DNA from: Vicinamibacterales bacterium
GTDB lineage: Bacteria > Acidobacteriota > Vicinamibacteria > Vicinamibacterales > UBA2999
DNA length: 64,000 nucleotides
Assembly: GCA_035537775.1 (NCBI GenBank)
Contig: DATLLQ010000053.1
Span: forward strand, 19,521 to 83,520
Reading direction: 5' to 3'
In this document: piece after piece, positions 1 to 64,000 of the stretch
Position numbering within the stretch: position 1 is the stretch's first letter
Layout of the letters: each line of letters opens with the position of its first letter
Translations under genes and position numbers: made by a program
The notes under the pieces: model-generated
Database searches by the model: none
What the model was told of the DNA's origin: nothing
The model's input: the letters and a program-made list of their open reading frames with translations, nothing else

Positions 1-734
1 GCGTACAGCTCCGCCGGACGGTCGAGCAGGCCGAGCGCAAACGCCACCCATGCTGCCGATGCGAGACACATCAGCGGCAAAAAGCCTTTTCTCAGAGTGC
101 CACGCAGCGCGAATGCGACGCCCAGCCCCGCGGCGAGAAGCGGTCCGCGACTGACGGTCATCGCGAGAATCAGCGCCGACACCACAGCCAGCGACCACGC
201 CGCGCCGCGCACCCACGGACGGCGAACCTCCACACCAAGGGTCGCAAAATACACGCAGCAGAAGCCGAACCAGGCACCGAGGTCGTTCGGGTTCGCGATC
301 GTAATTGCCGTCGCCAGTCCGGTCCGATGCTCCGTTCCGACCGATTGGATGTACGGCAGCGTGGCGACGCCGATGAGAAACATCACGATGGCGGCACGGT
401 GCACGAAACCACGGCGCGTGGCGAGATGCTGGAGCGCTACCACTGCGAGCATCCACGGGATCCAATCGCGCAGGTAGCTGTTGTCGAAGTCGCTGCGGTG
501 GATCGCCATCTGGATCACGACGAACGACAGGCCGCACAGAAGGGGAATCGCGGTCGAACGCACGATGGCAATCGAGTAGCGTCCCATGGAGATCGCGCAT
601 CCGACCGTGACGAGTGCGAGCAACGCGATGCCAACTGAGGGGACCGACAGTCCGATCGCCACACCGATCACGGCGTACACGACCTGGACGTAAAAGGCGA
701 ACTCGAGCCAGGCGGGTGGGTGCACTGCGGACAT
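1..734 (-). CDS. O-antigen ligase/polymerase family membrane protein (Wzy-like); 3' end lies outside the window
   Basis: Hand translation of the minus strand from ATG (plus 732-734) gives MSAVHPPAWLEFAFYVQVVYAVIGVAIGL...ITIANPNDLGAWFGFCCVYF...MTVSRGPLLAAGLG. The frame stays open to the window edge and the protein is polytopic. It is absent from the ORF track because there is no stop in the window. It sits at the distal end of the glycan operon. Confidence 0.55.
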   Translation of the reverse strand, partial: MSAVHPPAWLEFAFYVQVVYAVIGVAIGLSVPSVGIALLALVTVGCAISMGRYSIAIVRSTAIPLLCGLSFVVIQMAIHRSDFDNSYLRDWIPWMLAVVALQHLATRRGFVHRAAIVMFLIGVATLPYIQSVGTEHRTGLATAITIANPNDLGAWFGFCCVYFATLGVEVRRPWVRGAAWSLAVVSALILAMTVSRGPLLAAGLGVAFALRGTLRKGFLPLMCLASAAWVAFALGLLDRPAELY

Positions 735-775
735 CACGAGTGGACGTGGTGGGACGTACGCGGCCGCACCGGATC

Positions 776-1957
776 TCATGCCGCCACACCCAGACGCGTT
801 CGGACGATCTCTTCGAGCCGCTCAGCGCTGCGAGTCCAGCTGTATCGTGCGTGCACGTAGTTGCAGGCTCGCTGGCCGTAGCTCACGAAGGCCGCCGGCG
901 AGTCCGCCAATGCGTTCATTCGCTCACAGAGGGCGCCGTCGGATCCCGGGGGGACGATCCATCCGGCGCCAGTCCCTGAAAGCCTCCGACTGCCCCCTAC
1001 GTCTGTCGCCAGGAACGGCACACCGCACGCCATTCCCTCGAGGACCGCGTTCGACATGGTCTCGTAGCGGCTTGGCATCACCAGCACGTCCATCGCCCGG
1101 TACCAGGGCGGCAGCTGCTCCTGCGCCGTTCGACCCTGCAGGTGCACTGCCCCGCTCGCGATCTGCGGTGACAGCACGGAACGGATGCGACGTTCCTCTT
1201 CTCCGCTTCCGACAATCAGCAGCCGTGCATTCGGCACTCGCCGCGAGAGCTCGGCGAATGCGCCGGCAAGCAGATCAACGCCCTTGATCAATGCGAGGCG
1301 CCCGACGTACCCGAACACGACGTCGCGGTCGGTCCACCCCAGCTGTGAGCGCACCGGCGTGGCCGCCGGCCGGAAGATGTCGACGTCCAGCCCGAGCGGC
1401 AGTTCGATTGCGAGATCGCCAAGCAGCGACCGAAGGCATTCCAGACCGTCATCGTGGCCGCAAACGGCATGGATCCGCCGCAGCAACGGTGCGACGTTCG
1501 CGCCGACGGGTCCGGGCAGCATCAGCAGCGTCGGGCGGTGCGCGGCGGTCGCATGCGCCAGGCCGACGTTACCGTTGACATACACCGCGTCATACGCGCT
1601 CCACCGTCCTTCGAACATGGATTCGATGCGACGCTGGAACCGGCGGTTGTGCCAGGCAATCGTTCGCCAGCTGACCCCTTCCTGAAAGCGCTCCCACGCC
1701 GGCGCGACAACGGCGGGAAGACGCCGTCCGATGGCGGACAACGCAGGCTGTCCCGGCTTGCGCGACCAGCGGCCCGGAACCGGGAGACGTTCGAAGCAGT
1801 CAGGCAACGACCTCGGATAGCCTCCGGACGGGTCGGCCACGAACGCTGCGGTCACACGGTGCCCCCGCCGGGCAAAGGCGGTGAAGAGGCTGGTCGTGAA
1901 CGTTTCGCCGCCTCCCCAGAGCACGCCCAGCTCCGAATGCAGAACGAGGATCTTCAT
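776..1957 (-). CDS. Glycosyltransferase family 4 (GT-B fold)
   Basis: From ORF 776..2035, with the start moved to MKILVLHSELGVLWGGGETF (ATG 1955-1957). The C-terminal VLVMPSRYETMSNAVLEGMACGVPFLATDVGG region is typical of GT4. Confidence 0.85.
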   Translation of the reverse strand: MKILVLHSELGVLWGGGETFTTSLFTAFARRGHRVTAAFVADPSGGYPRSLPDCFERLPVPGRWSRKPGQPALSAIGRRLPAVVAPAWERFQEGVSWRTIAWHNRRFQRRIESMFEGRWSAYDAVYVNGNVGLAHATAAHRPTLLMLPGPVGANVAPLLRRIHAVCGHDDGLECLRSLLGDLAIELPLGLDVDIFRPAATPVRSQLGWTDRDVVFGYVGRLALIKGVDLLAGAFAELSRRVPNARLLIVGSGEEERRIRSVLSPQIASGAVHLQGRTAQEQLPPWYRAMDVLVMPSRYETMSNAVLEGMACGVPFLATDVGGSRRLSGTGAGWIVPPGSDGALCERMNALADSPAAFVSYGQRACNYVHARYSWTRSAERLEEIVRTRLGVAA

Positions 1958-1961
1958 CGCA

Positions 1962-2828
1962 TCAGTGCAGGCGGGGCGCGATCGCGAGGACGTCGCCGAC
2001 CGAGCGCCAGCGGGCGCCCTGTGTCTTTGTCGCACGATCGATCAGCGCCAGCAGGTGGTCGCAGACCGTGGGATCGCCCGGGTGCTCGCTTGGCGCGTCG
2101 AACTCCCAGTAATGCGTGGCGGCGCAGAACACGCCGCCCTGTTCGGATGCGTGGTCCATGGCCGTGCTGGTGGCGGCGAGTTGGGCCAGCGGAGTCACGG
2201 AGGTCCCTGCAATCTCGCAGTGATCGCCCAGGTCGAGCACCCACGGCACCCCGGCGCCTCCACGCCTTCTCCACTGCCGCAGCGACCACCAGAGTCTCCA
2301 GGTCCGCCACGACAGTGGCGGCCAGCCGCCCCGCACACCGGCAGCGCCCGCGAGGTGAAGCCCCGCGCGCGTGACCGCACGTAGACCGCGCCGGCCAATG
2401 GCGTTGTGCGGCGGCACAAACACGCGGACGGTCGTGTCGAGCAGCTCTTCGAGATACCGGCGGCCCTCCACGACCTGTCGATCGAGATCGCCTCCAGCCG
2501 CAAACTCGGGCCGGCCGTGCGGCTCGTCATGGTGATAGCCGTGAAGCATGATTTCGAATGAGCCCGCGGCGACACGGCTGCGCAGGTAGTCGACTAACGG
2601 CCCGTTCTCGTGCAACGGATGCACAGACCAGGTATTCCGCATGTCCGGAGGAACCGCCGTGCTCGAGCCGGCGCGACAGAACGGCACGACCGCCAGCGAC
2701 ACGGGTCCCCGCTTCGTGATCTCGCCATAGGCGCGCTCCAGCTCCTGCGGACGTGTAAAGAAGTTCGTGTCGTCGTCCCGGATGCAGAAGTGCAGTTCAC
2801 GCCGGCGGGCGACGCTCAATCGATCCAC
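1962..2828 (-). CDS. Polysaccharide deacetylase-like protein (DUF2334-like)
   Basis: From ORF 1962..2963. Motifs HFCIRDDDTNFF, MLHGYHHDE and VFVPPHN are present. The likely start is GTG 2826-2828, overlapping the upstream stop. The 5' part of the ORF overlaps the neighbouring gene. Confidence 0.55.
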   Translation of the reverse strand: MDRLSVARRRELHFCIRDDDTNFFTRPQELERAYGEITKRGPVSLAVVPFCRAGSSTAVPPDMRNTWSVHPLHENGPLVDYLRSRVAAGSFEIMLHGYHHDEPHGRPEFAAGGDLDRQVVEGRRYLEELLDTTVRVFVPPHNAIGRRGLRAVTRAGLHLAGAAGVRGGWPPLSWRTWRLWWSLRQWRRRGGAGVPWVLDLGDHCEIAGTSVTPLAQLAATSTAMDHASEQGGVFCAATHYWEFDAPSEHPGDPTVCDHLLALIDRATKTQGARWRSVGDVLAIAPRLH

Positions 2829-4261
2829 CCGGAACGGCCGATCGAGCTCTTCAAGCTGTCGGGAATATCGACGCGGCCGGGAATGAACGGTGTCTGTGGC
2901 GGGCGGCCTTCGATCGCGCGCACGAACGAGTCGACCTGACGGCCCGCCGAATACGATGCGCACGCGGCGCGATCCGGTAGCAGCTCCCCGAGACGATCCT
3001 GCGACCAGGCGCAGAGCAACTGTCTGAACACGGCGACGATCTCGCCGGGGTCGTCGATGCCGGCGATCGTGGGCACGTGCACCGCCCGAAGCACGTTCCG
3101 TGTTTCGTCGTTCGGCAGGATGCCGATGATCGGTTTCGCCGATTTGAGATACGCAAACACCTTGCTGCCGCCGAGTTCGTATCCTCGGAACGGCCGGACG
3201 CCGAGCAGCAGCAGGGCGTGAGCCTCGTCATGCAGCCGGTCAACCTCGTGTGCAGGGACCGGCCCCCGCGTCTGCACCATGTCCGCCAGACCGCGCCGGT
3301 CGACGTCGTCCTGCAGGTCCTGTCCGCCTTCACCGACGAAGGTCAGGCCGAGCCGGGCGGCGTCGGCCGGATAGAGAGCCCGCAGAGTGGACAGCGCGTC
3401 CAGCAGCGTGTCGTAGCGGTATGACGTCAGCGTGCCGGTATAGAGAACGGTGCAGCGATCACCGCGCGGCGCACGGAACGGCTTGACGTCTCCCTCATAG
3501 CCGTTTGGGATCAGGTGAACTCTGGCCGCATCGAGCGCGTGCGGATACGCGCGCCAGTAGCTCTCGGCCTCGCTCTCGTACCGGAAGATGATCGCCCTGG
3601 CGGCGGCCAGGAGTTCAGGCAGCAGCCGTCGATCGCGGCGAGTTGCCCATTGCGGCCGCCACTGCTCGAAATCCTCGTTGCGGGTGAGCGTCCACGAGTC
3701 GCGAAAGTCCAGCACGTACGGCACGCCGGTCCGCCGGGACGCCTCGCGCGCGACAACGAATGACGACCAGGGCCCCCCCGTCGCCAGAATCGCGGCGGCG
3801 CGGTTCGACCGGCACGTCGCGACCGTCGCGGCGATCGCCGGCTCGATCCAGAACCGGGCAGGATCCGGGTAGTACACGTGGCCTTCAAGGGCGCGCACGA
3901 ACCGGCGGACGATCCGGCGAGCGGGTATCTGCTCGATCCGTCGCACTCGTGCGACCGTGGCGGCGTCCGCATTGCGAAGCTGCGCTCGTGTCCGGTCCTC
4001 GCGCCGCGCCTGGATCCGTCCCCAGAGGTCTCCATCCCGCACGCGAACAATTTCCACGTCAGGAGGAACGAGCTTTAGCAACCCGGGGTCCGGCCGTTGG
4101 TGCGTATCCGTGTCGAGCGTGACGACCGAGGGTTGCCAGCCACGTGTTGGAAGCTGCCGGACGAAGCGCAGCGGCCGGTACACCCCGGCGCTTCCATCCG
4201 GAGGGAAGTAGTAGGCGATCATGACTACCGCCTTCGCGGTAGGCGACGCCACGATCTTCAT
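2816..4261 (-). CDS. Glycosyltransferase (GT4-like)
   Basis: From ORF 2816..4564, with the start moved to MKIVASPTAKAVVMIAYYFPPDGSAGVYRPLRF (ATG 4259-4261), which is preceded by GGAGA. The 5' ORF extension is Arg/Cys/Pro-rich and looks non-coding. Confidence 0.75.
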   Translation of the reverse strand: MKIVASPTAKAVVMIAYYFPPDGSAGVYRPLRFVRQLPTRGWQPSVVTLDTDTHQRPDPGLLKLVPPDVEIVRVRDGDLWGRIQARREDRTRAQLRNADAATVARVRRIEQIPARRIVRRFVRALEGHVYYPDPARFWIEPAIAATVATCRSNRAAAILATGGPWSSFVVAREASRRTGVPYVLDFRDSWTLTRNEDFEQWRPQWATRRDRRLLPELLAAARAIIFRYESEAESYWRAYPHALDAARVHLIPNGYEGDVKPFRAPRGDRCTVLYTGTLTSYRYDTLLDALSTLRALYPADAARLGLTFVGEGGQDLQDDVDRRGLADMVQTRGPVPAHEVDRLHDEAHALLLLGVRPFRGYELGGSKVFAYLKSAKPIIGILPNDETRNVLRAVHVPTIAGIDDPGEIVAVFRQLLCAWSQDRLGELLPDRAACASYSAGRQVDSFVRAIEGRPPQTPFIPGRVDIPDSLKSSIGRSGWID

Positions 4262-4283
4262 CTCCTTCCGGCTCTGCACTGAA

Positions 4284-5306
4284 TCAGGCGGCGGCGGGGG
4301 TCGTTTTTCGCCTGAGGACATTGCGTGCCTGCCAGAGGAACTGCACCCAGGGACCGCGCAGGAACGACAGCGCCAGCAGCGCGAACGACAAACGCCAGCG
4401 ATACGAGGACAGAGACGCCCTCGACAGGATGCAGCGGGCGGCAGACGTGATGCTCGCCGCCGCACAACGGCGGGCCTCACGGCGCTCTCCCCGCGCGAGG
4501 ACAACGTAGCCGAGCTGCTGGTAGGTGGGGGCGAGCAGGCCCTCGTACACCGCGGCCGGGGCAAGCGCAGGAAATCGCTGGCGAGCCTTCTGCCAAACCT
4601 GAATGCGCGAGCGCAATGTCAGTTCGGTGCGCATGGAGATATTCGCGCCGTGACTGCGCTTGCACGCCGTCACCTCTGGCAGACACGCCACCGGCACGAC
4701 CGCCGCGAGTCGCAGCCACATGTCCCGGTCCTCGACGTTGGGCAAGCTGATGTCGAAAGGCCCGGACGCCGTCAGGCACGACCGCCGCACCATGACCGTG
4801 CTGGTTGGAATGAAGTTCTCGATCAGCAGCTTGCGAAAGGCGTCCTCGATCGGGACCCGCGTCGCAGCCCCACCACACGTCATCGTCGCCAGAATCGACG
4901 CCTTCTCGACAACGTCTGCTCCGTGTTCCTCGGCATCAGTAAAGAGCAGGCCGACGTCCGGATGTGCGGCCATGAAGTGCAGCTGACGCGCGAGCTTCTG
5001 CGGCCGCCAGAGGTCGTCAGCGTCGAGAAAGCAGACGAATTCGCCCCTCGCCAGCGCGATTCCGGCGTTCCGCGCAGCGGCCACGCCATGATTCGATTGC
5101 CGGACGCTCCGCACCTCGGGAAAGCGTCGGATGACTTCGTCGGTGTCATCCGTCGATCCGTCGTCAACGACGATGATTTCGTGGTCGGTGAATGTCTGCG
5201 CCCTCACGCCGGCGATCGCATCCGCGATGAAGGCAGCAGAGTTGTGGGCAGGGATGATCACGCTCACCACCGGCATGTGGCGCGTGGCGTCCAGGGCGGC
5301 CGGCAT
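4284..5306 (-). CDS. Glycosyltransferase family 2
   Basis: Motifs VSVIIPAHNSAAFIADAI, IIVVDDGSTDDT and FLDADD are present. The ATG directly abuts the upstream stop (5307-5309). An alternative start is M11 at 5276. Confidence 0.85.
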   Translation of the reverse strand: MPAALDATRHMPVVSVIIPAHNSAAFIADAIAGVRAQTFTDHEIIVVDDGSTDDTDEVIRRFPEVRSVRQSNHGVAAARNAGIALARGEFVCFLDADDLWRPQKLARQLHFMAAHPDVGLLFTDAEEHGADVVEKASILATMTCGGAATRVPIEDAFRKLLIENFIPTSTVMVRRSCLTASGPFDISLPNVEDRDMWLRLAAVVPVACLPEVTACKRSHGANISMRTELTLRSRIQVWQKARQRFPALAPAAVYEGLLAPTYQQLGYVVLARGERREARRCAAASITSAARCILSRASLSSYRWRLSFALLALSFLRGPWVQFLWQARNVLRRKTTPAAA

Positions 5307-7355
5307 CTAGCTGGCCACCGACTTGGCGGCTGCTGTCAGAGGTCGGACAGGGTAATCGCCGTCGGAGTCTGGCATCGCGTCGCTGGCGGCGTCGGCGAAG
5401 GCATTGACGTATCCGATGTCCAGCGCGCGCAGGATCTCGTGAATCCGGTCCGTGTCGTCGGTGTGCGCGGCGCTCTCCAGATCGTGGAGGATGTCCGTGA
5501 AATGCGACCAGTCGTGCTTCGGGGCGCTGACGACGAAGATCTTCGAGAACGGGGTCGTGCGGACCCCCCGTTCGCCGTGGGCGATCAGTTCCTCGGTGAT
5601 CTTCTCTCCGGGGCGCAACCCCGTGAATTCGATGTCGACGTCCTGATCGGGAACGAGGCCGGACAGCTCGATGAGGTTTCGCGCCAGATCGACGATGCGC
5701 ACCGGGTCGCCCATGTCGAGCAGGAATATCTCGCCCTGGTCGCCGTGAGTGCCTGCCTGGATGACGAGCTGCGCCGCTTCGGGAATGGTCATGAAGTATC
5801 GGCTGACATCCGGATGCGTCACCGTGATCTTCCTGCCCTGCCGAATCTGCCGCTGGAAGAGCGGCACCACGCTGGCGCGGCTGCCCAGCACGTTGCCGAA
5901 ACGCACGCAGCAGAACCGCGTGGCACTGCCGCCGGCCGCACGCTGCTGCAGGATCATCTCGGCGATACGTTTCGACGCCCCCATCGTGCACGCCGGATTG
6001 ACCGCCTTGTCCGTGGAGATCAACACGAAGGTCTTCACGCCGAACGCCTCTGACAGCTCGGCGACGTGACGCGTGCCCATTACGTTGTTCAGAATCGCTT
6101 CCGCCGGATAGTCCTCCATCAACGGCACGTGCTTGTACGCCGCCGCGTGAAACACGACCTCGGGACGATGGCGCTCGAAGGCCTTGCGCAGGACGCCTGG
6201 ATTGCGGATATCGGCAACGATGGCGACGACCGCGGGGAACTCCTCCCTCGTCTCGCAGGTGATTTCGTAGAGGCTGTTCTCGTCCTTGTCGAGCAGAATC
6301 AGCTGCGCTGGGTTCAGCCGGCTCAATTGACGGACGAGCTCCGAGCCGATCGAGCCGCCGGCGCCTGTGACCAGGACGCGTCGTTCGGCGTAGGCGTCAG
6401 CCAGTCCGATGACGTCTGGGGCCGCCGTGACCGTTGTCCGGCCCAGGAGATCCTCGACGTTCACCGGCCGGAGCTGTCCGATCGCGGAGCGGTCCGCCAG
6501 GATCTCCCAGAGCGTTGGTACGGTTGACGTCTTCAATCCCAGTTGCGCACACCGCGCGGCGATGCGTTGAACCGCCCCGTGGGGCGCGCTGGGCATGCAG
6601 AAGATGACCTCGTCGATGGGCCGATGGCCGGCAATCGATTCAATCGCCAGCGTCGTGCCAAGCACCTGGCAGCCGCCAATCGTTCGACCGATCAGCTCGC
6701 GGTCGTCATCAACGAAGCCGACGATATCGAAGGCGCTCTTGCGCAGCGCGCGCAGCAGATACAGTCCCGCTTCTCCAGCGCCGGCGAGCAGCACACGCGT
6801 TCGAGCGGCCGGCGAAGAACGTGACTGGCGTACCGGCTTCGAATAGCTGTAGACGGCACGCCACGCCAGGCGGACGGCGACCATCGAGATGAATGCCAGA
6901 AACGGAAAGAGCAAGAGGACGCCAAACGGCACCGGCGTGCCGGCGAACATCCCGGGCTCGAACAATCGCCAGACCGCGGAGACGAGAAACACGAGCGCGA
7001 CCGCTCCGAGAGTGGCGAGCGCGTCCTGAACGCCGAAGTACCGCCAGACGCGCCGATACAGTCCGATCGCTCCGTTGACGGCAAGCGACAGCCCGACCGC
7101 GAACGGCAGCAGCTCGACAAACTGCCGGTCGTACGGAACCGGCATCCCGGCGTCAAATCGGAGCAGGTAGGCTGCCGCCAGCGATCCGCCGATCAGCGCA
7201 CCGTCGACGGCGACCTGCGCCGGCCGCCGGTAGGTAATCCCGTTGGCCGTCGCGTACCGGTCGACGGTACGGGCACGCGTGAGCAGATCGCGGCTCAGGA
7301 TGCCCGCGCGAAGTGTGAGAGCGACGGTCGCGCCGCGGATTTGTTGGGCCGTCAT
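5307..7355 (-). CDS. Membrane-anchored nucleotide-sugar 4,6-dehydratase (CapD/PglF/WbpM family)
   Basis: Several N-terminal TM helices are followed by VLVTGAGGSIGSELVRQL (Rossmann fold) and AAYKHVPLME (SDR catalytic region). Confidence 0.9.
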   Translation of the reverse strand: MTAQQIRGATVALTLRAGILSRDLLTRARTVDRYATANGITYRRPAQVAVDGALIGGSLAAAYLLRFDAGMPVPYDRQFVELLPFAVGLSLAVNGAIGLYRRVWRYFGVQDALATLGAVALVFLVSAVWRLFEPGMFAGTPVPFGVLLLFPFLAFISMVAVRLAWRAVYSYSKPVRQSRSSPAARTRVLLAGAGEAGLYLLRALRKSAFDIVGFVDDDRELIGRTIGGCQVLGTTLAIESIAGHRPIDEVIFCMPSAPHGAVQRIAARCAQLGLKTSTVPTLWEILADRSAIGQLRPVNVEDLLGRTTVTAAPDVIGLADAYAERRVLVTGAGGSIGSELVRQLSRLNPAQLILLDKDENSLYEITCETREEFPAVVAIVADIRNPGVLRKAFERHRPEVVFHAAAYKHVPLMEDYPAEAILNNVMGTRHVAELSEAFGVKTFVLISTDKAVNPACTMGASKRIAEMILQQRAAGGSATRFCCVRFGNVLGSRASVVPLFQRQIRQGRKITVTHPDVSRYFMTIPEAAQLVIQAGTHGDQGEIFLLDMGDPVRIVDLARNLIELSGLVPDQDVDIEFTGLRPGEKITEELIAHGERGVRTTPFSKIFVVSAPKHDWSHFTDILHDLESAAHTDDTDRIHEILRALDIGYVNAFADAASDAMPDSDGDYPVRPLTAAAKSVAS

Positions 7356-7358
7356 AGG

Positions 7359-8309
7359 TTAGGGGATCCGATAGGGAATGGCCGCCATCGAGCCCGGCAG
7401 GCCGGCCAGCAATGTGGCGGCAAACGACTTCGCCCTGCTGCCCGGAACGAAGATGATGTCGTTCTCGCGAACGAGGAAGTCCTCCGCCTTTCCCTTGAGG
7501 ATTTGCGAGAAGTTCACCTTCAGTTCCTGTCGCTTGCCAGCCTCGTCATAACGAAGCAGGACGCTGTCGCTCAGTTTGGCGGTGCGCGCGGCGCCGCCCG
7601 CCCACGCAAAGACCTGTGTCACGCGCACCTCCTTTCGGGGTGGTAGCGGAAACGCCCCCGAGCGGTTGAGCTCGCCGACGATGTACACGAACTGGTCCTC
7701 ACGTTCCCGGATGTGGATGACATCCCCGCCGCGGATGACCGTGTTCAAGCTCAGGTCGCCGCGCTCGAGCAGCTCCGTCAGGTTGACTCGGAGAATCTCG
7801 TCCTCACCGTTCTTCGATGGACGCTGGATCGTGACGTCCTGTCCGGCGTTCGGCTGAAGTCCGCCGGCCATCGAGAGCACGTCGACCAGCCGCAACGGCA
7901 GGGTGATTTGAAACTGCCCGGGGTTTCGAACCGCTCCCAGGACGCTGACCGGCTGCGAGCGATACTCCTTCACGAACACTGAGACCTGCGGGTTCTTGAT
8001 GAAGTCGCCTGCCAGCCGTTTCGTAAGCGTTTCCTCGAGTTGTGCCGCGCTCAGGCCCGACGCCGTCACCGGATCGAGCAAGGGCAGTTTGATCGTGCCC
8101 CCGGCACTGATGCGCACGGTCTGATCGAAGTCGCTCACACCAAACACGCGGATTTCGATGAGGTCGCCCGGACCGAGCCGGTAGTCCGCGTTGCTGGTGG
8201 GCAGCTCCGCCAGCGCCGTGATTCTTGTGTTCCGGTCGGCCTCCTGAGCGCCAGCCGAAAAGCACGACACGATGACGACGACGGCGATCGCTCGGATGGT
8301 CCGTGTCAT
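7359..8309 (-). CDS. Polysaccharide export outer-membrane/periplasmic protein (Wza-like)
   Basis: A signal peptide (MTRTIRAIAVVVIVSCFSAGAQE) and the YRLGPGDLIEIRVFG Poly_export motif are present, followed by SLBB-like repeats. Confidence 0.85.
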   Translation of the reverse strand: MTRTIRAIAVVVIVSCFSAGAQEADRNTRITALAELPTSNADYRLGPGDLIEIRVFGVSDFDQTVRISAGGTIKLPLLDPVTASGLSAAQLEETLTKRLAGDFIKNPQVSVFVKEYRSQPVSVLGAVRNPGQFQITLPLRLVDVLSMAGGLQPNAGQDVTIQRPSKNGEDEILRVNLTELLERGDLSLNTVIRGGDVIHIREREDQFVYIVGELNRSGAFPLPPRKEVRVTQVFAWAGGAARTAKLSDSVLLRYDEAGKRQELKVNFSQILKGKAEDFLVRENDIIFVPGSRAKSFAATLLAGLPGSMAAIPYRIP

Positions 8310-10459
8310 GACGCATGTCCCCCTGACCCGAATCGCGGCACGACCTCCGAGCTGACGTACTCCGTTGAATAGAAGTAGTGCTCGGACGCGTCGAGCTTCA
8401 CGTTGTTGATCACGGCGCCCAGGATCCGCGCCGAGACGCCGTTGAGAACGTTCCTCGCCTTGACGGCCGTGCCGGACGGCGTCTTGCTGCTGACGACGAG
8501 CACCACGCCGTCGACCTGGGTGGCGATGATGGCGGCGTCGCTGACCGCAAGCACCGGCGGCCCGTCGATCACCACGAACTCGAAGTGGCGGCGTACGAGT
8601 TCAAGGCCGCTGCGCATCCGCTGTGACCCGATCAGTTCTGGGGGATTTGGCGGCACTGGTCCGGCAGGCACGAGGCACAGGTTCGGCACCAGGGTCGGAC
8701 ACATTTCCGCGCTGAGACGGCTGTTTCCCGACAGATAACGGCTCATCCCGCTCTTTCGCGAGACGTTGAACATGTCCGCGAATTTCGGCTTGCGCATGTC
8801 GAGCTCGATGAGGAGCGTCCGTGCGCCGGTCTGCGCAAGCGAAATCGCCAGGTTGATGGCGGTCGTGCTCTTGCCCTCTCCCGGGAGCGCGGAGGTGACC
8901 AGCAGCGTCTGCGGGCGGTGCTGCGGCGACGAAAAGAGAATCGAGGTTCGAACGCCGCGGTAGCTTTCCCAGTAGACGGCGGCGGACTCACTCGACAACA
9001 GTCGTTCAAGGCTGTCCACCGGGAGGAGATGACCGCCGGTCGCCTCCTGCCACTCGCGCTGGAACGTCGGAACCGCGCCGAGGAACGGCACCTGCAGCTG
9101 GCGTCCAACGTCCTCGGGTGTTTTCACGGACCGATCGAAGAACTCCCGGCCATACGCGGCACCGGCGCCGCACATCAATCCCAGCGTCAGCGCGAACGCC
9201 AGATTCAGCGGCACGTTCGGAAGCGTCGGCAGCGTGGGCACCTCTCCGCGGTCAATGACATGGATGTTCAACGCCTTCAGCCCGACCGAGGCCTCCATTT
9301 CCTTCAATCGCTGTAGGAGTCCTTCATGCATCTGGCGGTCTGTCTCGACTTCGCGTTTCAGCAGGTTGTACTGAATGGAATCCTGCGTGAGCTGATCGGC
9401 AAGCCGGTTCTGATCCGCAATCGCACGCATCAGGCGGGAACGGTGCACCGACGCGATCTGGTACGAGGTGCCCGCCTGCCCGAGAATCCTCTGCTTCTCG
9501 GCCGCGAGCTGCTTGCGGACTTCGTCCAGCTCCTTGGTCGTCGTGTCGAGCTCCGGCCATTTCGGCCCGTACAGCAGATTGGCTCTCGCGAGCTTCTGCT
9601 CGAGCTCGGATCGGCGGGCGTCCAGCGCAATCATCACCGGGCTCTTGAGGGATTCGGGGAAGTTCTCGACCGTCGTACTTCCGAGCGCCCGGTATTGATT
9701 GGCGAGAATCTCGGTGTCGACCTTCGTCAGCTCGGTGTTGAGATCGACGAGCTTCTGATTGATGACGTTGTTGTCTGCCGTCGGGAGCAGGATGTTATGG
9801 GCACGGCCATAGTCGACGAGCCGCTGTTCCGATCCGTGCAGTCGCGCTTCCGCTTTTTCGAGCTCGGCTTCGACGTAATTGCGTGCCCGCGTGGTCGTCT
9901 CGCGCCTGCTGTCGAAGCCGTAGTTCACGTACTCGTCGGCGAGCGTGTTGATGGCCTGTGCGGCGAAGGCCGGATCCTCCGAGCGGAAGCTGACACTGAG
10001 GATCTGCGTTCCCTCGACAGGCTGGACGACGACCCGCGACCTGAACCAGCCGGTGACCGACGTGGTTCTGGCCGGATCCTTGACGAGCTGCAGCCGCTGG
10101 ACGACCCTGACGGCGAGGACCTCGCTCTTCAACACCTGCGCCTGCGTCCGGAGGTACGTCACGTCCGGAGTCGCCACCGCGTGCGCCTCCTTGTATCCGA
10201 GCAGGTTCTGTTCAGGCTCGATCTGCAGGTTGACGCGCGAGCTGTAGATGCGGGGCAGCCACATCGTATAGATCGTCCCGATCACGAAGACGGCGAGCGC
10301 GACAGCCAGCAGCACTCGCTTGTGCTTGAACAGGATCCGCCCATGGCGGGCGACGTCGCGCTGCCTGTCGTCGAGGTAATCGTCAATCCAGATGTCCGAG
10401 ACAGCGGGCTGCCGTGTCGACGGAACCGGCGCCTCGTGGCGTTGAATCAGATTCCCCAC
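8306..10459 (-). CDS. Polysaccharide co-polymerase / BY-type tyrosine autokinase (Wzc/GumC-like)
   Basis: The N-terminal TM helix and long coiled-coil periplasmic region are followed by the P-loop LVTSALPGEGKSTTAINLA and the Tyr-rich tail EHYFYSTEYV. There is an ATGA-type overlap with the Wza-like gene. Confidence 0.9.
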   Translation of the reverse strand: MGNLIQRHEAPVPSTRQPAVSDIWIDDYLDDRQRDVARHGRILFKHKRVLLAVALAVFVIGTIYTMWLPRIYSSRVNLQIEPEQNLLGYKEAHAVATPDVTYLRTQAQVLKSEVLAVRVVQRLQLVKDPARTTSVTGWFRSRVVVQPVEGTQILSVSFRSEDPAFAAQAINTLADEYVNYGFDSRRETTTRARNYVEAELEKAEARLHGSEQRLVDYGRAHNILLPTADNNVINQKLVDLNTELTKVDTEILANQYRALGSTTVENFPESLKSPVMIALDARRSELEQKLARANLLYGPKWPELDTTTKELDEVRKQLAAEKQRILGQAGTSYQIASVHRSRLMRAIADQNRLADQLTQDSIQYNLLKREVETDRQMHEGLLQRLKEMEASVGLKALNIHVIDRGEVPTLPTLPNVPLNLAFALTLGLMCGAGAAYGREFFDRSVKTPEDVGRQLQVPFLGAVPTFQREWQEATGGHLLPVDSLERLLSSESAAVYWESYRGVRTSILFSSPQHRPQTLLVTSALPGEGKSTTAINLAISLAQTGARTLLIELDMRKPKFADMFNVSRKSGMSRYLSGNSRLSAEMCPTLVPNLCLVPAGPVPPNPPELIGSQRMRSGLELVRRHFEFVVIDGPPVLAVSDAAIIATQVDGVVLVVSSKTPSGTAVKARNVLNGVSARILGAVINNVKLDASEHYFYSTEYVSSEVVPRFGSGGHAS

Positions 10460-11118
10460 GGCGCGCTCCCCTGGCGAGGGCTTGGCCGGCGCAGGAGCGC
10501 CAGGCCTGTGGCAACGATGATCCGGAGATCGCGTCCGAGGGTACGGCGTGACAGGTACTCGAGCTCGAGACGCAGCTTTTCCGGCAGGATCCGCGTCCGG
10601 TAGGTGCTTTCCCAGTCAGGGCCGCCGAGCATTCGCTCTTCCTGCCGGTGAAGGATCGTCGCCGGACTGGTGATGCCCGGCTTGGCGTCGAGCACCCGTC
10701 GTTGATCGGCCGAGTAGAACCGGACGTACGCGGGATCTTCGGGACGCGGGCCGACCAGGCTCATGTTTCCCACGAGCGTGTTCAACAGCTGTGGCAGCTC
10801 GTCCAGTTTCGTTCGACGCAGAAAGTGACCGACCCGTGTCACGCGCGGGTCGTCGCGCCGTGTGATCGCCGGACCGCGTTGCGCACCAGCCACCATCGTG
10901 CGGAACTTGTAGAGCGTGAAGACGCGCCCGCCCTGCCCGACGCGACGCGCGCGATACAGCACCGGCCCGCGGGAATCCACCGCAACCGCCAGGGCGATGA
11001 CGACAAGCAGCGGACTGGCAAGAACGAGCGCCGCGAGCGACAGACTAATGTCCAGCAACCGCGTAGCGACGCGTTGCCCTGAACTGCTCCACCACGTTCG
11101 AGACGGCATCGATGACAC
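10447..11118 (-). CDS. Small undecaprenyl-phosphate sugar-phosphotransferase (PglC/WbaP C-terminal domain type)
   Basis: Motifs YRARRVGQGGRVFTLYKFRTM and DELPQLLNTLVGNMSLVGPRP are present. The start is uncertain: ATG 11118 or 11109 would overlap the aminotransferase 3' end by about 65-73 nt. Confidence 0.85.
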   Translation of the reverse strand: MSSMPSRTWWSSSGQRVATRLLDISLSLAALVLASPLLVVIALAVAVDSRGPVLYRARRVGQGGRVFTLYKFRTMVAGAQRGPAITRRDDPRVTRVGHFLRRTKLDELPQLLNTLVGNMSLVGPRPEDPAYVRFYSADQRRVLDAKPGITSPATILHRQEERMLGGPDWESTYRTRILPEKLRLELEYLSRRTLGRDLRIIVATGLALLRRPSPRQGSAPWGI

Positions 11119-12355
11119 TCCTGACGTCGGCGTCGGACATCTTGCTGTAGATGGGAAGCGAGATTTCCCGCTGGTATTCCTGGAAGGCGACGGGCAGGTC
11201 CTCGGGCCGGTAGCCGAAGGCCGCCTCGTAGTACGGATGAATGTGCAGGGGAATGAAGTGAACGCTCGTGCCGATGTGCGCGTCCTTCAGGTACTCGATG
11301 AACTCGTCACGTGAGATCGACAGGCCGGCGTTGAGGCGAAGCGTATACAGATGCCAGGCATGGCCGACGTGTGGCCGCACGGTCGGCGCCTCCAGCTCGT
11401 CGTAACGGCGAAACGCTTCGCTGTACCGCGCGGCGATATCCGCCCGCCGCTGCCGCATCGCATCCACCTTGCGCAATTGCGCCAGGCCGATCGCGGCTGC
11501 GAGATCGGACATGTTGTACTTGTAGCCGGGCGCGATGATCTCGTAGTACCAGCTGCCTGAGGCGGTGTAGCGCTTCCACGCGTCTTTGCTGATGCCATGC
11601 AGGCTCATCATCCGGACGCGCTCCGCACAGTCGTCGGCGTCGGTCGTCATCATGCCGCCCTCACCGGTCGCGAGCGTCTTCGTCGCGTAGAAGGAAAAAC
11701 AGGTCGTCCCCCTCACACCGGGCGTGGCGCTGCCGATCGGCCTCCCCTTGTAGGTCGCGGAACACGCGTGCGCCGCGTCCTCGATGATGGCCAGTTGATG
11801 CGTCCTCGCAAAGGCGGCAAGCGCGTCCGACTCGCACGGGTGCCCGGCGATGTGCACGGGAATCACCGCCTGGATCCGGCCAGGACCTGATACTGGCCGG
11901 CGCCCGGACGTCTTGTCGGTGGCTCTGGCCATCGCCCGCGCGACGGCTGGCATCGAGGGACGCGCTCCGCCGAGGCTGTTCGCGAGATCGTCAAACGTCT
12001 GCACCAGCGCCTGCGGATGCATGTTCAACGTGTCGCGCTCGACGTCGACGAACACCGGTATGGCGTCGAAGTAACGGACGACTTCAGCCGTCGCGGCGAA
12101 GGTGTACGGAGTCGTGAGGACGAAATCTCCAGGCTGCACACCAGTCGCTTCGAGGCTGAGGTGCATGGCCGCGGTACACGAATTCACGGCGACCGCATGC
12201 TTCGCGCCGACGTACGCGGCAAATTCCGCCTCGAACTGTTGAGTCTTCGGGCCGGTGGTGATCCAACCCGATTCGAGAACGCTTTTGACCTCTTCGAGTT
12301 CGGCGTCACCTAGCTCCGGCAACGCGAACGGAAGGAATGTCTGGCGTCGGATCAT
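11045..12355 (-). CDS. DegT/DnrJ/EryC1/StrS-family sugar aminotransferase
   Basis: Motifs VNSCTAAMHL and SFYATKTLATGEGG (PLP-lysine region) are present. The protein is about 40 aa longer than I would expect for this family (see findings). Confidence 0.9.
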   Translation of the reverse strand: MIRRQTFLPFALPELGDAELEEVKSVLESGWITTGPKTQQFEAEFAAYVGAKHAVAVNSCTAAMHLSLEATGVQPGDFVLTTPYTFAATAEVVRYFDAIPVFVDVERDTLNMHPQALVQTFDDLANSLGGARPSMPAVARAMARATDKTSGRRPVSGPGRIQAVIPVHIAGHPCESDALAAFARTHQLAIIEDAAHACSATYKGRPIGSATPGVRGTTCFSFYATKTLATGEGGMMTTDADDCAERVRMMSLHGISKDAWKRYTASGSWYYEIIAPGYKYNMSDLAAAIGLAQLRKVDAMRQRRADIAARYSEAFRRYDELEAPTVRPHVGHAWHLYTLRLNAGLSISRDEFIEYLKDAHIGTSVHFIPLHIHPYYEAAFGYRPEDLPVAFQEYQREISLPIYSKMSDADVRSVIDAVSNVVEQFRATRRYAVAGH

Positions 12356-12768
12356 TGGTCAACCTGCTGTTGCGCCTCATCCAGCTCCATTTCACGGATG
12401 AGCTCGCGAAAGCTGCGCGGGTCTTCGCCAGACAAGAAGCCCGCAACGACAGGCGGTTCCTCCGACGACGTCACAAGAACACGGCGACTCCCGGGTGTGC
12501 GAAACCAGCGGCGGCATTTGCGGCAGTAGTGATCGCCCGTCCCTCGCATCCGCGACCATGCTCGCGCCAGCCGCGACGGCGGTGCCTCGCACGGTGCGAC
12601 GCAACACGGGCATAGCAGCGCCCGGCTACTGCCGGGGTCAAAGTCGCGAATCAGATTCGGTTGCTCGGCATGTTGAGCTTCAAGCTGGCGTGTATCAGTG
12701 ATGACGCGGTTTGCATCAAATCGCGACGCCCGGCTCGCGCGTCGCAGCGCTTCATGAAGGTGTGACAC
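12352..12768 (-). CDS. Hypothetical small protein with a CxxC...CxxC zinc-ribbon-like centre
   Basis: The GTG start and the stop overlap the aminotransferase start (ATGA at 12352-12355). Two cysteine pairs are present: CPCC...C and YCRKCRRW. GC3 is lower than in the neighbours, so coding status is not certain. Confidence 0.45.
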   Translation of the reverse strand: MSHLHEALRRASRASRFDANRVITDTRQLEAQHAEQPNLIRDFDPGSSRALLCPCCVAPCEAPPSRLARAWSRMRGTGDHYCRKCRRWFRTPGSRRVLVTSSEEPPVVAGFLSGEDPRSFRELIREMELDEAQQQVDQ

Positions 12769-12858
12769 GTCCCTACTCTCTCGTTCTCCGGCGCCCGCGA
12801 ATGCACTCAGTCGAGAGTTCGCGACGGTGATCGGCTAGAGCTTCGCCCTCTCAGTTAC

Positions 12859-12894
12859 ATCCGACTGCAGACTTAGGCGAATCCGACTGCAGAC
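12859..12894. promoter_or_regulatory. Perfect 14-bp direct repeat ATCCGACTGCAGAC x2 with 22-bp periodicity, upstream of the glycan operon
   Basis: The copies lie at 12859-12872 and 12881-12894, about 90-125 bp upstream of the first minus-strand ORF, inside a 290-bp lower-GC spacer. Confidence 0.4.
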
Positions 12895-13055
12895 GCGGAG
12901 CTTGCCTACTGCAAACTTTGCGCACATATTCACAGGTGGGCCGTAAGTAATTCTTTTGGCGACGCCGGCGGCCGCCTGTCAATCGATTGCACGGTTGAGA
13001 TGAGAAGCGTCGCGACGGCGACGTGACAGCCTGCTTACCGTTCAGCTGCTGAGGA

Positions 13056-14363
13056 CTACACCGGCACGTTCGACGAAGTGTCGGCGTGCACCGACACTCC
13101 ATGCGTGAACCGGCACTGATAGACGCCGGGAAAGACTTCCGTGTGCTTGGATACCGACGGCAGTTCAAAGAAGTCGAACCCGCCGGCGAACTCCACATAG
13201 TCGATGTTCTCGACCCGGCTCCGTCCCAGCCGCAGGTTCACGCGATAGCGGCCAGGCTTGAGCAGAACATCGTTGAGGCAGAACGTCACCGTGGCTGTCT
13301 GGCCTGCTGTCAGGGACACAAACGTGCCTTGCAAGGCGGTGTTCACGTCGATCAGCCGGGAACCGGTCGAATCGTAGATTTCCACGCCGACGTTTGCCGG
13401 CTTGAATGGCTCTGCGCAAGCGATGGTCGTCCGAACCACCAGTTCACAACCGTAGACGGGGACGTCGAGCGTCTCGCCCCGATCCCCTTTCGCTTCAATG
13501 ACGAGGTCTGTGAACCGTCCCTTGCCGGTGCCGATTCGCGGCAAGTCGGCCAGCGCCACACCGGAGTCGACACTGATGCTGGACTGGCGCTGATACTGAG
13601 CCACGGCGGAGCCGACGTCGCCTTCGAAGGCAATCCGCCCCTCCTGCATGATGATGGCGCGGCTGCACAAGGCGGTGACCGCGGACATCGAGTGACTCAC
13701 GAACAGGATCGTCCTGCCGTTCCGCGAGGCATCGCCCATCTTGCCGAGGCATTTCCGCTGAAACTGCGCGTCACCGACGGCAAGCACCTCGTCGACGATC
13801 AGAATCTCGGGGTCGAGATGCGCGGCGATGGCAAACGCCAGGCGGACGTACATACCGGACGAATAGCGCTTGACCGGGGTGTCGATGAACGCTTCGCACT
13901 CCGAGAAATCCACGATCTCATCAAACTTCGCCCGGATCTCCCGGGTTGTCATGCCGAGAATCGCACCGTTCAGGAGGATGTTTTCACGTCCGCTCAGATC
14001 CGGATGGAATCCCGTGCCGACCTCCAGCAGACTCGCCACGCGGCCCCGAATGCGAATGCGGCCTGACGTCGGCGACGTCACCTGGGAGATCAGCTTCAGC
14101 AGCGTGCTCTTTCCAGCCCCGTTCCGTCCGATCAGCCCGAGCACGTCGCCGTCGCGAATCTGCAGCGTGACATCTTTCACGGCCCAGAATTCGCCCTCAG
14201 CCGGACGCCGATTCGACTTCAGTTTCAGCGGACTGTTGGGATCTTCACGACCGCGCAGTCGCGCCCAGCGACGCGCCAGCTCCTCGTTGAGCGAACTGGC
14301 ACCGATGGCACCCAACTGATACTTCTTGCTGACGTTCTCAATCGATACGACGGTGTTCGGCAT
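13056..14363 (-). CDS. Glycan-export ABC transporter ATP-binding protein (Wzt/TagH-like) with a C-terminal extension
   Basis: Walker A (GRNGAGKSTLLK), the signature region (YSSGMYVRLAF) and Walker B (ILIVDE) are present. An extra C-terminal domain of about 170 aa has the size and position of the Wzt carbohydrate-binding domain. Confidence 0.9.
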   Translation of the reverse strand: MPNTVVSIENVSKKYQLGAIGASSLNEELARRWARLRGREDPNSPLKLKSNRRPAEGEFWAVKDVTLQIRDGDVLGLIGRNGAGKSTLLKLISQVTSPTSGRIRIRGRVASLLEVGTGFHPDLSGRENILLNGAILGMTTREIRAKFDEIVDFSECEAFIDTPVKRYSSGMYVRLAFAIAAHLDPEILIVDEVLAVGDAQFQRKCLGKMGDASRNGRTILFVSHSMSAVTALCSRAIIMQEGRIAFEGDVGSAVAQYQRQSSISVDSGVALADLPRIGTGKGRFTDLVIEAKGDRGETLDVPVYGCELVVRTTIACAEPFKPANVGVEIYDSTGSRLIDVNTALQGTFVSLTAGQTATVTFCLNDVLLKPGRYRVNLRLGRSRVENIDYVEFAGGFDFFELPSVSKHTEVFPGVYQCRFTHGVSVHADTSSNVPV

Positions 14364-14373
14364 CGATCCGCGC

Positions 14374-15219
14374 TCAGACAGAATCCATGAAATTGCGCTC
14401 GGCGCGTGTGAACAGCTCGAGGCCGACCAATACCAGTCCGACCATGAGGATGCCGCTCAACACCAGATCCTGGGCGTCGACGACGCCGACGCCGAGAAAT
14501 GCCCGGCGCAGGCCTTCGAACACGGGAGTCAGCGGATTGAGACGCGACACCCATGTCAGCGACGACGGAACCGACGACAACGGGTAGATGACGGGTGTCA
14601 GATACATCATCAACTGCAAGCCAAACGCGACGGCGTGCCGAAGATCGCGATACTTGCTAGTCATTGCACAGACGATGATGCCTCCAGCGAGTCCGTATCC
14701 GGCGAGGATGGCCAGCATCAGCGGGGCGGCGGCGACCCAGGCAGTGAAATGGACGTCCGCACCGGACAGCCGATAGAACGCGAGCGTCGCCAGGAACAGC
14801 AACAGTTGAATGCTGAACGCAATCGCGCAGGACGCCACCGCCGCCAACGGAATCACCAGCCGGTGGAAATAGACTTTCCCCAGGATCGATGCGTTCGTGA
14901 TGAATGTCTTGGACGTGTTGTCGAGGCAATTCGCGAAGTACGCCCACGCGATCGTCCCCAGCATGTAGAACAACACCGGCGGAATGCCATCCGTCGACAG
15001 CTGGGCGATGCGGCCGAACACGACCGTGAAGACCAGCGTCGTCGACAGAGGTTGCAGGATGTGCCAGGCGGGTCCGAGAATGGTCTGCTTGTAGACCGCG
15101 ACAAAATCCCGCCAGACGAACAGCGCGATCAGCTCGCGATACCGCCACAGCTGGCGCAACCGCCAGTTGAACCAGCCGCCGCTCGGTTCGATAACCGTCT
15201 CGAATGGGCGCGTCGTCAC
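14374..15219 (-). CDS. ABC-2 type glycan-export permease (Wzm/TagG-like)
   Basis: The N-terminus WRLRQLWRYRELIALFVWRDFVAVYKQTILGPAWHILQPL is followed by about 6 TM helices. The gene lies directly upstream of the ATPase. Confidence 0.9.
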   Translation of the reverse strand: MTTRPFETVIEPSGGWFNWRLRQLWRYRELIALFVWRDFVAVYKQTILGPAWHILQPLSTTLVFTVVFGRIAQLSTDGIPPVLFYMLGTIAWAYFANCLDNTSKTFITNASILGKVYFHRLVIPLAAVASCAIAFSIQLLLFLATLAFYRLSGADVHFTAWVAAAPLMLAILAGYGLAGGIIVCAMTSKYRDLRHAVAFGLQLMMYLTPVIYPLSSVPSSLTWVSRLNPLTPVFEGLRRAFLGVGVVDAQDLVLSGILMVGLVLVGLELFTRAERNFMDSV

Positions 15220-15326
15220 GATTGGCGTTTTAACTGTACGCGCAAAGCACGAAAGGCCACCTCAGCTGCTCGTCACAGGCGCATGGGGGCTCGCCCGACC
15301 AGCTGGACCGCGGCGGCCCGGAGGGA

Positions 15327-16214
15327 CTACTTCCAGCCGCCGTTGCGTTTGTCGAACGGCAGGATCCGCATGAACGCTTCCACGGCGTGGATCTGTCCGT
15401 CGTAGACCTTGAACGTCTCCCACACCGTCAGCTGATCGCCGCCCTCCTTCTGTACGCCCCAGGCCATGCGCAGCCAGACAATGCCCATGCGTTCGTCCAC
15501 GGCGATCACCCGTGTCTCCGGGTCGCCGAGGCGCTCGAAGATCGCGAGCGACTGGGTCGAGATGTTCTGACAGCCTGCGGCGAACTTGCAGTCCGGCCCG
15601 GCCATCACCTGGCCGTTCTCGAAGCGGTAGGCGTTGGGCGCGAAGGGTGCCTTGACGTCAGCAAAGGTTTTTGCCGCACTCAGTCCTTCCGGGTATTTCA
15701 TTGCCGCTTTGATCGCGTCGTCGCGGGAGGCGAGCTGTTCGGGACGCGGCGCGTAGTTCGTCACTTCGCTCGGCGCGGTCAAGCCGTCGATGTTGAAGAT
15801 GAGCCCTTCTTTGGCGTTGCGCGTGGCGACGAGCTCGACCTCGGTAAGCCTGTCGGCCACTACCTTCAGCCGGACCACCAGCATCACGGGCGCGCCGCTC
15901 TCCTCCGCCACGACATGGGTGCCCGCGACGCCGGCGCGCTCGTCGATGATGTCCTGGCGGAAGCCGCGCAGGCGCGTCACCGTCTTGACCAGGCCGACCT
16001 GCGCGAGCGGCTTCTCGACGGCGTCCTCGGTCACGCGCAACGTGGGGGCGACGGGCAGTCCGCTCACGTCGTGCTTCACGAGGGCATACAACAGCTGCGT
16101 CACCTTGCCGCGGAGGCACTCGCGGTCGCAGGTGGCGGCGGCCCTCTGCGCGGCGTTTGCGTCAGCAGCCCAGGCAGAAGCAATCAGTAACAGTGCGACG
16201 ATCGTCCGGCTCAT
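15327..16214 (-). CDS. Secreted hypothetical protein (possible tandem NTF2/SnoaL-like halves)
   Basis: From ORF 15327..16286, with the start moved to MSRTIVALLLIASAWAADA (ATG 16212-16214), which is preceded by GAGGTG. A signal peptide is present. The fold guess is weak. Confidence 0.6.
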   Translation of the reverse strand: MSRTIVALLLIASAWAADANAAQRAAATCDRECLRGKVTQLLYALVKHDVSGLPVAPTLRVTEDAVEKPLAQVGLVKTVTRLRGFRQDIIDERAGVAGTHVVAEESGAPVMLVVRLKVVADRLTEVELVATRNAKEGLIFNIDGLTAPSEVTNYAPRPEQLASRDDAIKAAMKYPEGLSAAKTFADVKAPFAPNAYRFENGQVMAGPDCKFAAGCQNISTQSLAIFERLGDPETRVIAVDERMGIVWLRMAWGVQKEGGDQLTVWETFKVYDGQIHAVEAFMRILPFDKRNGGWK

Positions 16215-16312
16215 GTCAGTCACCTCTGTAAGCCAATCCCGGCGCGGATTGTAACGCCGTTGCCCCAGCCGAGCAGGAACGGCCATACAATCCCCCCGAG
16301 GGAGGCTCAGAC

Positions 16313-17329
16313 GTGAAGTGTCCCCTTCGTATCTATGTCGCCGTCGTGCTCGCGTTCATCGGAGCCGCATCGGCTGCGCCCATCGCCGATCAGACGGCAC
16401 CAGGTGCGCCGGCGAGCTCCGTGGCGTCGAAGAGATGGAATCCGCCACGCACTCCCTGGGGTGACCCGGATCTATCAGGCATCTATTCGAACAGCGACGA
16501 GGACGGCATCCCGTTCGAGAGACCAGCTCGATTCGAAGGCCGCCGCCTCGAGGACATCACTCCCCGCGAGCTCGACGACCTGCGCGCTGAACGGAAAAAG
16601 GCCACCGCGGCCAGCTCGGTGGCCGTGGACAGGCCCGTCGATCGCGAGGTCTTCTGGGAAAACCTCAATGCGATGAACAGCCGTGCCTGGCTCGTCGTTG
16701 ATCCGCCTGATGGAAAGATCCCGGCGACGACCCCGCAGGCCCAGCAACGAGCCGCAGCCCGGACCGAGGCACGCCGCCGAAGCGGCCGCGGCCCCGCCGA
16801 CTCCGCGGCCGACAGGAGCTTGTACGACCGGTGCATTTCGCGTGGATTGCCGGGGTCGATGATGCCGGCCATCTACGGCAGCTCGTACGAGATCGTGCAG
16901 GCGCCGAACGCTGTCGCGATCGTCTATGAGATGGTTCACGAGACTCGCGTGATTCCACTCGACGGAGCCGCCCACGCCGGAACGGCGATCCGTACCTACA
17001 TGGGCGATCCTCGAGGCCGCTGGGACGGCGACACCCTCGTCGTCGAGACGACCAACTTCAAAGAGGAGATCGCCTACCGGAACGCCACCAGCACGCTGAA
17101 GCTCATCGAACGGTTCAAGCCGATCGCCGATGGCCTGGAGTGGTCGGTCACGGTCGACGATCCCGCCACGTGGACACGTCCCTGGACCTTCGCCATGGTG
17201 CTGACGAAGAAGGGCGCGTCGCAACGGCCATTCGAATACGCGTGTCATGAGGGTAATTACGGCCTGCGGAATATCCTCAGCGCAGCTCGCGCAGAGGAGG
17301 CAGCTCAGGCGAGGAGCAAGACGAAGTAG
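16313..17329 (+). CDS. Secreted hypothetical protein
   Basis: GTG start and signal peptide MKCPLRIYVAVVLAFIGAASA. The motifs WGDPDLSGIY and FEYACHEGNYGLRNIL are present. The stop (17327-17329) abuts the ATG of the PQQ enzyme. Confidence 0.7.
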   Translation: MKCPLRIYVAVVLAFIGAASAAPIADQTAPGAPASSVASKRWNPPRTPWGDPDLSGIYSNSDEDGIPFERPARFEGRRLEDITPRELDDLRAERKKATAASSVAVDRPVDREVFWENLNAMNSRAWLVVDPPDGKIPATTPQAQQRAAARTEARRRSGRGPADSAADRSLYDRCISRGLPGSMMPAIYGSSYEIVQAPNAVAIVYEMVHETRVIPLDGAAHAGTAIRTYMGDPRGRWDGDTLVVETTNFKEEIAYRNATSTLKLIERFKPIADGLEWSVTVDDPATWTRPWTFAMVLTKKGASQRPFEYACHEGNYGLRNILSAARAEEAAQARSKTK

Positions 17330-19192
17330 ATGCGCGCACGTCTGTTGATCGCCGCCTCTCTGCTCGTGGCAGGCGTCTCCTTTTCTACTGTCGCCCAGCA
17401 GCCTCGAACGGCTCCGGCAGGAAACGCTGGAACCGCGGGAGATGCCGACTGGCCCCTGTACCGCCGCGACCAGGCGGGCACCGGGTATTCGCCGCTGAAA
17501 CTGATCACGCTCCAGAACGTTGCGAATCTCGCTCCGTCATGGACGTTTCGCATCCAGAGCACTGCCGCCGGTGCAAACGTCAATTCCCAGGCGACGCCGA
17601 TCGTCATCGGCGGCGTGATGTATTTCCCCGGCCGCGACCGCGTCATGGCGCTGGAGGCGGACACGGGCAAGGAGATCTGGCAGACGCCGGTCACGGGGGG
17701 CGCGCCCTCCAGGCGCGGCGTTGCCTACTGGCCCGGCGAGGGCACCACACCGCCGCGCATCTTCTTCATGGCCGGGCGCCGTTTGATCGCCCTCGACGCC
17801 AGGACCGGCGCGACGGTATCCGCCTTCGGACGAAGCGGAGAAGTTGATATCGGCGTCCCCTACAACTCGGTCCCCGGCATCTTCAGACACGTGGTCGTCG
17901 TCGGCGCCAACACACCGCCGGGAGCGATCGGCGGCATCGGCAATGCCCGCGCGTTCGATGCGCGCACAGGCGCGAAGCTGTGGGAGTTCAGCTCGGTGCC
18001 GCAGCCTGGAAGCCCGGGGCACGACACGTGGGACGGTGACAGCTGGAAGGGCCGGCTTGGTGCCAATGCCTGGCCGTTCTACTTCACCATCGACGAGCAG
18101 CGCGGTGTGATCTACCTCCCGCTCGCGTCGCCGATTCCGGCCGCCTTCGGCGGCGACCGCAAGGGCGCGAATCTGTTCGGGAACTCAGTCGTCGCGGTGG
18201 ACGTTCTCACCGGGCAGTACAAATGGCATTTCCAGACGATCCATCACGACCTGTGGGATCACGACCCGCCGGCTCCACCCGGATTGTTCGACGTCGTGCA
18301 GAACGGACGCAGGACTCCCGCGCTTGGCGTGACGACGAAGTCGGGCTACCTCTACATCCTGAACCGTGAGACCGGCCGGCCGATTTTCGGGGTCGAAGAG
18401 CGTCCGGTGCCGAAGAGCGACGTGCCTGGCGAGCTGGCGTTTCCAACGCAGCCGATCCCGGTCAAGCCGCCGGCGCTGGCGCGCGTGTCGTACAGCGCCG
18501 CGGATCTCGTGACCGCGGCCGACACCACCGCCGAGCACGCACAGGCGTGTGCGGACCTGATCGCAAAGATCGGCGGCGTCTCCAACGACGGACCGTTTAC
18601 GCCGTGGCGATACAGAGCGGAGGGCGGACCGCCGGCCGTGACGCTCGGGTTCCCCGGTACGCTGGGCGGTGCAAACTGGGGCGGCACTGCGTTCGATCCC
18701 GACTCGCGATTCCTCTTCGTGGTCACGCAGGACGTCGGGGCACTCGGATCCGTGGAAAAGGCGCGAGAAGGATCGCCCGTTCCCTACGACAAGACCACTC
18801 CAGGACGAGCCACGTTCGATGTCAGGATCGGCGACGCCAACTGGCCGTGTCAGAAGCCACCGTGGGGTCGTCTGACGGCGGTCAACACATCGACGGGAGA
18901 CGTCGCCTGGCAGATTCCGCTGGGAATCACCGAGCAGCTTCCCGCCGGCAAGCAGAACACCGGCCGGCCCGCCCTGGCCGGCCCCATCGTGACGGCGAGC
19001 GGACTGCTCTTCGTCGCCTCGACCGAGGACAACCGCTTCCGCGCGCTGGACGTGAAGACCGGAAGAGAGCTGTGGGTCACGAGGATGGAGCGGCGAGGGA
19101 ACGCTGACCCAATCACCTATCTGGGCAGGAACGGCAAGCAGTACGTTGCCGTGATGGCCACCGATACGCTGATGGTCTACTCGCTGCCGTGA
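17330..19192 (+). CDS. PQQ-dependent dehydrogenase (quinoprotein, 8-bladed beta-propeller family)
   Basis: A signal peptide is followed by DWPLYRRDQAGTGYSPL and repeated W-containing propeller blades. The length of about 620 aa is typical of glucose/alcohol quinoprotein dehydrogenases. Confidence 0.85.
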   Translation: MRARLLIAASLLVAGVSFSTVAQQPRTAPAGNAGTAGDADWPLYRRDQAGTGYSPLKLITLQNVANLAPSWTFRIQSTAAGANVNSQATPIVIGGVMYFPGRDRVMALEADTGKEIWQTPVTGGAPSRRGVAYWPGEGTTPPRIFFMAGRRLIALDARTGATVSAFGRSGEVDIGVPYNSVPGIFRHVVVVGANTPPGAIGGIGNARAFDARTGAKLWEFSSVPQPGSPGHDTWDGDSWKGRLGANAWPFYFTIDEQRGVIYLPLASPIPAAFGGDRKGANLFGNSVVAVDVLTGQYKWHFQTIHHDLWDHDPPAPPGLFDVVQNGRRTPALGVTTKSGYLYILNRETGRPIFGVEERPVPKSDVPGELAFPTQPIPVKPPALARVSYSAADLVTAADTTAEHAQACADLIAKIGGVSNDGPFTPWRYRAEGGPPAVTLGFPGTLGGANWGGTAFDPDSRFLFVVTQDVGALGSVEKAREGSPVPYDKTTPGRATFDVRIGDANWPCQKPPWGRLTAVNTSTGDVAWQIPLGITEQLPAGKQNTGRPALAGPIVTASGLLFVASTEDNRFRALDVKTGRELWVTRMERRGNADPITYLGRNGKQYVAVMATDTLMVYSLP

Positions 19193-19210
19193 TCGGGCGG
19201 GTGACTCCTT

Positions 19211-21340
19211 CTACTGAGGGGTCACCAGGATCTGGATGTCGCGTGAGGCCGACGGCCGGTCGCCGAAGTCGCCTCGCGCTTCCACGCGGATGACATATCC
19301 GCCAGGAGTGAGATCGGCCAGCGGCATTCGGGCGCTGAACTTGTGGACGGCGGAGCGGGCGGACGGTTCGACCGACGATCCTCGCCCCATCGTCGTGCGC
19401 TGGATAACGCCAGCTGCGTTGCGGAGCGTCGTCGTAATCGACACCTCGTGGGCCGCGGTGGTTCGCGCGTTGTCGTAGACCTCCCCGAACACCATCAGCT
19501 GATCACTCCGGGAAAAGCTGCGCGTGGCCGCCGGCGGGCCATTCGGAAACTCCGTCGCCTGAGTCCCGAGCGCCATCGTGGGCGTCTTCAATGAATCCTC
19601 GGAGCTCAGCACGAGTCCGCTCAACGCCAGCGGCGCCGTCGAGTAATCCGGCACCTCGAGGTCATAGACAGTGCTGCCGGCCTTGCTGTTCGTTCCTGCC
19701 GCGACGCGCAACTGGTAACGCCCTGGCGGAAGCTCAGTCTGTCCGACGATGCGCGCGCCGCGCGACTTCACCGTTTCGTACAACCCGGGCTGCAGCGCGA
19801 ACGACTTCTTCGAATGATCGCCCGGCCGCGGTCTCCCGCCGGCCGGAACGATGACCGTCGCCATCTCGAGCGTCTCGACCCAGCGGCCGTTCTTGTTTTC
19901 GAAGTTGAACGCCGACGGATCGAGCTCGATGGCGAACGTCACGGTCGACAGATTCATCGACCCCTTGAAGGGCGCCGCGAACACCCGCATCGGGATGCCG
20001 CTGACCGGCAGCGGGCTGCCGAGTGCGTCGAGTGCCGGCGAAGCCGCCGTGTCGCCTGCTGCCGTCGATGCGGGCGTGCTGGAACCGAGAGCCTTATAGC
20101 CGTTCCGCGCGCGCACGGTGAGGCCGGGGCGCTTGACGCGCACCTCCAGCTTGCGCAGCTTTCCGTCCCGCTGGTCGTTCGTCGGCTGGTAACCGATCAG
20201 GTAATACGCGCTGTTTTCGCGGACGATGCGATCGAACGGGCGCAGGAAATTGTTGGTGTTGAGGGCCGCAAACCCACCTGTGTCCTGAGCGAGGGCCTTG
20301 AGGCTGTCCTGCTGAATCCGCACTTCCGCCTGGAGCGTCGACCCATTGGCTTCGGCTGGGGGCGGCTTCCGCCCAAGATTGGGTGGCAACCCCTGCGACA
20401 CCGGCGCAAACCCTGGCGAGTCGCGGTGGACCTGAGTTGCCGACTGCACCATCTCGTCGGCGGGATCGAACAGGCCACGCGGATCGACGCTGTAGATCGT
20501 CACGTTGCCGCGCTGTGCTGACGCGATGGCGGTGCGGGTCTCCTCGCGTACCACGTCCGCAGTCGAACCCTCGGTGCCGATCGCCTGATCGATGTCGTAG
20601 TCGATGCCCTCCCCGAACAGGACCATCGCCTTGCGACGCCCACGGATGCCGGCCATGAACTCCGAGAGTTGACGGATCGAGCCCATCACCGACCGTGCCC
20701 GGTACGCGCGCACGTCCTTGACATTGTCTTCGCCGAGTTCCAGCCCGTCGCCAGCCCCTGGACGGGCGGGGCGGATGCCTTCGAGGGCGACCAATGTCGC
20801 CGATCGAAGCTTCTCGCCGACGAACTTGTCCACCGCCTTCAACAACAGCTGACGGTTGCCGGTGAAGTCCTGGTTCATATCGTTGTGGCCGGTGTAGACG
20901 ACAGCGGCCACATCGTTGGGACCAACGGCGCGTTCGATGAACTGGCGCGCGATCTCCCTGACGCGCGCGGTGCGGTCAAAGCCCGTATGCAGGTCGTCCA
21001 GGACTATCAGATAGATGCCGCCCTCGATCGGAGTGTTGGTCTGGACGTCCGGCACGATTGCCGTCGAGCCGGCGGCGACGGGCAGCGACGGCACCGCACG
21101 CTGAACCGGCAACTCCACGCGCGTGAAGGAGGCAATCTCCTGTCGCTTGCCGTCCTCGAGCACTTCGAAGTCCGCGGCGGTCAGATCGGACACCGCGTTG
21201 CCACGGGCATCGGTGACTGTGGCATCGACCTCGACGAAGTCCACCGCGGCGCGGAAGACGACCGGTGCGGTTGGAGACTGCTGCGCAGATAGTCCAACGA
21301 CTACGAGGGCGACCCCCAAAGCCAGCAAGGCTGGACGCAT
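19211..21340 (-). CDS. VWA domain protein with a VWFA-related acidobacterial N-terminal domain
   Basis: A signal peptide is followed by VFRAAVDFVEVDATVTDARGNAVSDLTAADFEVLEDGKRQEIASF and then a VWA-like region (IYLIVLDDLH). Confidence 0.85.
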   Translation of the reverse strand: MRPALLALGVALVVVGLSAQQSPTAPVVFRAAVDFVEVDATVTDARGNAVSDLTAADFEVLEDGKRQEIASFTRVELPVQRAVPSLPVAAGSTAIVPDVQTNTPIEGGIYLIVLDDLHTGFDRTARVREIARQFIERAVGPNDVAAVVYTGHNDMNQDFTGNRQLLLKAVDKFVGEKLRSATLVALEGIRPARPGAGDGLELGEDNVKDVRAYRARSVMGSIRQLSEFMAGIRGRRKAMVLFGEGIDYDIDQAIGTEGSTADVVREETRTAIASAQRGNVTIYSVDPRGLFDPADEMVQSATQVHRDSPGFAPVSQGLPPNLGRKPPPAEANGSTLQAEVRIQQDSLKALAQDTGGFAALNTNNFLRPFDRIVRENSAYYLIGYQPTNDQRDGKLRKLEVRVKRPGLTVRARNGYKALGSSTPASTAAGDTAASPALDALGSPLPVSGIPMRVFAAPFKGSMNLSTVTFAIELDPSAFNFENKNGRWVETLEMATVIVPAGGRPRPGDHSKKSFALQPGLYETVKSRGARIVGQTELPPGRYQLRVAAGTNSKAGSTVYDLEVPDYSTAPLALSGLVLSSEDSLKTPTMALGTQATEFPNGPPAATRSFSRSDQLMVFGEVYDNARTTAAHEVSITTTLRNAAGVIQRTTMGRGSSVEPSARSAVHKFSARMPLADLTPGGYVIRVEARGDFGDRPSASRDIQILVTPQ

Positions 21341-21380
21341 GATCAGGGATCTTACGCCCGGACCTTGAAAAGCGTGGCCG

Positions 21381-21386
21381 TATAAT
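21381..21386 (+). promoter_or_regulatory. Consensus -10 hexamer TATAAT
   Basis: The sequence is gtggccgTATAATcggg. No good -35 lies at 17 bp. GGAGGG follows at 21400-21405. Confidence 0.35.
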
Positions 21387-21409
21387 CGGGCGCCAACCCG
21401 GAGGGATCT

Positions 21410-22582
21410 CTGACGCGCCTGTCGTCACACCTCGCTCTCGCCGCCGCAGGAGTTCTCATCTTCCAGATGCTCGTCCTGACGTCTGGCCGGATCATCGCCG
21501 GCGAGGGTCTCGGGTGGGACGGCCGCGGCTACGCGCGGATGATGGCGGACGGGCTGGACCAGGGCTCGGAACAAACGGGCACTCGTCCCCTGCTGCCGCT
21601 GCTGACTCGTCTTCCACACGCATTCGGCCTCGACGTCATTCCCAGTTTTCAGGTGATGAACGCCGTGTATGCGTTCGTGCTCTACCTGTTCTGCGCGCTG
21701 ATCCTCGATGCGTACGGCGCCGGCATGCGTGTGCAGGCGCTGATCATCGGCAACCTCGCGTTGTGCATCGCCACGTCGCGCATGTTCGCGTTCTACCCGG
21801 TTCAGATCGATCTCGGCGTGCTGGCGCTCGTGACGGCCGGCTTCTATTTCGTGGTGACGGACCGCCATGCGCCGGCCGGCGCAATGGCGATGCTGGCACT
21901 CGCCTCGCGCGAATTCGGAATAGTCGTTGTCCTGTGCGGCCTGCATCGCGCATTCCGTCGGGGCCGACTCTGGCCTGACGGTACGTGGTATCTGCCAGCC
22001 GTGGCTGCCGGCGCGTTCGTGCGCTGGTGGACCTACTCGGAAGGAATCCTTTCATCGAGCGAGGCGCTGGCGAACCTGCGGTTCTGGCTCCAGCCGGCAT
22101 TCGTGACGGCGTTCGCGTACTTCACGGTAACGGTCCTCGGCGGAATCAGTGCGCTGCTCGTTCTTCGCCCGCGCTGGTGCGTGGCTCGCCTGCGTGCGGA
22201 ACCTGAGCTTGCCACCTGGCTGCTCGTGGTCGCGGGACTCACGGCCATCGGCAATCTGGATGTCTGGCGCTATCTGATGTTTGCATTGCCCGTCGGGCTG
22301 GTGCTGACCGCGTACTACTTTCGGGATCTGCCACACTCCGTCGCGGCTGTGATCGGGGCGGCCATGACGTTCGTCACGGTGCTCACGCAGCGGCCGTTCC
22401 AGCGCATCGATCAGGAAATCTACTTCCAGGATTGGTTCCCGCTCTACAGCATCATTCCCGGACCACCGACGCGCGAGCTGTTGACGCTGTGGGCCATGCG
22501 TCTGACCGCGCTGGTCCTGATCCTCATCGCATTCCACTTGATCCAGCGTTCGCGCCCGGCCGCCCACGAGCAGATGCCTTGA
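21410..22582 (+). CDS. Polytopic membrane protein (possible GT-C-fold glycosyltransferase)
   Basis: The ORF track starts at ATG 21467, but the frame is open from 21386 and the first TM helix (HLALAAAGVLIFQMLVLTS) begins upstream of that ATG. A CTG at 21410 lies 4 nt after GGAGGG. The start is uncertain. Confidence 0.65.
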   Translation: MTRLSSHLALAAAGVLIFQMLVLTSGRIIAGEGLGWDGRGYARMMADGLDQGSEQTGTRPLLPLLTRLPHAFGLDVIPSFQVMNAVYAFVLYLFCALILDAYGAGMRVQALIIGNLALCIATSRMFAFYPVQIDLGVLALVTAGFYFVVTDRHAPAGAMAMLALASREFGIVVVLCGLHRAFRRGRLWPDGTWYLPAVAAGAFVRWWTYSEGILSSSEALANLRFWLQPAFVTAFAYFTVTVLGGISALLVLRPRWCVARLRAEPELATWLLVVAGLTAIGNLDVWRYLMFALPVGLVLTAYYFRDLPHSVAAVIGAAMTFVTVLTQRPFQRIDQEIYFQDWFPLYSIIPGPPTRELLTLWAMRLTALVLILIAFHLIQRSRPAAHEQMP

Positions 22583-22592
22583 GACAGATGCC

Positions 22593-24521
22593 GTGAGACG
22601 CGATGTCGGCTGCCTCGCCGTCCTGCTTCTCGTGGCGCTGGCTCCCGTACTGCGCGACGTAGAGCAGGCCTCACGACCGGGGCTGTTCGCCCGCATTGTG
22701 ATCAATCGGGGAACCGTGAATCGCGGTGCGTTCCTCGACGGGACGCTTCCCCTGTGGAACCCGTATGAGTTCGGCGGTCGCCCGCATCTCGCGGATCCGG
22801 AAACGCTGGCGCTGTACCCGCCGCACGTTGTGTTGCGCGCTCTGCCGCTTCCGCTCTTCTTCGCGCTCAGTTTTGCTCTGCACACATGGCTGGCAGGAGC
22901 CGGGACGTATGTTGCCGCCCGCGTGCTGGGCGCCTCGCGCCTGATCTCGGTGCTGGCAGCCGGCGCGATGATGGGTGGGCGCCTGCTCCTTCCGTTCGAC
23001 GCGCGCGCTCGCTCACTCGATGTGTATGCAGTCGCGTGGCTCCCACTGATCGCTGCGCTTTCACTGCGCTCAGCCGGGTCGAAGAGGTGGCTCCCGCATC
23101 CCGGCCTGGTCGTGGCCGCCTCGTTCGGATTGCTTGCGGCAGCGTTGAACCCGACCTACGTGCTCGCGACCGTCGTCATTTCCTATCTGTTCTCGGCGAT
23201 ATGGTTCGCCCGCGACGCGGGCCGGAGGCACCTGCTGGCGCAGCCGATCGTGCTTGGGGTCCTCGTGATCGGGCTGATTGCGGTGCAGTTACTGCCAACC
23301 GCCAGATTCGCGGCCACAGCGCGGGGGCGCGAGGCTGTCGTTCACGGCGAACCGTCCCCGAGTCCGGACGAAATCGCAGGCAGGCCCAATCCCGAACTGG
23401 TCTCGACGCTGCGTGCGCTGGCCGGAAGCGGACGAGTCCTTTCCACCTGCCCGCGCACGATTGATGACAGCCGCTGGGTCGCGCTTGGTCTCCCGGGCAT
23501 CGGCGGCGCCGGAGGCGCATACGCAGCGGACTACGGAAGATTCACGCAGACTGTGCGCGGTCCAACAGAGAAGACGCGCCCGTCTTTTGAAGGCATCCCG
23601 GAAGCATCGAGCGGGGTCGCTCGCGCCGACCTGATGAACCTGCTTGGCGTCGAGTACCTCGTCGACTGCGGCGCACCTGACTCGCAGCGATGGTCGCTCA
23701 TCGGCGCTCACGACGACGTCGGCATCTATCGACGGACGGTCCCGGCGCGTGCGTTCTGGACGTGCGCGCCGCTGCCGGCAGGACGAGCGGAAATCGAGTA
23801 CCGGCTCCGGAACAGCAGCTACGACGACAATCTGATTCTCCGGCCGCATCTGATCGTCAACATCCGGTGGCCAGCTGGACTCAGCGACGCCGACCGTGCA
23901 CGCGCCGAGTCAGCGCTGAAGCTCGTGCCTCACCGCGACATTGCCGACCGCACCTGGGAATACAACCTTCTCGATCGCTCGCGGGAGAACGTCGAGGCCA
24001 TCGTGCACCATCCGCTCGTCGAGGACACGCAGGGCATCGATCGCGCGAACATGGTGGTCACGCACGCACCAGCGGCCGCACGCACATTCGATGAGCCGAA
24101 GTCCGAGTTGATCATCGGCGCCGATGAGTGCCGTTCACCGGTTACCGCCGCCGTGCAGGCGGCCGATCGGTTCGACGGCGGCATGATCGTCGATGTCGAT
24201 GCCCCTCACGACGGCATCGTCTTTTTCAGTGAGACCTACTATCGCGATCGACGGGCATGGGTCGACGGCCGCCGCGCCGGGCGTCTGAAGGTCAACCTCG
24301 CATTTACCGGTGTGCCCGTGTCCGCCGGCCGTCATCGTATCGAGTTGAAATTCGATACGCGGTCGTTCTGGTGGGGCGCCGGACTGTCTGCGCTGACGCT
24401 CCTGATCTGGCTGGCGGCCGAACGCCGAAGCCGCGCACCACGCAACTGGCTCATTGGTTCGACCGAGCGTAGTATCCCTTTCGAGCCCGAACCTTCAGGC
24501 TCTTGGCGTCTTCCCGGATGA
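22593..24521 (+). CDS. YfhO-like polytopic membrane protein (putative glycosyltransferase)
   Basis: The motif LWNPYEFGGRPHLADPETLALYPPHVV is followed by many TM helices, a large extracytoplasmic domain and a terminal TM helix. The 3' end overlaps the convergent VWA gene by 71 nt. Confidence 0.75.
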   Translation: MRRDVGCLAVLLLVALAPVLRDVEQASRPGLFARIVINRGTVNRGAFLDGTLPLWNPYEFGGRPHLADPETLALYPPHVVLRALPLPLFFALSFALHTWLAGAGTYVAARVLGASRLISVLAAGAMMGGRLLLPFDARARSLDVYAVAWLPLIAALSLRSAGSKRWLPHPGLVVAASFGLLAAALNPTYVLATVVISYLFSAIWFARDAGRRHLLAQPIVLGVLVIGLIAVQLLPTARFAATARGREAVVHGEPSPSPDEIAGRPNPELVSTLRALAGSGRVLSTCPRTIDDSRWVALGLPGIGGAGGAYAADYGRFTQTVRGPTEKTRPSFEGIPEASSGVARADLMNLLGVEYLVDCGAPDSQRWSLIGAHDDVGIYRRTVPARAFWTCAPLPAGRAEIEYRLRNSSYDDNLILRPHLIVNIRWPAGLSDADRARAESALKLVPHRDIADRTWEYNLLDRSRENVEAIVHHPLVEDTQGIDRANMVVTHAPAAARTFDEPKSELIIGADECRSPVTAAVQAADRFDGGMIVDVDAPHDGIVFFSETYYRDRRAWVDGRRAGRLKVNLAFTGVPVSAGRHRIELKFDTRSFWWGAGLSALTLLIWLAAERRSRAPRNWLIGSTERSIPFEPEPSGSWRLPG

Positions 24522-25434
24522 TCTTGATGTCGATCTTGCGCCACTTCCCGTTGAACTGCTCGTTGCTGGAGAGGTAGCCAAGCGTGTACTGCGCCCGGAC
24601 CTCGCCAAGCACCTGCTCGTAGATCTTGTCGAGCTCCTTGACGCTGATCGGAAAGAACGCGAGTCCCCCCGTGGCTTCCGCCATGAACGAGAGCTGCGCC
24701 CGCTGGGGGAAGTACTGCGATATCGACTGGCCCCCGAACGACCCGATTGCGTAGACGGTGACGTCCGACTCCTTGAGCATCTTCATCACCTTGTCGATGG
24801 TCAGGCGGCTGGACGTGTCGGCTCCGTCGGTGTACAGCACCATGACCTTCCGCCCACGCTGCTCCCTGGCGACTTCGAGATACAGGCCGATGGCGTCGTA
24901 CAGCGCCGTCTCCCCGCCGGCCCTCAGAGCGCGGACACGCTGGACCAGAAAGGGAAATTCGTCCTGGGTATAGCGGCCGCCTCTTACTCGACTCGCGAAA
25001 TCGATGAACGTCATGTCGACCGCGTCTGGCATCGACGCCAGGAATTTCGTCACCGCGGTCTGCGTGAATCCGAGATCGAACTCCTGGCTTCCACTGACGT
25101 CGAGCAGAACCCCGACGTGCAGCTCCTGCGTCCGTTCAGCGCCTGGGGCAAAAACGGAGATTTGCTGCGGTTTGCCGTCCTCGTAGACGGCAAAATCACC
25201 TGCGGCGAGATCGGTCACGAGCGTCTTATTCTTCTTGCCCGCAACCGTGACGCCGACATTGACGAAGTCGACGCGTTCCCGGAATGTCGGGTCCTGCGGC
25301 TCGAGCAGCGAAGGCGCGGCCCCGATCGTCACCGCAGTTGTCGCGGCGATTGCGAGTGCGCTCAACGCGCGGATGGCTCGACGGCGTCCTATCCGATTTG
25401 ACAGCTGATGCATGTTCATTCGCCGTCGTCGCAA
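24451..25434 (-). CDS. VWA domain protein (VWFA-related acidobacterial type)
   Basis: The motif FRERVDFVNVGVTVAGKKNKTLVTDLAAGDFAVYEDGKPQQISVF is followed by a VWA region (VGVLLDVSGS). The start may be M7. Confidence 0.85.
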   Translation of the reverse strand: MRRRRMNMHQLSNRIGRRRAIRALSALAIAATTAVTIGAAPSLLEPQDPTFRERVDFVNVGVTVAGKKNKTLVTDLAAGDFAVYEDGKPQQISVFAPGAERTQELHVGVLLDVSGSQEFDLGFTQTAVTKFLASMPDAVDMTFIDFASRVRGGRYTQDEFPFLVQRVRALRAGGETALYDAIGLYLEVAREQRGRKVMVLYTDGADTSSRLTIDKVMKMLKESDVTVYAIGSFGGQSISQYFPQRAQLSFMAEATGGLAFFPISVKELDKIYEQVLGEVRAQYTLGYLSSNEQFNGKWRKIDIKIIREDAKSLKVRARKGYYARSNQ

Positions 25435-25632
25435 GCTGCATCGGGCATGCCGCGGTATGACGAATCACAAGTCAGCGCCCAATCTGTGGGCCGCCAGCGA
25501 GTAGCTCTCGCGGGACGACTCGAACCGGCGGGCTGTCGATGCGCCACCGGTCACGACATGTCGTCAACGAGTCCCTGTTCATTCCTCCAGACAGATGTGC
25601 AGAACCATTTGGAGCTCTGCGGGTCTCATGAT

Positions 25633-26118
25633 CTATTCGGTCCACAGCACGAGGTGATAGCCCTCCTCGTCGGTGTGATCGAGCAGCAGCGTCGGTCCGT
25701 AGTCCTCGAGGTCGTCCGCGCTGAGCGAGAGGCGAACGCTCCGTTCTTGATCGTTTGAGGAGACGTTGATGTTGCCGGGTTTCATCCGAATCATCCAGAA
25801 CGGGATCGTCACGCGAGCGAGTTCTTCATCGTTGCCATCCCAGCCGAGCATCTCCAGGCTCCGCAGCCTGCCGGTCGCTGGCTTCGGCGGCGGCTGACGT
25901 TTGAGGACGGGACCATTCGGACCCATCTCGAACAACGGTGTGACTCCGCGGAACCGGCCGCGAAGCTCCTGGAATCTGGCGTCTGCCGTCGCCTGGTCGG
26001 CCGGCGATCGTTCGAGCGCACTGGTGAAGAACCAGACGAGAACCCCGGCGAACAGCATGACCGTACAGACGATGATGCCGGCGATGACCAGCACGAGGGT
26101 CGAACGTTTTCTGGCCAT
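25633..26118 (-). CDS. Membrane-anchored hypothetical protein
   Basis: From ORF 25633..26283, with the start moved to MARKRSTLVLVIAGIIVCTVMLFAGVLVWFF (ATG 26116-26118). It has a single N-terminal TM helix. Confidence 0.5.
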   Translation of the reverse strand: MARKRSTLVLVIAGIIVCTVMLFAGVLVWFFTSALERSPADQATADARFQELRGRFRGVTPLFEMGPNGPVLKRQPPPKPATGRLRSLEMLGWDGNDEELARVTIPFWMIRMKPGNINVSSNDQERSVRLSLSADDLEDYGPTLLLDHTDEEGYHLVLWTE

Positions 26119-26177
26119 CGTAGCGATCAGGGTTACGCCACGGTTCGGAGTGAAGTTCCGGCTATTTCGTGCGGTGC

Positions 26178-26375
26178 CTATGAGGCTCTTGCTGAACGAC
26201 CGACTCGCGTTTTGCGACGGGTGCCGGTCGCCCGCTGCATCCGTTTCTTGCCGGCGCTCGGGATGTGGAAGGCATAGCCGCATTCGAGGCAGCGCCAGTC
26301 GTCATGACTCTTTTCGGTGGCCATGCAGAGCGTGCTGGTGGATACACAGCGGGGGCAGGACCGGCGCGTCTCCAT
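26178..26375 (-). CDS. Small zinc-ribbon protein (hypothetical)
   Basis: The translation is METRRSCPRCVSTSTLCMATEKSHDDWRCLECGYAF, with CxxC...CxxC. GC3 is high in the first 40 codons. No clear SD was seen. Confidence 0.4.
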   Translation of the reverse strand: METRRSCPRCVSTSTLCMATEKSHDDWRCLECGYAFHIPSAGKKRMQRATGTRRKTRVGRSARAS

Positions 26376-26458
26376 ACACAGATGTTACACGAGCTTTTAC
26401 TGGCTCCTTGACGTCGAGAATAAAGGCGCGTGCAGGCGTTCGCGTGGTCGGCCGAGAT

Positions 26459-27193
26459 ATGCTGATCGGCCCACTGCTGGTCATGCGGCACATCCACACT
26501 CCGTTTGCACGGGTCGTTACTCTCCTGGCAGTCGCCGTCTTGGTATGCGAGTCGGCTCCCGCACGTGCACAGGAAAGCGTTTCCTTTTCGACCGAAGATG
26601 GCGGGCTGATCTACGCCGATCTGTATGGCACCGGTAATCGTGGCGTCGTGTTGGCTCATGGTGGCCAGTTCAACAAGGAGAGCTGGCGCGACCAGGCGTT
26701 GACACTGACCAAGTCTGGCTTCCGAGTGCTCGCTCTCGACTTCCGTGGCTACGGCCAGTCCCGAGCTGGAACCCGCACGCGGCAGCCTGATGACGACGCC
26801 AGAAGCCTCGACGTTTTGGCTGCGATTGACTATCTGCGCCGGACCGGAGCGAGCACGGTCGCCATCGTTGGGGCCAGCATGGGTGGAGACTATGCGGCCG
26901 AGGCGGCTGAGGCGAACCCGGACAAGATCGACCGGCTGGTTCTGCTTGCGGCCGGTGCCTACACGCCGCTCGTCAAATCGAAGGCGCAGAAGCTGTTCAT
27001 CATGAGCCGCGACGATGTCATCGGAGACAACAGACCCCGCCTTCCGGACATCCGCAGGCAGTACGAGCGAGCGTCCGGCCCCAAGGCATTTGTCACCCTG
27101 GAAGGCTCAGCACACGCACAAGCCATTTTTGCGACAGCTCAGGGAGAGCGTTTACTTCGCGAGATCGTTGGGTTTCTTGTAGCCGGACCCTGA
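26459..27193 (+). CDS. Alpha/beta hydrolase (secreted)
   Basis: This is the 3' part of ORF 25901..27193, with the start moved to MLIGPLLVMRHIH (ATG 26459). It has a signal peptide, the nucleophile elbow GASMGG and C-terminal EGSAHAQ. Confidence 0.8.
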   Translation: MLIGPLLVMRHIHTPFARVVTLLAVAVLVCESAPARAQESVSFSTEDGGLIYADLYGTGNRGVVLAHGGQFNKESWRDQALTLTKSGFRVLALDFRGYGQSRAGTRTRQPDDDARSLDVLAAIDYLRRTGASTVAIVGASMGGDYAAEAAEANPDKIDRLVLLAAGAYTPLVKSKAQKLFIMSRDDVIGDNRPRLPDIRRQYERASGPKAFVTLEGSAHAQAIFATAQGERLLREIVGFLVAGP

Positions 27194-27194
27194 T

Positions 27195-27425
27195 TCAGTC
27201 CTTGCCGTCTGGGCGCTGAAGCACTCGATCGATCTCCACCTGTCGTCCCGCTCGAAGCACCGCCCACCGATTCCGCAAACGCGGCCAACGATCGCTCTGA
27301 CCGCGATGACAGCTGCAATGGCAGGCGACGGCTTCAGGGAAATCGCCGTGTTGCGCGCAACAGTCGATGCAGCCGCCGAGATGCTCGGCGATCGCAAGGG
27401 CGTCGATCAAGTCCTGCTCGGTCAC
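27195..27425 (-). CDS. Small Cys/His-rich hypothetical protein
   Basis: GTG start 50 nt after the kinase stop. The translation is ...AEHLGGCIDCCAQHGDFPEAVACHCSCH..., which contains an HxxxCxxC pattern. Coding status is uncertain. Confidence 0.3.
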   Translation of the reverse strand: MTEQDLIDALAIAEHLGGCIDCCAQHGDFPEAVACHCSCHRGQSDRWPRLRNRWAVLRAGRQVEIDRVLQRPDGKD

Positions 27426-27475
27426 GTCGTCAGCAACTAGTGTCGCAGCGGCAAGATGAACGATTGATGACAGGA

Positions 27476-28840
27476 CTAGTGCGATGGCAGGAACACAGCG
27501 AAGCAGCTACCCTCTGGTCCGGTCGATTCAAGCAGAAGGTTCCCGCCATGCGCTTCGGCGATCCACCGTGCGATTGGTAAACCGAGGCCGGCGCCGTCCG
27601 AATGGCTGTCAAACCGTGCGAACCGGTCAAAGATTCGGTCGCGGTGCTCGGTCGGAATACCCGCTCCATCGTCACTGACACGGATCGCGATCCGTCCGTT
27701 GCCGTCGTTCCGATGAACGTCGACAACGACAGCCCCCTGCGGACGGGCGTGCCGAATCGCGTTATCCAGCAGATTCCCTATCAGTTGCTTCAGAAGTGTG
27801 TCGTCCCCGGAAAATGGCACTTCTGAGTCTCCGCGGGCTCGAATGGTCACCTGCCGTGTGTCGGCAAGCACCTGTGACGCTCGCGCACACTCGGCCACCA
27901 GATCGTCGATATAGAGGGGCTCGGGAATGAGCGGAAGTCCGCGGGCTTCGGCTCGGGCGAGAAGGAACATGGCATCGACAAGACGCTTGAGTCGAGTGGA
28001 TTGTTCTTCAACGATGCCTATGGCTTCGCGGTACTCAGATTCGGACCTGGCTTCTCTCGACAGGGTGACCTGGGCCGTTGTGCGAACAACCGAGACCGGC
28101 GTGCGGAGTTCATGCGAGGCGTCCGCCATGAACTGGCGCTGGCCATTCAGCGCTGTGGCGAGTCGTTCGAGCACGGCGTTGAACGCTCTCGCAAGCTGCC
28201 CGAGTTCATCGTCTACGTGCGGTGGTTGCAGGCGGCCTGAGGGGTCGCGCTCGGTGATCGTTGAGGCCTGGGCCGCAAGGTCCTCGAGGGGCCGCAGCGA
28301 CTGGCGCGCAACCAGCCATCCTCCGATTGCGGCGATGGTCAGCGCCGTCAGCACACCCACCCCAAGCGCGATGAGTAGTTCTCGATGCTCGGCCTGAACC
28401 TCGTCGAGCGACACCGCCACACCAGCTACGTACTGATGCCCACGGTACGTGACTGGGCGACTCACTCCCCGCATTTCCGTGGCGCCAAGTGTGATGGTAG
28501 CGATCGACGGTCGATCCAACGGCGGTTGCCACGGTTGGGCAACGGGGCGACCCCAGGTTTCGAGAACTGAGCCATCGGGCCGCAACAACAGCAGCGTGCG
28601 ATCCGGAGCGACGACCTCGGTACTGGCTTCTTCAGCCGCCGCGTCGAGAGTCAGCCCCTCTCCGAACTCGGTCCGCATCACGCCCTCGAGTGTGAGCATG
28701 AGTCGTTGCAGCTCACCGTCCAGCCGAGCGGCGGTCAGGCGCTCCTGAACGAGGGCGACGGCAACGGCGCCGGTCACGAGCACGACCACCATGACGAGGC
28801 TGTACCACGCCGTGAGACGCGACCTGATCGACAACGTCAT
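27476..28840 (-). CDS. Heavy-metal-type sensor histidine kinase (CusS/CopS-like)
   Basis: The N-terminus SIRSRLTAWYSLVMVVVLV is followed by 2 TM helices with a periplasmic loop, the H-box FMADASHELRTPVSVV and an HATPase_c region. Confidence 0.9.
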   Translation of the reverse strand: MTLSIRSRLTAWYSLVMVVVLVTGAVAVALVQERLTAARLDGELQRLMLTLEGVMRTEFGEGLTLDAAAEEASTEVVAPDRTLLLLRPDGSVLETWGRPVAQPWQPPLDRPSIATITLGATEMRGVSRPVTYRGHQYVAGVAVSLDEVQAEHRELLIALGVGVLTALTIAAIGGWLVARQSLRPLEDLAAQASTITERDPSGRLQPPHVDDELGQLARAFNAVLERLATALNGQRQFMADASHELRTPVSVVRTTAQVTLSREARSESEYREAIGIVEEQSTRLKRLVDAMFLLARAEARGLPLIPEPLYIDDLVAECARASQVLADTRQVTIRARGDSEVPFSGDDTLLKQLIGNLLDNAIRHARPQGAVVVDVHRNDGNGRIAIRVSDDGAGIPTEHRDRIFDRFARFDSHSDGAGLGLPIARWIAEAHGGNLLLESTGPEGSCFAVFLPSH

Positions 28841-28846
28841 GGGCGG

Positions 28847-29530
28847 TTACACCTCGTCGTCGGCGGTCAACATGTAGCCTTCTCCGCGCCGCGTCACGAT
28901 CATGGATACCCGTCCGGGCTCGTCCAGTTTTCTTCTGATCCGCTGGATGCAGACATCAATCACGTTCGACATGGCCTCGAAGGGAATATCCCAGACGTGT
29001 TCCGCGATGTCGCCGCGACTCACAACCTGGTTCGCGTGCAGAACGAGATGCTCCAACAGCGCGTACTCGCGCGCCGTGAGGGTCAGGAGCTTGCCATCCT
29101 TGCTCACGCGTCGCGCACGGGTATCGAGTTGAAGCGGACCGACGCTGAGGAGCGATGGCGTGGGAGGGCGGTGCCCGCGGCGAATGATGGCGCGGAGCCG
29201 CGCGAGTAGCTCGCCAAAGTCGAACGGTTTCGTCAGGTAGTCATCGGCGCCACTGTCCAGGCCGGCGATCCGGGCCTCGACGGCATCACGAGCCGTCAGC
29301 ATCAGGACCGGCACGGCGGATCCTCCCTGGCGGATTGCTTGGCACACGGCGAGGCCATCATGGAGCGGGAGCATTACGTCCAGGATGATCGCGTCGTAGG
29401 CGGTGATCTCTGCCTGGTAGATCGCGCGCGCGCCGTCGCCGACGACATCGACCGCGTAGGCCTGTTCACGCAGGCCCTTCGCCAGCATCTGTGCGGCGCG
29501 CGGTTCGTCTTCGACCAGCAGAATTCGCAT
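28847..29530 (-). CDS. OmpR-family response regulator (CusR/CopR-like)
   Basis: From ORF 28847..29572, with the start moved to MRILLVEDEPRAAQML (ATG 29528-29530). A receiver domain is followed by a winged-helix domain (LTAREYALLEHLV). Confidence 0.9.
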   Translation of the reverse strand: MRILLVEDEPRAAQMLAKGLREQAYAVDVVGDGARAIYQAEITAYDAIILDVMLPLHDGLAVCQAIRQGGSAVPVLMLTARDAVEARIAGLDSGADDYLTKPFDFGELLARLRAIIRRGHRPPTPSLLSVGPLQLDTRARRVSKDGKLLTLTAREYALLEHLVLHANQVVSRGDIAEHVWDIPFEAMSNVIDVCIQRIRRKLDEPGRVSMIVTRRGEGYMLTADDEV

Positions 29531-29575
29531 CAGGAGACGCCTCAGTCTAAGCGTTGATCGCCCACTCTGCACTGT

Positions 29576-29623
29576 GGCGATTCGCCGTTCTGCCTTGCAC
29601 GGCGATCACTCAGGCGAATCGCC
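29576..29623. promoter_or_regulatory. 11-bp inverted repeat GGCGATTCGCC / GGCGAATCGCC in the divergent regulator/GT-C spacer
   Basis: The arms lie at 29576-29586 and 29613-29623, with a third partial copy GGCGATCAC at 29601. Confidence 0.35.
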
Positions 29624-29767
29624 GAAGCGCTCGGGCGGCTCTGTCATCGTTCGTTCATGTACGCGCTGAAATCATCGGCCGGTGCTGCCATGTCCATCGT
29701 CCGGCTTCTCTGGTCCTGACACTGTTCATCGCCGCCGGCCCGGCAGCGGCGCTGGCGGACTTCTCCT

Positions 29768-31432
29768 GTGACCACGCGTTCCGCGGCTCTTGTCGCGGCG
29801 ATCGTGACCGTGTCGTGCGTGCTCTACAACGCCTGGTGCTTCGGATTCGTCCCGCTGGAAGCGGACGCCGTGTCGTACATGTTTCAGGCTCGACTGTTTG
29901 CGCAAGGTCGGGTCACGGCACCACCGCCGCCCTCGCTGGGGTTTCTCCCGTCAGCCAACATGAACGTGGGCAAAGAGGGCGCTCACTCGAAGTACCCGCC
30001 GGGCAACGCCCTGGCCATCGCTCTTGGCGTCGTCGCGGGTGCGCCCTGGCTGATTCCCGCGCTCGCTGCCGGAGGCGCGGTCTATCTCCTTTACCTGATC
30101 CTTCTCGAAACGACCGATCGCAAAACTGCTGGCGTCGGAGTTGTCCTCGCGGCGCTGTCGCCGCCGACGGTGGTAATGGGTGCGGTCTGGTTCAGCGAGA
30201 GCGTCAGCCGGTTCTGTATCGGCCTTTTCCTGTTCGGCGCGCTCCGCGCATTTCGGACCCGGCAAACGGGCTACGCAATCCTGAGCGGCCTCGCGCTCGG
30301 GTATGCCTTCGACACACGGCCGCTGACGGCCGTGGCCATCGGCGCTGCCGCGATGGTCGTGCTGGCCTTTCATTGGCGAACCTCGAACACTCGGCGCGAG
30401 GCGCTTCGACTCGCCGCGTCATTGACGCTCGCAGGCGCGCTCGCCGCGAGTCTCACCTTCTGGTGGAACTTCAAGACGACGGGCGAGTGGCTGACAACGA
30501 GCTTCAGCGCAGAGCAAAAGTACGACCGTCTTGGATTCGGGACGCGAGGCTGGGGCAGCGCGCCCGAGGCCGGCGATCTCGTGCAGTATCAGCCCGTCGA
30601 CGCCGTGCGGCGGACGGTCTTCCGAACCGTGCCGATCGTGCTCCAGAACACACTGGGCGTTGGGTTCTACAGCCCCGACGCGTACGATCGGTTGCTTCAC
30701 GGCACGCTCGCGACCCGCGCCGCCGCCGCCGGCGGGCTCGTGCTCCTCTTGATTCCCGCCGGTCTCATCGGCGCCGGTGCCCTGGCCTGGAATAGCCCGG
30801 TCCCACGGTGGATATTCCTCTCGATACCAACCGTGGTGATCGCGGCGTATGCGTTGTACTTTTTCGACGGGGCCTACTTCGGATCCACGCCGACGAGCGG
30901 TCGCTACTACACGGAGGCGACGATGTTCGGTCTGGTGCCGCTTGCCGCTCGTGGCATCGTCGTCACCCTGGACCGATGGCGGAACTGGCGAGGCCCGCGC
31001 CGTGCGTTCGTGGCGACGGCGTGCGCCGTCCTCGTCGGCTGCTATGGATACAACCAGTACCGGTTCTACGTTTCCCTCTCCGACCGAGCCTCGGGGATGC
31101 GTCAGGCCGACAGAGAGATCCGCACGTTGCCCAGCCGGCGGGCGGTGGCCTTCTTCGAACAACTCAGCCCGACGCCGCTTGGCGACGCTCCGTTCACCGA
31201 TCTGGCAAACGCGCGCGTCATCACGTTCCGGCTGTTCTGCGCGCCTGCGTATGGTTTGAGGGAATCCGATCTCAGCGAGGTGTATCGCCGCTACTTCCAG
31301 GGACGCGAGGCGTTTCTCTTCACGCCAGCCAGGCAGCTGCGGCGACTGAGTGAGGAAGAGCTTGCCAGAGGCACTCCTGGCTGCGGTGAAGGGCAGCCCA
31401 CAACCCAGAAGCGAGTGTGGAACGGTGAATAA
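29768..31432 (+). CDS. Polytopic GT-C-fold glycosyltransferase (ArnT/PMT, GT39-like)
   Basis: GTG start. The first loop (PLEADAVSYMFQARLF) resembles the Dxx(x)Y loop of GT39 enzymes. There are about 11-12 TM helices. The stop overlaps the next start. Confidence 0.7.
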   Translation: MTTRSAALVAAIVTVSCVLYNAWCFGFVPLEADAVSYMFQARLFAQGRVTAPPPPSLGFLPSANMNVGKEGAHSKYPPGNALAIALGVVAGAPWLIPALAAGGAVYLLYLILLETTDRKTAGVGVVLAALSPPTVVMGAVWFSESVSRFCIGLFLFGALRAFRTRQTGYAILSGLALGYAFDTRPLTAVAIGAAAMVVLAFHWRTSNTRREALRLAASLTLAGALAASLTFWWNFKTTGEWLTTSFSAEQKYDRLGFGTRGWGSAPEAGDLVQYQPVDAVRRTVFRTVPIVLQNTLGVGFYSPDAYDRLLHGTLATRAAAAGGLVLLLIPAGLIGAGALAWNSPVPRWIFLSIPTVVIAAYALYFFDGAYFGSTPTSGRYYTEATMFGLVPLAARGIVVTLDRWRNWRGPRRAFVATACAVLVGCYGYNQYRFYVSLSDRASGMRQADREIRTLPSRRAVAFFEQLSPTPLGDAPFTDLANARVITFRLFCAPAYGLRESDLSEVYRRYFQGREAFLFTPARQLRRLSEEELARGTPGCGEGQPTTQKRVWNGE

Positions 31433-32753
31433 CCTGTTGAGAATCGCGCACGCGTCGCTGGCGCTTGTCGCGGCCGCTCTCACCGGATGCGCGGCCGTGA
31501 CGAACGCGCCAACCACAATGGACGTCGACACCGCGATCCGCGCGCGCACGGCGGAGCGGGGGCTGCGGCTCGATCGCGAGGGCGCCCTGCCACCCGATGT
31601 CGATCTCAGCGACGGTCTCACCCAGGAGGAGGCGGTTGCGCTCGCGCTTTGGAACAGCCCCTCGTTCCAGGCGACGCTTTCGGACCTGGGAATTGCCCGC
31701 GCCGATCTTGCGGAGGCGGGGCTGCTGCGCAACCCGATTCTCGCGCTGTTGTTCCCCGTCGGACCAAAGCAGCTCGAGATGACCCTCCAGGTCCCGTTCG
31801 ACGCGCTGATTCAACGGCCGGCGCGAGTCGCGGCGGCACGCATCAACGTTCAGGTGGTCGGCGAACGTCTCGTCTGGGACGCGCTGACCCTGGTGGCGCA
31901 GGTCCGCACGGCACATGCCGATGCGATTACGGCCGAACGCCGCCTGACGCTGGCAATCGAGAACGCCAACCTGACGCGACGACTCGCCGAGATTACCGAC
32001 GCACGGCTCCGCGCCGGAGATATCAGCGACCTCGAAGCTCGTGCGCCACGAAGCGACGCCGCTCGTACCGATGTCGTCCGCCGGGCCGCAGAACACGATC
32101 GCGATCTGGCACGGCTGACGCTCTCGGCGCTTCTGGATCTCAATCAAACACCCGCTCAGGTGCAGCCGCGCCTGTCTGAAGCCTATGAGTCACCGCTCTG
32201 CGTCGTCGATGACAGCCGGCTGAACGATGCGCTCGCGTCGCGGCCAGACGTCCGGGCGGCGGAACTCGCGATCGAAGCTGCCGGCGCGCGCGCTCGATGG
32301 GAACGCTCGCGTGTGATCACACTCATTGGCCTTCTGGACGCCAACGGCGCCGGCCTGGAAGGCTTCGAGAGCGGGCCGGGGTTCTCCGTCGATCTGCCGA
32401 TCTTCAATCGCAACCAGGGAGGGATTGCGCGGGCGACTGTTGAAATCAAACGCGCCAGCTACCTCTATGCCGCGGCCAGGGCCCGTGTAGCCGCCGAGGT
32501 GCGATCGGCGGCCGTCCGCGTGAATCAGGCGCGCCAGGCGCTCGACGCATGGACCGCCGAGATCGTGCCCTCGCTCGAGACTGAACGGCGCCAGGCCGAA
32601 AGCGCCTACGAGGCAGGTGAGGTGGCGCTGTTTGCCGTGCTCGACGTCAGCCGGCGTCTCGTTGACAGTCGCATGCGACAGCTCGACGCCGAGGCCGACC
32701 TGTACCGCTCGCGCATTTCGCTCGAGCGTGCGCTCGGTCGCTATTGCCAGTGA
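31425..32753 (+). CDS. Outer-membrane efflux lipoprotein (TolC/CusC family)
   Basis: From ORF 31350..32753, with the start moved to GTG 31425. This gives VNNLLRIAHASLALVAAALTGC (lipobox). The two halves have the expected repeat architecture. Confidence 0.85.
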   Translation: MNNLLRIAHASLALVAAALTGCAAVTNAPTTMDVDTAIRARTAERGLRLDREGALPPDVDLSDGLTQEEAVALALWNSPSFQATLSDLGIARADLAEAGLLRNPILALLFPVGPKQLEMTLQVPFDALIQRPARVAAARINVQVVGERLVWDALTLVAQVRTAHADAITAERRLTLAIENANLTRRLAEITDARLRAGDISDLEARAPRSDAARTDVVRRAAEHDRDLARLTLSALLDLNQTPAQVQPRLSEAYESPLCVVDDSRLNDALASRPDVRAAELAIEAAGARARWERSRVITLIGLLDANGAGLEGFESGPGFSVDLPIFNRNQGGIARATVEIKRASYLYAAARARVAAEVRSAAVRVNQARQALDAWTAEIVPSLETERRQAESAYEAGEVALFAVLDVSRRLVDSRMRQLDAEADLYRSRISLERALGRYCQ

Positions 32754-33949
32754 ACGTCAGGACGAGGTTCTTCATGCGATTGTCCCTGTCCATGTCCGCG
32801 GTGTGTCTGGTCGTTCCCTTGACGATCGCCTGCGGGCGCGGCGAGAGCAAAGCGCCGCCGCCGAAGGCCGCGCCAGCCAAGGTGCAGCAACCGCGGACGG
32901 AGGCCGATCTGTCAACGGTCACGTTGACACCGGAAGCGGTGACGCGTCTTGGCGTGCAGACGGCGGAGGCCGCGGTTGAGCGGGTGTCCGAGGTGCGCAC
33001 GCTGGGAGGTGAAATCGTGGTGCCGGACGGTCGTCTGGTGGCTGTCACGGCACCGGTGGCCGGGACGCTGACCGCGGTGGGAGATGCCAGGCCGGGCATG
33101 CCCGTGGGACGAGGACAGGCGCTCTTCCGACTCGTCCCGCTTGCCGCCACCGACCGCAACCAGCGGATTGAAGCGGATCGCGCACTGACTGAGGCGCAGG
33201 CGCAGGAACAAGCCGCCCGTCAGCGGCTGCAGCGTCTCGAGCAGCTCCTGAAAGACGGTGCGGCCAGCCAGCGCGCGGTCGAAGAAGCGAGAGCCGACCA
33301 CAGCGTTGCGACAGCGGCCCTGGAAGCAGCTCGCGAACGTGCCACCCAGTCCTCCCGTAACCCGATCGGCCCGCAAGGCGAGATCACCGTCAACGCTCCG
33401 ATTGCCGGCGTTCTGCAGGCAGTCCATGCTGCACAGGGGCAGATGGTCGCTGCCTCAGCCCCCCTCTTCGAGGTCGCGCAGGTCGATCGCCTGTGGATCC
33501 GCGTGCCCGTCTATGCGGGCGATGTGGCTGGCATCGACTCCGCGCAACCGGTTGTCGTATCGAGCCTGCGCGGAGGCACGGCCCGGCAGGCGCGCCGTGT
33601 GACGGCGCCTCCGAGCGCTGATCCGTCGTCCGCATCGGTCAACCTGTTCTTCGAGCTCACCGCAGACGGGACCACGTTCCGCCCAGGCGAACGAGTAACG
33701 GTGCAGTTGCCGCTCAGAGCCGCAGCCGACGGGCTGGTGATTCCGGCGTCGGCAGTCGTTTATGACATTCATGGACAACCGTGGGTCTATGAAGACCTGG
33801 GCGGTCATTCGTACGCGAGGCGGCGCGTCGAAGTTGCGCGGCTCGTCGGTGACCGCGCGATCGTCTCGCGCGGGATTTCTGCCGGCACCAAGGTGGTCAC
33901 TGTGGCAACGGCCGAGCTGTTCGGCGTCGAGTTCGGCGTCGGAAAGTAG
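32744..33949 (+). CDS. RND efflux periplasmic adaptor (CusB/CzcB-like)
   Basis: Signal/lipobox PLTIAC and a coiled-coil hairpin ([20 protein letters not shown]) are followed by beta-barrel domains. An alternative start is ATG 32774. Confidence 0.85.
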
Positions 33950-33957
33950 GGCCCGCC

Positions 33958-36900
33958 ATGATGCAGTGGCTCGTCGCTATCTCCCTCAAGCACCGCGTCG
34001 TCATCGTGGCACTGACGATCCTCATGGCGTTGGTCGCGTGGCGGACGCTGCGGACGACGCCGCTGGACGTCTTCCCCGAGTTTGCGCCGCCCCTGGTCGA
34101 GATTCAGACCGAGGCGCCCGGCCTCTCGTCGAGTGACGTCGAGGCGCTCGTGACGGTGCCGCTCGAAGCCGCACTGACCGGCGTGCCACACCTTGCGACG
34201 CTGCGTTCGAAATCGGTCCTCGGGCTGTCGTCAGTGGTCCTCATCCTCGAGCCCGGCACCAACGTGATGGAAGCGCGCCAGCTGGTGCAGGAGCGGGTTT
34301 CGCGCGCGGCGGCGCAGCTCCCTGGCGTCGCGAAGCCACCGGTGATGCTCTCGCCGCTCTCGTCGCTCAGCCGCGTGATGAAGATTGGCGTCACATCCCA
34401 GCGACTCTCGCAGATCGAGCTCACGACGTTGACGAAGTGGACGATTCGCCCTCGTCTGATGGCCGTGAAGGGCGTCGCCAACGTGGCGATCTGGGGACAG
34501 CGCGACCGCCAGTTGCAGGTCCTGGTGGATCCGGATCGACTGCGCGCTCACGGGCTGTCGATCGACGAAGTCGTCCGCGCGGCCGGGGACGGCGCGTCGC
34601 TGCAGACCGGTGGTTTTCTGGACACCCCAAATCAACGCCTCGCGATCACGCACGCGTCCGCCATTCAGTCAGCCAGTGATCTGGAATCCGTGGTCGTCGC
34701 CTCGCGCAATGGTGCGACGCTGCGTATCGGCGACGTCGCCACCGTGGTCGAGGGATCCCCGCCGCCCATCGGCGATGCGGTCATCAACGACGGGCGCGGG
34801 CTGCTGCTCATCGTCGAAAAGCAGCTCGGCGCCAACACGCTGCAGGTCACGCGCGATGTCGAGGCCGTGCTCACGGAGCTCGCCCCCGGACTGCGCGACG
34901 TGACCGTGGATCCGACGATCTTTCGTCCGGCCACGTTCATCGAGATGTCGCTCGCGAATCTCAACCGCGCACTGCTGGTCGGCTGCGTCCTCGTCATCCT
35001 CGTGCTGATCGTGTTTCTCGCCGACTGGCGGACGGCACTCATCAGTGCCGTCGCGATCCCGCTGTCGCTGCTGGCAGCCGGTCTGCTCCTGCATTATCGG
35101 GGCGGCACGCTCGACACCATGGTGCTCGCCGGACTCGTGATCGCACTTGGCGAAGTCGTGGACGACGCGATCATCGGAGTCGAAAACGTGGTGCGCCGGC
35201 TGCGTCTGAACCGCGCGCTGGATCATCCCCGCCCGGCTATCCAGGTTGTGCTCGAGGCCTCGATCGAGGTCCGCAGCGCCGTGCTCTACGGGACGATGAT
35301 CGTCATGCTGGTCTTCCTGCCGGTGTTCATGCTGCCCGGATTGACGGGCGCGTTCTTTCGTCCGCTGGCGCTGTCGTACGTGCTCGCGATCCTTGCGTCG
35401 CTGGGCGTCGCGCTCACGGTGACGCCGGCGATGTGCCTGTTGCTGCTGAAGAACCGCTCGGATCGCGGGGACGCCCGCCTGGTCGCGTTGATGAAGCGCC
35501 ACTACCGACGCATGCTGCCGGCATTTGTGGACCGGCCGAAATCTGCACTGGCGTCGCTGGGCGTGATGTTCGCGCTGACGGCCGGCATCGTGCCATTCCT
35601 CGGCGAGGAGTTTCTTCCCAACTTTCGCGAATACGACTTCCTCATGCACTGGGTAGAAAAGCCGGGCACGTCGCTCGAGGCGATGACCCGCATCACCGAG
35701 CGGGCGGCGAAGGAGCTGCTGTCGGTCGAGGGTGTCCGCAATCACGGCGCTCACATCGGCCGAGCCGAAGTGGCCGACGAGGTCGTCGGTCCGAACTTCA
35801 CCGAACTGTGGGTCAGCCTGGATCCATCGGTGGACTACGAAGCCACGGTCGCGAAAATTCAAGAGATTGTCGACGGCTATCCCGGCTTGTACCGCGACCT
35901 ACTCACGTATCTGCGTGAGCGCATCAAGGAAGTTCTCACCGGAGCCAGCGCCACGGTCGTCGTCCGAGTGTACGGCCCAGACCTCGCGCAACTTCAGGCT
36001 CAGGCCAAGGCAGTGAGCACCGCGCTCGCGGGGGTCGATGGCGTCGTGGACTTGAAGGTGCAGGCGCAGGTGCTCATCCCGCACGTGGAGGTTCGTTTCA
36101 AACCGGAGCGGGCGGCCATCTTCGGCCTGACACCAGGCGAGGTCCGCCGCCCAGCTGCGACGCTCGTGCAGGGAACCAAGGTCGGCGAGTTTTATCAGGA
36201 CCAGCGCCTGTTTGACGTCGTTGTCTGGGGCACACCAGACGTACGCCGGAACCTGGACACGATCCGCAATCTGCAGATCACGTCGCCGACAGGTGCCGCG
36301 GTGCCGCTCGAAGCGGTCGCGGACGTCGCGGTGAGTGCCGTTCCCAACGAAATTACTCGTGAGAATGGCTCACGCCGGATCGACGTCACGTTCAACGTTC
36401 GGGGGCGCGATCTCGGCGCCGTCGCGCGGGATGTCGAGACGCGGCTTGCCGGTGTGTCATTTGAGCGGGGCTACTTCGCGCATCTCCTTGGAGAGTATGC
36501 CGAGCGTCAGGCCTCTACTCGGCGCCTGCTGCTGTACGGCGGCATTGCCCTCGTGGGCATCTTTCTGATTCTGCTCGTTGACTTCGGAACGCCACGGCTG
36601 GCGATGCTGGTGTTCCTGACGCTGCCGTTCGCTCTCGTTGGCGCAGTCGCCGCGGCATTCTTTACCGGGGGTGTGCTGTCGCTGGGCTCGCTCGTCGGCC
36701 TGGTCACGGTCATCGGCATCGCTGCCCGAAACGGCATCATGCTCGTCAGCCATTACCGACACCTCGAACTCCACGAGGGCATGTCGTTTGGACGCGCACT
36801 GGTGATGCGAGGCGCCGAGGAACGCCTGTCCCCGATCCTGATGACAGCGCTCGCTACGGGTCTGGCGCTCGTGCCGATTGCGCTGGGGGGCAGCCGCGCT

Positions 36901-37041
36901 GGCTACGAAATCGAACATCCGCTCGCGGTAGTCATTCTGGGCGGCCTTGTGACATCCACGTTACTTAACCTCTTTATCGTTCCGGCGTTGTACCTGAAGT
37001 ACGGGCGCTCGGCGGTGGTCAGTCGAACTGGATCGGCGTAG
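33958..37041 (+). CDS. Heavy-metal efflux RND pump (CusA/CzcA family)
   Basis: The protein is 1027 aa with 12 TM helices. The TM4 region [19 protein letters not shown] is of the HME-RND type and, from memory, is closer to the CusA pattern than to CzcA. Confidence 0.9.
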
Positions 37042-37071
37042 CGATTCAGAAGCATGAGAACGGAAACGTAG

Positions 37072-37443
37072 ATGCCGAAGCTAATTGACGCCGTCCTCGC
37101 CCTGAACGTCATCATGGGACCGGAAGGCATGACGTCAATGGTCGATCGAATCAACGATCGGCAGGAGGTCGTGTGCTCGGTGCCATCAACATACCCTGTC
37201 ATGCTCGGCATCGTGTTCGAGTCGGAGACTGATTTCCAGATAACGATAGAGGTCCGGCACATGGGTAAGGCACTGTGGCGGGATTCCAGTGCCATAGTCA
37301 GTCCATCGAACGGGCACGGAGAGCGGGCGTTTTCGATCCCGGTCCCGGTGATGAACGCAGGGCCGTCCGTCATCACCCTGCGGTTCAACGGGCAGGAAGT
37401 GTGGACGCACAGAATCTTCTTCGCGCCAGCGGGATCCAGCTGA
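37072..37443 (+). CDS. Hypothetical protein (no signal peptide, beta-rich)
   Basis: A 123-aa ORF starting 30 nt after the pump stop. GC3 is moderately high and the SD is weak. It lies in the low-GC segment. Confidence 0.45.
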   Translation: MPKLIDAVLALNVIMGPEGMTSMVDRINDRQEVVCSVPSTYPVMLGIVFESETDFQITIEVRHMGKALWRDSSAIVSPSNGHGERAFSIPVPVMNAGPSVITLRFNGQEVWTHRIFFAPAGSS

Positions 37444-37526
37444 ACACCAGAGCCTGAATTTCAGTCTTTTGGAACGGCCAGTGAACGTAGAATCGGTCAG
37501 GTGTTTGTTTATAGCGGCGGTGGAGA

Positions 37527-37712
37527 ATGGCCAGAGACAGAAGACTCGCAGAACTTGCCAGAAGCCTGCATCGAGCGTCGGAACGGTTGTGGCTGCGCGT
37601 CGCGGATCCTGATAAATACCTGACAGGTGAAGCTGACATCGAAGCGCTGCAGAAGGCCAACACTGACCTCAATAGAGCTATTACCAAGCTCAAACTCAAA
37701 GCCAGAAAATAG
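37527..37712 (+). CDS. Hypothetical 61-aa coiled-coil-like peptide
   Basis: The translation is MARDRRLAELARSLHRASERLWLRV...LQKANTDLNRAITKLKLKARK. Antisense ORFs of similar length exist, so support is weak. Confidence 0.25.
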   Translation: MARDRRLAELARSLHRASERLWLRVADPDKYLTGEADIEALQKANTDLNRAITKLKLKARK

Positions 37713-37842
37713 ATTGCGCGGCGAGTTCCTGAACGGCGCCGACTGGTCACCCATCGTTCTGACCTTCTCCGTCACGCCGCTGTGATCCCATGGAAATGGC
37801 GGGCTGACCTGCTTTGTCACGAGCGCGTCGGATACTCGTTTC

Positions 37843-37971
37843 ATGAACGAGTTGCTCCAGGGTCTGGCGTCGTACGGCCTTTCAGGATTGCTGCTGGCAG
37901 GTGCCGGCTGGCTTCTCTACAAGATCATTGAGCGGGGATTTGAGTTCAAGGTTCCTCCGAAGGAGGACTAG
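37843..37971 (+). CDS. Hypothetical 42-aa single-TM peptide
   Basis: Hand translation gives MNELLQGLASYGLSGLLLAGAGWLLYKIIERGFEFKVPPKED. It is below the ORF-track length cutoff. It ends at AAGGAGGAC, which could also serve as an SD for the next ORF. Confidence 0.3.
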   Translation: MNELLQGLASYGLSGLLLAGAGWLLYKIIERGFEFKVPPKED

Positions 37972-37997
37972 CTGCGTGTCATGCGTCATACACAACG

Positions 37998-38396
37998 ATG
38001 GACACAATTTTAGGCATCCTTGGGTTAGCCCTTGCCATCGCGAGTTTGGTCCCGGCCTTCACGGCAACTAAGACCAAGCTCAAGATTGTCGCAGTCGCCA
38101 TCACGCTCGCGCTGATCGGTGTTATTGGCGTGCAAGTCTATCGGGCGCACATTGAAAGAACTGCTGTCGAGAGCGCGAAAGAGGATGTTCTGCGGTTGCT
38201 GGTGGGCAACAATCCGCTGAGTTTCGATCAGATCTATGGCGGTCTCAACTATGTGGACTATGAGACCGTTGCTGAGGCGATCGATGAACTCGTATCAGAG
38301 AGGCAAATTCACCACCGCCCGGTTGAAGCCACGTCGGAGTCCGGCAAGAAGTACGTCGTCCGCGTCTACAATTCAATTGACTTTCCGATTCCATAA
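37998..38396 (+). CDS. Hypothetical 2-TM protein with a C-terminal winged-helix-like domain
   Basis: Two TM helices (MDTILGILGLALAIASLVPAF and IVAVAITLALIGVIGVQVY) are followed by a helix-helix-helix-beta-hairpin pattern (VLRLLVGNNPLSFDQIYGGL...AEAIDELVSERQIHHRPVE...KKYVVRVY). Confidence 0.5.
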   Translation: MDTILGILGLALAIASLVPAFTATKTKLKIVAVAITLALIGVIGVQVYRAHIERTAVESAKEDVLRLLVGNNPLSFDQIYGGLNYVDYETVAEAIDELVSERQIHHRPVEATSESGKKYVVRVYNSIDFPIP

Positions 38397-38504
38397 GCCC
38401 AAGCGGCGAGCGAAGCGAGCAGCGGCATGAACGAGAGCGTGCTGCGGCAGACCATATCGCGCAGCGAGATGGCTCACCAGCCGTAGCTCACAGCGGGCGG
38501 TGAG

Positions 38505-38536
38505 GTCCACCTCCGATCCTTCGGACTACGGTGGAC
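38505..38536 (+). repeat. Nested hairpin containing a degenerate REP-like unit (TCCGA-TCCT-TCGGA-CTACG)
   Basis: The sequence is GTCCACC-TCCGATCCTTCGGACTAC-GGTGGAC, read directly. Confidence 0.35.
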
Positions 38537-38713
38537 AACCTTCGCGTGGCTGGCCCGGCAACCCACTGAGAATTCCCGGGCATCAATGCATGCGCACTCT
38601 GTGCGCTTGCATACGCGGCAAAGGGAACCGGACCGCGTGTGCGTGATCTCCGTCTGGAATGACGATTGCTTGGTCGAGCGAATTTGCTGAGAACTCTTCC
38701 GAGAGGAGTAGCT

Positions 38714-40363
38714 ATGCTCGATCGAACTCGTCGTCTGCTCAATTGGACGTCTGCGCTCCCACATGGATCGGCGAGCCGCTCGTCAGAGAGACGTGAGTCG
38801 AATCCGCCGCCTCTTGGAACCACAAGGACGGAAGTGACGGCGGTGTTGCTCGCATTGACCGTGATCGGCTTCGGCGTTTCCGCCAGGGGTGGTGGTGGTG
38901 CTGATCTCGGCCCGGAGCTGGTGGAACCGCAAGTGATCACGTCGAAATTCGGCCTGCTCGAACTGACTCTCGAAGCGGCGCCGAGCGTCGTCACTGTCGC
39001 CGGGCAAGTGTTCATGTCGAACGTCTACAACGGCCAGTACATCCCACCGCTGTTCAGATTGCGCCGCAACGACGAACTGCATTTGCGGCTCGTCAATCGC
39101 ATCGGCCCGGCCGACGTTCAGATCGACACAACCCAGGCGACCAACCTGCACTATCACGGTATGGCGATCTCGCCCAGGCCGCCGGCCGATGACATCTATG
39201 TGACCATTCCGTCGCTCGAGATGATCGGAAACCCGGCCGCGAGCGTTACGTCGCATCAGCATACGCAGATGGCGATGCGCGATAACTACGTGTTCGAGTA
39301 CCGATGGCGTGTGCCGAGCGATCACGATCAGGGGCCGTTCTGGTATCACTCGCACGCGCATGGGCAAGCCGAGCCGCAGGTGCTGAGCGGGCTGTCCGGT
39401 CTGTTCATGATTGACGGCTATATCGAAAGCGAATTTCCGAGTCTCACGGACGCTCGCGAACGGATCCTGCTGCTCAAGGACATCCAGCTCCCAGGTGCTG
39501 TCGATGGCGCGCCGCTGACCAAGACGATTAATGGACAGGCGAATCCAACCATTACGGTCACCAGGGGCCAGCCGCAAATCTGGCAGATCGGCAACATCGG
39601 CGCCGATGCGTTCTTCGACCTCGAAGTCGAAGGCCACGAGTTCTGGGTGCTGTCCCGCGACGGTAACTTTCTCGCGGTTCCATACCGGGAAAGCCACCTG
39701 TTCATCCCGCCTGGCGCGCGCTACACCGTCTTTCTGAACGCCCAGAAAGTGGGCCAGTTCACGCTCAAGAGCCGGGCGGTCGACACGGGCCCCGCCGGCG
39801 ATCCCAATCCTGAGGTACAGCTGGGCACTGTCGTGGTCGAGGCTCCTTTACTCTTTGCTCGTCAGGGGCCGAGCGAACCAGGGTTGCCGCTCCGGACGCG
39901 CCGCGGGTTGCCATCCGTTGCCGATACCCTCCGCGCCATGCCGATCGCAAATCGCCGCACCATCACGTTCGAGGAGTCCGCGGATGGAAACACGTTCTTC
40001 ATCAATGGACAGCAATGGTCTCCCGATCGCAACGACACGGTCGTGCAAGTGGGAGATGTCGAAGAATGGACCGTCCGCAACGTCACTGGCGAGCATCACG
40101 TCTTTCACATCCATCAGCTCGACTTCCTCGTGACGGCCGGAACCGTCCCGGCGGCCGATATGGCCGGACTCATGGACACGGTGAACGTGCCCTACGCGAA
40201 AGACGGCGTGCCGGGCGAGGTGAAGATTCTTGTGCCCTTCCTGCGTGATCGCATCGAAGGCAGGTTCGTGTATCACTGCCATATCCTGGAGCATGAAGAT
40301 GGTGGAATGATGGCGAACATTCTGGTGCAACCGAGAAGCCCGACGTCGGTTGCCCGACGGTGA
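38714..40363 (+). CDS. Multicopper oxidase (CopA/CueO-like)
   Basis: From ORF 38666..40363, with the start moved to ATG 38714 after GAGAGGAG. The N-terminus MLDRTRRLLNW may be a Tat signal. The four copper motifs are present: HYHG, WYHSHAHG, HVFHIHQ and HCHILEHEDGGMM. Confidence 0.85.
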   Translation: MLDRTRRLLNWTSALPHGSASRSSERRESNPPPLGTTRTEVTAVLLALTVIGFGVSARGGGGADLGPELVEPQVITSKFGLLELTLEAAPSVVTVAGQVFMSNVYNGQYIPPLFRLRRNDELHLRLVNRIGPADVQIDTTQATNLHYHGMAISPRPPADDIYVTIPSLEMIGNPAASVTSHQHTQMAMRDNYVFEYRWRVPSDHDQGPFWYHSHAHGQAEPQVLSGLSGLFMIDGYIESEFPSLTDARERILLLKDIQLPGAVDGAPLTKTINGQANPTITVTRGQPQIWQIGNIGADAFFDLEVEGHEFWVLSRDGNFLAVPYRESHLFIPPGARYTVFLNAQKVGQFTLKSRAVDTGPAGDPNPEVQLGTVVVEAPLLFARQGPSEPGLPLRTRRGLPSVADTLRAMPIANRRTITFEESADGNTFFINGQQWSPDRNDTVVQVGDVEEWTVRNVTGEHHVFHIHQLDFLVTAGTVPAADMAGLMDTVNVPYAKDGVPGEVKILVPFLRDRIEGRFVYHCHILEHEDGGMMANILVQPRSPTSVARR

Positions 40364-40572
40364 ACTCCCGGGCCTCGCTGGACCAGGCTCGCCTCGATCA
40401 ATCCGGCAGCCTCATCATCGCCGCCGGGTGGACCAGTGTGCTCTCGCGCAGCGGTCTGACAATCGCCGAGCGCGCACAGGCAAAGCCATGCGTCGAAAAC
40501 ATCACGCACGATGCGTAGTTGAAGGGGGGCATTTTCCCGATAAGCGGTGTCTAATCAGGCCGAGGTGCAGCG

Positions 40573-40806
40573 ATGACGACTATCAACGGCTGGCAACGTC
40601 TTTGGCTACTGGCTTCGATTGTTTGGGCTGTTGTGCTCCTGGCGCTTGCAGGGATGCCCGACCGAGGTTGGACCATGCAGAGCGCCCTGTTCGTGGTGCG
40701 GCTGTGGATCATGCCAGTAGCGGTTGTTTATGCGTTCGGCCTTGGCCTCACCTGGGTCATGCGTGGATTTCGCGTCGAGGCCAAGCAGCCCACTACGACC
40801 TTGTAG
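40573..40806 (+). CDS. Small hydrophobic membrane protein (hypothetical)
   Basis: A 77-aa protein with 2-3 predicted TM helices (WLLASIVWAVVLLALAG and LWIMPVAVVYAFGLGLTWV). Confidence 0.4.
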   Translation: MTTINGWQRLWLLASIVWAVVLLALAGMPDRGWTMQSALFVVRLWIMPVAVVYAFGLGLTWVMRGFRVEAKQPTTTL

Positions 40807-40866
40807 CGTTTCAGATCCCGAGATCAGGCACGCCGCAGTATGGAAACGTCCGCGCTTCGGGATCAG

Positions 40867-40908
40867 GGGTGGCCGATCCGGCACGACTTAAAGGTCCTTT
40901 CCGACCTC
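40867..40908 (-). other. Degenerate copy of the 3' half of tRNA-Arg (possible relic att site)
   Basis: Three collinear blocks are shared with tRNA positions 40954-40988: GGTG, GCACGACT and CGACCTC, with small indels between them. Confidence 0.3.
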
Positions 40909-40952
40909 ACTGCCTTCACCGATTCGGCGTAACTCCTAGCAACGGAGCTAAT

Positions 40953-41029
40953 TGGTGCGCCCAGCACGACTCGAACGTGCGACCTCCTGGTTCGTAGCCA
41001 GACGCTCTATCCAACTGAGCTATGGGCGC
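40953..41029 (-). tRNA. tRNA-Arg (anticodon ACG), CCA encoded
   Basis: The reverse complement folds by hand as a cloverleaf: GCGCCCA-TA-GCTC-AGTTGGATA-GAGC-G-TCTGG-CTACGAA-CCAGG-AGGTC-GCACG-TTCGAGT-CGTGC-TGGGCGC-A-CCA. Confidence 0.95.
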
Positions 41030-41116
41030 GGTCTTGAAGTGGACTTCATGGACCCTGCGGCGGCCGCCACAGAGCGCACAAACACCAACTATAACAGAGC
41101 TTGCACAGGGGCACTA

Positions 41117-41190
41117 GGTGCGAAGGGTGCGAGGTGCAAGGTCGCACCTGCACCGTAGCACCCATCGCACCGTTCGCACCCGTCGCACCC
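41117..41190. repeat. 9-bp periodic array: GGTGCGA-type units x3, then the inverted unit TCGCACC(C) x about 6
   Basis: The sequence ggtgcgaagggtgcgaggtgcaaggtcgcacctgcaccgtagcacccatcgcaccgttcgcacccgtcgcaccc was read directly. It lies between the membrane-protein stop (41195) and the tRNA 5' end. Confidence 0.6.
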
Positions 41191-41194
41191 TCCC

Positions 41195-42427
41195 TTACGA
41201 CAACAAGTACCCCCGAATCTCCGGATCCTTGAACCGCCAGAGGACGTTGTCGATGAAGTAATGGTGGACGTTGATGAAGAGCATCGCCGCGGTGAAGAAG
41301 AAGAACATCCGCCACGCCGCAAACGTCCCCAGCGCGGTGTCGAGCGTGTTCGGCACCATCTCGAACGCCAGCCACCCGCCCAGCACCAGGCCGCTGATGA
41401 GCGCCGTCGCCTTCAGCTCGCGATGGCTCTCCCCGCGCAACCGCGTCCCCTCCAGCTTGTAGACGAACGCCAGATACTGCAGCGAGTGGAACATCGGCGT
41501 CAGCAGGAAGTAGAACTCGAACTGCCGCGTCTCAGGCATCCACCAGACGTACAGCGCCGCGAACGGCACGAGCATGTTGAGGCTCGGCACGGCGCCGCGC
41601 TCGCGGTAGTTCGCGTACAACACCTTATAGATCACGAGACCCAGACCACCGAACACCAGCAGCTGCGAGAGCGGGCCGGCCACGTCGGGCAGGTCGAACG
41701 AGTAATAGCGGAACTGCGAGAAGACGTTCTGCGACCCGCCGATGTTCGTGTAGACGAAGTTCATCACCCAGATCGTCAGCAGCGCGCGCTTCGTCAGGTC
41801 GCGCTGCGCCTGCGTCAGCTTGTAGCCGTCGAAATGGGCGTAGACCATCATGCAGCCGAACACCTGCTTGGTGTAGTGCCACCCGACGGTCAGCAGCATC
41901 AGGTTGAAGACGCCGGTGAACAATAGATCGCCAAGCCGTGGACCGGACATCACGTTCCCGGCGCCGGCAAAGCCGCCGATCGTCCCCGCGACCGACGGCA
42001 GGAACGGAAGGCGCCCGACTGACACGTCGTAAGCGGCGTACGCCAGCGCGAAGATCGCAACGAGCGCGACCGGTACGGCAATCAGTTGGTACCAGTGCGA
42101 GAGGACGAACCCGCGCCCGCGGCGATAGGCGAGCTGATAGGAGACGAGAAAGTGCGGGTAGTTGATCAGCAGCGAGAGGGACGCGGCTGTGTACGTCAGG
42201 TTCTTGAAGTGTTGATCGATCGCCCAGCTGGCCCTGAAGCCCTGCAGCGACACCATCACCAGCCACACCAGCAGGCTGGCTCCTCCCAACAGCCAGAAAT
42301 CCAGAAACCTCGTCGTCAGCGCACGCGGAACCTCGATTGGCGCGGGTACGGCGGCTTCGACCGCGTGAGGGGGACTCTCCAGAGGCGGAGGAGGAGGGTC
42401 GGCTAAAGCGACTGATGTCGTGCTCAC
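41195..42427 (-). CDS. Polytopic membrane protein with four conserved-looking His motifs (unknown function)
   Basis: A 410-aa protein with about 9-10 TM helices. The His-containing motifs are NYPHF, GWHYTKQ, MFHSLQY and NVHHYFIDNVLW. The N-terminus is Pro-rich. Confidence 0.7.
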   Translation of the reverse strand: MSTTSVALADPPPPPLESPPHAVEAAVPAPIEVPRALTTRFLDFWLLGGASLLVWLVMVSLQGFRASWAIDQHFKNLTYTAASLSLLINYPHFLVSYQLAYRRGRGFVLSHWYQLIAVPVALVAIFALAYAAYDVSVGRLPFLPSVAGTIGGFAGAGNVMSGPRLGDLLFTGVFNLMLLTVGWHYTKQVFGCMMVYAHFDGYKLTQAQRDLTKRALLTIWVMNFVYTNIGGSQNVFSQFRYYSFDLPDVAGPLSQLLVFGGLGLVIYKVLYANYRERGAVPSLNMLVPFAALYVWWMPETRQFEFYFLLTPMFHSLQYLAFVYKLEGTRLRGESHRELKATALISGLVLGGWLAFEMVPNTLDTALGTFAAWRMFFFFTAAMLFINVHHYFIDNVLWRFKDPEIRGYLLS

Positions 42428-42488
42428 TGATGGGCTCCCCTCAAAACGAGCGGTGCTTTAGCACGAGCTGTGCCGGGCGGAATAAAAT

Positions 42489-42586
42489 CAACTCCCAACG
42501 CCCAGCTCCAAACGCCCTAAAGACGCCCAGGTACACCGCTGCGCTTAGGAGTTTGGAGTTCTTGGGAGTTGGTAATTGGAAGTTGG
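42489..42586. repeat. Long imperfect inverted repeat built from GGGAGTTG/GGAGTT units, plus a 23-nt element GGGAGTTGGTAATTGGAAGTTGG
   Basis: The left arm CAACTCCCAAcgcccagCTCCAAAC (42489-42513) pairs with the right arm GTTTGGAGttcTTGGGAGTTG (42551-42571). The 23-mer lies at 42564-42586. Confidence 0.6.
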
Positions 42587-42595
42587 GAGTTGACG

Positions 42596-43099
42596 TTGTC
42601 CCATATCGAACATCGCGCCCGTGGCCCAGCTTCCGTGTCCTGCTTCGTCCTCACCGTGAGCGACACGCGCACAGAGGACACGGATTCGAGCGGCCGCGCC
42701 ATTCGTGACCTCCTGATCGCCGCGGGCCATACGGTCTCAGGCCACGCCATCGTTCGTGACGACCCTTCCGACGTCCGCCATCACGTCATCGAGCAATGCG
42801 GCCGCGACGCGACGCAGGCAATCATCACAACCGGCGGCACGGGGATCACGTCACGCGATGGAACCTTTGAAGCGGTCACCGGCCTCATGGACAAGCGCCT
42901 CGACGGTTTCGGCGAGCTGTTCCGGATGCTGAGCTTCCAGGAGATCGGCCCGGCCGCAATGATGAGCCGCGCCACGGCCGGCACCGTGCGCGGCACGGTC
43001 GTGTTCGTCCTCCCCGGCTCCGAAGGCGCGGTGCGCCTGGCGATGACCCGGCTGATCCTCCCGGAGCTCACGCACGCGGTACAGCAGGTCCGCAAGTGA
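42596..43099 (+). CDS. moaB: Molybdenum cofactor biosynthesis protein B (MoaB/Mog family)
   Basis: Motifs CFVLTVSDTRTEDTDSSG, ITTGGTGITSRD and GFGELFRMLSFQEIG are present. The start is uncertain: the TTG at 42569, 42590 or 42596. The TTG at 42596 lies 6 nt after GGGAG. Confidence 0.8.
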   Translation: MSHIEHRARGPASVSCFVLTVSDTRTEDTDSSGRAIRDLLIAAGHTVSGHAIVRDDPSDVRHHVIEQCGRDATQAIITTGGTGITSRDGTFEAVTGLMDKRLDGFGELFRMLSFQEIGPAAMMSRATAGTVRGTVVFVLPGSEGAVRLAMTRLILPELTHAVQQVRK

Positions 43100-44319
43100 C
43101 GACGAGAGCCATGCGTCCGTTCGAGGGGACGATGCCGCTCACGGAAGCGCGCGCGATCATCGACACGGCAATCGCGCCGATCGATCGCGTGGAGAACGTC
43201 CGCGTGCAGGAGGCAAACGGCCGCGTCCTCGCACGCGACGTCGCCGCCGGCGCCGACGTCCCGCCGTTTTCGCGCGCAGCCATGGACGGATATGCCGTGC
43301 GTGCGGCCGACACCACGGGCGCGTCCCGGCAATCGCCGGTGACGCTCCGCTGCGTCGGACAGACGTTCACCGGACAGGTGTCCAGCCGGTCGGTCGGACC
43401 CGGCGAGTGCATCGAGGTGGCAACCGGTGCGCCGCTTCCTCCCGGCGCCGATGCCGTTGTCATCGTCGAAGAAACAGAATCCACGGACGCCACAGCCGTT
43501 CGAATCTTTTCGCCCGTACAGCCGCAGCAGAACGTCGGCCGTCAGGGCGCAGACATCAGCCGGGGGCAGACTGTCCTCACTGCCGGCACCTTCCTCAACC
43601 CGGCACGAACGGGCGCGCTGTCGGCCCTCGGATTGACGACGGTTGAAGTGTTTGCGAAGCCGCGGGTGGCGATTCTTTCGACCGGAGACGAGATCGTCGA
43701 TCCCGGCACTCCCCTCGCCCCGGGCCAGATCTACGACATCAACAAGGTGACCCTCTCCGCGGTCGTCAACGAGCACGGCGGCATTGCGGTGCCCTACCGC
43801 ACGGCGGTGGACACGATCGAGGACCTGTCGAATGCCGTTGACGCCTGCCTTGCCGAAGATCTGCTCGTGTTCTCGGGCGGCAGTTCGGTGGGCCGCCGCG
43901 ACCTGATCCTCGACGTGATCGTGACCAAGGGCGACGTGCTCTTCCACGGCATCGCCGTCAAGCCCGGGAAGCCGACTGCGTTCGGGCGCATCGGGCGGAA
44001 ACTCGTGTTCGGGATGCCGGGCTACCCGACCTCCTGCCTCTCCAACGCCTACATCCTGCTGGCTCCAGCCCTGCGCCGCATCGCGCGGTTGCCGGTCCAG
44101 GCAACGCGGTCGCTGAAGACGCCGCTCGCCGGCCGCATCACGTCGGTGAGCGATCGGCATCAGTTCTATACGGTGCGCGTGGAAAACGGCCAGGCCGTCC
44201 CGGCCTTCAAGGCGTCCGGCGACATCACGAGCATGTCGCAGGCCGACGGCTATATAGAGGTCCCGGTCGGCGTCGGCTCACTGGACAAAGGCGAGCTGGT
44301 CGAAGTCACGCTCTTCTAA
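43096..44319 (+). CDS. moeA: Molybdopterin molybdenumtransferase MoeA
   Basis: The GTGA overlap couples it to moaB. Motifs PPFSRAAMDGYAV, SGGSSVGRRD and PGKPTAFG are present. An alternative start is ATG 43111. Confidence 0.9.
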   Translation: MTTRAMRPFEGTMPLTEARAIIDTAIAPIDRVENVRVQEANGRVLARDVAAGADVPPFSRAAMDGYAVRAADTTGASRQSPVTLRCVGQTFTGQVSSRSVGPGECIEVATGAPLPPGADAVVIVEETESTDATAVRIFSPVQPQQNVGRQGADISRGQTVLTAGTFLNPARTGALSALGLTTVEVFAKPRVAILSTGDEIVDPGTPLAPGQIYDINKVTLSAVVNEHGGIAVPYRTAVDTIEDLSNAVDACLAEDLLVFSGGSSVGRRDLILDVIVTKGDVLFHGIAVKPGKPTAFGRIGRKLVFGMPGYPTSCLSNAYILLAPALRRIARLPVQATRSLKTPLAGRITSVSDRHQFYTVRVENGQAVPAFKASGDITSMSQADGYIEVPVGVGSLDKGELVEVTLF

Positions 44320-44445
44320 CCCTCCACAGTCTTTCTGTCGTAATACTGTCGTGTCGTCGGCGCCCTGATGCCGTAGCGGAATCCTCGAGGGTGCCCCAAG
44401 GTTGGACCTGCAAACCCAACCATGGGTCACAAGGACTGACTGTCG

Positions 44446-44823
44446 ATGAAGATCAATGCGGAGCTGGTGCTCAGAACCAGAAAAGCGAAGTCGTGGTCTC
44501 AGGACGAGCTGGCCATCGCGGCGGGGCTCAATCTCCGGACGATTCAGCGAATAGAGACCGAAGGCACGGCATCGCTTCAATCGAGGAAAGCTCTCGCATC
44601 GGCATTGGATCTCGACATCCAGGACCTCGACCTGAAGGAGATCCGTATGCGCCAGACATATGAACACCGGGTCGTCGAGATCAAGGATCGGGGCGACCTC
44701 CCGCGTGAACTTGCCATCGCCGGCAGCGATGGGTGGGAGCTCGTCACGGCTACCGCCATGTTCAACACGATGATGACCAGGGTCGTCTACACGCTGTTCC
44801 TGAAGCGTCCAGTGGTCCAGTGA
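44446..44823 (+). CDS. XRE-family HTH protein with a DUF4177-like C-terminal domain
   Basis: The HTH region is SWSQDELAIAAGLNLRTIQRIETEG. The C-terminal region is YEHRVVEIK...GSDGWELVTATAM. Confidence 0.75.
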   Translation: MKINAELVLRTRKAKSWSQDELAIAAGLNLRTIQRIETEGTASLQSRKALASALDLDIQDLDLKEIRMRQTYEHRVVEIKDRGDLPRELAIAGSDGWELVTATAMFNTMMTRVVYTLFLKRPVVQ

Positions 44824-44865
44824 TGCAATAAAGCGCCGGCTGCGCTAATCTCCGGGCCGAATCCG

Positions 44866-46248
44866 ATGCGTCACCGACTATCGCGCCGGGAGTTCCTCGC
44901 GTCGAGCGCCGCCGGCCTGCTGGCCGGCTGCTCATCGTCCTCAGCGCAGCAGCCAGCCGCCACCGCCGCGACAGGCGGGCGAACGCTCCTCAAAGGGGGC
45001 TGCGTCCTGTCGCTCGATCCGAAGGTCGGCGATTTCGACACGGCCGACGTGCTGATCGAGGGGTCGCGGATCGCCGCGGTCGGGCCCAACATCACGGCCA
45101 CCGCCACGACGATCGACGCCTCCAACACGATCGTCATGCCGGGGTTCATCGACACCCACCGGCACATGTGGCAGGGAGCGCTGCGCAACAGCCTGCCGAA
45201 CGGCCTGCTCAACGACTACATGCGCGACATCCTCGGCCTGCGCGCCATGATGCGGCCCGAGGACGTCCGCATCGGCGACCTGGTGAGCGCGCTTGGCGCG
45301 ATCAACGCCGGTGTGACCACCGTGCTCGACTGGTCGCACATCGGCAACAGCCCTGAGCACACGGACGCCGCGATCGACGGCCTGCGCACGGCTGGCGTGC
45401 GCGCGGTGTACGGATTCGGCGCGGGGGTGGGTGCAAAGGTTCAGCATCCACAGGACATCCGCCGGCTGCGCAAGCAGCACTTTTCCTCGCCTGATCAATT
45501 GCTGACGCTTGCGCTTGCAGGAGGCATGGACGCGAAGGAGTGGGCCGTCGCCCGCGACGTTGGCGCGCCGATCTCGGTGCACGCCGGTGGCAATCTTGCG
45601 GGGCTCGAAAAATCACTCGGGCCCGACGTCACATACATCCACTGCACCACATTCACGGAGGGTGCGTGGAAGCTCGTGGCCGGGTCGGGCGGGCATATCT
45701 CGATTGCGTGCCCCATCGAGATGGAGATGGGCATCGGCGTACCGCCGATTCAGCAGTCGCTCGACCACGGCATCAGACCAAGCCTGAGCGTGGACGTCGA
45801 GACCGAAATGCCGGGTGACCTGTTCACGCAGATGCGATCGGTCTTCACGCTGCAGCGCATGCTCGCGCTCAACCCGCCTGCAGGCACGAAGCGGCCCCAG
45901 CCACAGCTCCTCACCGTCCGCGACGTCGTCGAGTTCGCCACCATAGCGGGCGCGCGCGCCAATCAGCTCGATCGGAAGATCGGCACGCTCACGCCCGGGA
46001 AAGAGGCGGACATCATCCTGCTGCGTACTGATGCGATCAACGTGCTGCCGCTCAACAACGCCTACGGCGCGGCGGTGCTCGCCATGGACACGAGCAACGT
46101 GGACACCGTGTTCATCGGCGGCCGCATGGTGAAACAAGGTGGACGCCTGGTGGGCGTGGATCTCGCGAGGATTCGCCGCGAGGCGGAACAGTCGCGCGAC
46201 TACGTCGCCGGAAAAGCGGGATGGCCGAAGTCCCGGCTGGGGAAGTAG
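44866..46248 (+). CDS. Amidohydrolase-family metallohydrolase, exported (Tat signal plus possible lipobox)
   Basis: The N-terminus is MRHRLSRREFLASSAAGLLAGC. The metal-binding motif PGFIDTHRHMWQ is present. Confidence 0.85.
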   Translation: MRHRLSRREFLASSAAGLLAGCSSSSAQQPAATAATGGRTLLKGGCVLSLDPKVGDFDTADVLIEGSRIAAVGPNITATATTIDASNTIVMPGFIDTHRHMWQGALRNSLPNGLLNDYMRDILGLRAMMRPEDVRIGDLVSALGAINAGVTTVLDWSHIGNSPEHTDAAIDGLRTAGVRAVYGFGAGVGAKVQHPQDIRRLRKQHFSSPDQLLTLALAGGMDAKEWAVARDVGAPISVHAGGNLAGLEKSLGPDVTYIHCTTFTEGAWKLVAGSGGHISIACPIEMEMGIGVPPIQQSLDHGIRPSLSVDVETEMPGDLFTQMRSVFTLQRMLALNPPAGTKRPQPQLLTVRDVVEFATIAGARANQLDRKIGTLTPGKEADIILLRTDAINVLPLNNAYGAAVLAMDTSNVDTVFIGGRMVKQGGRLVGVDLARIRREAEQSRDYVAGKAGWPKSRLGK

Positions 46249-46255
46249 CCCGGGT

Positions 46256-46933
46256 CTAGAGCTCGTTGAACTTGCCTTCGGGAATGAACTTGAAGACGCG
46301 GGGACGGACGCCATTCGTCCGCTCGACCACGTAGAGCTCGTCGTTGTCCTGCACGAACGCTCCGAACTTCGCCATCTCCTGCCTGGTGACGCCGAGCAGG
46401 TTGCTCATGATGTAGCCGTTCGCCCCGGCGTGGCCGACGATGAGGATCGTGCCTTTGCGGTGGGCCTTGAGGATTCCGCTCACCGCGTCGCGGACGCGCT
46501 CCGCCACCTGCTCTGCTGACTCCCCATCGTCCGGGCCGCGCTTGTCGGCCGGCGGCCGCGTCTTGAAGATCGGATCGTTCAGCGCGATGTTCTCCCACTT
46601 CCCGAGGAAGACCTCGCGAAGCCCCGGAAGATTCCTGACCTTGACCTTGCGCCCCGCAGCCACCGTTTCCGCGGTCGTGCGGCTCCGGGACAGCGTGCTG
46701 GAATAGATGCCATCGAGCTTGACGCCGCGCAGGCGCTCCGCCAGCATCGCCGCGTGCTTCAGCCCCGTTTCGTTCAGCGGCGTATCGGTCCAGCCCTGGG
46801 CGATGCCTTTCAGGTTGCCGTCGGTCTGCCCGTGACGCGCCAGGTACACGCGGAGCGTGTCGCCTTCCTGCGCGTTCAGACTGGGCACAGTCGCGGCAGC
46901 GGCGAGTACCAGGGCACAGAGGAGTCTTCTCAT
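46256..46933 (-). CDS. Histidine phosphatase family protein (phosphoglycerate-mutase-like), secreted
   Basis: A signal peptide is followed by the YLARHGQTDGN (RHG) motif and IVGHAGANG. Confidence 0.85.
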   Translation of the reverse strand: MRRLLCALVLAAAATVPSLNAQEGDTLRVYLARHGQTDGNLKGIAQGWTDTPLNETGLKHAAMLAERLRGVKLDGIYSSTLSRSRTTAETVAAGRKVKVRNLPGLREVFLGKWENIALNDPIFKTRPPADKRGPDDGESAEQVAERVRDAVSGILKAHRKGTILIVGHAGANGYIMSNLLGVTRQEMAKFGAFVQDNDELYVVERTNGVRPRVFKFIPEGKFNEL

Positions 46934-46961
46934 CGGGCTTTGGCTCTGGAATCTAGGCTTC

Positions 46962-46984
46962 GGGAGTTGGGAATTGGAAGTTGG
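46962..46984. repeat. Second copy of the 23-nt element: GGGAGTTGGGAATTGGAAGTTGG
   Basis: It matches the copy at 42564-42586 at 22 of 23 positions. It lies in the 59-bp spacer between the korB stop and the phosphatase start. Confidence 0.6.
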
Positions 46985-46992
46985 CGGTGCCT

Positions 46993-48048
46993 CTACCTGA
47001 ACCGCTGCTGCATGCGCTGGAGCTCGTCATTCCCCGGGCACAGCTGCTCGTAGGGCAGGTCGACGAGGGCGGAAGGCACCGTGCCGCTCTGGCTGTGCAT
47101 GTCCGCCGAATCTTCGGAGAGATACAGCAGGCCGGTCACGATGTCGCCGTCCTTCTGCCGCTCGCGGATGTAGGAATACGCGACGTCGCGGTCACTCGGG
47201 TCGTAGTCCTCGGCCACCTTGCGCAAACGCACCCAGCTCCCGTCGTGCATCATCACGTTGCGCACGCTGCCGGCGTCATAGCTGGTGGTGATCGCCGCGG
47301 CCGGCGGGATGAAATCGGCCTGGACGATCTCCACGTCGTGCTCGCGCGTATAGGCGTAGCTCTTGGTCGAGCCCTCGTGGTCGTTGAACGTCACGCACGG
47401 AGAGATGACGTCCACGAACGCGAAGCCGCTGTGCGAGAGGCCAGCCTTCAGGATCGGGACGAGCTGCGCCTTGTCGCCGGAGAAGCTGCGGGCGACGAAG
47501 CTGGCGCCGAGCGTGAGCGCCAGCAGGCACCCGTCGATCGACTCCATCGTGTTGGCCTCGCCCTTCTTGCTCAGCGAGCCCCGGTCCGCCGATGCGGAGA
47601 ACTGCCCTTTCGTCAGACCGTAGACGCCGTTGTTTTCGAGCACGTACAGCAGGTTCACGTTGCGGCGGATGGCGTGCGAAAGCTGGCCGAGCCCGATCGA
47701 GAGCGAGTCACCGTCGCCGGAGACGCCGATGTAGATCAGCTCGCCGTTCGCAGCGTTGGCGCCGGTGACCAGCGCCGGCATGCGTCCGTGCACGCCGTTG
47801 AAGCCATGCGCCTCCTTCAGGAAGTAGGCGGGCGTCTTCGACGAGCAGCCGATGCCGGAGAGCTTGGCGACCCGGTGCGGCGGAATCGAGAGCTCCCAGA
47901 ACGCCTGAACGATGGCCGCGGTGATCGAGTCGTGTCCGCACCCGGCGCAGAGCGTGGTCATCGACCCTTCGTAGTCGCGGCGGGTCAGGCCGATCTCGTT
48001 GCGCTGGAGACCAGGGTGGGCGACGACGGGCTTCGGGATGTAGGTCAT
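46993..48048 (-). CDS. korB: 2-oxoacid:ferredoxin oxidoreductase beta subunit (TPP-binding)
   Basis: The motifs TLCAGCGHDSI and GVSGDGDSLSIG (TPP GDG motif) are present, at the size and in the gene order expected for KorAB. Confidence 0.9.
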   Translation of the reverse strand: MTYIPKPVVAHPGLQRNEIGLTRRDYEGSMTTLCAGCGHDSITAAIVQAFWELSIPPHRVAKLSGIGCSSKTPAYFLKEAHGFNGVHGRMPALVTGANAANGELIYIGVSGDGDSLSIGLGQLSHAIRRNVNLLYVLENNGVYGLTKGQFSASADRGSLSKKGEANTMESIDGCLLALTLGASFVARSFSGDKAQLVPILKAGLSHSGFAFVDVISPCVTFNDHEGSTKSYAYTREHDVEIVQADFIPPAAAITTSYDAGSVRNVMMHDGSWVRLRKVAEDYDPSDRDVAYSYIRERQKDGDIVTGLLYLSEDSADMHSQSGTVPSALVDLPYEQLCPGNDELQRMQQRFR

Positions 48049-48056
48049 ATATATGC

Positions 48057-48081
48057 GGCACCCCTAAAGGGGTGCCCTACG
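48057..48081 (+). repeat. REP-type element GGCACCCC-TAAA-GGGGTGCC-CTACG
   Basis: Read directly in the korA/korB spacer. It is followed by a partial unit, AGGGCGCCCTACG, at 48085-48097. Confidence 0.8.
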
Positions 48082-48092
48082 TAAAGGGCGCC

Positions 48093-49889
48093 CTACGCTG
48101 CTTTATCCAGTCTGGCCTTGACGCCTGAAATCACGTGCTGCGCGCTCATCGGGAAGCCGCCGTAGTACCGCACCGACTCCATCTTGTCGATCGACAGGCC
48201 CGTCTCGAGCTGGAGCAGACTGCGCAGCTGCGCGTCGCGGTTCTGCTCGACGACGAACGTGAGGTCGTGCGATTCGATGAACTTCGCCACGTCGTCCCCG
48301 AAGGGGAAGCTGCGGACGCGCATGTAGTCGAGCGCGATGCCTTCTTTCGCCAGCAGGTCCAGCGCCTCGATGCACGCGGCATGGCAGCCGCCGACGGTCA
48401 ATATGGCCAGCTTCGTGCCCGGAGTCTGGCGGATGATCGGCGCCGGCAGCGATTTCGTGGCGCGCTGAATCTTCCGGTCGATGCGGTCGACGACCTCGAG
48501 GTATTCCTCGGCGTCCTCCGTATAGCCGCCGTACTTGTTGTGGCCGGAGCCTCTCGTGAAGAACGCGCCCCTCGGGTGCGTGCCGGGCAGCGTGCGATAC
48601 GGGATCCCGTCGCCGTCCACGTCGAGGTAGCGATAGAAGTTCTTCGCCTTCTCGAGCTGCTCCGCTGTGAGCACCTTGCCGCGATCGGGCTTGCGGCTGT
48701 CGTCCCACACCAGCTTCGGCACCATCCAGTCGTTCATCCCGATGTCGAGATCGGTCAGCACGAACACCGGCGTCTGGAACCGCTCGGCATAGTCGAATGC
48801 CTTCGAGGCCAGCTCGAACGCCTCTCGCGGATCCGACGGATAGAGACAGATGTGCCGCGTGTCGCCGTGCGACGCATAGGCGGCCATCATTAGGTCGCCC
48901 TGCTGCGTGCGGGTCGGCATGCCGGTTGACGGTCCGGTGCGCTGCACGTCGAAAATCACCGCCGGGACTTCGCCGTAGTAGGCAAGGCCGATGAACTCGT
49001 TCATCAGCGAGATGCCGGGACCCGAGGTGGATGTGAAGGCGCGGGCGCCGGCCCAGCCGGCGCCGATCACCATGCCGACGGCGGCGAGCTCGTCTTCCGC
49101 CTGGAGGATCGCGAAGCGATTCTTCTTGGTCTCGGGATCCTGGCGGTACTTCATGCAGAAGCCGCGGAAGGCGTCCATCAACGAGGTCGACGGCGTGATC
49201 GGATACCAGGCGGCAACGGTCGCGCCGGCGTAGAGACAGCCGAGCGCTGCCGACGTATTGCCGTCGATGAGGATCGCGTCCTTGGTCTTGTCGAGCGGCT
49301 CGAGGTGGATCGGCAGCGGGCAGGACAGGTTCTTCAGCGCGTACTGATACCCGAGGTCCACCGCCTTCTGGTTGGAGTCCATCAGCGCCTGCTTCTTGCC
49401 GAACTTCTCCTTCAGCAGCGCGCGGATGACGTCCTGGTCGATCTTCATCAGCGCCGCGAGCGCGCCGACATACGCGATGTTCTTCATGAGGATGCGCTCG
49501 CGCACGCCCTTGAAGCTCGCGTTGCACATCTCCGCCAGCGGCACGCCCAGGTAGGTGACGTCCGGCCGCTTCAGGCGATCGTCGAGTGGCCACGACGAGT
49601 CATACAGCAGCCATCCGCCGCCTCGCACCTCGGCCACGTCCTTGTCGTAGGTCGCGGCGTTCAGCGCCACCATCAGATCGAAGTCCGGCGTGCGGGCGGT
49701 GTAGCCGTCCTTGTTGACCCGGATCTCGTACCAGGTGGGCAGCCCCTGGATGTTCGACGGGAAGACGTTCTTGCCAGTGACCGGCACACCCATCCGGAAG
49801 ATGGCCTGCATCAGGAGACTGTTGGCCGATGCGGACCCGGTTCCGTTGGCAGTGGCGATCTTGAAGGCGAAGTCGTTAACTCGGCTCAT
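48093..49889 (-). CDS. korA: 2-oxoacid:ferredoxin oxidoreductase alpha subunit
   Basis: A 598-aa protein with the N-terminus FKIATANGTGSASANSLLMQAIF and the domain order typical of KorA. Confidence 0.9.
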   Translation of the reverse strand: MSRVNDFAFKIATANGTGSASANSLLMQAIFRMGVPVTGKNVFPSNIQGLPTWYEIRVNKDGYTARTPDFDLMVALNAATYDKDVAEVRGGGWLLYDSSWPLDDRLKRPDVTYLGVPLAEMCNASFKGVRERILMKNIAYVGALAALMKIDQDVIRALLKEKFGKKQALMDSNQKAVDLGYQYALKNLSCPLPIHLEPLDKTKDAILIDGNTSAALGCLYAGATVAAWYPITPSTSLMDAFRGFCMKYRQDPETKKNRFAILQAEDELAAVGMVIGAGWAGARAFTSTSGPGISLMNEFIGLAYYGEVPAVIFDVQRTGPSTGMPTRTQQGDLMMAAYASHGDTRHICLYPSDPREAFELASKAFDYAERFQTPVFVLTDLDIGMNDWMVPKLVWDDSRKPDRGKVLTAEQLEKAKNFYRYLDVDGDGIPYRTLPGTHPRGAFFTRGSGHNKYGGYTEDAEEYLEVVDRIDRKIQRATKSLPAPIIRQTPGTKLAILTVGGCHAACIEALDLLAKEGIALDYMRVRSFPFGDDVAKFIESHDLTFVVEQNRDAQLRSLLQLETGLSIDKMESVRYYGGFPMSAQHVISGVKARLDKAA

Positions 49890-49937
49890 CTACTCTCTGG
49901 ACGCTCGTCTCGGAGCTCCTCGCGGTGAACATCCCGG

Positions 49938-51728
49938 TTACACCGCCACAGTCGCCGGCACGACCGAATCCGCGTGCGGTATCAGCACCGCAAACTTCCG
50001 CATGTCCCACGCATAGGTCGGGCACCGCTCGGCACAGAGGCCGCAGTGCAGGCAGATGTTTTCGTCCTTCACCATGATGCGCCCGGTCTGCTTCAGCCCG
50101 CCAGATGCGAACAGCGGCTGTTCCGTATTCAGCGCCGGCGTTTTGACGTTGCTCCGCAACTCGTTCTCGTCTGCGTTGGGAATGATCGCCAGGCAGTCAA
50201 CGGGACAGATATCGATGCACGCATCGCACTCGATGCAGAGCGAGTCGGTGAAGTGCGTCTCTACGTCGCAGTTGAGGCAGCGTTCGACCTCATGCGCGGT
50301 CTGCTCGGCCGTGAAGCCAAGCTCAACTTCGGTATTGAGGCTCTTGAACCGCGTCACCAGATCGACGTGCGTCATCTTCTGGCGTGCGACGGGGTCGTAG
50401 TTGTTGCTGTACGACCACTCGTGCAGCCCCATCTTCGTGCTCGTCAGCGTCATGCCCGGCGAGGGGCGCTCGGTGACGGGAATGTCCTGACAGTAGTTGT
50501 GGATCGAGATGGCCGCCTGGTGGCCGTGCTCGACGGCCCAGATGATGTTCTGCGGGCCGAACGCGGCGTCGCCGCCGAAGAACACGCCCGGACGCGTGGA
50601 CATGAACGTCGTCTTATCCACGACCGGCATGTCCCACTTGCCGAACTCCAGGCCCATGTTGCGCTCGATGAACGGAAACGCGTTGTCCTGCCCGATCGCC
50701 AGCACAACTGTGTCGCACGGGATGATCTCGCGACCGATCGTCTCCTGCTGGAGCTTCCCGTCCACCTCGACCGACTTGAACTTGTCGAACTCCATGCCCG
50801 TCAGCTTCCCGTTCTCGACGATGAAGCGGATCGGCTGGAGGTTCTCGACGATCTCGACGTTCTCTTCTTCGGCGTCTTCCAGCTCCCACGGTGACGCCTT
50901 GAAGTACTTCCGCGTCTTGCGAGCGATGACCTTGACGTCGGTGGCGCCGAGCCGCTTGGCCGAGCGGCAGCAGTCCATCGCGGTGTTGCCGACGCCGATG
51001 ATCAGCACGCGCTTGCCGACAGACTCGATGTGGCCGAAGTGCACCGACTCGAGCCATTCGATGCCGATGAAGATCTGATCCGTGTCGTGCCGGCCCGGGA
51101 TCTCGAGCTCCTTGCCCTTCGGCGCCCCGCTGCCGACGAACACCGCGTCGTACTCCTTGGAATCGAGAAGCCCCTTCAGGCTCTCGACAGGCGTGTTGTA
51201 GCGGACGTCAACGCCCATGTCGACGATGTAGCCGATCTCTTCGTCGAGGACCTGCTCGGGGAGGCGGAAGGCGGGGATGTTGATCCGCATGAGGCCGCCG
51301 GGCTTCGACAGCTTCTCAAATACGGTGACCTGGTAACCAAGCGGCATCAGGTCGTTGGCTACCGTCAGCGACGCCGGACCCGCGCCGATCAGCGCGACCT
51401 TCTTCCCGTTCTTCTTCGCCGGGGCCGTCGGCAGCAGGTGTTTGACCTCGTCGCGATGGTCGGCGGCCACGCGTTTGAGGCGGCAGATCGCCACTGGCTT
51501 CCCGTCCACGCGCGTGCGCCGGCAGGCAGGTTCACAGGGCCGATCGCACGTACGGCCAAGAATTCCTGGGAAAACGTTCGATTCGCGATTGAGGAGGTAG
51601 GCGTCGGTGAATCGTCCCTGGGCTATCAGCCGGATGTATTCCGGCACGTTGGTATGCGCCGGACACGCCCATTGGCAATCGACGACACGGTGGTAGTACG
51701 TCGGATTCCCGACATCCGTTGGATTCAT
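49938..51728 (-). CDS. GltD-like FAD/NAD(P)H oxidoreductase fused to a C-terminal 2x[4Fe-4S] ferredoxin domain
   Basis: From ORF 49938..51887, with the start moved to MNPTDVGNPTYYHRV (ATG 51726-51728). Motifs include an N-terminal Fe-S Cys cluster (CDRPCEPAC), VALIGAGPASL, and C-terminal CLNCD...CIECDACIDICP and CLHCGLCAERCP. Confidence 0.85.
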   Translation of the reverse strand: MNPTDVGNPTYYHRVVDCQWACPAHTNVPEYIRLIAQGRFTDAYLLNRESNVFPGILGRTCDRPCEPACRRTRVDGKPVAICRLKRVAADHRDEVKHLLPTAPAKKNGKKVALIGAGPASLTVANDLMPLGYQVTVFEKLSKPGGLMRINIPAFRLPEQVLDEEIGYIVDMGVDVRYNTPVESLKGLLDSKEYDAVFVGSGAPKGKELEIPGRHDTDQIFIGIEWLESVHFGHIESVGKRVLIIGVGNTAMDCCRSAKRLGATDVKVIARKTRKYFKASPWELEDAEEENVEIVENLQPIRFIVENGKLTGMEFDKFKSVEVDGKLQQETIGREIIPCDTVVLAIGQDNAFPFIERNMGLEFGKWDMPVVDKTTFMSTRPGVFFGGDAAFGPQNIIWAVEHGHQAAISIHNYCQDIPVTERPSPGMTLTSTKMGLHEWSYSNNYDPVARQKMTHVDLVTRFKSLNTEVELGFTAEQTAHEVERCLNCDVETHFTDSLCIECDACIDICPVDCLAIIPNADENELRSNVKTPALNTEQPLFASGGLKQTGRIMVKDENICLHCGLCAERCPTYAWDMRKFAVLIPHADSVVPATVAV

Positions 51729-51741
51729 GCGGTAGAGCTTA

Positions 51742-51747
51742 ATTATA
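51742..51747 (-). promoter_or_regulatory. Consensus -10 hexamer TATAAT 13 nt upstream of the ATG
   Basis: The minus strand reads cccTATAATtaagctctaccgcATG. No SD lies between the hexamer and the ATG. Confidence 0.4.
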
Positions 51748-51856
51748 GGGCACGGTGCCGAAATGCGCGGCTTTCGCGCGAGAACACAAAGATATACGGT
51801 GCGTCGGGGGATTCCGCTTACGCACGATGTGCGCCATCGTGATGGCTGCTTCCGTA

Positions 51857-51894
51857 CAAGAAAAGGGCGCGAAGAACAGTTGTTCATCGCGCCC
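51857..51894 (-). terminator. Rho-independent terminator downstream of sodA
   Basis: The minus strand reads GGGCGCGATGAACAACTGTTCTTCGCGCCC followed by TTTTCTTGT. The stem is long and almost perfect. Confidence 0.7.
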
Positions 51895-51905
51895 GCGTCT
51901 GTGAT

Positions 51906-51929
51906 GTCCGGCTAAAGCCGGACGCTACG
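51906..51929 (+). repeat. REP-type element GTCCGGC-TAAA-GCCGGAC-GCTACG
   Basis: Read directly, 9 nt after the sodA stop. Confidence 0.8.
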
Positions 51930-51937
51930 AATGCCGG

Positions 51938-52534
51938 TTACAGGGCCTTGTTGACCTCGGCCCAGTTGACGACGTTCCACCACGCGCCGATGTAGTCGGG
52001 GCGGCGGTTCTGATACTTCAAGTAGTAGGCGTGCTCCCAGACGTCGAGGCCGAGAACCGCCTTCTTCCCATCCATCAGCGGGTTGTCCTGATTCGGCGTG
52101 CTGGCGATCGACAGCTTTCCACCGTCGTTGAGCAGCCACACCCACCCGCTGCCGAAGCGTCCGGCGCCGGCCTTCGCCCACTCTTCCTTGAACTTGTCGA
52201 AGCTGCCGAACGCCGCATTGATCCCGTCGGCAACCTTTCCGGTTGGCGCGCCGCCGGCATTCGGCGCCATCCACTTCCAGAACATGCTGTGGTTCCAGTG
52301 CCCGCCGCCGTTGTTGCGTACCGCGGTGCGGATGGCTTCCGGAATGCTGTTGATGCTCTTGCAGAGATCCTCGACCGTCTTGCCCTGCAGGTCGGGATGG
52401 TTCTGCAATGCGTTGTTCAAATTGGTGACATACGTCTGATGATGCTTCCCGTGATGAATCTGCATCGTCTGCGCGTCGATGTGCGGTTCGAGCGCGGCGT
52501 GGTCATACGGGAGCGGGGGAAGTTCGTGCGCCAT
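51938..52534 (-). CDS. sodA: Superoxide dismutase, Mn-type by sequence signature
   Basis: From ORF 51938..52591, with the start moved to [17 protein letters not shown] (ATG 52532-52534) after GGAGGA. The motifs [26 protein letters not shown] and DVWEHAYY are present. Confidence 0.95.
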
Positions 52535-52547
52535 TCGTCCTCCGAAG

Positions 52548-52569
52548 GAGCGGATCGTCGGATCCGCTC
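52548..52569 (-). promoter_or_regulatory. Perfect 9-bp stem hairpin in the sodA leader
   Basis: The sequence GAGCGGATC-cgac-GATCCGCTC lies immediately upstream of the SD. Its role is unknown. Confidence 0.3.
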
Positions 52570-52627
52570 GAACCGGACGATGGTACTTCACACCACGAAC
52601 TGGCGCGAATAAACGGAAGAGATAGCG

Positions 52628-53089
52628 TCAGTCCTGAAGCTTCAGGTGCATGAAGACGCTGAACCCGTTGTCCTGGTAGGAACCGAAGCGTCCGCACTCC
52701 TGAAAGCCGACGCTGCGATACAGCGTCTGCGCCGGCGCGAATGCCGGGTGATTGCCGGTTTCGAGGAACAGCTCACGATATCCGCGCTGACGGGACACCT
52801 GAAGGAGGTGATTGAGCAGCGCTCTTCCTGTCCCCTGCCGGCGAAGGCGCGCCGGTGTCCGCATCGACTTCACTTCGCCCTGGGATGGCGACAGCTCCTT
52901 CAGGGCCGCGCAACCGAGTAAGGCCCCGTCTTCCCATGCGGTCCAGAGAGTGACGTCTGGCGCCCGTAACTTGCTCGCGTCGAAAGCGAAGACGCATTCG
53001 GGCGGCGACAGCTCGTGCATGTTCCTGAGATGCTCCTCGAGCAACGCGAGCACCTCAGCTCTGGATACATCGTCGAGCTCGATCCGCAT
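52628..53089 (-). CDS. GNAT-family N-acetyltransferase
   Basis: From ORF 52628..53245, with the start moved to MRIELDDVSRAEV (ATG 53087-53089). The acetyl-CoA loop is RLRRQGTGRALLNHLL. Confidence 0.8.
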   Translation of the reverse strand: MRIELDDVSRAEVLALLEEHLRNMHELSPPECVFAFDASKLRAPDVTLWTAWEDGALLGCAALKELSPSQGEVKSMRTPARLRRQGTGRALLNHLLQVSRQRGYRELFLETGNHPAFAPAQTLYRSVGFQECGRFGSYQDNGFSVFMHLKLQD

Positions 53090-53105
53090 GCGGAGTAAGG
53101 TCCGT

Positions 53106-53597
53106 CTACCAGGGACCGGTGTGAGTCTTGATCGCTCCGGACAGCAGCGCCTTGCGAACGTCCTCAATCGTCTTGAAGCCGCCAGGTGCGGCACCGCCCC
53201 ACTCGAATTGAGTCGCATCGGGCGTCCAGCGAAAGAGCAGCACATGCCATGTGGATGTACCGCCGCCGCGCTCGTAATACACCAGGCAATGGAAATCGTT
53301 CGAGCACCCGGCTGCGATCATCCGGCGGCTCGGGAGCTGTCGATTGACCGCCACGCCGGCCTTCTGAAAATCGGCTCCCGGCTCGGCGATGTCGAGCGTG
53401 CCGCCGAACATCGGCATCAGCCGATCGCGCACCCCAAGTGGCAGGCCCCGGATCGACGTGATGATGTCGAAGCGTTCGTTCTGCAGGTGAGTGCGCAAAG
53501 CCGGGGCCAGCGGGCCTGAGGCCGTCTGGCCCGTAGCAACGACGGCCGGCAAAAGGCTGACGGCGAGCGCGATGAGGAGTCGTGTGCGCATGCGCAT
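53106..53597 (-). CDS. Secreted hypothetical protein
   Basis: From ORF 53106..54227, with the start moved to MRMRTRLLIALAVSLLPAVVATG (ATG 53595-53597). A signal peptide is present. Confidence 0.6.
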   Translation of the reverse strand: MRMRTRLLIALAVSLLPAVVATGQTASGPLAPALRTHLQNERFDIITSIRGLPLGVRDRLMPMFGGTLDIAEPGADFQKAGVAVNRQLPSRRMIAAGCSNDFHCLVYYERGGGTSTWHVLLFRWTPDATQFEWGGAAPGGFKTIEDVRKALLSGAIKTHTGPW

Positions 53598-53603
53598 GTT
53601 TTT

Positions 53604-53628
53604 GGTCCGGCTGAAGCCGGACGCTACG
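53604..53628 (+). repeat. REP-type element GGTCCGGC-TGAA-GCCGGAC-GCTACG overlapping the nadA stop codon
   Basis: Read directly. The CTA of the tail (53624-53626) is the reverse complement of the nadA TAG stop. Confidence 0.8.
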
Positions 53629-54760
53629 TAATAGACAGCATCCGATCGAGCGCGACCTTGTTCCAGTGCTTCTGTTCGTCGGAAACGACGATGCGATTGG
53701 GAACGCGGCCTTCGACCAGTTCCTCGAGAATCCAGAGCAGGTGGTTCGGCGACACGCGGAACATCGTCGAGCACAGGCAGCCGAACTGGTCGAGCGAGAC
53801 GACGGTCTTGTCCGGCGCCACTTCGTGCGCTAGCCGGTTGACCAGGTGCACCTCGGTGCCGACGGCCCATACCGAACCCGGAGCGCTCTCGCGAACGGTC
53901 TTCAGGATGTACTCGGTGCTCCCGTTGTCGTCGGAGGCCTGAACGACATCCCACGGCACCTCGGGATGGACAATGACGCGGATCCCCGGGTGCTGCTTCC
54001 GGACGGCCTCGATCTGCTTCGCGGTGAAACGCTCGTGCACGGAGCAGTGGCCCTTCCAGAGGATCATCTTCGCGCGCTTGACGTCTTCGGGATCGAGGCC
54101 GCCGAACATCTCGTTGGGATCCCACACGACCATCTGATCGAGCGGCACTCCCAGCTTGTAGGCGGTGTTGCGCCCGAGGTGCTGGTCGGGCATGAAGAGA
54201 ATCCGCTCTCCGCGCTCGAATCCCCACTTGATCGTGGCCGCCGCGTTTGACGACGTGCAGACGGTGCCGCCGCGTTCGCCGACGAACGACTTAATCGACG
54301 CGGCCGAGTTGATGTAGGTCACCGGCACGATGCCGGGGATGCCCATCTGCTGCAGCTCTTCCCAGCACGTCTCGAGCTGATCGGGATCGACCATGTCGGC
54401 CATCGAGCAGCCTGCGGCAAGGTCCGGCAGGATCACCTGCTGATGCGGCGCGGAGAGAATGTCCGCGCTCTCGGCCATGAAGTGGACGCCGCAGAACACG
54501 ATGTAGTCGGCGTCGGGATGCTTCGCGACCTGGCGTGCGAGGCGGAACGAATCGCCGGTGTAGTCGGCGAACTTGATCACCTCGTCGCGCTGATAGTGAT
54601 GGCCGAGAATGACGAGCCGCTTGCCGAGCGTCGCGCGAGCCGCGGCAATGCGGGCGTCCATCTCCACGTCAGACAGGCCGAGGTACTTCTCGGGGAGCGC
54701 CTGACGCTCGGAGATGTGGTCCTTCTCGAACTCGGTCAGCAGCGGAATGATTGAGCCCAT
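53624..54760 (-). CDS. nadA: Quinolinate synthase NadA
   Basis: The whole 378-aa sequence is characteristic of NadA, including VILGHHYQRDEV, VHFMAESADIL, ILWKGHCSVHERF and VGTEVHLVNRL. Confidence 0.95.
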   Translation of the reverse strand: MGSIIPLLTEFEKDHISERQALPEKYLGLSDVEMDARIAAARATLGKRLVILGHHYQRDEVIKFADYTGDSFRLARQVAKHPDADYIVFCGVHFMAESADILSAPHQQVILPDLAAGCSMADMVDPDQLETCWEELQQMGIPGIVPVTYINSAASIKSFVGERGGTVCTSSNAAATIKWGFERGERILFMPDQHLGRNTAYKLGVPLDQMVVWDPNEMFGGLDPEDVKRAKMILWKGHCSVHERFTAKQIEAVRKQHPGIRVIVHPEVPWDVVQASDDNGSTEYILKTVRESAPGSVWAVGTEVHLVNRLAHEVAPDKTVVSLDQFGCLCSTMFRVSPNHLLWILEELVEGRVPNRIVVSDEQKHWNKVALDRMLSIT

Positions 54761-54885
54761 CGGCAGCCTGCACTCCGGTCACGTCCGTGTGACATTGTGA
54801 AACTTTTCGCAATCTCCGGACGTGAAAAAGCCCAAACCCCTCAGCCGGCTATTGCCCCGTGGGATTTGGACTGTCTGAATTATAA
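54761..54885 (-). promoter_or_regulatory. Structured nadA leader: -10 TTATAAT, a terminator-like hairpin with a U5 run, then a long hairpin abutting the SD
   Basis: The minus strand reads cgTTATAATtc...CCAAAUCCC-acggggcaauagccggcuga-GGGGUUUGG-GCUUUUU-CACGUCCG...CGGACGUG-accGGAGugcaggcugccgAUG. Confidence 0.5.
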
Positions 54886-54926
54886 CGTTTGGCGGCGGCG
54901 GACGATAGCCGGGGCGGTTGCCCGCC

Positions 54927-55610
54927 CTAAAATGGCGTGAAACTCAGGCGAATATCACCCAGGCAGACAGCGGAGTCGGTGGCAGGTAGTCCATTCCCCC
55001 ACCAGAGACCCCCGCTCCCTGTGGCCTCGATTTTTCCATTCTGGGCCACCGCATTGGCGTTGCCTCCAATCTCGAGTAAGCGGTCTTCCTGGGTCAACAC
55101 CTCCCAGATTTGGGCGCCCCTCCGATCGTCATCATTCGACATGGTCACGGAGAGTGTTGATCCACCGGCAGGCGTCATGAGGAACTGATTACAGATGCCG
55201 GTCCCCGGCAACCGGAGATCGGCACAGCCGATGCCGTTTCCCGGACTGATATCCGCGAGGAACGTGGCCTCGTAGAGCCGGACCACATAACCGTTTCCGT
55301 GATTGAGGACGTCCGCAGAGTACGTCCGACGTTTCGCATGCGCCGGTACAGTCTCGCATCGCTCAGCCGCGGCAGGCTCGATGACGACATCAAGCGCATA
55401 GCGCCCGACGAGCGGATCAGCCGATGGCGGCGGCGGTGCAGGCAACGGCACAAAGATCCGGTTCAGCGCTGAGACTGGCGTCCCCGTCGGCGGAGGGCTC
55501 GGAGCCGGAATCGGCGTCGTCACCGTGGGAGCAGCCGGAGTCGAGGAACTCCCGCATCCCAGCACCAACAGCAAGAGGGTCCCGACGAGTGTCCGTGGGG
55601 GTCGACACAT
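54927..55610 (-). CDS. Lipoprotein, hypothetical
   Basis: The signal/lipobox LLLLVLGC is followed by a Pro/Thr-rich linker and a domain with four Cys. Confidence 0.6.
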   Translation of the reverse strand: MCRPPRTLVGTLLLLVLGCGSSSTPAAPTVTTPIPAPSPPPTGTPVSALNRIFVPLPAPPPPSADPLVGRYALDVVIEPAAAERCETVPAHAKRRTYSADVLNHGNGYVVRLYEATFLADISPGNGIGCADLRLPGTGICNQFLMTPAGGSTLSVTMSNDDDRRGAQIWEVLTQEDRLLEIGGNANAVAQNGKIEATGSGGLWWGNGLPATDSAVCLGDIRLSFTPF

Positions 55611-55703
55611 CCCTGGGCTCCTTTCGACAACACGAGGGGCTAAGGGGAATCGGACGACCGGGGCTTCACGCCGCCTGGCAGTGAAGGGGAACCTACGAAC
55701 GCG

Positions 55704-56831
55704 TCAGGCGTGCAGTGTCGCGGGCTCGGAAACCTGGGGAACGTTGACGATGTTGTAAAACGTATCGCGCTCGAGCGGCTCACGGCCGGCAGCGCGGACG
55801 AGGCGTGTCAGTGCCGTGGTGGTCATTCCCTCGGGCGTCGGGGAACCAGCCATGTGGTAAATCTTCTCTTCCTGCACGGTCCCGTCGAGATCGTCGACGC
55901 CAAACCATAGCGACGTCTGCGCCACCTCCAGCCCGGTCGCAATCCAGAACGCCTTGATGTGCGGAATGTTGTCGAGCATCAGCCGCGATACGGCGTGGAC
56001 GCGCAGCGAGTCGGTTCCGCTCGGCGCCGGCAGCTTGCGCATCTGGTTGTTGTCGGGATGGAACGCCAGAGGGATGAACGCCTGGAAGCCGCCGGTCTCG
56101 TCCTGCAGCGCGCGCGAGCGCAGCATGTGATCGACACGCTCCTCCATCGTCTCGATATGCCCGTAGAGCATTGTGACGTTGGTCTTGAGCCCCAGTTGAT
56201 GGGCGAGCCGGTGAATGGAGAGATATCTATCGGCGTCTGCCTTGTCGTGGCAGATCTTGCGGCGCACGCGCTCGGCGAAGATCTCGGCGCCGCCGCCGGG
56301 CAGCGAGTCGAGGCCGGCATCGATCAGCTCGCGCAGCACCTGCTCGTCGGTCATCCCGTACAAATCTGAGAAGTACGCGATCTCAACAGCCGTGAAGCAC
56401 TTGAGATGAATGCCGGGACGGATCCGTTTGAAGCCGCGCAGAAGATCCGTGTAGTAGCTGAACGGCAAGTGCGGGTTCAGGCCGTTGACGATGTGCAGCT
56501 CGGTCAGCGGCTGATTCGCACGCCGTCGAAGCTTGTCCCACGCCTCTTCGAGCGACATCGTGTAGGCCTCGGGCATCCCGGCCTGCAGCCGCGAAAAAGA
56601 GCAGAACAGACAGGTCGCCTCGCAGACGTTTGTCGGCTCGAGGCGGAGGTTGTAGTTGAAGTAGGTGCGCGCGCCGTGGCGCTTCTCGCGCTCGCGGTTC
56701 GCGAGCCAGCCGACGGCGAGGAGGTCGGGCGCGTCGAACAGGCGCACGCCATCCTCGAGCGTGAGCCGTTCTCCAGCCTGCAGCTTCTCGTCGATTGCGG
56801 CCAATCCGGCCGCCTGAAGGCGCGATTTCAT
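55704..56831 (-). CDS. Radical SAM enzyme of the futalosine menaquinone pathway (MqnE/MqnC family)
   Basis: The motif EPTNVCEATCLFCSF (CxxxCxxC) is present, with CofH/Mqn-like length and layout. mqnD and mqnB lie in the same window. The start is taken as ATG 56829-56831, because the ORF-track start at 56876 is a TTG. Confidence 0.8.
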   Translation of the reverse strand: MKSRLQAAGLAAIDEKLQAGERLTLEDGVRLFDAPDLLAVGWLANREREKRHGARTYFNYNLRLEPTNVCEATCLFCSFSRLQAGMPEAYTMSLEEAWDKLRRRANQPLTELHIVNGLNPHLPFSYYTDLLRGFKRIRPGIHLKCFTAVEIAYFSDLYGMTDEQVLRELIDAGLDSLPGGGAEIFAERVRRKICHDKADADRYLSIHRLAHQLGLKTNVTMLYGHIETMEERVDHMLRSRALQDETGGFQAFIPLAFHPDNNQMRKLPAPSGTDSLRVHAVSRLMLDNIPHIKAFWIATGLEVAQTSLWFGVDDLDGTVQEEKIYHMAGSPTPEGMTTTALTRLVRAAGREPLERDTFYNIVNVPQVSEPATLHA

Positions 56832-56980
56832 GTGAAAAAGAAACCGGGTTTGATTTTCCAGCCCAAACAGGGACAATCAAACCCGGCTTCAATTGTAGCC
56901 GGGTGAACAGGGAAGTGGGTGCGAAGCCCACGCGGTCCCGCCACTGTAAGCGGAGAGATTCGGTCGCACGTCACTGCGGT

Positions 56981-57005
56981 GGCACTCCTGAAGGGGTGCT
57001 CTACG
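56981..57005 (+). repeat. REP-type element GGCACTCC-TGAA-GGGGTGCT-CTACG
   Basis: Read directly. It lies inside the riboswitch variable region. Confidence 0.75.
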
Positions 57006-57011
57006 AGATTT

Positions 57012-57036
57012 CGTAGGACGCGCCTTCAGGCGCGTC
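57012..57036 (-). repeat. REP-type element, inverted: CGTAG-GACGCGCC-TTCA-GGCGCGTC
   Basis: Read directly. With the element at 56981-57005 it forms a tail-to-tail doublet around the palindrome CTACGAgattTCGTAG. Confidence 0.75.
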
Positions 57037-57133
57037 ACGCGGGAAGACAACCCGAATCGGCAAAGACTCCGTGAGCCAGGAGACCTCTCATCCGGCGTCG
57101 TCCAGCTCTCGGCGCGAAGGACGCCGCACGGAC

Positions 57134-57979
57134 ATGACGCTCTCCGCCACACAGCTCTCGTACAGCTATCGCCAGGGTCCGGCTAAAGCCGGACGCTACG
57201 CCAGAAAAACAGGTCCGGCTGAAGCCGGACATTACGCCGGGGACTTCGCGCTGCGCGACATCAGCGTCAGCGTCGCGCCCGGTTCGCTGACAGGCCTCCT
57301 CGGGCCGAACGGCTGCGGCAAGACGACGCTGCTGAAGCTGCTCTCCGGCGTCCTCAAGCCGGAGCTCGGCTCCGTTCGACTTGGCGAACGCGAGATGCGC
57401 CTGCTCTCCGCGCGGGCCGTCGCACAGCAGATCGCGGTGGTCCCCCAGGAAACGCATCCGGCGTTCGACTTCACGGTCATGGAGATGGTGCTGATGGGAC
57501 GCCATCCGCATCTCGGCGCGTTTCAGCTCGAGGGACCCAGTGATCTTGCGATCGCCCGCGAGTCGCTGATCGCTACGGGCACCGCCCACCTTGCGGGCCG
57601 CGCCTACATGACGCTGAGCGGCGGCGAAAAGCAGCGCGTCGTCATTGCCAGCGCGCTGGCGCAGAAGCCAAAGGTTCTCCTGCTCGACGAGCCGACCGCC
57701 TCGCTCGACCTCGGCTATCAGCTCGAAATCGCAGCGCTCCTCAAACAGCTCAATCGGGAACGCGGTGTGACGATGGTGCTGGCGACGCATGATCTGAACC
57801 TGGCGGCGTCCGTGTGCGACACGCTCGTGCTCGTGCGCGAAGGCCGGGTGCTGATGCAGGGGCCGACGAACGATGTCCTGACGTCCGCCACCGTCCAGCA
57901 GCTCTACGGCGTGATCGCCGACGTCACATTCCACGAGCGCGCGGGACACATGACGGTCATCCCCGTCCGCCGGCAATGA
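57134..57979 (+). CDS. btuD: Corrinoid/iron-complex ABC transporter ATP-binding protein (BtuD/FecE family)
   Basis: From ORF 57071..57979, with the start moved to MTLSATQLSYSY (ATG 57134), because the GTG at 57071 lies inside the B12 box. The motifs GPNGCGKTTLLK and LSGGEKQRV...LLLDEPTASLD are present. Confidence 0.85.
   Translation: MTLSATQLSYSYRQGPAKAGRYARKTGPAEAGHYAGDFALRDISVSVAPGSLTGLLGPNGCGKTTLLKLLSGVLKPELGSVRLGEREMRLLSARAVAQQIAVVPQETHPAFDFTVMEMVLMGRHPHLGAFQLEGPSDLAIARESLIATGTAHLAGRAYMTLSGGEKQRVVIASALAQKPKVLLLDEPTASLDLGYQLEIAALLKQLNRERGVTMVLATHDLNLAASVCDTLVLVREGRVLMQGPTNDVLTSATVQQLYGVIADVTFHERAGHMTVIPVRRQ
57176..57200 (+). repeat. REP-type element GGTCCGGC-TAAA-GCCGGAC-GCTACG inside btuD codons 15-23
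   Basis: Read directly. It translates in frame as GPAKAGRYA. Confidence 0.8.
57212..57236 (+). repeat. REP-type element GGTCCGGC-TGAA-GCCGGAC-ATTACG inside btuD codons 27-35
   Basis: Read directly. It translates in frame as GPAEAGHYA. Confidence 0.8.
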
Positions 57980-59040
57980 GCGACGCGATCAGCGACGCCA
58001 TGAGGGACACTGTCGCTCTGGACAACGTCGCGGCCGTCCGGCCGATCAGGGCGCGTCTTGTCGCCACCGTCGCGGGATTCGGCGCCGTGACAGTGGCCGT
58101 CTGTCTCCTTGCGCCGCTCGTCGGCAGCACGCAGATCAGCCTGACGCGCGTCTTCGATCGGTCGATCCCGTTCGCCAACAACGTCGACGCACAGATCTTC
58201 TTCATCGCCCGGCTGCCACGAGTGCTCTCGGGAGCGCTGGTCGGCGCGGCCCTGGCCGCGGCGGGCGTTGTCTTCCAGGCACTTCTGCGCAATCCACTCG
58301 CCACGCCGTTCACGTTGGGTGTCTCGGCGGGGGCGTCGCTGGGCGCAATGCTGGTGATCATCCTCGGCGTGAACATCGCCGCCGGCTCACTCCCGGCGGT
58401 GCCTCTCGCCAGCCTGGCCGGAGCATCGATCGCGACCGCAATCGTCTACTGGCTGGCGACGCCTTACCGGCGCGCGATGTCGACGTCGGTGCTGCTGCTC
58501 GCGGGGGTGACGCTCAATTCGTTCTTCTCGGCGCTCATCATGTTCGTGCAGTACATCGCCGACTTCTCGCAGGCCTATCGCGCTGCGCGCTACCTGATGG
58601 GCGACCTGGACATCGGCAGCTTCGATCCGCTGGTGGCCGCGCTCCCGCTGGTGACCGTCGCGTTCGTTGCGTTTGCGACGCTGCCCTCCGCCCTCAACAT
58701 GCTGAGCCTCGGGCCGGATGCCGCGGCAACCCGCGGTGTTGACGTGGTCCGTGCGCAGCGGCTCGCCTTCTTCAGTGCCTCGCTCGCAACGAGCGCGGCG
58801 GTGTCACTGGCGGGGCCGATCGGCTTCGTTGGGATCGTGGTGCCGCACCTTGTCCGGTTGATGGTGGGCGTCGATCACCGCATCGTGCTGCCGGCGTCAA
58901 CCTTGTTCGGCGCGGCATTCCTCGTCGTGTGCGACCTGGCCGCGCGAACCCTGCTCGCGCCGATCGAAATCCCCGTGGGCGTCGTCACCGCAATTATCGG
59001 AGGGCCGTTCTTCCTATGGCTGCTCGTACGAAGAAGCTGA
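57976..59040 (+). CDS. btuC: FecCD-family ABC permease (BtuC-like)
   Basis: From ORF 57814..59040, with the start moved to ATG 57976 (ATGA overlap with the btuD stop). It has about 9-10 TM helices and the C-terminal motif GVVTAIIGGPFFLWLL. Confidence 0.9.
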   Translation: MSDAISDAMRDTVALDNVAAVRPIRARLVATVAGFGAVTVAVCLLAPLVGSTQISLTRVFDRSIPFANNVDAQIFFIARLPRVLSGALVGAALAAAGVVFQALLRNPLATPFTLGVSAGASLGAMLVIILGVNIAAGSLPAVPLASLAGASIATAIVYWLATPYRRAMSTSVLLLAGVTLNSFFSALIMFVQYIADFSQAYRAARYLMGDLDIGSFDPLVAALPLVTVAFVAFATLPSALNMLSLGPDAAATRGVDVVRAQRLAFFSASLATSAAVSLAGPIGFVGIVVPHLVRLMVGVDHRIVLPASTLFGAAFLVVCDLAARTLLAPIEIPVGVVTAIIGGPFFLWLLVRRS

Positions 59041-59930
59041 TCGCGGCTATCGCGGTTCTGATCGCGTGTGCGATCAGCGTGAGCGCTCTCCAGGTCCGCC
59101 TGAAGGCGGACACTACGACCGCGCAACGTGGGGTCGGCGCGAATGCCCGCATCGTGTCGCTCGTGCCGGCGCTCACCGAGATGTTCTTCGCCATCGGTGC
59201 TGGTCCGCAGGTTGTCGGCATCGGCAACTTCGATAACTTCCCTCCAGAGGTCAAGACGCTGCCGCGCGTCGGAGCGCTGCTCAACCCCGACACGGAGCGC
59301 ATCCTCGCTCTTCGTCCGACTCTGGTCGCCACCTACGGCTCGCAGACCGATCTCAACGAGCAGTTCGCGCGCGCTGGCATCAAGACGTTCGTGTACCGGC
59401 ACGGCGGCATCAGCACCATCTTCCAGACGATGCGCGATCTTGGCGATGCGACGGGTCATCGGGCGCAGGCCGATCGAGTGGTGCGCGACCTTCAGGCACG
59501 TCTCGACGCTGTGCGCACCAGAGTGAAGGGACTGCAGAAGCCGCGCGTCCTGCTCGTCATCGGACGCCAGCCGAAGGCGCTGCGCGAGATCTACGTGAGC
59601 GGCGGCCAGGGATTCCTGCACGAGATGCTCGAGATCGCCGGGGGCCAGAACGTCTTTGCCGATGTATTGCGTGAGTCGGTCCAGCCGTCGCAGGAGACTC
59701 TCATTGCCCGCAAACCGGACATCGTGATCGAAACGCACGCGGAGGGGATGTTCCAGACCTCCGACGTCAGCGGCGAGCAGGCGGTCTGGTCGGCTTTGTC
59801 CTCGCTGCCCGCGGTCCGCAATCGCCGGGTCCACGTCTTGATCGGCCAGTACCTTGTCGTGCCCGGGCCTCGGTTCGCGCAGGCGACCGAAACCCTCGCG
59901 CGAACCATTCACCCCGAAGCGTTCAAGTGA
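59016..59930 (+). CDS. btuF: Periplasmic corrinoid/siderophore-binding protein (BtuF-like), probable lipoprotein
   Basis: From ORF 58929..59930, with the start moved to MAARTKKLIAAIAVLIACA (ATG 59016). The motifs RIVSLVPALTEMFFAIG and NPDTERILALRPTLV are present. Confidence 0.85.
   Translation: MAARTKKLIAAIAVLIACAISVSALQVRLKADTTTAQRGVGANARIVSLVPALTEMFFAIGAGPQVVGIGNFDNFPPEVKTLPRVGALLNPDTERILALRPTLVATYGSQTDLNEQFARAGIKTFVYRHGGISTIFQTMRDLGDATGHRAQADRVVRDLQARLDAVRTRVKGLQKPRVLLVIGRQPKALREIYVSGGQGFLHEMLEIAGGQNVFADVLRESVQPSQETLIARKPDIVIETHAEGMFQTSDVSGEQAVWSALSSLPAVRNRRVHVLIGQYLVVPGPRFAQATETLARTIHPEAFK
59093..59117 (+). repeat. REP-type element GGTCCGCC-TGAA-GGCGGAC-ACTACG inside btuF
   Basis: Read directly. 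It translates in frame as (Q)VRLKADTT, just after the signal peptide/lipobox. Confidence 0.8.
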
Positions 59931-60643
59931 AGATTCTGCTTTCGTGGAGCTCCGGCAAGGACAGCGCCTGGGCGCTGCACGTCCTGAACCGCCAGTATCC
60001 GGGTGCCGTTGCCGCGCTATTGACGACGGTCAACGAAGCGATGGATCGGGTGGCCATGCACGGCGTGAGGCGTGAGGTGCTCGAAGCGCAGGCGCGCGCT
60101 GCCCGCCTTCCGCTCCGCATCGTGCCCATACCGCACCCGTGTCCAAACGAGATCTACGAGCAGCGCATGGGCGCGGCGGTGCAGACGGCCGTCGCCGACG
60201 GTTTCACTCACGTTGCGTTCGGCGATCTTTTTCTGCAGGACGTTCGCCAGTACCGCGAGGAGCGGCTGGCTTCGTCAGGGTTGACCCCGCTCTTCCCGCT
60301 CTGGGACATCCCGACTCGCGCGCTCGCGCGCGAGATGGTGGCCGGCGGACTCCGCGCGCGCATCGCCTGCGTGGACACCCGCGTGCTCGACGCCCGGTTC
60401 GTCGGCCGCCTCTTTGACGACTCACTGCTCGACGACCTGCCGGCATCGATTGATCCGTGCGGCGAGAACGGCGAGTTCCACACCTGCGTGCACGATGGAC
60501 CGATGTTTCACGAGCTGATGGAGGTGGAGACGGGACATCTCGAGTCGCGAGAGCCATTCGTCTGGGCCGACCTGACTCTACGAGAGGGAGCCGCCACCCC
60601 GTCGACTCGCAGGGCACCCCTTTCAAGTGTGCCGGAACCGTGA
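59927..60643 (+). CDS. PP-loop ATP pyrophosphatase, Dph6/MJ0570-like (adenine nucleotide alpha hydrolase superfamily)
   Basis: The GTGA overlap couples it to btuF. The N-terminus is MKILLSWSSGKDSAWAL (an SGGKDS-type PP-loop). The motif GENGEFHTCV is present. Confidence 0.75.
   Translation: MKILLSWSSGKDSAWALHVLNRQYPGAVAALLTTVNEAMDRVAMHGVRREVLEAQARAARLPLRIVPIPHPCPNEIYEQRMGAAVQTAVADGFTHVAFGDLFLQDVRQYREERLASSGLTPLFPLWDIPTRALAREMVAGGLRARIACVDTRVLDARFVGRLFDDSLLDDLPASIDPCGENGEFHTCVHDGPMFHELMEVETGHLESREPFVWADLTLREGAATPSTRRAPLSSVPEP
60608..60633 (-). repeat. Degenerate REP-type element, inverted: CGCAG-GGCACCCCT-TTCA-AGTGTGCC
   Basis: Read directly. It encodes the last ~10 residues of the PP-loop protein. 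Confidence 0.5.
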
Positions 60644-61449
60644 CGACGTATCCATCGCGCATCGTCTGCCTGACCGAAGAGACGACCGAAACGCTGTACC
60701 TCCTCGGCGAGGGCGAGCGCGTCGTCGGCGTCTCGGCGTACACGGTGAGGCCACCCGAAGCGAAACAGAAGCCCAGGGTGTCGGCGTTCATCAACGCGAA
60801 CTACGAACGGATCGAGGCACTCGAGCCGGACCTCGTGCTCGGCTTCTCCGACCTGCAGGCGGACATCGCGTCAGACCTCGTCAAGCGCGGCTATCCGGTG
60901 ATGATTTTCAACCAGCGGACCGTTGCCGAGATCCTGCAGATGATCCGCGTCGTCGGCGCCCTCGTGGGCGCCGCTGCCCGCGCCGAGGCGCTGGCCGATC
61001 GGCTCGAGATGGATCTCGACTTCTACCGGAGCGCGGCCGCGACGCTGCCGCGGCGGCCGCGCGTGTTCTTCGAGGAATGGCACGAACCGCTCATTTCCGG
61101 CATCCGCTGGGTCGAGGAGCTGATCGAGATCGCGGGAGGAGAACCGATTTTTCCGGAACTGCGGGATGCCGGCCTCGGAAAGCAGCGCATCGTCGATCCC
61201 GGCGAAGTCGTGCGGCGCGCGCCCGACATCATCATCGCCTCCTGGTGCGGCAAGCCAGTCAGGAAGGAGTGGATTACCGGGCGCGACGGCTGGTCGGGAA
61301 TCCCTGCCGTGCGCGACGGCCAGGTCTACGAGGTGAAGTCCTCGATGATCCTGCAGCCGGGGCCGGCGGCCCTCACCGACGGCATTCGCCAGCTCCAGCA
61401 GATCATCATGCGCGTCGCGAGATCGGCGCGGCACCGCCGCGTGGGCTGA
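60640..61449 (+). CDS. BtuF-like cobalamin-binding protein without a signal peptide
   Basis: From ORF 60457..61449, with the start moved to GTG 60640 (GTGA overlap). The N-terminus is VTTYPSRIVCLTEETTETLYLLGEGERVVGVS. The motifs NYERIEALEPDLVLG and IIIASWCGK are present. Confidence 0.8.
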   Translation: MTTYPSRIVCLTEETTETLYLLGEGERVVGVSAYTVRPPEAKQKPRVSAFINANYERIEALEPDLVLGFSDLQADIASDLVKRGYPVMIFNQRTVAEILQMIRVVGALVGAAARAEALADRLEMDLDFYRSAAATLPRRPRVFFEEWHEPLISGIRWVEELIEIAGGEPIFPELRDAGLGKQRIVDPGEVVRRAPDIIIASWCGKPVRKEWITGRDGWSGIPAVRDGQVYEVKSSMILQPGPAALTDGIRQLQQIIMRVARSARHRRVG

Positions 61450-61450
61450 A

Positions 61451-61885
61451 TTACTTCGACGAACTTGCGTCCCAGCCCGGGATCGAGGCGGCCTGCTTGA
61501 TCCAGCTCGCCAGCTGTTTTTCGTCGATCTCTTCGTCCTTGCGGATATCGAGATAGCGCACGTCCTTGTGCTTCGACTCGCCTGGTGGAAGAGGACGCAG
61601 CGACTGGCCGTAGAAGAACGTCACTTTGACGTAGTTCGTGAAGGTGTGGAAGCTGAGGAACCAGCCCTGGTCCTTGACTCCGTAGAAGGGCGAGTTCCAT
61701 TTGACTGCCTTGCGCACGCCTGGAACGGTGCGCACGACGAGCGCATCGAGATGGCGCCCGACGTCCCGCTTCCAGCCAGGCATGGCCGCAATGTAAGCCT
61801 TCACGGGAGCGTCGCCGTCGGCCTTCGCAATCTGAGGGTTGCCGCCGGAGAGGAGCTTCGGCCTCGCTTTGGCTTTGCCGGGCAT
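61451..61885 (-). CDS. DUF1801 (YdhG-like) domain protein
   Basis: The region VKAYIAAMPGWKRDVGRHLDALV...KWNSPFYG...YVKVTFFYG is characteristic. Confidence 0.8.
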   Translation of the reverse strand: MPGKAKARPKLLSGGNPQIAKADGDAPVKAYIAAMPGWKRDVGRHLDALVVRTVPGVRKAVKWNSPFYGVKDQGWFLSFHTFTNYVKVTFFYGQSLRPLPPGESKHKDVRYLDIRKDEEIDEKQLASWIKQAASIPGWDASSSK

Positions 61886-61890
61886 GGTCT

Positions 61891-62313
61891 CTAGGCCTTC
61901 GCTTTCTTCTTCTTTCCAGAGCTGTTGAATGCTACTGCCTCGCGAATGAGCGCCTTGAAGGCCGTCTCGTCAATGACTTCGCCTTCGTGGATATCGATCG
62001 CGCGTCGAACGTTTCCCTCGAGACTCGAGTTGAAGAGGCGGGCCGGATCCTTCAAAGCAGCACCCTTCGCAAAGGTCAGCTTCACAGCCGTCTTGTACGA
62101 CTCGCCGGTGCAGATGATTCCGTCGTGCGACCACACTGGCACGCCGGGATTGGTCGGCTTGACCCACTTCCACTCCTCGACGACCTCCGGGTCGGCATCC
62201 TTGATCAGCTTGCGAACCCTGCCGAGGACCTTCCCGCGCCAGTCTCCGAGTTCGACGATCCGCCGCGAGATTTGGTCAGATGCGGATCCCTGGATTGCGC
62301 TTGGCTTCTTCAT
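61891..62313 (-). CDS. DUF1801 (YdhG-like) domain protein
   Basis: From ORF 61891..62664, with the start moved to MKKPSAIQGSA (ATG 62311-62313) after GGAGGA. The motifs WRGKVLGRVRKLIKDADPEVVEEWKW and AVKLTFAKGAAL are present. Confidence 0.8.
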   Translation of the reverse strand: MKKPSAIQGSASDQISRRIVELGDWRGKVLGRVRKLIKDADPEVVEEWKWVKPTNPGVPVWSHDGIICTGESYKTAVKLTFAKGAALKDPARLFNSSLEGNVRRAIDIHEGEVIDETAFKALIREAVAFNSSGKKKKAKA

Positions 62314-62335
62314 GTGGTCTTCCTCCGAATCCACG

Positions 62336-62893
62336 TCAGGCAGCCGAATCAAGAATGAGACGCACGTCGACCTCCCGCTCCACGTACTTCCACTCCTCGG
62401 TCGCACGTAAACGCGCCACCAGGTCCTCGAACTCTTCCGAGTGCTCCGGCGCGTACTCAAACCAGGTGATGAAGTCGAACGGTTCGCCGAGATCCCGGCT
62501 GTGGTGCAGGCGGCGCGCAACTGCGGGAAGGTATCGCATTCCCGTGCTGATGTGTTCGGAGCGAGCTTCAATGATCTCCCGCCGCTCGTCCTGCGAGAGC
62601 TGCCACCACGACGCTGACTTCCGGATGGGGATAAGTGCAGCGCGCGACGCCTGCGGGCGGCCAAGCCCTGGCTGTATCGCGATGAGCCGCTCGCGCTCCG
62701 CGCGGGTCACGTAGCGTTCGTTGCTCGTGACGCCCCGAAGCAGCCAGTTGGCGCCTGGCGGAGGCACGGCGATGAGTGCGTTCACGACGTCGACGCGGGC
62801 CGCCCGGGGCAACGGCTCACCGCCTATCCCCTCCACGCGCAGGACCCGCCATGGTCCGTCAGCTCCTCCAAGAAACGTGTACGCCCGCTCCAT
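62336..62893 (-). CDS. Short (lineage II type) chlorite dismutase family protein
   Basis: These are the last 185 codons of ORF 62336..63937, with the start at MERAYTFLGG (ATG 62891-62893) after GGGAG. The motifs ALIPIRKSASWW, RSEHIS, RRLHHSRDLGEPFDFITWFEYAPEH and TEEWKYVEREVDVRL are present. Confidence 0.8.
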   Translation of the reverse strand: MERAYTFLGGADGPWRVLRVEGIGGEPLPRAARVDVVNALIAVPPPGANWLLRGVTSNERYVTRAERERLIAIQPGLGRPQASRAALIPIRKSASWWQLSQDERREIIEARSEHISTGMRYLPAVARRLHHSRDLGEPFDFITWFEYAPEHSEEFEDLVARLRATEEWKYVEREVDVRLILDSAA

Positions 62894-62928
62894 CGACCGC
62901 CCACTCCCGCGACTATTATCGGGCCCCT

Positions 62929-63765
62929 TCAGGCGAGAAACACGTCCGAGCCGGTAGCCGGAATGATCCCGCTCTTGCAAGCGCGCTCGAACAGAATTTC
63001 CACGGCGCGGCGCCCTTGCGCACCCAGATCGACCGAGTAGTCGTTCACGTAGAGGTCGATGTGCTGATACATCACCTCTTCGCTCATCTCCTGCGCATGC
63101 GCCCGGACATACGGCAGGCTCACCTCGCGATGGGCGAACGCGTACTCGACGCTTCGCCGCATCACGCGGTTCACCGCCTGCTTCACGTCGTCTGGCAGCG
63201 AGCGCTTGATCACGATGCCGCCCAGCGGAATGGGGGCGAGTGTTTCCGTTTCCCAGAATTCGCCGAGGTCCACGATCTTGCGGAGGCCTTTCGCCTGATA
63301 CGTGAACCGGTTCTCGTGGATGATGACCCCGGCGTCGAAGCGGCCATCGAGAAGCGCCGGCTCGATATCGGAGAAGAGAACCTCGGTCTTGTTCCGAGCG
63401 GCTGGAAAGGCCAGGCCGCAGAGAAAGTTGGCGGTCGTGTACTTTCCGGGAATCGCAATCGACAGGCCGCCACGCGCGACCTCGCCGCGATCGATCGGCC
63501 GCTTCGAGATCAGCAGCGGCCCGCAGTTTCGTCCGAGCGCGCTGCCGGCATCCAGCAACACATATCGATCCGCGCAATAGGCGTAGGCGTGGAAACTCAG
63601 CTTCGAAACATCCGGTTCGTCGGCGAACGCCGCATGATTCAGTGCCTCGATGTCGGCGAGCGTCACCTGGAACTCGAGCCCTTCGAGGTCGATGCGCTGG
63701 TGGACGATCGCATCGAACATGAAGCAGTCGTTCGGGCACGGTGAGAACGCGAGCGACAGCCTCAT
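62929..63765 (-). CDS. mqnD: 1,4-dihydroxy-6-naphthoate synthase MqnD
   Basis: From ORF 62929..63903, with the start moved to MRLSLAFSPCPNDCFMFDAIVH (ATG 63763-65, ATGA overlap with mqnB). The motifs AIPGKYTTANFL and IIHENRFTY are present. Confidence 0.9.
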   Translation of the reverse strand: MRLSLAFSPCPNDCFMFDAIVHQRIDLEGLEFQVTLADIEALNHAAFADEPDVSKLSFHAYAYCADRYVLLDAGSALGRNCGPLLISKRPIDRGEVARGGLSIAIPGKYTTANFLCGLAFPAARNKTEVLFSDIEPALLDGRFDAGVIIHENRFTYQAKGLRKIVDLGEFWETETLAPIPLGGIVIKRSLPDDVKQAVNRVMRRSVEYAFAHREVSLPYVRAHAQEMSEEVMYQHIDLYVNDYSVDLGAQGRRAVEILFERACKSGIIPATGSDVFLA

Positions 63766-64000
63766 GCGGATTCGAGCAGCTGCACGGCCGCCGCGCCAAG
63801 CGCGTTGATCGCCTCGTCCAGCTTCCAGGCGGCGCGATTCCGCCGCTCCACGACATTGGAGACTGCGCGTACCTGCGCGAACGGCACGCCCGCCACCAGA
63901 CATGAGTACATGAATGCCGCGCCTTCCATCGATTCAATGTCAGGCTGATAGCGTGCTCGCACCTCGCCGATCGTGCGCTCGTTGCCGTGCACGGTGTTGA
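63762..64000 (-). CDS. mqnB: Futalosine hydrolase MqnB (nucleosidase family); 5' end lies outside the window
   Basis: The C-terminal region is ...ESMEGAAFMYSCLVAGVPFAQVRAVSNVVERRNRAAW. The frame is open to the window edge. Confidence 0.75.
   Translation of the reverse strand, partial: NTVHGNERTIGEVRARYQPDIESMEGAAFMYSCLVAGVPFAQVRAVSNVVERRNRAAWKLDEAINALGAAAVQLLESA

Follow-up and report, generated by a model that had tools for sequence, protein, structure and literature searches.

GTAG-tagged hairpin repeats of a Vicinamibacterales genome: several REP families probably mobilised by RAYT transposases

The window, i.e. the whole stretch of 64,000 nucleotides of Vicinamibacterales DNA that was analysed, carries eight clear hairpin units between positions 48057 and 60633, together with a half unit and a decayed one. 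Their common plan consists of a GC stem of 7–8 bp that is followed by a TGAA or TAAA loop, the complementary arm and a CTACG tail. These units and the features in which they lie are as follows (flanking genes of the first unit assigned with Pfam):

48057-48081, + strand: REP-type unit of class B, GGCACCCC TAAA GGGGTGCC CTACG, in the 44-bp spacer separating two pyruvate:ferredoxin oxidoreductase (POR)-type genes
48082-48097, + strand: half unit, TAAA GGGCGCC CTACG, with only loop, 3' arm and tail; the POR alpha-like gene 48093-49889 (- strand) ends in the CTA at 48093-48095 of this half unit, which serves as its TAG stop
51906-51929, + strand: class A unit, GGC subtype, GTCCGGC TAAA GCCGGAC GCTACG, with the rare G-tail; intergenic, 8 nt downstream of the sod stop
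53605-53628, + strand: class A unit, GGC subtype, GTCCGGC TGAA GCCGGAC GCTACG, with a G-tail; nadA (53624-54760, - strand) takes its TAG stop codon from the CTA at 53624-53626 of this unit
56864-57106, + strand: cobalamin riboswitch (Rfam RF00174, 83.4 bits)
56981-57005, + strand: class B-derived unit, GGCACTCC TGAA GGGGTGCT CTACG, with two G.T wobble pairs
57012-57036, - strand: class B-derived unit, CGTAG GACGCGCC TTCA GGCGCGTC, forming a tail-to-tail doublet with the preceding unit
57134-57979: gene of a BtuD/FhuC-type ABC ATPase
57177-57200, + strand: class A unit, first of a tandem pair, GTCCGGC TAAA GCCGGAC GCTACG
57213-57236, + strand: class A unit, second of the tandem pair, same stem, loop TGAA, tail ATTACG
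59016-59930: gene of a BtuF-like binding protein
59094-59117, + strand: class A unit, GCC subtype, GTCCGCC TGAA GGCGGAC ACTACG
60608-60633, - strand: decayed class B-like unit, at the 3' end of ORF 59927-60643

The repeated-hairpin family that the initial annotation had described at 48057-60633 is borne out, the units being readable directly from the sequence. Its claim of an invariant CTACG tail holds for the other units listed but not for those at 57213-57236 (ATTACG) and 60608-60633 (CGCAG). The latter was rightly regarded as inverted and degenerate, as it additionally has a 6-nt loop and two stem mismatches, and its membership of class B is weak because it was missed by a scan tolerating up to three mismatches. 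The stem GACGCGCC at 57013 belongs to a diverged copy of class B, in which a compensatory change has occurred relative to the orthologous unit of the congener G008. A possible relative proposed at 38512 proved to be a different, nested hairpin (outer stem GGTCCACC/GGTGGAC, an inner 5-bp hairpin and CTACG) that matched no class, and was excluded.

The genome of the host, a soil acidobacterium, is represented by a 4.48-Mb metagenome-assembled genome (MAG) that is about 75% complete; it was searched with per-class consensus sequences, a relaxed scan for one-mismatch hairpins having returned mostly noise. About 249 copies were found, distributed over most contigs and falling into three discrete classes: class A (stem GTCCGSC, 152 copies), class B (stem GGCRCCCC, 70 copies) and class C (stem AGGCCGACC, 31 copies). 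The enrichment on which the initial annotation had staked its reading was evident, as a perfect-stem scan of the genome produced 206 matches against approximately 18 expected from a third-order Markov simulation, while a reversed control pattern gave no match in 41 genomes. A de novo census of all GC-rich hairpins in this genome identified no abundant class besides A, B and C. Units are 24–27 nt in length, with stems of 7–9 bp (perfect in 174 of 249 copies), loops of 4 nt and a hairpin minimum free energy of -11.7 to -17.4 kcal/mol (RNA parameters). The CTAC positions are conserved at 85–100% in classes A and B and at 83–100% in class C, flanks are random beyond 1 nt, and half units are common across the genome.

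Stem pairing is preserved between variants, as had been claimed, and indeed covaries: class A comprises compensatory G-C (81 copies) and C-G (59 copies) subtypes with only six mismatched copies (Fisher 2e-33), covariation is likewise significant in class B (Fisher 5e-14), and all five of five inverted doublets combine mixed subtypes. The variants do not, however, represent free variation on one element, but discrete REP families with their own putative transposases (see below), plus two paired compensatory subtypes per family. The clustering of units was also substantiated, with six strict and two variant units in 11 kb where 0.7 would be expected (Poisson probability about 8e-7 per window); this cluster is the second densest in the genome, and the remainder of the 88-kb contig contains none. 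Since the GCTACG tail is common to three of the four strictly matching class A units of the cluster, as against approximately 10% of class A copies genome-wide, the 12-kb cluster probably reflects local copying.

Gene positions were derived from our own crude gene caller (3727 genes, 89% coding). On this basis, 125 copies are intergenic, 56 extend across a gene end and predicted ORFs fully contain another 68 (27%), so that units are approximately three-fold depleted from coding DNA, though far from absent there. A TAG stop codon is supplied by 35 copies, and genes holding intragenic units include those for PriA, a ValRS-like class I tRNA synthetase, SMC, CoaBC and Alr. Four of the six reading frames are open across a unit, and units add loops of 8–21 residues to housekeeping proteins, including alanine racemase and an ABC ATPase. 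In the latter, the tandem pair at 57177-57236 is translated in frame as GPAKAGRYARKTGPAEAGHYA, a 21-residue insert in the N-terminal beta-hairpin, and the unit at 59094-59117 is translated in frame as VRLKADTT directly past the signal peptide of the BtuF-like binding protein.

Hairpins in such positions might be structures selected by the host in RNA or DNA (stabilisers of mRNA 3' ends, terminators or gyrase sites) that spread without a transposase. The uni-directional intergenic copies point in this direction, as they lie at a median of 15 nt behind the upstream gene and share one orientation in 48 of 68 cases; furthermore, sister spacers keep some hairpin despite a change of class, which could mean that a hairpin is needed there. 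This reading is difficult to reconcile with identical 25-nt sequences in about 250 unrelated contexts and with at least 32 copies deep within coding sequences, where a terminator would be unwanted. Terminators in particular were rejected, as there is neither a T-run nor a conserved flank. Additionally, RAYT genes are bracketed by units in the canonical inverted layout, and class A copy number is patchy, ranging from 0 to 349 across 24 congeners. A host function is possible for some copies, yet cannot explain the family, and we consider host selection a very improbable origin of these repeats.

The doublet at 56981-57036 lies inside a peripheral variable loop of the cobalamin riboswitch, where it forms part of a 57-nt insert at a point at which the Rfam model has 6 nt. 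When the same loop was located with Rfam in congeners, an orthologous class B doublet was found in G008 and a class C-like hairpin in G007, while the loop of G004 and G013 has just a short, plain hairpin.

As the initial annotation had stated, the window contains no RAYT gene; the single RAYT of this genome (C119:7753-8247) lies on another contig and is its only Y1_Tnp match (PF01797, 42.5 bits). It scores 109 bits against the NCBIfam equivalog NF047646 (REP_Tyr_transpos, cut-off 80), and its best match among solved structures is E. coli TnpA-REP (4ER8, E 7e-6), with which the HUH and catalytic Tyr motifs align (MPDHLHLLV and RYILANPLRAGLV, the latter of the YIxxNPxxAGLV type). The search for a RAYT flanked by the repeats was thus answered by class C, inverted units of which surround this gene (GTAG-hairpin upstream, hairpin-CTAC downstream). 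For classes A and B, which account for 89% of copies, tblastn revealed no cognate RAYT in this assembly, a result that counts against mobilisation by RAYTs. Class A-flanked RAYTs are nevertheless found in six or more congeners (G003, G007, G008, G011, G022 and G037; loci L012, L017, L018, L023, L024 and L031) and a class B-flanked RAYT in G008 (L198, contig C74), while further RAYTs of congeners are neighboured by other stem classes. In the RAYT tree, enzymes with related stems (NNCCGSC) constitute one clade (support 88/94), and a class A-flanked RAYT is present in class A-rich genomes and absent from the class A-free genomes G001 and G014. One genus thus contains no fewer than nine stem classes with a separate RAYT for each, and in the tree each REP family has its own RAYT lineage.

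That the units are instead MITEs derived from an insertion sequence of the DDE type, or owe their spread to some other enzyme to which the RAYTs are only coincidentally close, would fit the lack of any transposase adjoining classes A and B in this assembly. Such elements, however, would be far larger than 25 nt, and neither terminal inverted repeats (besides the hairpin) nor a target-site duplication is present; moreover, congener RAYT genes are repeatedly flanked by these units in fixed orientation, and RAYT phylogeny tracks stem class. This explanation is hardly credible.

Because class C units flank their own RAYT here and class A and B units flank RAYTs of congeners, the GTAG-plus-hairpin REP reading of the initial annotation holds, and we assign a probability of about 90% to the units being GTAG-tagged REP elements, each a GC-rich hairpin with an unpaired (C)GTAG, that are copied in trans by RAYTs of the Y1 (HUH) type. 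The class C RAYT and its inverted units form a REPtron, and the RAYTs for classes A and B have either been lost from this genome or reside in the unassembled 25%. The biochemistry of IS200/IS605 and of E. coli TnpA-REP suggests a likely mechanism, in which a folded hairpin with its GTAG on single-stranded DNA would be the recognition site of the RAYT, with cleavage at this site via the tyrosine of the enzyme and subsequent rejoining. Insertions would persist where harmless: just behind stop codons (often giving TAG), in intercistronic spacers and in the riboswitch loop, as well as in frame in flexible protein loops, which they could survive because four of six unit frames are open. The layout of the copies counts against this reading, as most are singlets, unlike the doublets of Pseudomonas REPINs: approximately 20 adjacent pairs occur among 230 sites, of which 11 are inverted, the doublet at 56981-57036 being one of these.

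Whether classes A and B are still mobile here is a separate matter, as the family could be a fossil whose class A and B RAYTs have since been lost and whose copies only decay or are homogenised by gene conversion. The presence of a single RAYT, of class C, is consistent with such a history, as are the frameshifted or truncated class A RAYTs of several congeners (L023, L024 and L029) and the exact consensus being retained in just 60 of 152 class A copies. Set against this, the assembly is far from complete and repeats break contigs, with REP units a few hundred bases or less from the end of several of them; furthermore, one insert in PriA and that in the binding protein are recent, because they are private to this genome and nearly perfect. 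A fossil family is therefore a real but rather unlikely possibility.

Public sequence matches are almost all to MAGs of Vicinamibacterales or Acidobacteriota, and class A occurs in only one of 16 other families of the order. In comparisons with congeners, in which this genome is designated G000, the first PriA insert is present in G000 only (21 congeners are empty) and the second is common to G000 and G008 only, while G007 lacks a unit at about 11 of the 23 sites that were mapped. At the ABC ATPase site, units of other subtypes occur in G008 (one) and G007 (one and a half), and approximately 20 congeners have none. Orthologous sites in a sister genome are often filled by a different hairpin class or another palindrome, the riboswitch loop described above being one example. 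In the POR spacer, G008 has a REP of the ATCCGGC class, whereas G007 has a heptamer-array palindrome; the binding-protein loop (orthologous to 59094-59117) and the SMC loop, of class A here, carry a CCAC-tagged hairpin in G007; and at the nadA stop, G008 has an A-GCC unit, G015 a partial one, and both G020 and G022 a class D unit (GGCGGGTC), with no unit in 14 or more congeners. We tentatively suggest that REP sites rather than REP copies may be inherited, RAYT-driven insertion being aimed at existing GTAG/hairpin sites (homing or replacement), although we would put this at somewhat less than even odds. If it is true, old units would serve as landing pads for new families.

The empty nadA alleles of G011 and others read TCG TAG, and class A and D units directly follow that TAG; conversely, empty alleles at a MoeA-like site of G008 and at the PriA sites have neither GTAG nor CTAC. 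GTAG as a pre-existing target, comparable to TTAC for IS608, is thus supported at nadA but not at the MoeA-like and PriA sites, and may be taken as a lead only. The clean filled/empty PriA pairs differ by a net +27 and +30 nt, and their junctions can be placed in more than one way. Such fuzzy boundaries, which define neither the exact mobile unit nor its target and support no claim of a target duplication, again count against the RAYT-mobilised reading. An apparent CTAYCGCCAG repeat around the first ATPase unit was discarded as an insertion signature, as it may be due to chance.

These data document a multi-family REP/RAYT system in Vicinamibacterales, which are abundant yet barely cultured soil Acidobacteriota. 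For annotation, it is relevant that the units interrupt the assembly of MAGs, give rise to extended or spurious ORFs, provide stop codons and add protein loops. The filled and empty orthologous sites represent a natural experiment on the tolerance of protein and RNA loops to insertions of 24–60 nt, and are also suited to testing whether REPs target existing hairpin sites.

In terms of known systems, the REP/BIME elements and TnpA-REP of E. coli share with the present system a Y1/HUH transposase of about 165 aa located between inverted REPs. The Y and Z REPs of E. coli pair in dimers, to which the pairing of two REP subtypes here may be likened. The REPs described here are shorter and perfect, without a BIME-like conserved linker, and the similarity of the RAYT is distant. 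In Pseudomonas, the inverted doublet (REPIN) is reportedly the replicating unit, as proposed by Bertels and Rainey in 2011, who are also said to have described a single-copy, lineage-inherited RAYT with a cognate flanking repeat family and several RAYT/REP pairs per genus. A single-copy RAYT with cognate flanking repeats, inherited within a lineage, and several such pairs per genus are equally found here; in contrast, REPIN units would mostly form inverted pairs with a short spacer, and only about 20 of 230 sites here are doublets.

The Rickettsia palindromic elements (Ogata et al. 2000, as cited in PMC3733652) occur in frame in protein genes and resemble the present units in being palindromic repeats whose translation adds loop peptides to housekeeping proteins. 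They are longer or CGTC-tagged and are not known to be tied to a RAYT, whereas the present units are 24–27 nt, GTAG-tagged and RAYT-linked. A close parallel is also offered by the GTAG REP superfamily (Di Nocera, De Gregorio & Rocco 2013, BMC Genomics 14:522, PMC3733652), of which GTAG-1 of Pseudomonas and SMAG of Stenotrophomonas maltophilia are examples. In both cases a genome has several families of a GC palindrome that is short and perfect, with an unpaired GTAG and a small loop; dimers, heterodimers among them, are arranged head-to-head, tail-to-tail or in tandem; units are located close behind genes, with GTAG giving TAG stops, as well as in frame within genes for replication, repair and tRNA synthetases; and REPtrons occur. 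The host is new, being a member of the Acidobacteriota, order Vicinamibacterales (the acidobacterium entry in PMC3733652 comprises TIR-type elements only), as are the stem sequences; further differences are the TGAA/TAAA loops that are the norm in this genome's classes, the predominance of singlets, the high intragenic share and the doublet inside a riboswitch. The REP/RAYT system is accordingly ordinary in kind and new for the Vicinamibacterales/Acidobacteriota group, and the reuse of sites by different hairpin classes is its least ordinary result.

The initial annotation had described a REP-type family (GC-rich hairpin plus GTAG tag, CTAC on the opposite strand) at 48057-60633, with at least nine units of one architecture and a possible relative at 38512. 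Direct reading of the sequence identified clear units at eight of the nine places: a GC-rich stem of 7-8 bp pairs across a four-base loop (TGAA or TAAA, or TTCA when read from the opposite strand) with its complementary arm, and CTACG follows after at most one further nucleotide; the ninth is decayed, while the tail, described as invariant, is present in most clear units but not in all. The element at 38512 was rejected as a member, being a nested hairpin of other design.

Particular units in the window
48082-48097: half unit (loop, 3' arm, tail), directly after the first unit
57213: unit with tail ATTACG
60608: decayed unit

The cluster contains six strict and two variant units in 11 kb (0.7 expected), ranking as the second densest spot genome-wide, and the same scan detected no units in the other 77 kb of the contig. 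Of the cluster's four strict class A units, three end in a GCTACG tail, a variant seen in only 15 of 152 class A copies genome-wide, which suggests copying or homogenisation within the region; the cluster may have originated by local hopping.

Enrichment over chance, which the initial annotation had left to a genome scan, is evident, as 206 perfect-stem units were found against ~18 expected from a 3rd-order Markov simulation of the source genome (4.48 Mb, 298 contigs, 65% GC, ~75% complete; the window is C53:19521-83520). Consensus searches allowing at most three mismatches resolved these repeats into three classes, amounting to 249 copies once overlaps were removed.

Repeat classes of the source genome
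Class A: G GTCCGSC TRAA GSCGGAC R CTAC G, 152 copies
Class B: GGCRCCCC TRAA GGGGYGCC CTACG, 70 copies
Class C: AGGCCGACC TDAA GGTCGGCCT CTAC, 31 copies

When all GC-rich hairpins were catalogued de novo, no other abundant family emerged in this genome. Since the flanks carry no information past one base, each unit is a discrete element of 24-27 nt and not a piece of a larger duplication. Covariation is seen at the variable positions of the stems: positions 6/13 of class A are G-C in 81 copies, C-G in 59 and mismatched in six (Fisher 2e-33), and positions 4/17 of class B are A-T in 35, G-C in 27 and A.C in five (5e-14). All five inverted class A pairs are heterodimers of the two stem subtypes (GCC+GGC). 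Half units (3' arm and CTAC tail without the 5' arm) account for 28 of 206 exact 3'-arm-plus-tail matches, often directly following a full unit and sometimes two or three in series (e.g. window 48082-48097, C43:208-240 and C153:13020-13044).

The position of units relative to genes was assessed using a simple codon-usage caller made for this analysis (3727 genes, 89% coding). This placed 125 units between genes, 49 over a gene 3' end, seven over a 5' end and 68 wholly within ORFs. The TAG of the GTAG tag serves as stop codon in 35 cases and the loop TGA in eight; in the window, nadA and a POR alpha-like gene have REP-supplied stops. Between co-directional genes, the median distance from the upstream gene to the unit behind it is 15 nt, and 48 of 68 such units are in the order GTAG-then-hairpin on the mRNA strand. 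By hand count, ~32 intragenic units are located at least 30 codons from both ORF ends with a positive coding score on either side. Their hosts, all genuine genes, include a class I tRNA synthetase, SMC, PriA (two sites), CoaBC, an acetyl-CoA synthetase family enzyme (two sites), a molybdopterin oxidoreductase, an aldehyde:ferredoxin oxidoreductase, an NYN-LOTUS protein and alanine racemase, the last being 5-8 residues longer there than solved homologues. In-frame units use only the four open frames, yielding the peptides VRLKADTT, GPAEAGHY, VVSGFSRT, GTPEGVPY, VGHPFRGA and VEADLQVGL.

PriA provides clean filled/empty pairs. Its insert GPAKVGHYV is confined to the source genome, with 21 congeners empty, while GPAEGGHYR is common to the source genome and congener G008, where it has decayed to YPAEAGLHQ, and is absent from 20 others. 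The two pairs show net gains of +30 and +27 nt. Two MetE-like paralogues (C42:55205-56443 and C113:237-1460) share two insert positions, occupied by decayed units of classes B and A, indicating that insertion preceded the gene duplication, that some inserts are old and that they now evolve as coding sequence. Separately, a GNAT acetyltransferase gene with extra DNA (~1.1 kb; window 52628-53597) separates sod and nadA in the source genome only; this gap is 60-100 bp in most congeners and ~590 bp in G007 and G008.

The cobalamin-uptake operon of the window was compared with orthologues in 23 congeners. Its cobalamin riboswitch (56864-57106; RF00174, 83 bits) has a 57-nt insert in a peripheral loop, namely a tail-to-tail REP doublet (56981-57036). 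In this loop the source genome and G008 both have a class B doublet; G007 has a class C-like hairpin instead, and G004 and G013 a plain, short one. In the BtuD-like ABC ATPase (57134-57979), two tandem units add 21 residues between the first strand and the Walker A strand; this insert is limited to the source genome, G007 and G008, with differing subtypes and copy numbers, ~20 congeners being empty. The BtuF-like binding protein (59016-59930) has one in-frame unit directly behind the signal peptide, in the source genome only.

The sole Y1_Tnp gene of the genome lies on contig C119, and the window accordingly has no RAYT (REP-associated tyrosine transposase), as had been noted. The search for a RAYT flanked by units retrieved this same gene, with class C units on both sides (GTAG-AGGCCGACG..CGTCGGCCT upstream; AGGCCGACC taaa GGTCGGCCT CTAC downstream). 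Its 164-aa product contains the motifs MPDHLHLLV and RYILANPLRAGLV, reaches 109 bits against a cut-off of 80 with the NCBIfam equivalog 'REP-associated tyrosine transposase', and has E. coli TnpA-REP (4ER8) as best solved relative, both motifs aligning. Searching the ~75% complete assembly by tblastn with at least 20 congener RAYTs yielded no further RAYT, and this incomplete assembly holds no enzyme for classes A and B. A Y1_Tnp search of 12 genomes identified small RAYTs with class A flanks in six comparison genomes (G003, G007, G008, G011, G022 and G037). A RAYT with class B flanks lies at G008:C74; other RAYTs are surrounded by GGCGGGTC, GCCGGGTCC, GGGCCGSC, ATCCGGC or TTCCGSC stems, or by a GTGG/CCAC-tagged GGCGGACGT class. 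In the RAYT tree, enzymes whose units have an NNCCGSC stem group together (clade support 88/94), the others being separate long branches. The stem variants therefore represent several REP families, each served by an enzyme of its own, rather than variants of one family. Classes A and B may be active at present, and mobilisation would proceed by single-strand cleavage.

Congeners also harbour a second superfamily of GC hairpins with TGACAA/TTGTCA-type loops, in which GTGG/CCAC replaces GTAG/CTAC; it flanks RAYTs of its own (L025 in G008, L020 in G007), is present at G007 orthologues of window 59094, C185:48721, C192:62879 and C94:60184, and is not abundant among the GC-rich hairpin families of the source genome.

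Comparison with 1.08 Mb of the sister genome G007 mapped 26 sites, 23 with a usable segment. Approximately 11 of the 23 are empty. A GC-rich hairpin with perfect pairing occupies eight; the rate in random windows, a crude control, is 2.85% (binomial 1.5e-7). The class is that of the source genome at only two or three of these eight, the other hairpins having a GTGG/CCAC tag or belonging to a different GTAG class; palindromes built of heptamer arrays occupy two more sites. Similarly, the nadA stop is TAG followed by class A in the source genome and G008 and by class D, a further stem class, in G020 and G022; alleles lacking a unit have TCG TAG there. This pattern of site reuse is suggestive; since the control windows were random rather than context-matched, targeted re-insertion at old sites is offered tentatively, at somewhat less than even odds, and old sites may be targeted in this manner. 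In many congeners, tandem heptamer arrays followed by their inverted complement form long palindromes (GGGATCG x8 ... CGAATCC; CTCCCAA arrays; the heptamer varies by species) in spacers that hold REPs in the source genome, for instance downstream of sod (L180, L183-L189, L192-L194, L196) and at G007:C52 ~14590-14680 (orthologue of window 48049-48092). The source genome has just 15 arrays of at least five copies.

Class A copy number varies between 0 and 349 among the 24 congeneric genomes, and a reversed control pattern gave no matches in any genome scanned. Public class A matches are nearly all in Vicinamibacterales or Acidobacteriota soil MAGs. Of 16 genomes sampled from other families of the order, just one has class A, namely G037, where 115 units accompany an intact RAYT with class A flanks (L018); this suggests that the REP/RAYT pair moved horizontally or that G037 is misplaced in the taxonomy. 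Exact class A units were also encountered on MAG contigs labelled Gemmatimonadales, Bifidobacterium, Acidimicrobiia and Pyrinomonadaceae (L039, L048, L054, L075, L076, L080, L099), which may reflect mis-binning or transfer.

Literature searches returned nothing on REPs in Vicinamibacteria or within riboswitches. Copy number, RAYT linkage and insertion polymorphism, all directly observed as are unit identity and in-frame residence, uphold the GTAG-plus-hairpin REP/RAYT reading of the initial annotation: the repeats are a real REP/RAYT system of known kind in an under-studied phylum. For GTAG-tagged REPs, several families in one genome, head-to-head, tail-to-tail and hetero dimers, location close behind genes with GTAG as a source of TAG stops, in-frame residence in replication, repair and tRNA-synthetase genes, and REPtrons (RAYTs flanked by inverted units) are all known (Di Nocera et al. 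2013, PMC3733652). The C119 locus has the classical REPtron layout, and the system described here has a high intragenic share.

Follow-up and report, generated by a model that had tools for sequence, protein, structure and literature searches.

The cobalamin riboswitch that heads an ABC transporter operon in this Vicinamibacterales bacterium carries two inverted REP units in the terminal loop of its P11 helix, and very probably it is a working riboswitch whose L11 loop has been colonised by a tolerated tail-tail (TT) REP dimer and is a recurrent landing or exchange site. According to the mechanism that we propose, the riboswitch would control an operon for a B12-type ABC importer, most likely at the level of translation, and a GTAG-tagged REP dimer would have colonised, tail to tail, the P11 terminal loop at the tip of the P6 extension. 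The dimer would pair with itself and lengthen P11 away from the ligand-binding core, and since such a self-pairing dimer extends P11 outward, the aptamer would fold and be selected as before, with the REP insert riding along as a tolerated passenger. Among related genomes the L11 site is found as an empty tetraloop, with the same dimer, with a three-unit version, or with unrelated dimers.

The window, that is, the whole 64-kb stretch of DNA that was analysed, was searched with cmscan and gave a match to the Rfam cobalamin model RF00174 at 56864-57106 on the plus strand. The match scored 83.4 bits (E value 4.5e-19; gathering score 31.5 bits) and ran end to end over model positions 1-189. This region is a cobalamin riboswitch of the long form with a P6 extension, and a sequence identical to it is present in a metagenome contig (L161). 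The earlier note had described the aptamer core as intact, and every motif that it named was indeed found on the plus strand. These are the core block GGGAAGTGGGTGCGAAGCCCACGCGGTCCCGCCACTGTAA, comprising P3-P5, L5 and the start of P6 (56910-56949; sequence and Rfam alignment), GTCACTG (56970-56976; read from the sequence), GGGAAGAC (57041-57048), which we take as J11/10 and which is invariant in the orthologue alignment, and the B12 box AGCCAGGAGACCT/AGCCAGGAGACCU (57074-57086; sequence and Rfam alignment).

The 5' strand of P1, GCCGGGUGA (56898-56906), pairs with the 3' strand, UCAUCCGGC (57088-57096), in nine complementary pairs, both on the plus strand, and P1 shows covariation across 11 orthologues. 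P11 consists of CUGCG (56974-56978, plus strand; Rfam structure line), which closes the loop that holds the insert, and of CGCGG, followed by GGGAAGAC (57038-57048, plus strand; Rfam alignment). Compensatory changes in P11 are seen in the orthologues, for example CUGAG/CUCGG, CUAGGC/GCCUGG and CUGUGUC/GACAUGG, and this covariation spans orthologues both with and without inserts. As in the class I riboswitches, model positions 84-160 were matched, including GUCACUG and CGGGAAGAC. The P6 extension (P7-P11) of that class has been described by Chan et al. (PMC7367189); it folds back, and conserved adenosines of J11/10 touch the ligand pocket. Following that description, the loop that holds the insert is L11, just past the GCCACUG/GGGAAG internal loop. 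Rfam aligns 56881-56904 as a P2 hairpin, the 3' arm of which overlaps the covarying P1 strand at 56898-56906, so that a true P2 arm is doubtful in the window riboswitch; one orthologue (L081) has no P2.

Only one large insertion relative to RF00174 is present: 57 nt, lying between GUCACUGCGG and ACGCGGGAAGAC, take the place of a hairpin loop that has 6 nt in the model. A covariance-model search had been suggested in the earlier note as a check on where the insert falls, and the strong match places it within a hairpin loop and not across the core; likewise, the same L11 loop holds 57, 58, 81 and 53 nt in the orthologues L172, L174, L175 and L084, respectively. By the Rfam insertion state, the dimer occupies 56979-57037 (plus strand) in place of the L11 tetraloop. 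The segment between CACTG and GGGAAG had been estimated at about 70 nt and measures 64 nt. The pattern scan identified unit 1, GCACTCC-TGAA-GGGGTGC-T-CTACG, with one T.G in its stem, at 56982-57005 on the plus strand, and unit 2, inverted, ACGCGCC-TGAA-GGCGCGT-C-CTACG, at 57012-57035 on the minus strand. Between their GTAG/CTAC tags lies a 6-nt spacer, AGATTT (57006-57011), and the centre of the dimer is the palindrome CTACGAgattTCGTAG (57001-57016), both read from the sequence. Thus the proposal of two tail-to-tail REP units around CTACGAgattTCGTAG held up, with the refinement that the two units, each of which fits the unit pattern, have different stems and form a heterodimer, not a perfect inverted duplicate; the 28-nt arms at 56979-57006 and 57011-57038 are 75% complementary.

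GTAG REPs have been described as a superfamily of GC-rich palindromes with a stem of 5-13 bp, a small loop and an unpaired GTAG at one end (PMC3733652), and in both riboswitch units the stem has 7-8 bp, the loop has 4 nt, and CTACG/CGTAG stands one base away from the stem. Di Nocera et al. (PMC3733652) call the GTAG end the tail, a dimer with its tags inside TT, and one with different stems a heterodimer, so that the insert, which has both its tags inside and different stems, is a GTAG-type TT heterodimer. Folded alone, the insert forms one hairpin at the minimum free energy of -43.7 kcal/mol, compared with -40.9 for a fold of three local hairpins. The long hairpin is coaxial with P11, and both folds leave P11 closed. 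As in REPINs, then, two inverted REPs fold here into a single hairpin.

The window was scanned for this family with a structure-based pattern (a 7-bp stem, a T[GA]AA loop, a complementary stem with at most one mismatch, one base, and then [CT]TACG). This pattern, N7-T[GA]AA-N7'-N-[CT]TACG, gave eight units in the 64-kb window and none in each of 200 dinucleotide-preserving shuffles, and more units were found in related contigs, as expected of a GTAG REP with many dispersed copies. An exact-word search with the two riboswitch units, allowing up to three mismatches, found only one related copy, at 48057, and the family is visible only by the structure-based pattern. That copy is part of an intergenic composite REP on the plus strand at 48057-48097, which joins GGCACCCC-TAAA-GGGGTGCC-CTACG to a half unit after it, TAAAGGGCGCC-CTACG, and in which the pattern unit starts at 48058. 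The segment 48057-48081 (GGCACCCCTAAAGGGGTGCCCTACG) sits between two minus-strand ORFs. It shares 22 of 25 nt with unit 1 of the window riboswitch and all 25 nt with unit 1 of the L171 riboswitch. The half unit TAAAGGGCGCCCTACG comes next, and this succession of unit types, U1 and then U2, is also that of the riboswitch insert in L171.

Two further intergenic units on the plus strand were GTCCGGC-TAAA-GCCGGAC-G-CTACG (51906-51929) and GTCCGGC-TGAA-GCCGGAC-G-CTACG (53605-53628). The remaining units from the pattern scan, also on the plus strand, are within genes, two of them in frame in the ATPase ORF (57177-57200 and 57213-57236) and one in frame in the substrate-binding protein ORF (59094-59117), where it codes for VRLKADTT and follows the signal peptide. 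The β1-β2 turn of the ATPase is a second REP hotspot, at which the two in-frame units of the window read GPAKAGRY...GPAEAGHY. The orthologues have between 0 and 4 units in this turn, with all three frames being read (GPAEAGHY, VRLKPDTT and SGRPEGRPL), and the alignment of the window ATPase to FhuC (7lb8) starts just past the REP segment.

Orthologous leaders were collected by ATPase scans of genome and metagenome collections, which gave 4 and about 9 true relatives, respectively, and closer orthologues were added protein by protein. An RF00174 riboswitch, 114-246 nt in length, was found in every orthologous leader examined. The comparison of leaders that the earlier note had called for revealed an empty site, since the L081 leader has L11 in the form CUGCG-GCAA-CGCGG and the best Rfam score, 89.6 bits. 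Short L11 loops were also found in L087 and L003, with 9-19 nt between CACTG and GGGAAG in these three leaders, and plain hairpins in L082 and L004. The L11 of L161 is identical to that of the window, and L172 has the same pair with two substitutions. L171 has three units (GGCACCCC, a degenerate GCCCC/GGGCGCC, and an inverted ACACGCT), and L174 has GGCGCCC with an inverted GGCACGCC. L175 holds a pair with GGCCGACC stems; the L162 contig begins within the insert, and its 3' unit is of the L175 type (GGCCGAC stem). In L084, GTCGAGTC is paired with an inverted GGCGGGTT, and the tags overlap.

Common units can be recognised in the inserts of the window, L171 and L174, and the pairs of L175/L162 and of L084 are unrelated to these. 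In L171 (ACACGCT) and L174 (GCACGCC) the orthologues of unit 2 show compensated stem differences. Judged from these sequences, the inserts of the window, L171 and L174 look like descendants of a single old insertion, of at least three units, from which different units were later lost. Between GGGAAGAC and the start codon, the leaders of L162 and L172 agree at all but 1 of 97 nt, and yet they have different REP pairs and different inner P11 base pairs, so that the cassette of P11 plus REPs has been exchanged recently.

One could suppose that the L11 segment is an ordinary, lineage-specific elaboration of P11 that resembles REPs by accident, as variable hairpins are common in this loop of the family, the Rfam model itself has a loop here, and window unit 2 was found without a close copy elsewhere in the window or the related loci. 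This supposition is hardly credible. Both units carry the T[GA]AA apex and the CTACG tag, a combination absent from the 200 shuffles; identical 25- and 26-mers exist at unrelated loci; the L081 site is empty; and near-identical leaders hold different pairs. The sharing of REPs with other copies, which the earlier note had made a test, was observed in the 48057-48081 segment and also in the GGCCGACC tail-tail pair of the L175 riboswitch, which recurs in frame in the hscA gene of L163 with an 8-nt spacer, the first 26 nt of the hscA pair being those of the riboswitch copy. Copies at unrelated loci together with an empty site are expected of a dispersed mobile repeat and not of a native stem.

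Outside the insert, the predicted minimum free energy structure of the aptamer was identical whether the insert was present or replaced by GCAA. Helix probabilities with the insert and with the GCAA replacement were 0.97 and 0.97 for P2, 0.89 and 0.89 for P4, 0.46 and 0.47 for P6, 0.95 and 0.97 for P7-8, and 0.88 and 0.99 for P11. In order to measure conservation, the window was compared with four insert-bearing orthologues, with the fourfold sites of the ATPase as a yardstick. The aptamer core was 96-99% identical in L172 (fourfold identity 74%), 84-87% in L174 (55%), 84-90% in L171 (55%) and 91-97% in L175 (50%). The insert-bearing lineages also retain P1, P11, the expression platform and intact downstream genes. 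The unchanged predicted fold, the covariation of P11 and P1, and the conservation of the core together suggest that the insert-bearing riboswitch is most likely still functional, and from the same sequence comparisons we infer that it binds its ligand and regulates the operon.

The earlier note had left it as a choice whether a mobile palindrome colonised a tolerant loop or disabled the riboswitch, and of these two the colonised loop is favoured. If the insertion had made the riboswitch a decaying relic, with the operon expressed constitutively, the J11/10 adenosines that adjoin P11 and contact the class I ligand pocket (PMC7367189) would offer a means, since a bulky neighbour could interfere with them, and the outright deletion of P7-P11 in close relatives would fit as well. 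We regard such a loss of function as very improbable, because the core, P1, P11, the B12 box and the platform are intact and covarying in every insert-bearing lineage even though synonymous sites are near saturation (50-55% fourfold identity), and because insert-bearing leaders score 70-83 bits with Rfam against 89.6 for the empty site.

The entire P7-P11 domain is absent from four close relatives (L170, L163, L164 and L173), and in the ATPase tree these forms are interspersed with long forms, a distribution that suggests repeated loss or exchange of this peripheral domain. Since P7-P11 was lost in several close relatives, the domain may be dispensable in this clade, which weakens the argument that the insert is tolerated because it is neutral to an essential fold.

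The genes served by the riboswitch are intact and of the B12/iron-siderophore importer type. The first downstream gene codes for an ABC transporter ATPase (FhuC/BtuD-like; Pfam) at 57134-57979 on the plus strand, and is followed, by Pfam, by a FecCD permease, a substrate-binding protein, a Diphthami_syn_2 protein and a second binding protein, so that the Pfam types directly 3' of the riboswitch include ABC_tran, FecCD and two Peripla_BP_2 genes. Among the proteins most like this ATPase are some that carry the name of Vicinamibacterales (Acidobacteriota). A divergent radical-SAM gene (CofH/MqnC-type) lies upstream of the riboswitch, and the synteny of the operon is kept in the orthologous contigs. 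Between the aptamer and the ATPase gene, the hairpin CGGCG-CGAAGGA-CGCCG (57110-57126, plus strand), a candidate P13/L13, is kept in the compared leaders with or without an insert and is nearly invariant among them; its AAGGA loop resembles a Shine-Dalgarno sequence and is 8 nt before the ATG. L5 (GGUCCC) is complementary over 4-5 nt to AAGGAC of the hairpin loop, and by analogy with other cobalamin riboswitches (PMC7367189) translation would be controlled by the pairing of these two loops. No terminator-like site was found on the plus strand, and a promoter scan found no sigma-70-like site. The possibility that the insert is itself a transcription terminator was rejected, since no T run follows it and the plus strand has no terminator-like site.

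Another explanation holds that the dimer has been co-opted, that is, that a long, stable extension of P11 is selected because it aids the folding or docking of the P6 extension, protects against RNase, or binds a protein. REP pairs of at least three unrelated kinds are found in this one loop across five or more lineages, and the orthologous units of the window, L171 and L174 have compensated stem changes, both of which would fit such a role. In addition, only 2 differences in 64 nt separate the insert of the window from that of L172, one of the changes being U.G to C-G, while fourfold sites differ at 26%; about 17 differences would be expected at the fourfold rate (binomial probability about 1e-6). 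Selection on the insert or a recent exchange fits this low divergence better than a purely neutral passenger does, and recent cassette exchange explains it equally as well as selection. We considered these 2 differences in 64 nt as clean proof of selection on the insert and rejected that reading, given the evident exchange of cassettes between lineages, which can mimic conservation. Against co-option, L081, L087 and L003 do well with 9-19 nt at this position, L081 having the highest Rfam score of all, the predicted helix probabilities show no gain with the insert, and compensated stems are also to be expected where REP hairpins are maintained at the DNA level. A selected role for the dimer is therefore a minor possibility in our estimation, and we prefer to regard it as a tolerated insert.

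As to how the tolerated dimer arrived, the earlier note had pointed to an inverted REP pair as the unit mobilised in other bacteria, and for this family that idea was unsupported. In approximately 290 kb, made up of the window and related loci, inverted tail-tail pairs were found only at the riboswitch loop and once in the hscA gene of L163, and all other units of the family were single or head-to-tail. An excess of doublets over single units, which is the defining property of REPINs (PMC3116915), was not seen in this small sample of about 290 kb. The window's own pair was not seen at unrelated loci in the window or the related loci, where the unit 1 type alone occurs at 48057. Since this sample has only one tail-tail pair outside riboswitches, mobility of the pair as one unit is a conjecture. 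When E. coli RayT was used as a tblastn query against the window and related loci of about 230 kb, no RAYT-like gene came to light (best E value 0.41). This absence is weak evidence, because RAYT genes are usually single-copy. The units may be mobilised by a transposase. The recurrence of inverted pairs in L11 may reflect a selective filter in which only a self-pairing insert lets P11 close.

It is tempting to go further and to speculate that the P11 loop is a dedicated docking and exchange site for REP dimers, that the dimer is now a selected RNA module, and that cassette swaps and losses remodel the P6 extension. This is a long shot; if it were true, a mobile palindrome would be driving the structural evolution of a riboswitch class, the extreme outcome of which would be loss of P7-P11 and a short-form riboswitch that perhaps prefers a different corrinoid.

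It is usual to regard riboswitch aptamers as RNAs under tight constraint and to class REPs as extragenic elements. The arrangement described here represents a natural case, in a soil acidobacterium, of selfish DNA within a regulatory RNA, in which one REP family occupies three settings in one operon, namely, the aptamer, the first gene (in frame) and the third gene (in frame). The related genomes provide natural controls, in that the site may be empty, may hold other inserts or may have been lost with the domain as a whole. The series of leaders can thus be used to probe how far a peripheral riboswitch loop tolerates foreign structure, whether REP dimers move as units, and how peripheral domains of cobalamin riboswitches are gained, exchanged and lost. 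In the full-text literature we found no report of a REP or REPIN inside a riboswitch, nor of REPs in Vicinamibacterales, and this family adds a GTAG-type REP to the Acidobacteriota.

The riboswitch is an ordinary member of RF00174 with a P6 extension of the class I type. It shares with class I cobalamin riboswitches, such as that of Thermoanaerobacter tengcongensis (4GMA, as described in PMC7367189), the four-way core, the B12 box, the long P6 extension with its GCCACUG/GGGAAG internal loop and terminal P11 hairpin, and a B12 importer operon downstream. It differs in that L11 is a pair of mobile palindromes of 57-59 nt instead of a short loop, and in its questionable P2 arm.

The repeat belongs to the known GTAG kind of REP, within which it forms a new family. 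Like the GTAG REPs and TT heterodimers of PMC3733652 and the REP/BIME elements of E. coli, it has a short GC-rich stem-loop with an unpaired GTAG end, and it is dispersed in many copies, both single and dimeric, some of them in frame in genes. Its host phylum, Acidobacteriota (Vicinamibacterales), is absent from the phyla that PMC3733652 lists for GTAG repeats, and the family differs further in having many stem variants with nothing but the apex and the tag in common, and in having one dimer within an aptamer. In common with the REPINs of Pseudomonas fluorescens SBW25 (Bertels and Rainey 2011, PMC3116915), the inverted REPs form a hairpin in the single strand, and one pair type of the family recurs at an unrelated locus. 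Unlike those REPINs, the window pair has its tags inside and a spacer of 6 nt, compared with 71 or 110 bp in SBW25, the partners differ in stem, pairs are not dominant, and no RAYT was found in the sample. Pseudomonas REPINs are head-head dimers according to Di Nocera et al. (PMC3733652), whereas the window pair is tail-tail.

Small palindromic repeats within protein genes are already known (PMC3733652), and the closest parallel in this respect is with the Rickettsia palindromic elements (RPEs), a CGTC-tagged group (PMC3733652) that is represented in R. bellii by 53 elements within protein genes and by a single one within the tmRNA gene (PMC1458961). Both families combine in-frame insertions in genes with insertion into a structured RNA, which in the window occur within one operon. 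The RPEs are longer and belong to an obligate intracellular alphaproteobacterium, and the RNA that was invaded is a tmRNA gene in their case and a riboswitch aptamer in the window.

The terminal helix of the riboswitch P6 extension, P11, carries a tail-to-tail REP pair in its loop, and the leaders of two related contigs bear on how such pairs are exchanged. From GGGAAGAC to the ATG, the leaders of L162 (1-146) and L172 (1-255) differ at 1 of 97 nt, while their REP pairs are unrelated and the inner base pairs of P11 are unlike. This combination of near-identical leaders and unrelated REP pairs indicates a recent cassette swap, the 3' boundary of which lies at the conserved GGGAAGAC.

The whole P7-P11 extension is absent from four short orthologous leaders (L170 9860-9973, L163 9845-9973, L164 983-1134 and L173 395-606), which leaves aptamers of 114-152 nt. 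These four contigs come from close relatives, with an ATPase core 92-95% identical to that of the window. Since the short forms are interspersed with long forms in the ATPase tree, this result suggests that the peripheral domain P7-P11 has been repeatedly lost or exchanged, perhaps with a change of riboswitch class. In three of the four short leaders GGAAACC replaces GGAGACC in the B12 box.

P1 consists of 9 bp formed by GCCGGGUGA with UCAUCCGGC (57088-57096) and covaries across the orthologues. The hairpin ACCCGGCU...AGCCGGGU, in the region of 56881-56906, is aligned as P2 by Rfam, and its 3' arm overlaps GCCGGGUGA, the 5' strand of P1, so that this upstream hairpin cannot form together with P1. 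It may be an alternative structure, or it may be sequence that lies ahead of the transcription start. Directly upstream of the aptamer is an inverted repeat, TTGATTTTCC / GGACAATCAA (56850-56880), which is kept in L173 and L164 and is a possible operator or promoter (TTGATT-16-GACAAT); a consensus promoter scan gave no match. On the minus strand of the window, a tRNA gene (40956-41029) was detected with RF00005 at 67.2 bits.

All eight REP units of the window lie within its last 16 kb, and a pattern scan of the first 48 kb found none. Seven of the eight share one orientation, irrespective of the direction of the neighboring genes (48000-59200). A composite REP of one full and one half unit (48057-48097) occupies the region between the minus-strand ORFs 46993-48048 and 48093-49889, which probably correspond to the TPP_enzyme_C and POR genes found at this position in orthologous contigs. 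No comparable spacer exists in those contigs, the two genes being 35 nt apart in L163 and overlapping in L170.

REP units were also found in frame within protein-coding genes. The unit GTCCGCC-TGAA-GGCGGAC-A-CTACG (59094-59117) lies in the periplasmic binding protein ORF directly past the predicted signal peptide and encodes VRLKADTT. In L163, a tail-to-tail dimer (19882-19941) whose stems are GGCCGACC and whose spacer measures 8 nt is in frame in the hscA (HSP70) gene and encodes GRPEGRPLRAGVEADLQVGL; its first 26 nt are those of the L175 riboswitch insert. Two units (57177-57200 and 57213-57236) are in frame in the ABC ATPase ORF, between strands β1 (LSYSY) and β2 (DFALRDISV), where they encode the peptide GPAKAGRY...GPAEAGHY. 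The orthologues have from zero to four REP units at this point, and all three reading frames are used (GPAEAGHY, VRLKPDTT and SGRPEGRPL). The same loop is filled by other repeat-like peptides, such as PPSRSALRRTS and SASARSATADK, in six orthologous ATPases (P0007, P0020, P0032, P0037, P0039 and P0075); peptides of this type hint at a second palindromic repeat family at the same hotspot. When the ATPase was aligned with FhuC (7lb8), the alignment began directly past the REP-coded segment.

Follow-up and report, generated by a model that had tools for sequence, protein, structure and literature searches.

GTAG-tagged REPs located inside genes were surveyed by Di Nocera, De Gregorio and Rocco (BMC Genomics 2013, 14:522; PMC3733652), who found that a minority lie wholly within open reading frames. 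More than half of the reported intragenic inserts are dimers or groups that encode 20-30 residues, and these were argued to form flexible loops. In recB, different REPs occur at about the same site in two Xanthomonas species, and in-frame REPs of the GTAG and CGTC types were described for Opitutus, Thauera, Xanthomonas and others (PMC3733652). Another group of intragenic repeats is formed by the RPEs of Rickettsia (Ogata et al., Science 2000, 290:347, as cited in PMC3733652 and PMC3184786), which have a length of ca. 105-146 bp (PMC3184786). For the REPIN/RAYT systems (Bertels and Rainey; Park et al. 2021, PMC8049555), it is described that lineages keep their REP populations over long periods, and local amplification or deletion of REPINs is attributed to the replication machinery. 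Since in-frame REPs are documented both in the 2013 survey and for the Rickettsia RPEs, the feature described here belongs to an already documented type, and the argument by which the initial annotation had called it unusual, namely that REPs are extragenic by definition, does not hold.

The window analysed here is a stretch of 64,000 nucleotides from a Vicinamibacterales bacterium (GCA_035537775.1, DATLLQ010000053.1:19521-83520). Its plus strand carries a gene (57134-57979) for an ABC importer ATPase of 281 amino acids, a FhuC/HmuV/BtuD-like nucleotide-binding domain of the type II importers. The best sequence matches in the PDB are FhuC (7lb8, E 5e-49) and HmuV (4g1u), and Foldseek comparison of the predicted model retrieved HmuV (4g1u, TM 0.87-0.89) as well as BhuV, HI1470, FhuC and BtuD. 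The motifs GPNGCGKT (res. 57-64), Q105, LSGGE (161-165), LLLDE (182-186) and H219 are invariant, and the Walker A, Q-loop, LSGGE, Walker B and H-switch elements together with the fold place the protein among the type II importer ATPases. The downstream genes have the composition of a type II importer operon: a BtuC/FecCD-type permease (57976-59040, plus strand; BtuC models E 2e-68, below the cut-off), the ATG of which overlaps the ATPase stop codon (ATGA), and a BtuF-like periplasmic binding protein of class III (Peripla_BP_2; 59016-59930, plus strand; BtuF model E 1e-28, below the cut-off). The gene order is unchanged in the related locus L124. The top NCBIfam matches of the ATPase are corrinoid, heme, FecE and FhuC ATPases, all under the equivalog cut-offs (for the BtuD equivalog NF002981, 124.3 bits against a cut-off of 281), so that only the upstream cobalamin riboswitch points to B12 as the substrate. 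With dN/dS values of 0.06 in comparison to L124 and 0.03 in comparison to L125, the core of the gene is under strong purifying selection.

Strand beta-1 is encoded by codons 1-14 (57134-57175, plus strand; MTLSATQLSYSYRQ) and ends in Y12, an aromatic residue which, by inference from the ABC fold, we take to be the adenine-stacking residue of the A-loop. Strand beta-2 and Walker A (DFALRDISVSV...GPNGCGKT) are encoded at 57242-57325 (plus strand, residues 37-64), with F38, G57, N59, G60, G62, K63 and T64 as invariant columns. A pair of REP units is inserted in frame between the two strands, at the position and with the translation given in the initial annotation: the open reading frame 57071..57979, read from the ATG at 57134, translates as MTLSATQLSYSYRQ-GPAKAGRYARKTGPAEAGHYAG-DFALRDISVSVAPGSLTGLLGPNGCGKTT. 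Unit 1 (57176-57202, plus strand) consists of 27 nt (GGTCCGGCTAAAGCCGGACGCTACGCC) with a hairpin at 57177-57194, loop TAAA and tail GCTACGCC, and is translated as GPAKAGRYA. It is followed by a spacer (57203-57211, plus strand; AGAAAAACA, translated as RKT), which counts 9-11 nt according to where the unit boundary is set, and by unit 2 (57212-57238, plus strand; 27 nt, GGTCCGGCTGAAGCCGGACATTACGCC), with a hairpin at 57213-57230, loop TGAA and tail ATTACGCC, translated as GPAEAGHYA. The units are direct repeats of 89% identity, spaced 36 nt start to start, and in each a perfect GC stem of 7 bp, closed by a loop of 4 nt, precedes (C/T)TACG. The predicted RNA folding energies are -16.9 kcal/mol for unit 1 and -13.8 kcal/mol for unit 2 (z -3.2 and -3.8, relative to shuffled controls). 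Two small resemblances in the flanking DNA are perhaps coincidental, i.e. a CCAG common to the flank after both tails and an AAAAACA in the spacer that is the reverse complement of the flank at the REP copy at 53605.

The units (25-27 nt) conform to the description of GTAG-type REPs as GC-rich stem-loop palindromes of 20-40 nt. The tag, read as CTACG after the hairpin on the plus strand and thus as GTAG on the minus strand, is present in seven of the eight copies in the window; the exception is unit 2, which has the variant TTAC. The two units and a copy in btuF depart from the extragenic location by lying inside open reading frames, which is no bar to membership since intragenic members of REP families are documented (PMC3733652). 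With at most three mismatches allowed, pattern GTCCGGCTNAAGCCGGAC is found 11 times in the window, where shuffled sequence would yield 0.32 matches. A wider scan returned the eight copies, all of the form stem-CTRAAG-stem-N-CTACG and all located between 48 and 59 kb, and at least six copies are present in 20.8 kb of L124, in agreement with a family of multiple dispersed copies. One plus-strand copy, at 48058-48080, is intergenic and belongs to the same superfamily (stem GGCACCCC). A second intergenic copy (51906-51928, plus strand), downstream of the superoxide dismutase gene, has a hairpin identical to that of the ATPase unit and is identical to unit 1 over 24 nt (GTCCGGCTAAAGCCGGACGCTACG). 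The hairpin of unit 2 recurs unchanged in the copy at the 3' end of nadA (53605-53628, plus strand), the CTA of which (53624-53626) forms the nadA stop codon on the minus strand. Because identical hairpins occur in intergenic DNA, the units belong to a dispersed repeat family and do not represent a protein motif. The identification of two REP units at ca. 57176-57236 was thus correct, the intergenic copies sharing hairpin, loop and tail as well as the minus-strand GTAG.

In-frame insertion is not confined to the ATPase and, although first regarded as a rarity, is common in this clade. The btuF gene of the window harbors a third in-frame REP (59093-59117, plus strand; stem variant GTCCGCC/GGCGGAC, -14.3 kcal/mol), which is translated in the other open frame as (Q)VRLKADTT and is located in the linker after the BtuF signal peptide; the BtuF orthologue of L124 has a different linker that lacks a REP. 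HscA of L124 carries in-frame REPs twice. Three of these four in-frame sites are less than 100 nt from the start codon (ATPase +43, btuF +78, L124 HscA +62). Since the GC skew of the window is flat, the common orientation of the REPs cannot be attributed to the direction of replication. A tblastn search for a RAYT with the E. coli RayT protein, covering the window and 26 related loci (about 230 kb, for a gene that is single-copy in a genome), found no RAYT gene, no match being better than E 0.29. When a 30-residue REP peptide was compared with a representative library at 50% identity, seven matches only were obtained, mostly spurious open reading frames over REP arrays.

Many REPs that seem to lie at the N-terminal end of a gene are explained by misannotated start codons, as Di Nocera et al. 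warn (PMC3733652). For the ATPase, the corresponding explanation that the REPs occupy a 5' untranslated region in front of a misplaced start codon, or that the arrangement is an assembly artefact, is effectively refuted. No in-frame ATG, GTG or TTG is present between the REPs and Walker A, and the strand that precedes the REPs is conserved and required by the ABC fold: M1, L3, A5, S9, Y10 and Y12 are retained in at least 90% of the sequences in a homology-selected alignment, while third codon positions in strand 1 vary and serine codon 11 alternates between AGC and TCC. Since first and second codon positions were already set by the search pattern, the codon comparison on metagenome loci is circular in part, and the protein-level conservation of strand 1 is taken from the homology-selected set. 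Directly before the start codon, a leader block of 24 nt (57110-57133, plus strand; CGGCGCGAAGGACGCCGCACGGAC) is near-invariant in 21 orthologous loci and still recognisable in the distant loci L001, L003 and L004. The path from the ATG to Walker A is open and in frame in all 23 orthologues available at the DNA level, and the identical 281-residue protein recurs in independently assembled ENA and JGI data. Reading through the insert is further supported by the low dN/dS of the gene core and by the overlap between the permease ATG and the ATPase stop codon. In view of the conserved leader and strand-1 residues, the varying third positions and the lack of a later in-frame start, the ATG at 57134 is secure, and translation has to begin upstream of the REPs, as was initially proposed.

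A protein search returned 120 relatives with 69-100% identity, among which the one source-named match is a Vicinamibacterales protein. A scan of genome contigs with the ATPase protein, which was swamped by the generic Walker A pattern, added four related loci (62-72% identity) in Vicinamibacterales or Acidobacteria subdivision 6 assemblies, all without REP. Within the 95 closer orthologues, the loop between SYSY and EFALRD has between 2 and 46 residues (median 22). It contains units of the GPAKAGHY type in 21, of the VRLKPDTT type in 32, of the GRPEGRPL type in 7 and of the SALRRT or SAFARRATADK type in 11 proteins, and one further protein joins a unit of the last type with a GPAKAGHY unit. 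Another 22 have unclassified loop strings, several of which are visibly decayed units, and a single protein (P0091) has an empty turn of two residues. Recognisable REP-derived peptides are thus present in 72 of the 95, with zero to four copies per loop of the two main types. In the 20 more distant relatives the loop mostly has 2-5 residues, but one of them, P0114, possesses a unit of its own.

The DNA of the orthologues, comprising 20 metagenome loci retrieved with an N-terminal DNA pattern blind to the insert as well as L124 and L125, revealed that GPAKAGHY and VRLKPDTT result from one and the same REP, each in a different open frame. The third frame, which would place TGA or TAA in the loop, was never seen among these orthologues. 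The orientation of the REPs at this site is always the same, and the first unit begins 40-45 nt past the ATG in all cases. Further palindromic families at the same site have the stems GGCCGACC and CTTCCGCC or consist of a longer element, which in addition occurs as a nested insert in the loops of the first three types. Some units are partly duplicated, and others survive as relics without a hairpin, namely as decayed loops in L092, L102, L112 and L119. A neighbour-joining tree built from the protein core shows a mixture of insert types among cores that are closely related. Perfect REP hairpins are found 17 times in the loop codons, 13 times in the riboswitch and leader and 9 times elsewhere within 154 kb of orthologous DNA, i.e. 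a concentration at the ATPase loop and the riboswitch loop of about 100-fold relative to the flanking DNA, which exceeds what simple tolerance predicts. By sequence comparison, the beta-1/beta-2 loop is a clade-wide REP hot spot, and the expectation of an indel unique to one lineage was not borne out by the orthologue alignment. Neither the junctions nor the empty sites of the basal loci L127 and L128 revealed a convincing insertion target motif or target-site duplication.

We propose, with a probability of about 0.7, that a permissive surface loop tolerates the REPs as translated passengers, the site being a long-lived, self-renewing nest of REPs. The segment of about 61 nt, a tandem pair of GTAG-type REPs belonging to the dispersed REP population of the genome, occupies the codons of the beta-1/beta-2 turn; ribosomes starting at the ATG at 57134 would read through both hairpins, adding about 22 residues (GPAKAGRYARKTGPAEAGHYAG). 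Selection would purge an insert only if it shifted the frame, brought in a stop codon (as in the third frame) or disturbed folding. An occupied site could be renewed in several ways: units may be duplicated in tandem or deleted locally, other REP copies may re-insert or act as donors in gene conversion, and further units may nest within REP loops, with a RAYT transposase, replication slippage or gene conversion as possible routes. Such renewal would lead to orthologues with zero to four units, two frames and several families.

Membership in a living repeat population is indicated by sequence signatures. The window copies at 51907, 53606 and 57178 share GGTCCGGC..GGACGCTACG, whereas the copies of L124 at the nadA 3' end, upstream of nadA, in the ATPase gene and in HscA all share AATCCGGC..GGACTCCAC; these genome-specific signatures mark the units as live members of the REP population of each genome. 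L125, which has one unit, differs from the window by a compensatory change in the stem and by the lack of exactly 36 nt, corresponding to the spacer and unit 2. Arrays with periods of 11 residues in P0010, P0071 and P0076 point to local tandem duplication. The latter, together with partial repeats of 18 nt in L118, is also compatible with the alternative that a single ancient insertion evolved in place only, through slippage, point mutation and compensating indels, in which case there would be no true hot spot. The constant orientation fits this alternative too, as do the usual order of the doublets (in both frames the AAA-loop unit precedes the GAA-loop unit) and the persistence of REPs at orthologous sites between genes, such as the nadA 3' end of the window and of L124. 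We nevertheless regard it as improbable. A switch between the open frames would need two simultaneous compensating indels, as the third frame has a stop; having to compensate the change on either side of the unit makes repeated insertion or replacement the more economical explanation. At least four unrelated stem families occupy the loop, the distant orthologue P0114 has its own unit, and the genome-specific signatures show replacement or conversion. Moreover, the average divergence among intact first units of 12 lineages is 9.5%, compared to 44% at fourfold-degenerate sites of the same genes, a comparison with an ascertainment bias because only intact units enter it; neutral decay at the 44% level would erase an ancient copy. 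The low divergence of the units could also be explained by selection in place.

The passenger interpretation is in agreement with the predicted structure. In an AlphaFold2 model based on a 50-sequence alignment (mean pLDDT 84.7), residues 3-11 form a strand (block pLDDT 93) and so do residues 39-47 (pLDDT above 90), while residues 16-35 between them have pLDDT values below 50. The latter segment is most likely a disordered, solvent-exposed surface loop that leaves the modelled fold undisturbed. In the window protein 25 residues separate Y12 from F38, compared to a turn of few residues in the solved proteins. The insert-free orthologue P0091 aligns with HmuV (4g1u) from residue 4 onward without any indel, and the distant orthologues likewise support the earlier statement that homologues have only a short turn at this position. 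The alignment of FhuC with the window protein begins only at residue 36; as a consequence of the REP insert, profile models lose the first strand of the ATPase, which is of relevance for annotation.

The added peptide of about 22 residues would thus be a disordered, exposed passenger just after the probable A-loop tyrosine. The same location could suggest that the peptide functions at the protein level, for example as a flexible lid or regulatory loop near the nucleotide-binding site, and nearly all members of the crown clade keep an extended loop with the median length of 22 residues. This is hardly credible, since the different frames and families yield the unrelated peptides GPAKAGHY, VRLKPDTT, GRPEGRPL and SALRRT, which makes a protein-level role unlikely. 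In addition, loops of anything between 2 and 46 residues occur, disorder is predicted for the segment, and a short turn suffices in the solved homologues.

Upstream of the ATPase gene lies a cobalamin riboswitch aptamer (56864-57106, plus strand; RF00174, 83.4 bits, E 4.5e-19), which ends 28 nt before the ATG and is found at this position in the orthologous loci that extend far enough. Its variable peripheral loop contains a convergent REP doublet (hairpin-CTAC ... GTAG-hairpin, 56979-57038) inside an insertion of 57 nt relative to the Rfam model. The inverted arms (56979-57006 and 57011-57038) form one extended hairpin (-40.3 kcal/mol, z -5.8), which is the structure expected of a REPIN. REP doublets or singlets occur at the same relative position in L085, L092, L093, L098, L102, L109, L110 and L125 and are absent from L083, L097 and L124. 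With this peripheral loop, the riboswitch provides a second hot spot for REPs, and their occurrence there is independent of that of the coding REPs. A possible pairing of the coding REPs with the riboswitch REPs was also considered and dropped because the stems differ.

The initial annotation had emphasized that stable hairpins are positioned in the coding region directly after a riboswitch. The placement was verified and the hairpins are predicted to be stable, but a regulatory link has found no support so far. If the hairpins were an RNA or DNA element under selection in the leader of the B12 transporter, with the coding frame merely accommodating them, they could, for example, block exonucleases or Rho and thereby decide what becomes of transcripts that are riboswitch-terminated or untranslated, or a REP-binding protein could dock on them. 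REPs elsewhere are reported to act on mRNA half-life and termination, according to work cited in PMC8049555. The 100-fold concentration of REPs at the two adjacent loops speaks for such a role, and the stability of the hairpins (-14 to -17 kcal/mol), their constant orientation and distance from the ATG, the conservation of the units far above that of fourfold sites and the clustering of in-frame REPs within 100 nt of start codons are compatible with it. On balance a selected leader element appears unlikely, since the gene and riboswitch are kept without any hairpin in the four loci with decayed loops and in the PPSRSGHTSQ group, and the loop of P0091 is empty. There is free variation in copy number, family and spacing, and the presence of REPs in the riboswitch loop is independent of that in the coding sequence. 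That the units keep the loop and CTACG tail of the whole family and share genome signatures with unrelated sites fits a REP population better than local selection, and the predicted leader fold pairs the start-codon region without involving the REPs. The more specific possibility that the beta-1/beta-2 loop codons and the riboswitch loop are maintained REP docking sites in the leader of the B12 importer, i.e. a domesticated use of REPs, is decidedly unlikely. It would imply that REP hairpins or a binder such as RAYT tune transcript fate or translation past the riboswitch, and that a coding sequence has become adapted to accommodate a nucleic-acid element, whichever of the two open frames is used.

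As a probable translated passenger, the REP pair provides an unusually clean natural case of translated selfish palindromic DNA. The dozens of orthologues, with the element in two frames and in zero to four copies, nested or decaying, form a ready data set for questions on the self-renewal of REPs at a fixed site, on protein loops that tolerate insertion and on the interplay of early-coding hairpins with riboswitch control. For annotation it follows that GPAKAGHY and VRLKPDTT in Vicinamibacterales proteins represent repeat DNA and are not protein motifs.

Similar to HmuV, BhuV, FhuC and BtuD (4g1u, 5b57, 7lb8 and 4fi3), the ATPase has the expected motifs and operon make-up and a closely matching fold (TM 0.8-0.89); unlike these proteins, it has a long insert loop in place of a turn of few residues. 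The REPs resemble the RPEs of Rickettsia in behaviour only, both being selfish palindromic repeats that occur in frame in still-functional genes with tolerated peptides. RPEs are confined to Rickettsia and, at 105-146 bp, are not 25-nt GTAG hairpins like the units of 25-27 nt in the Vicinamibacterales host, and the passages on RPEs in PMC3733652 and PMC3184786 describe no clade-wide multi-frame hot spot of this kind. The tandem arrays and genome-specific signatures fit the long-kept REP populations of the REPIN/RAYT systems. A REPIN is an inverted doublet, however, whereas the ATPase pair is a direct repeat, so that only the pair in the riboswitch loop is REPIN-like. The closest resemblance is to the REPs surveyed by Di Nocera et al. 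in 2013, with which the units share the short GC hairpin, the GTAG tag and a mostly intergenic distribution. The host, a member of the Vicinamibacterales (Acidobacteriota), has REP families outside the coverage of that survey, and the array in the ATPase gene is a direct tandem, in contrast to the head-to-head dimers that predominated there. Unlike many apparent N-terminal cases, of which the survey warns, the insert is located downstream of a conserved and structurally required strand, and the usual objection of a misannotated start is inapplicable for this reason; as judged from the gene sequence, this probable N-terminal REP read-through is not dismissible as a start artefact, which is new. 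Also new is the clade-wide hot spot at one codon position, with zero to four units, two frames, at least four families and nested insertions, next to a second hot spot in the neighbouring riboswitch loop.

Besides the loop codons of the ATPase itself, there is a second REP hot spot in the cobalamin riboswitch that precedes the ATPase gene, namely its variable peripheral loop. In the window this loop carries a convergent, REPIN-like REP doublet (56979-57038), which is predicted to fold into a single extended hairpin of -40.3 kcal/mol. Eight related loci (L085, L092, L093, L098, L102, L109, L110 and L125) also have REPs in their riboswitch loops, between -160 and -97 relative to the start codon of the ATPase gene. 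The stem families of the doublets vary among close relatives, for example GACGCGCC in the window and GGGCCGAC in L125, and the riboswitch loops of L083, L097 and L124 are without a REP doublet. The upstream riboswitch of the same operon measures 243 nt in the window (56864-57106), whereas that of L124 spans only 129 nt (9845-9973; 58.6 bits) and entirely lacks the internal extension that hosts the doublet.

A longer palindromic element occurs in L093, L109 and L110 and in the orthologous ATPase proteins P0037, P0041, P0053 and P0093, where it is found in three reading frames and yields the peptides SALRRT, SAFARRATADK or SAVASAKAE. It is either solitary or nested precisely within the loops of three distinct REP types, and this exact nesting suggests that REP loops are insertion targets in their own right.

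All eight REP units of the window lie within its last 16 kb (48058-59117), and seven of them share the same orientation, independent of gene direction; the direction of replication could not be inferred because the GC skew of the window is flat. One copy (53605-53628) is located at the 3' end of nadA, a minus-strand gene whose stop codon TAG (53624-53626) is part of the GTAG tag of the REP. The nadA gene of L124 has its own TGA stop, with a REP 6 nt further from it, and the C-terminal NadA residue is Q in L124 versus T in the window. The heptamer TGTTTTT (53598-53604) that flanks this intergenic copy is the reverse complement of AAAAACA (57203-57209) in the spacer of the ATPase REP pair, a match that may be coincidental. 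In the REP subfamily of L124 (copies at 5615, 6784, 10045 and 20637), GTGGAG (CTCCAC on the plus strand) replaces the GTAG tag, which hints at a shifted recognition sequence common to all copies.

The BtuF-like binding protein gene of the window contains an in-frame REP stem variant (59093-59117), translated as VRLKADTT in the linker behind the signal peptide. In the orthologue from L124 this linker differs and is free of REPs. Two in-frame REP inserts are present in an HscA/HSP70-like gene of L124 (18786-20699, minus strand). The first encodes NPAEAGLHT (residues 21-29) in the turn of the first beta-hairpin, and the second is a convergent doublet translated as GRPEGRPLRAGVEADLQVGL at approximately residues 252-272. 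In view of this gene, in-frame REPs seem to be common in this clade.
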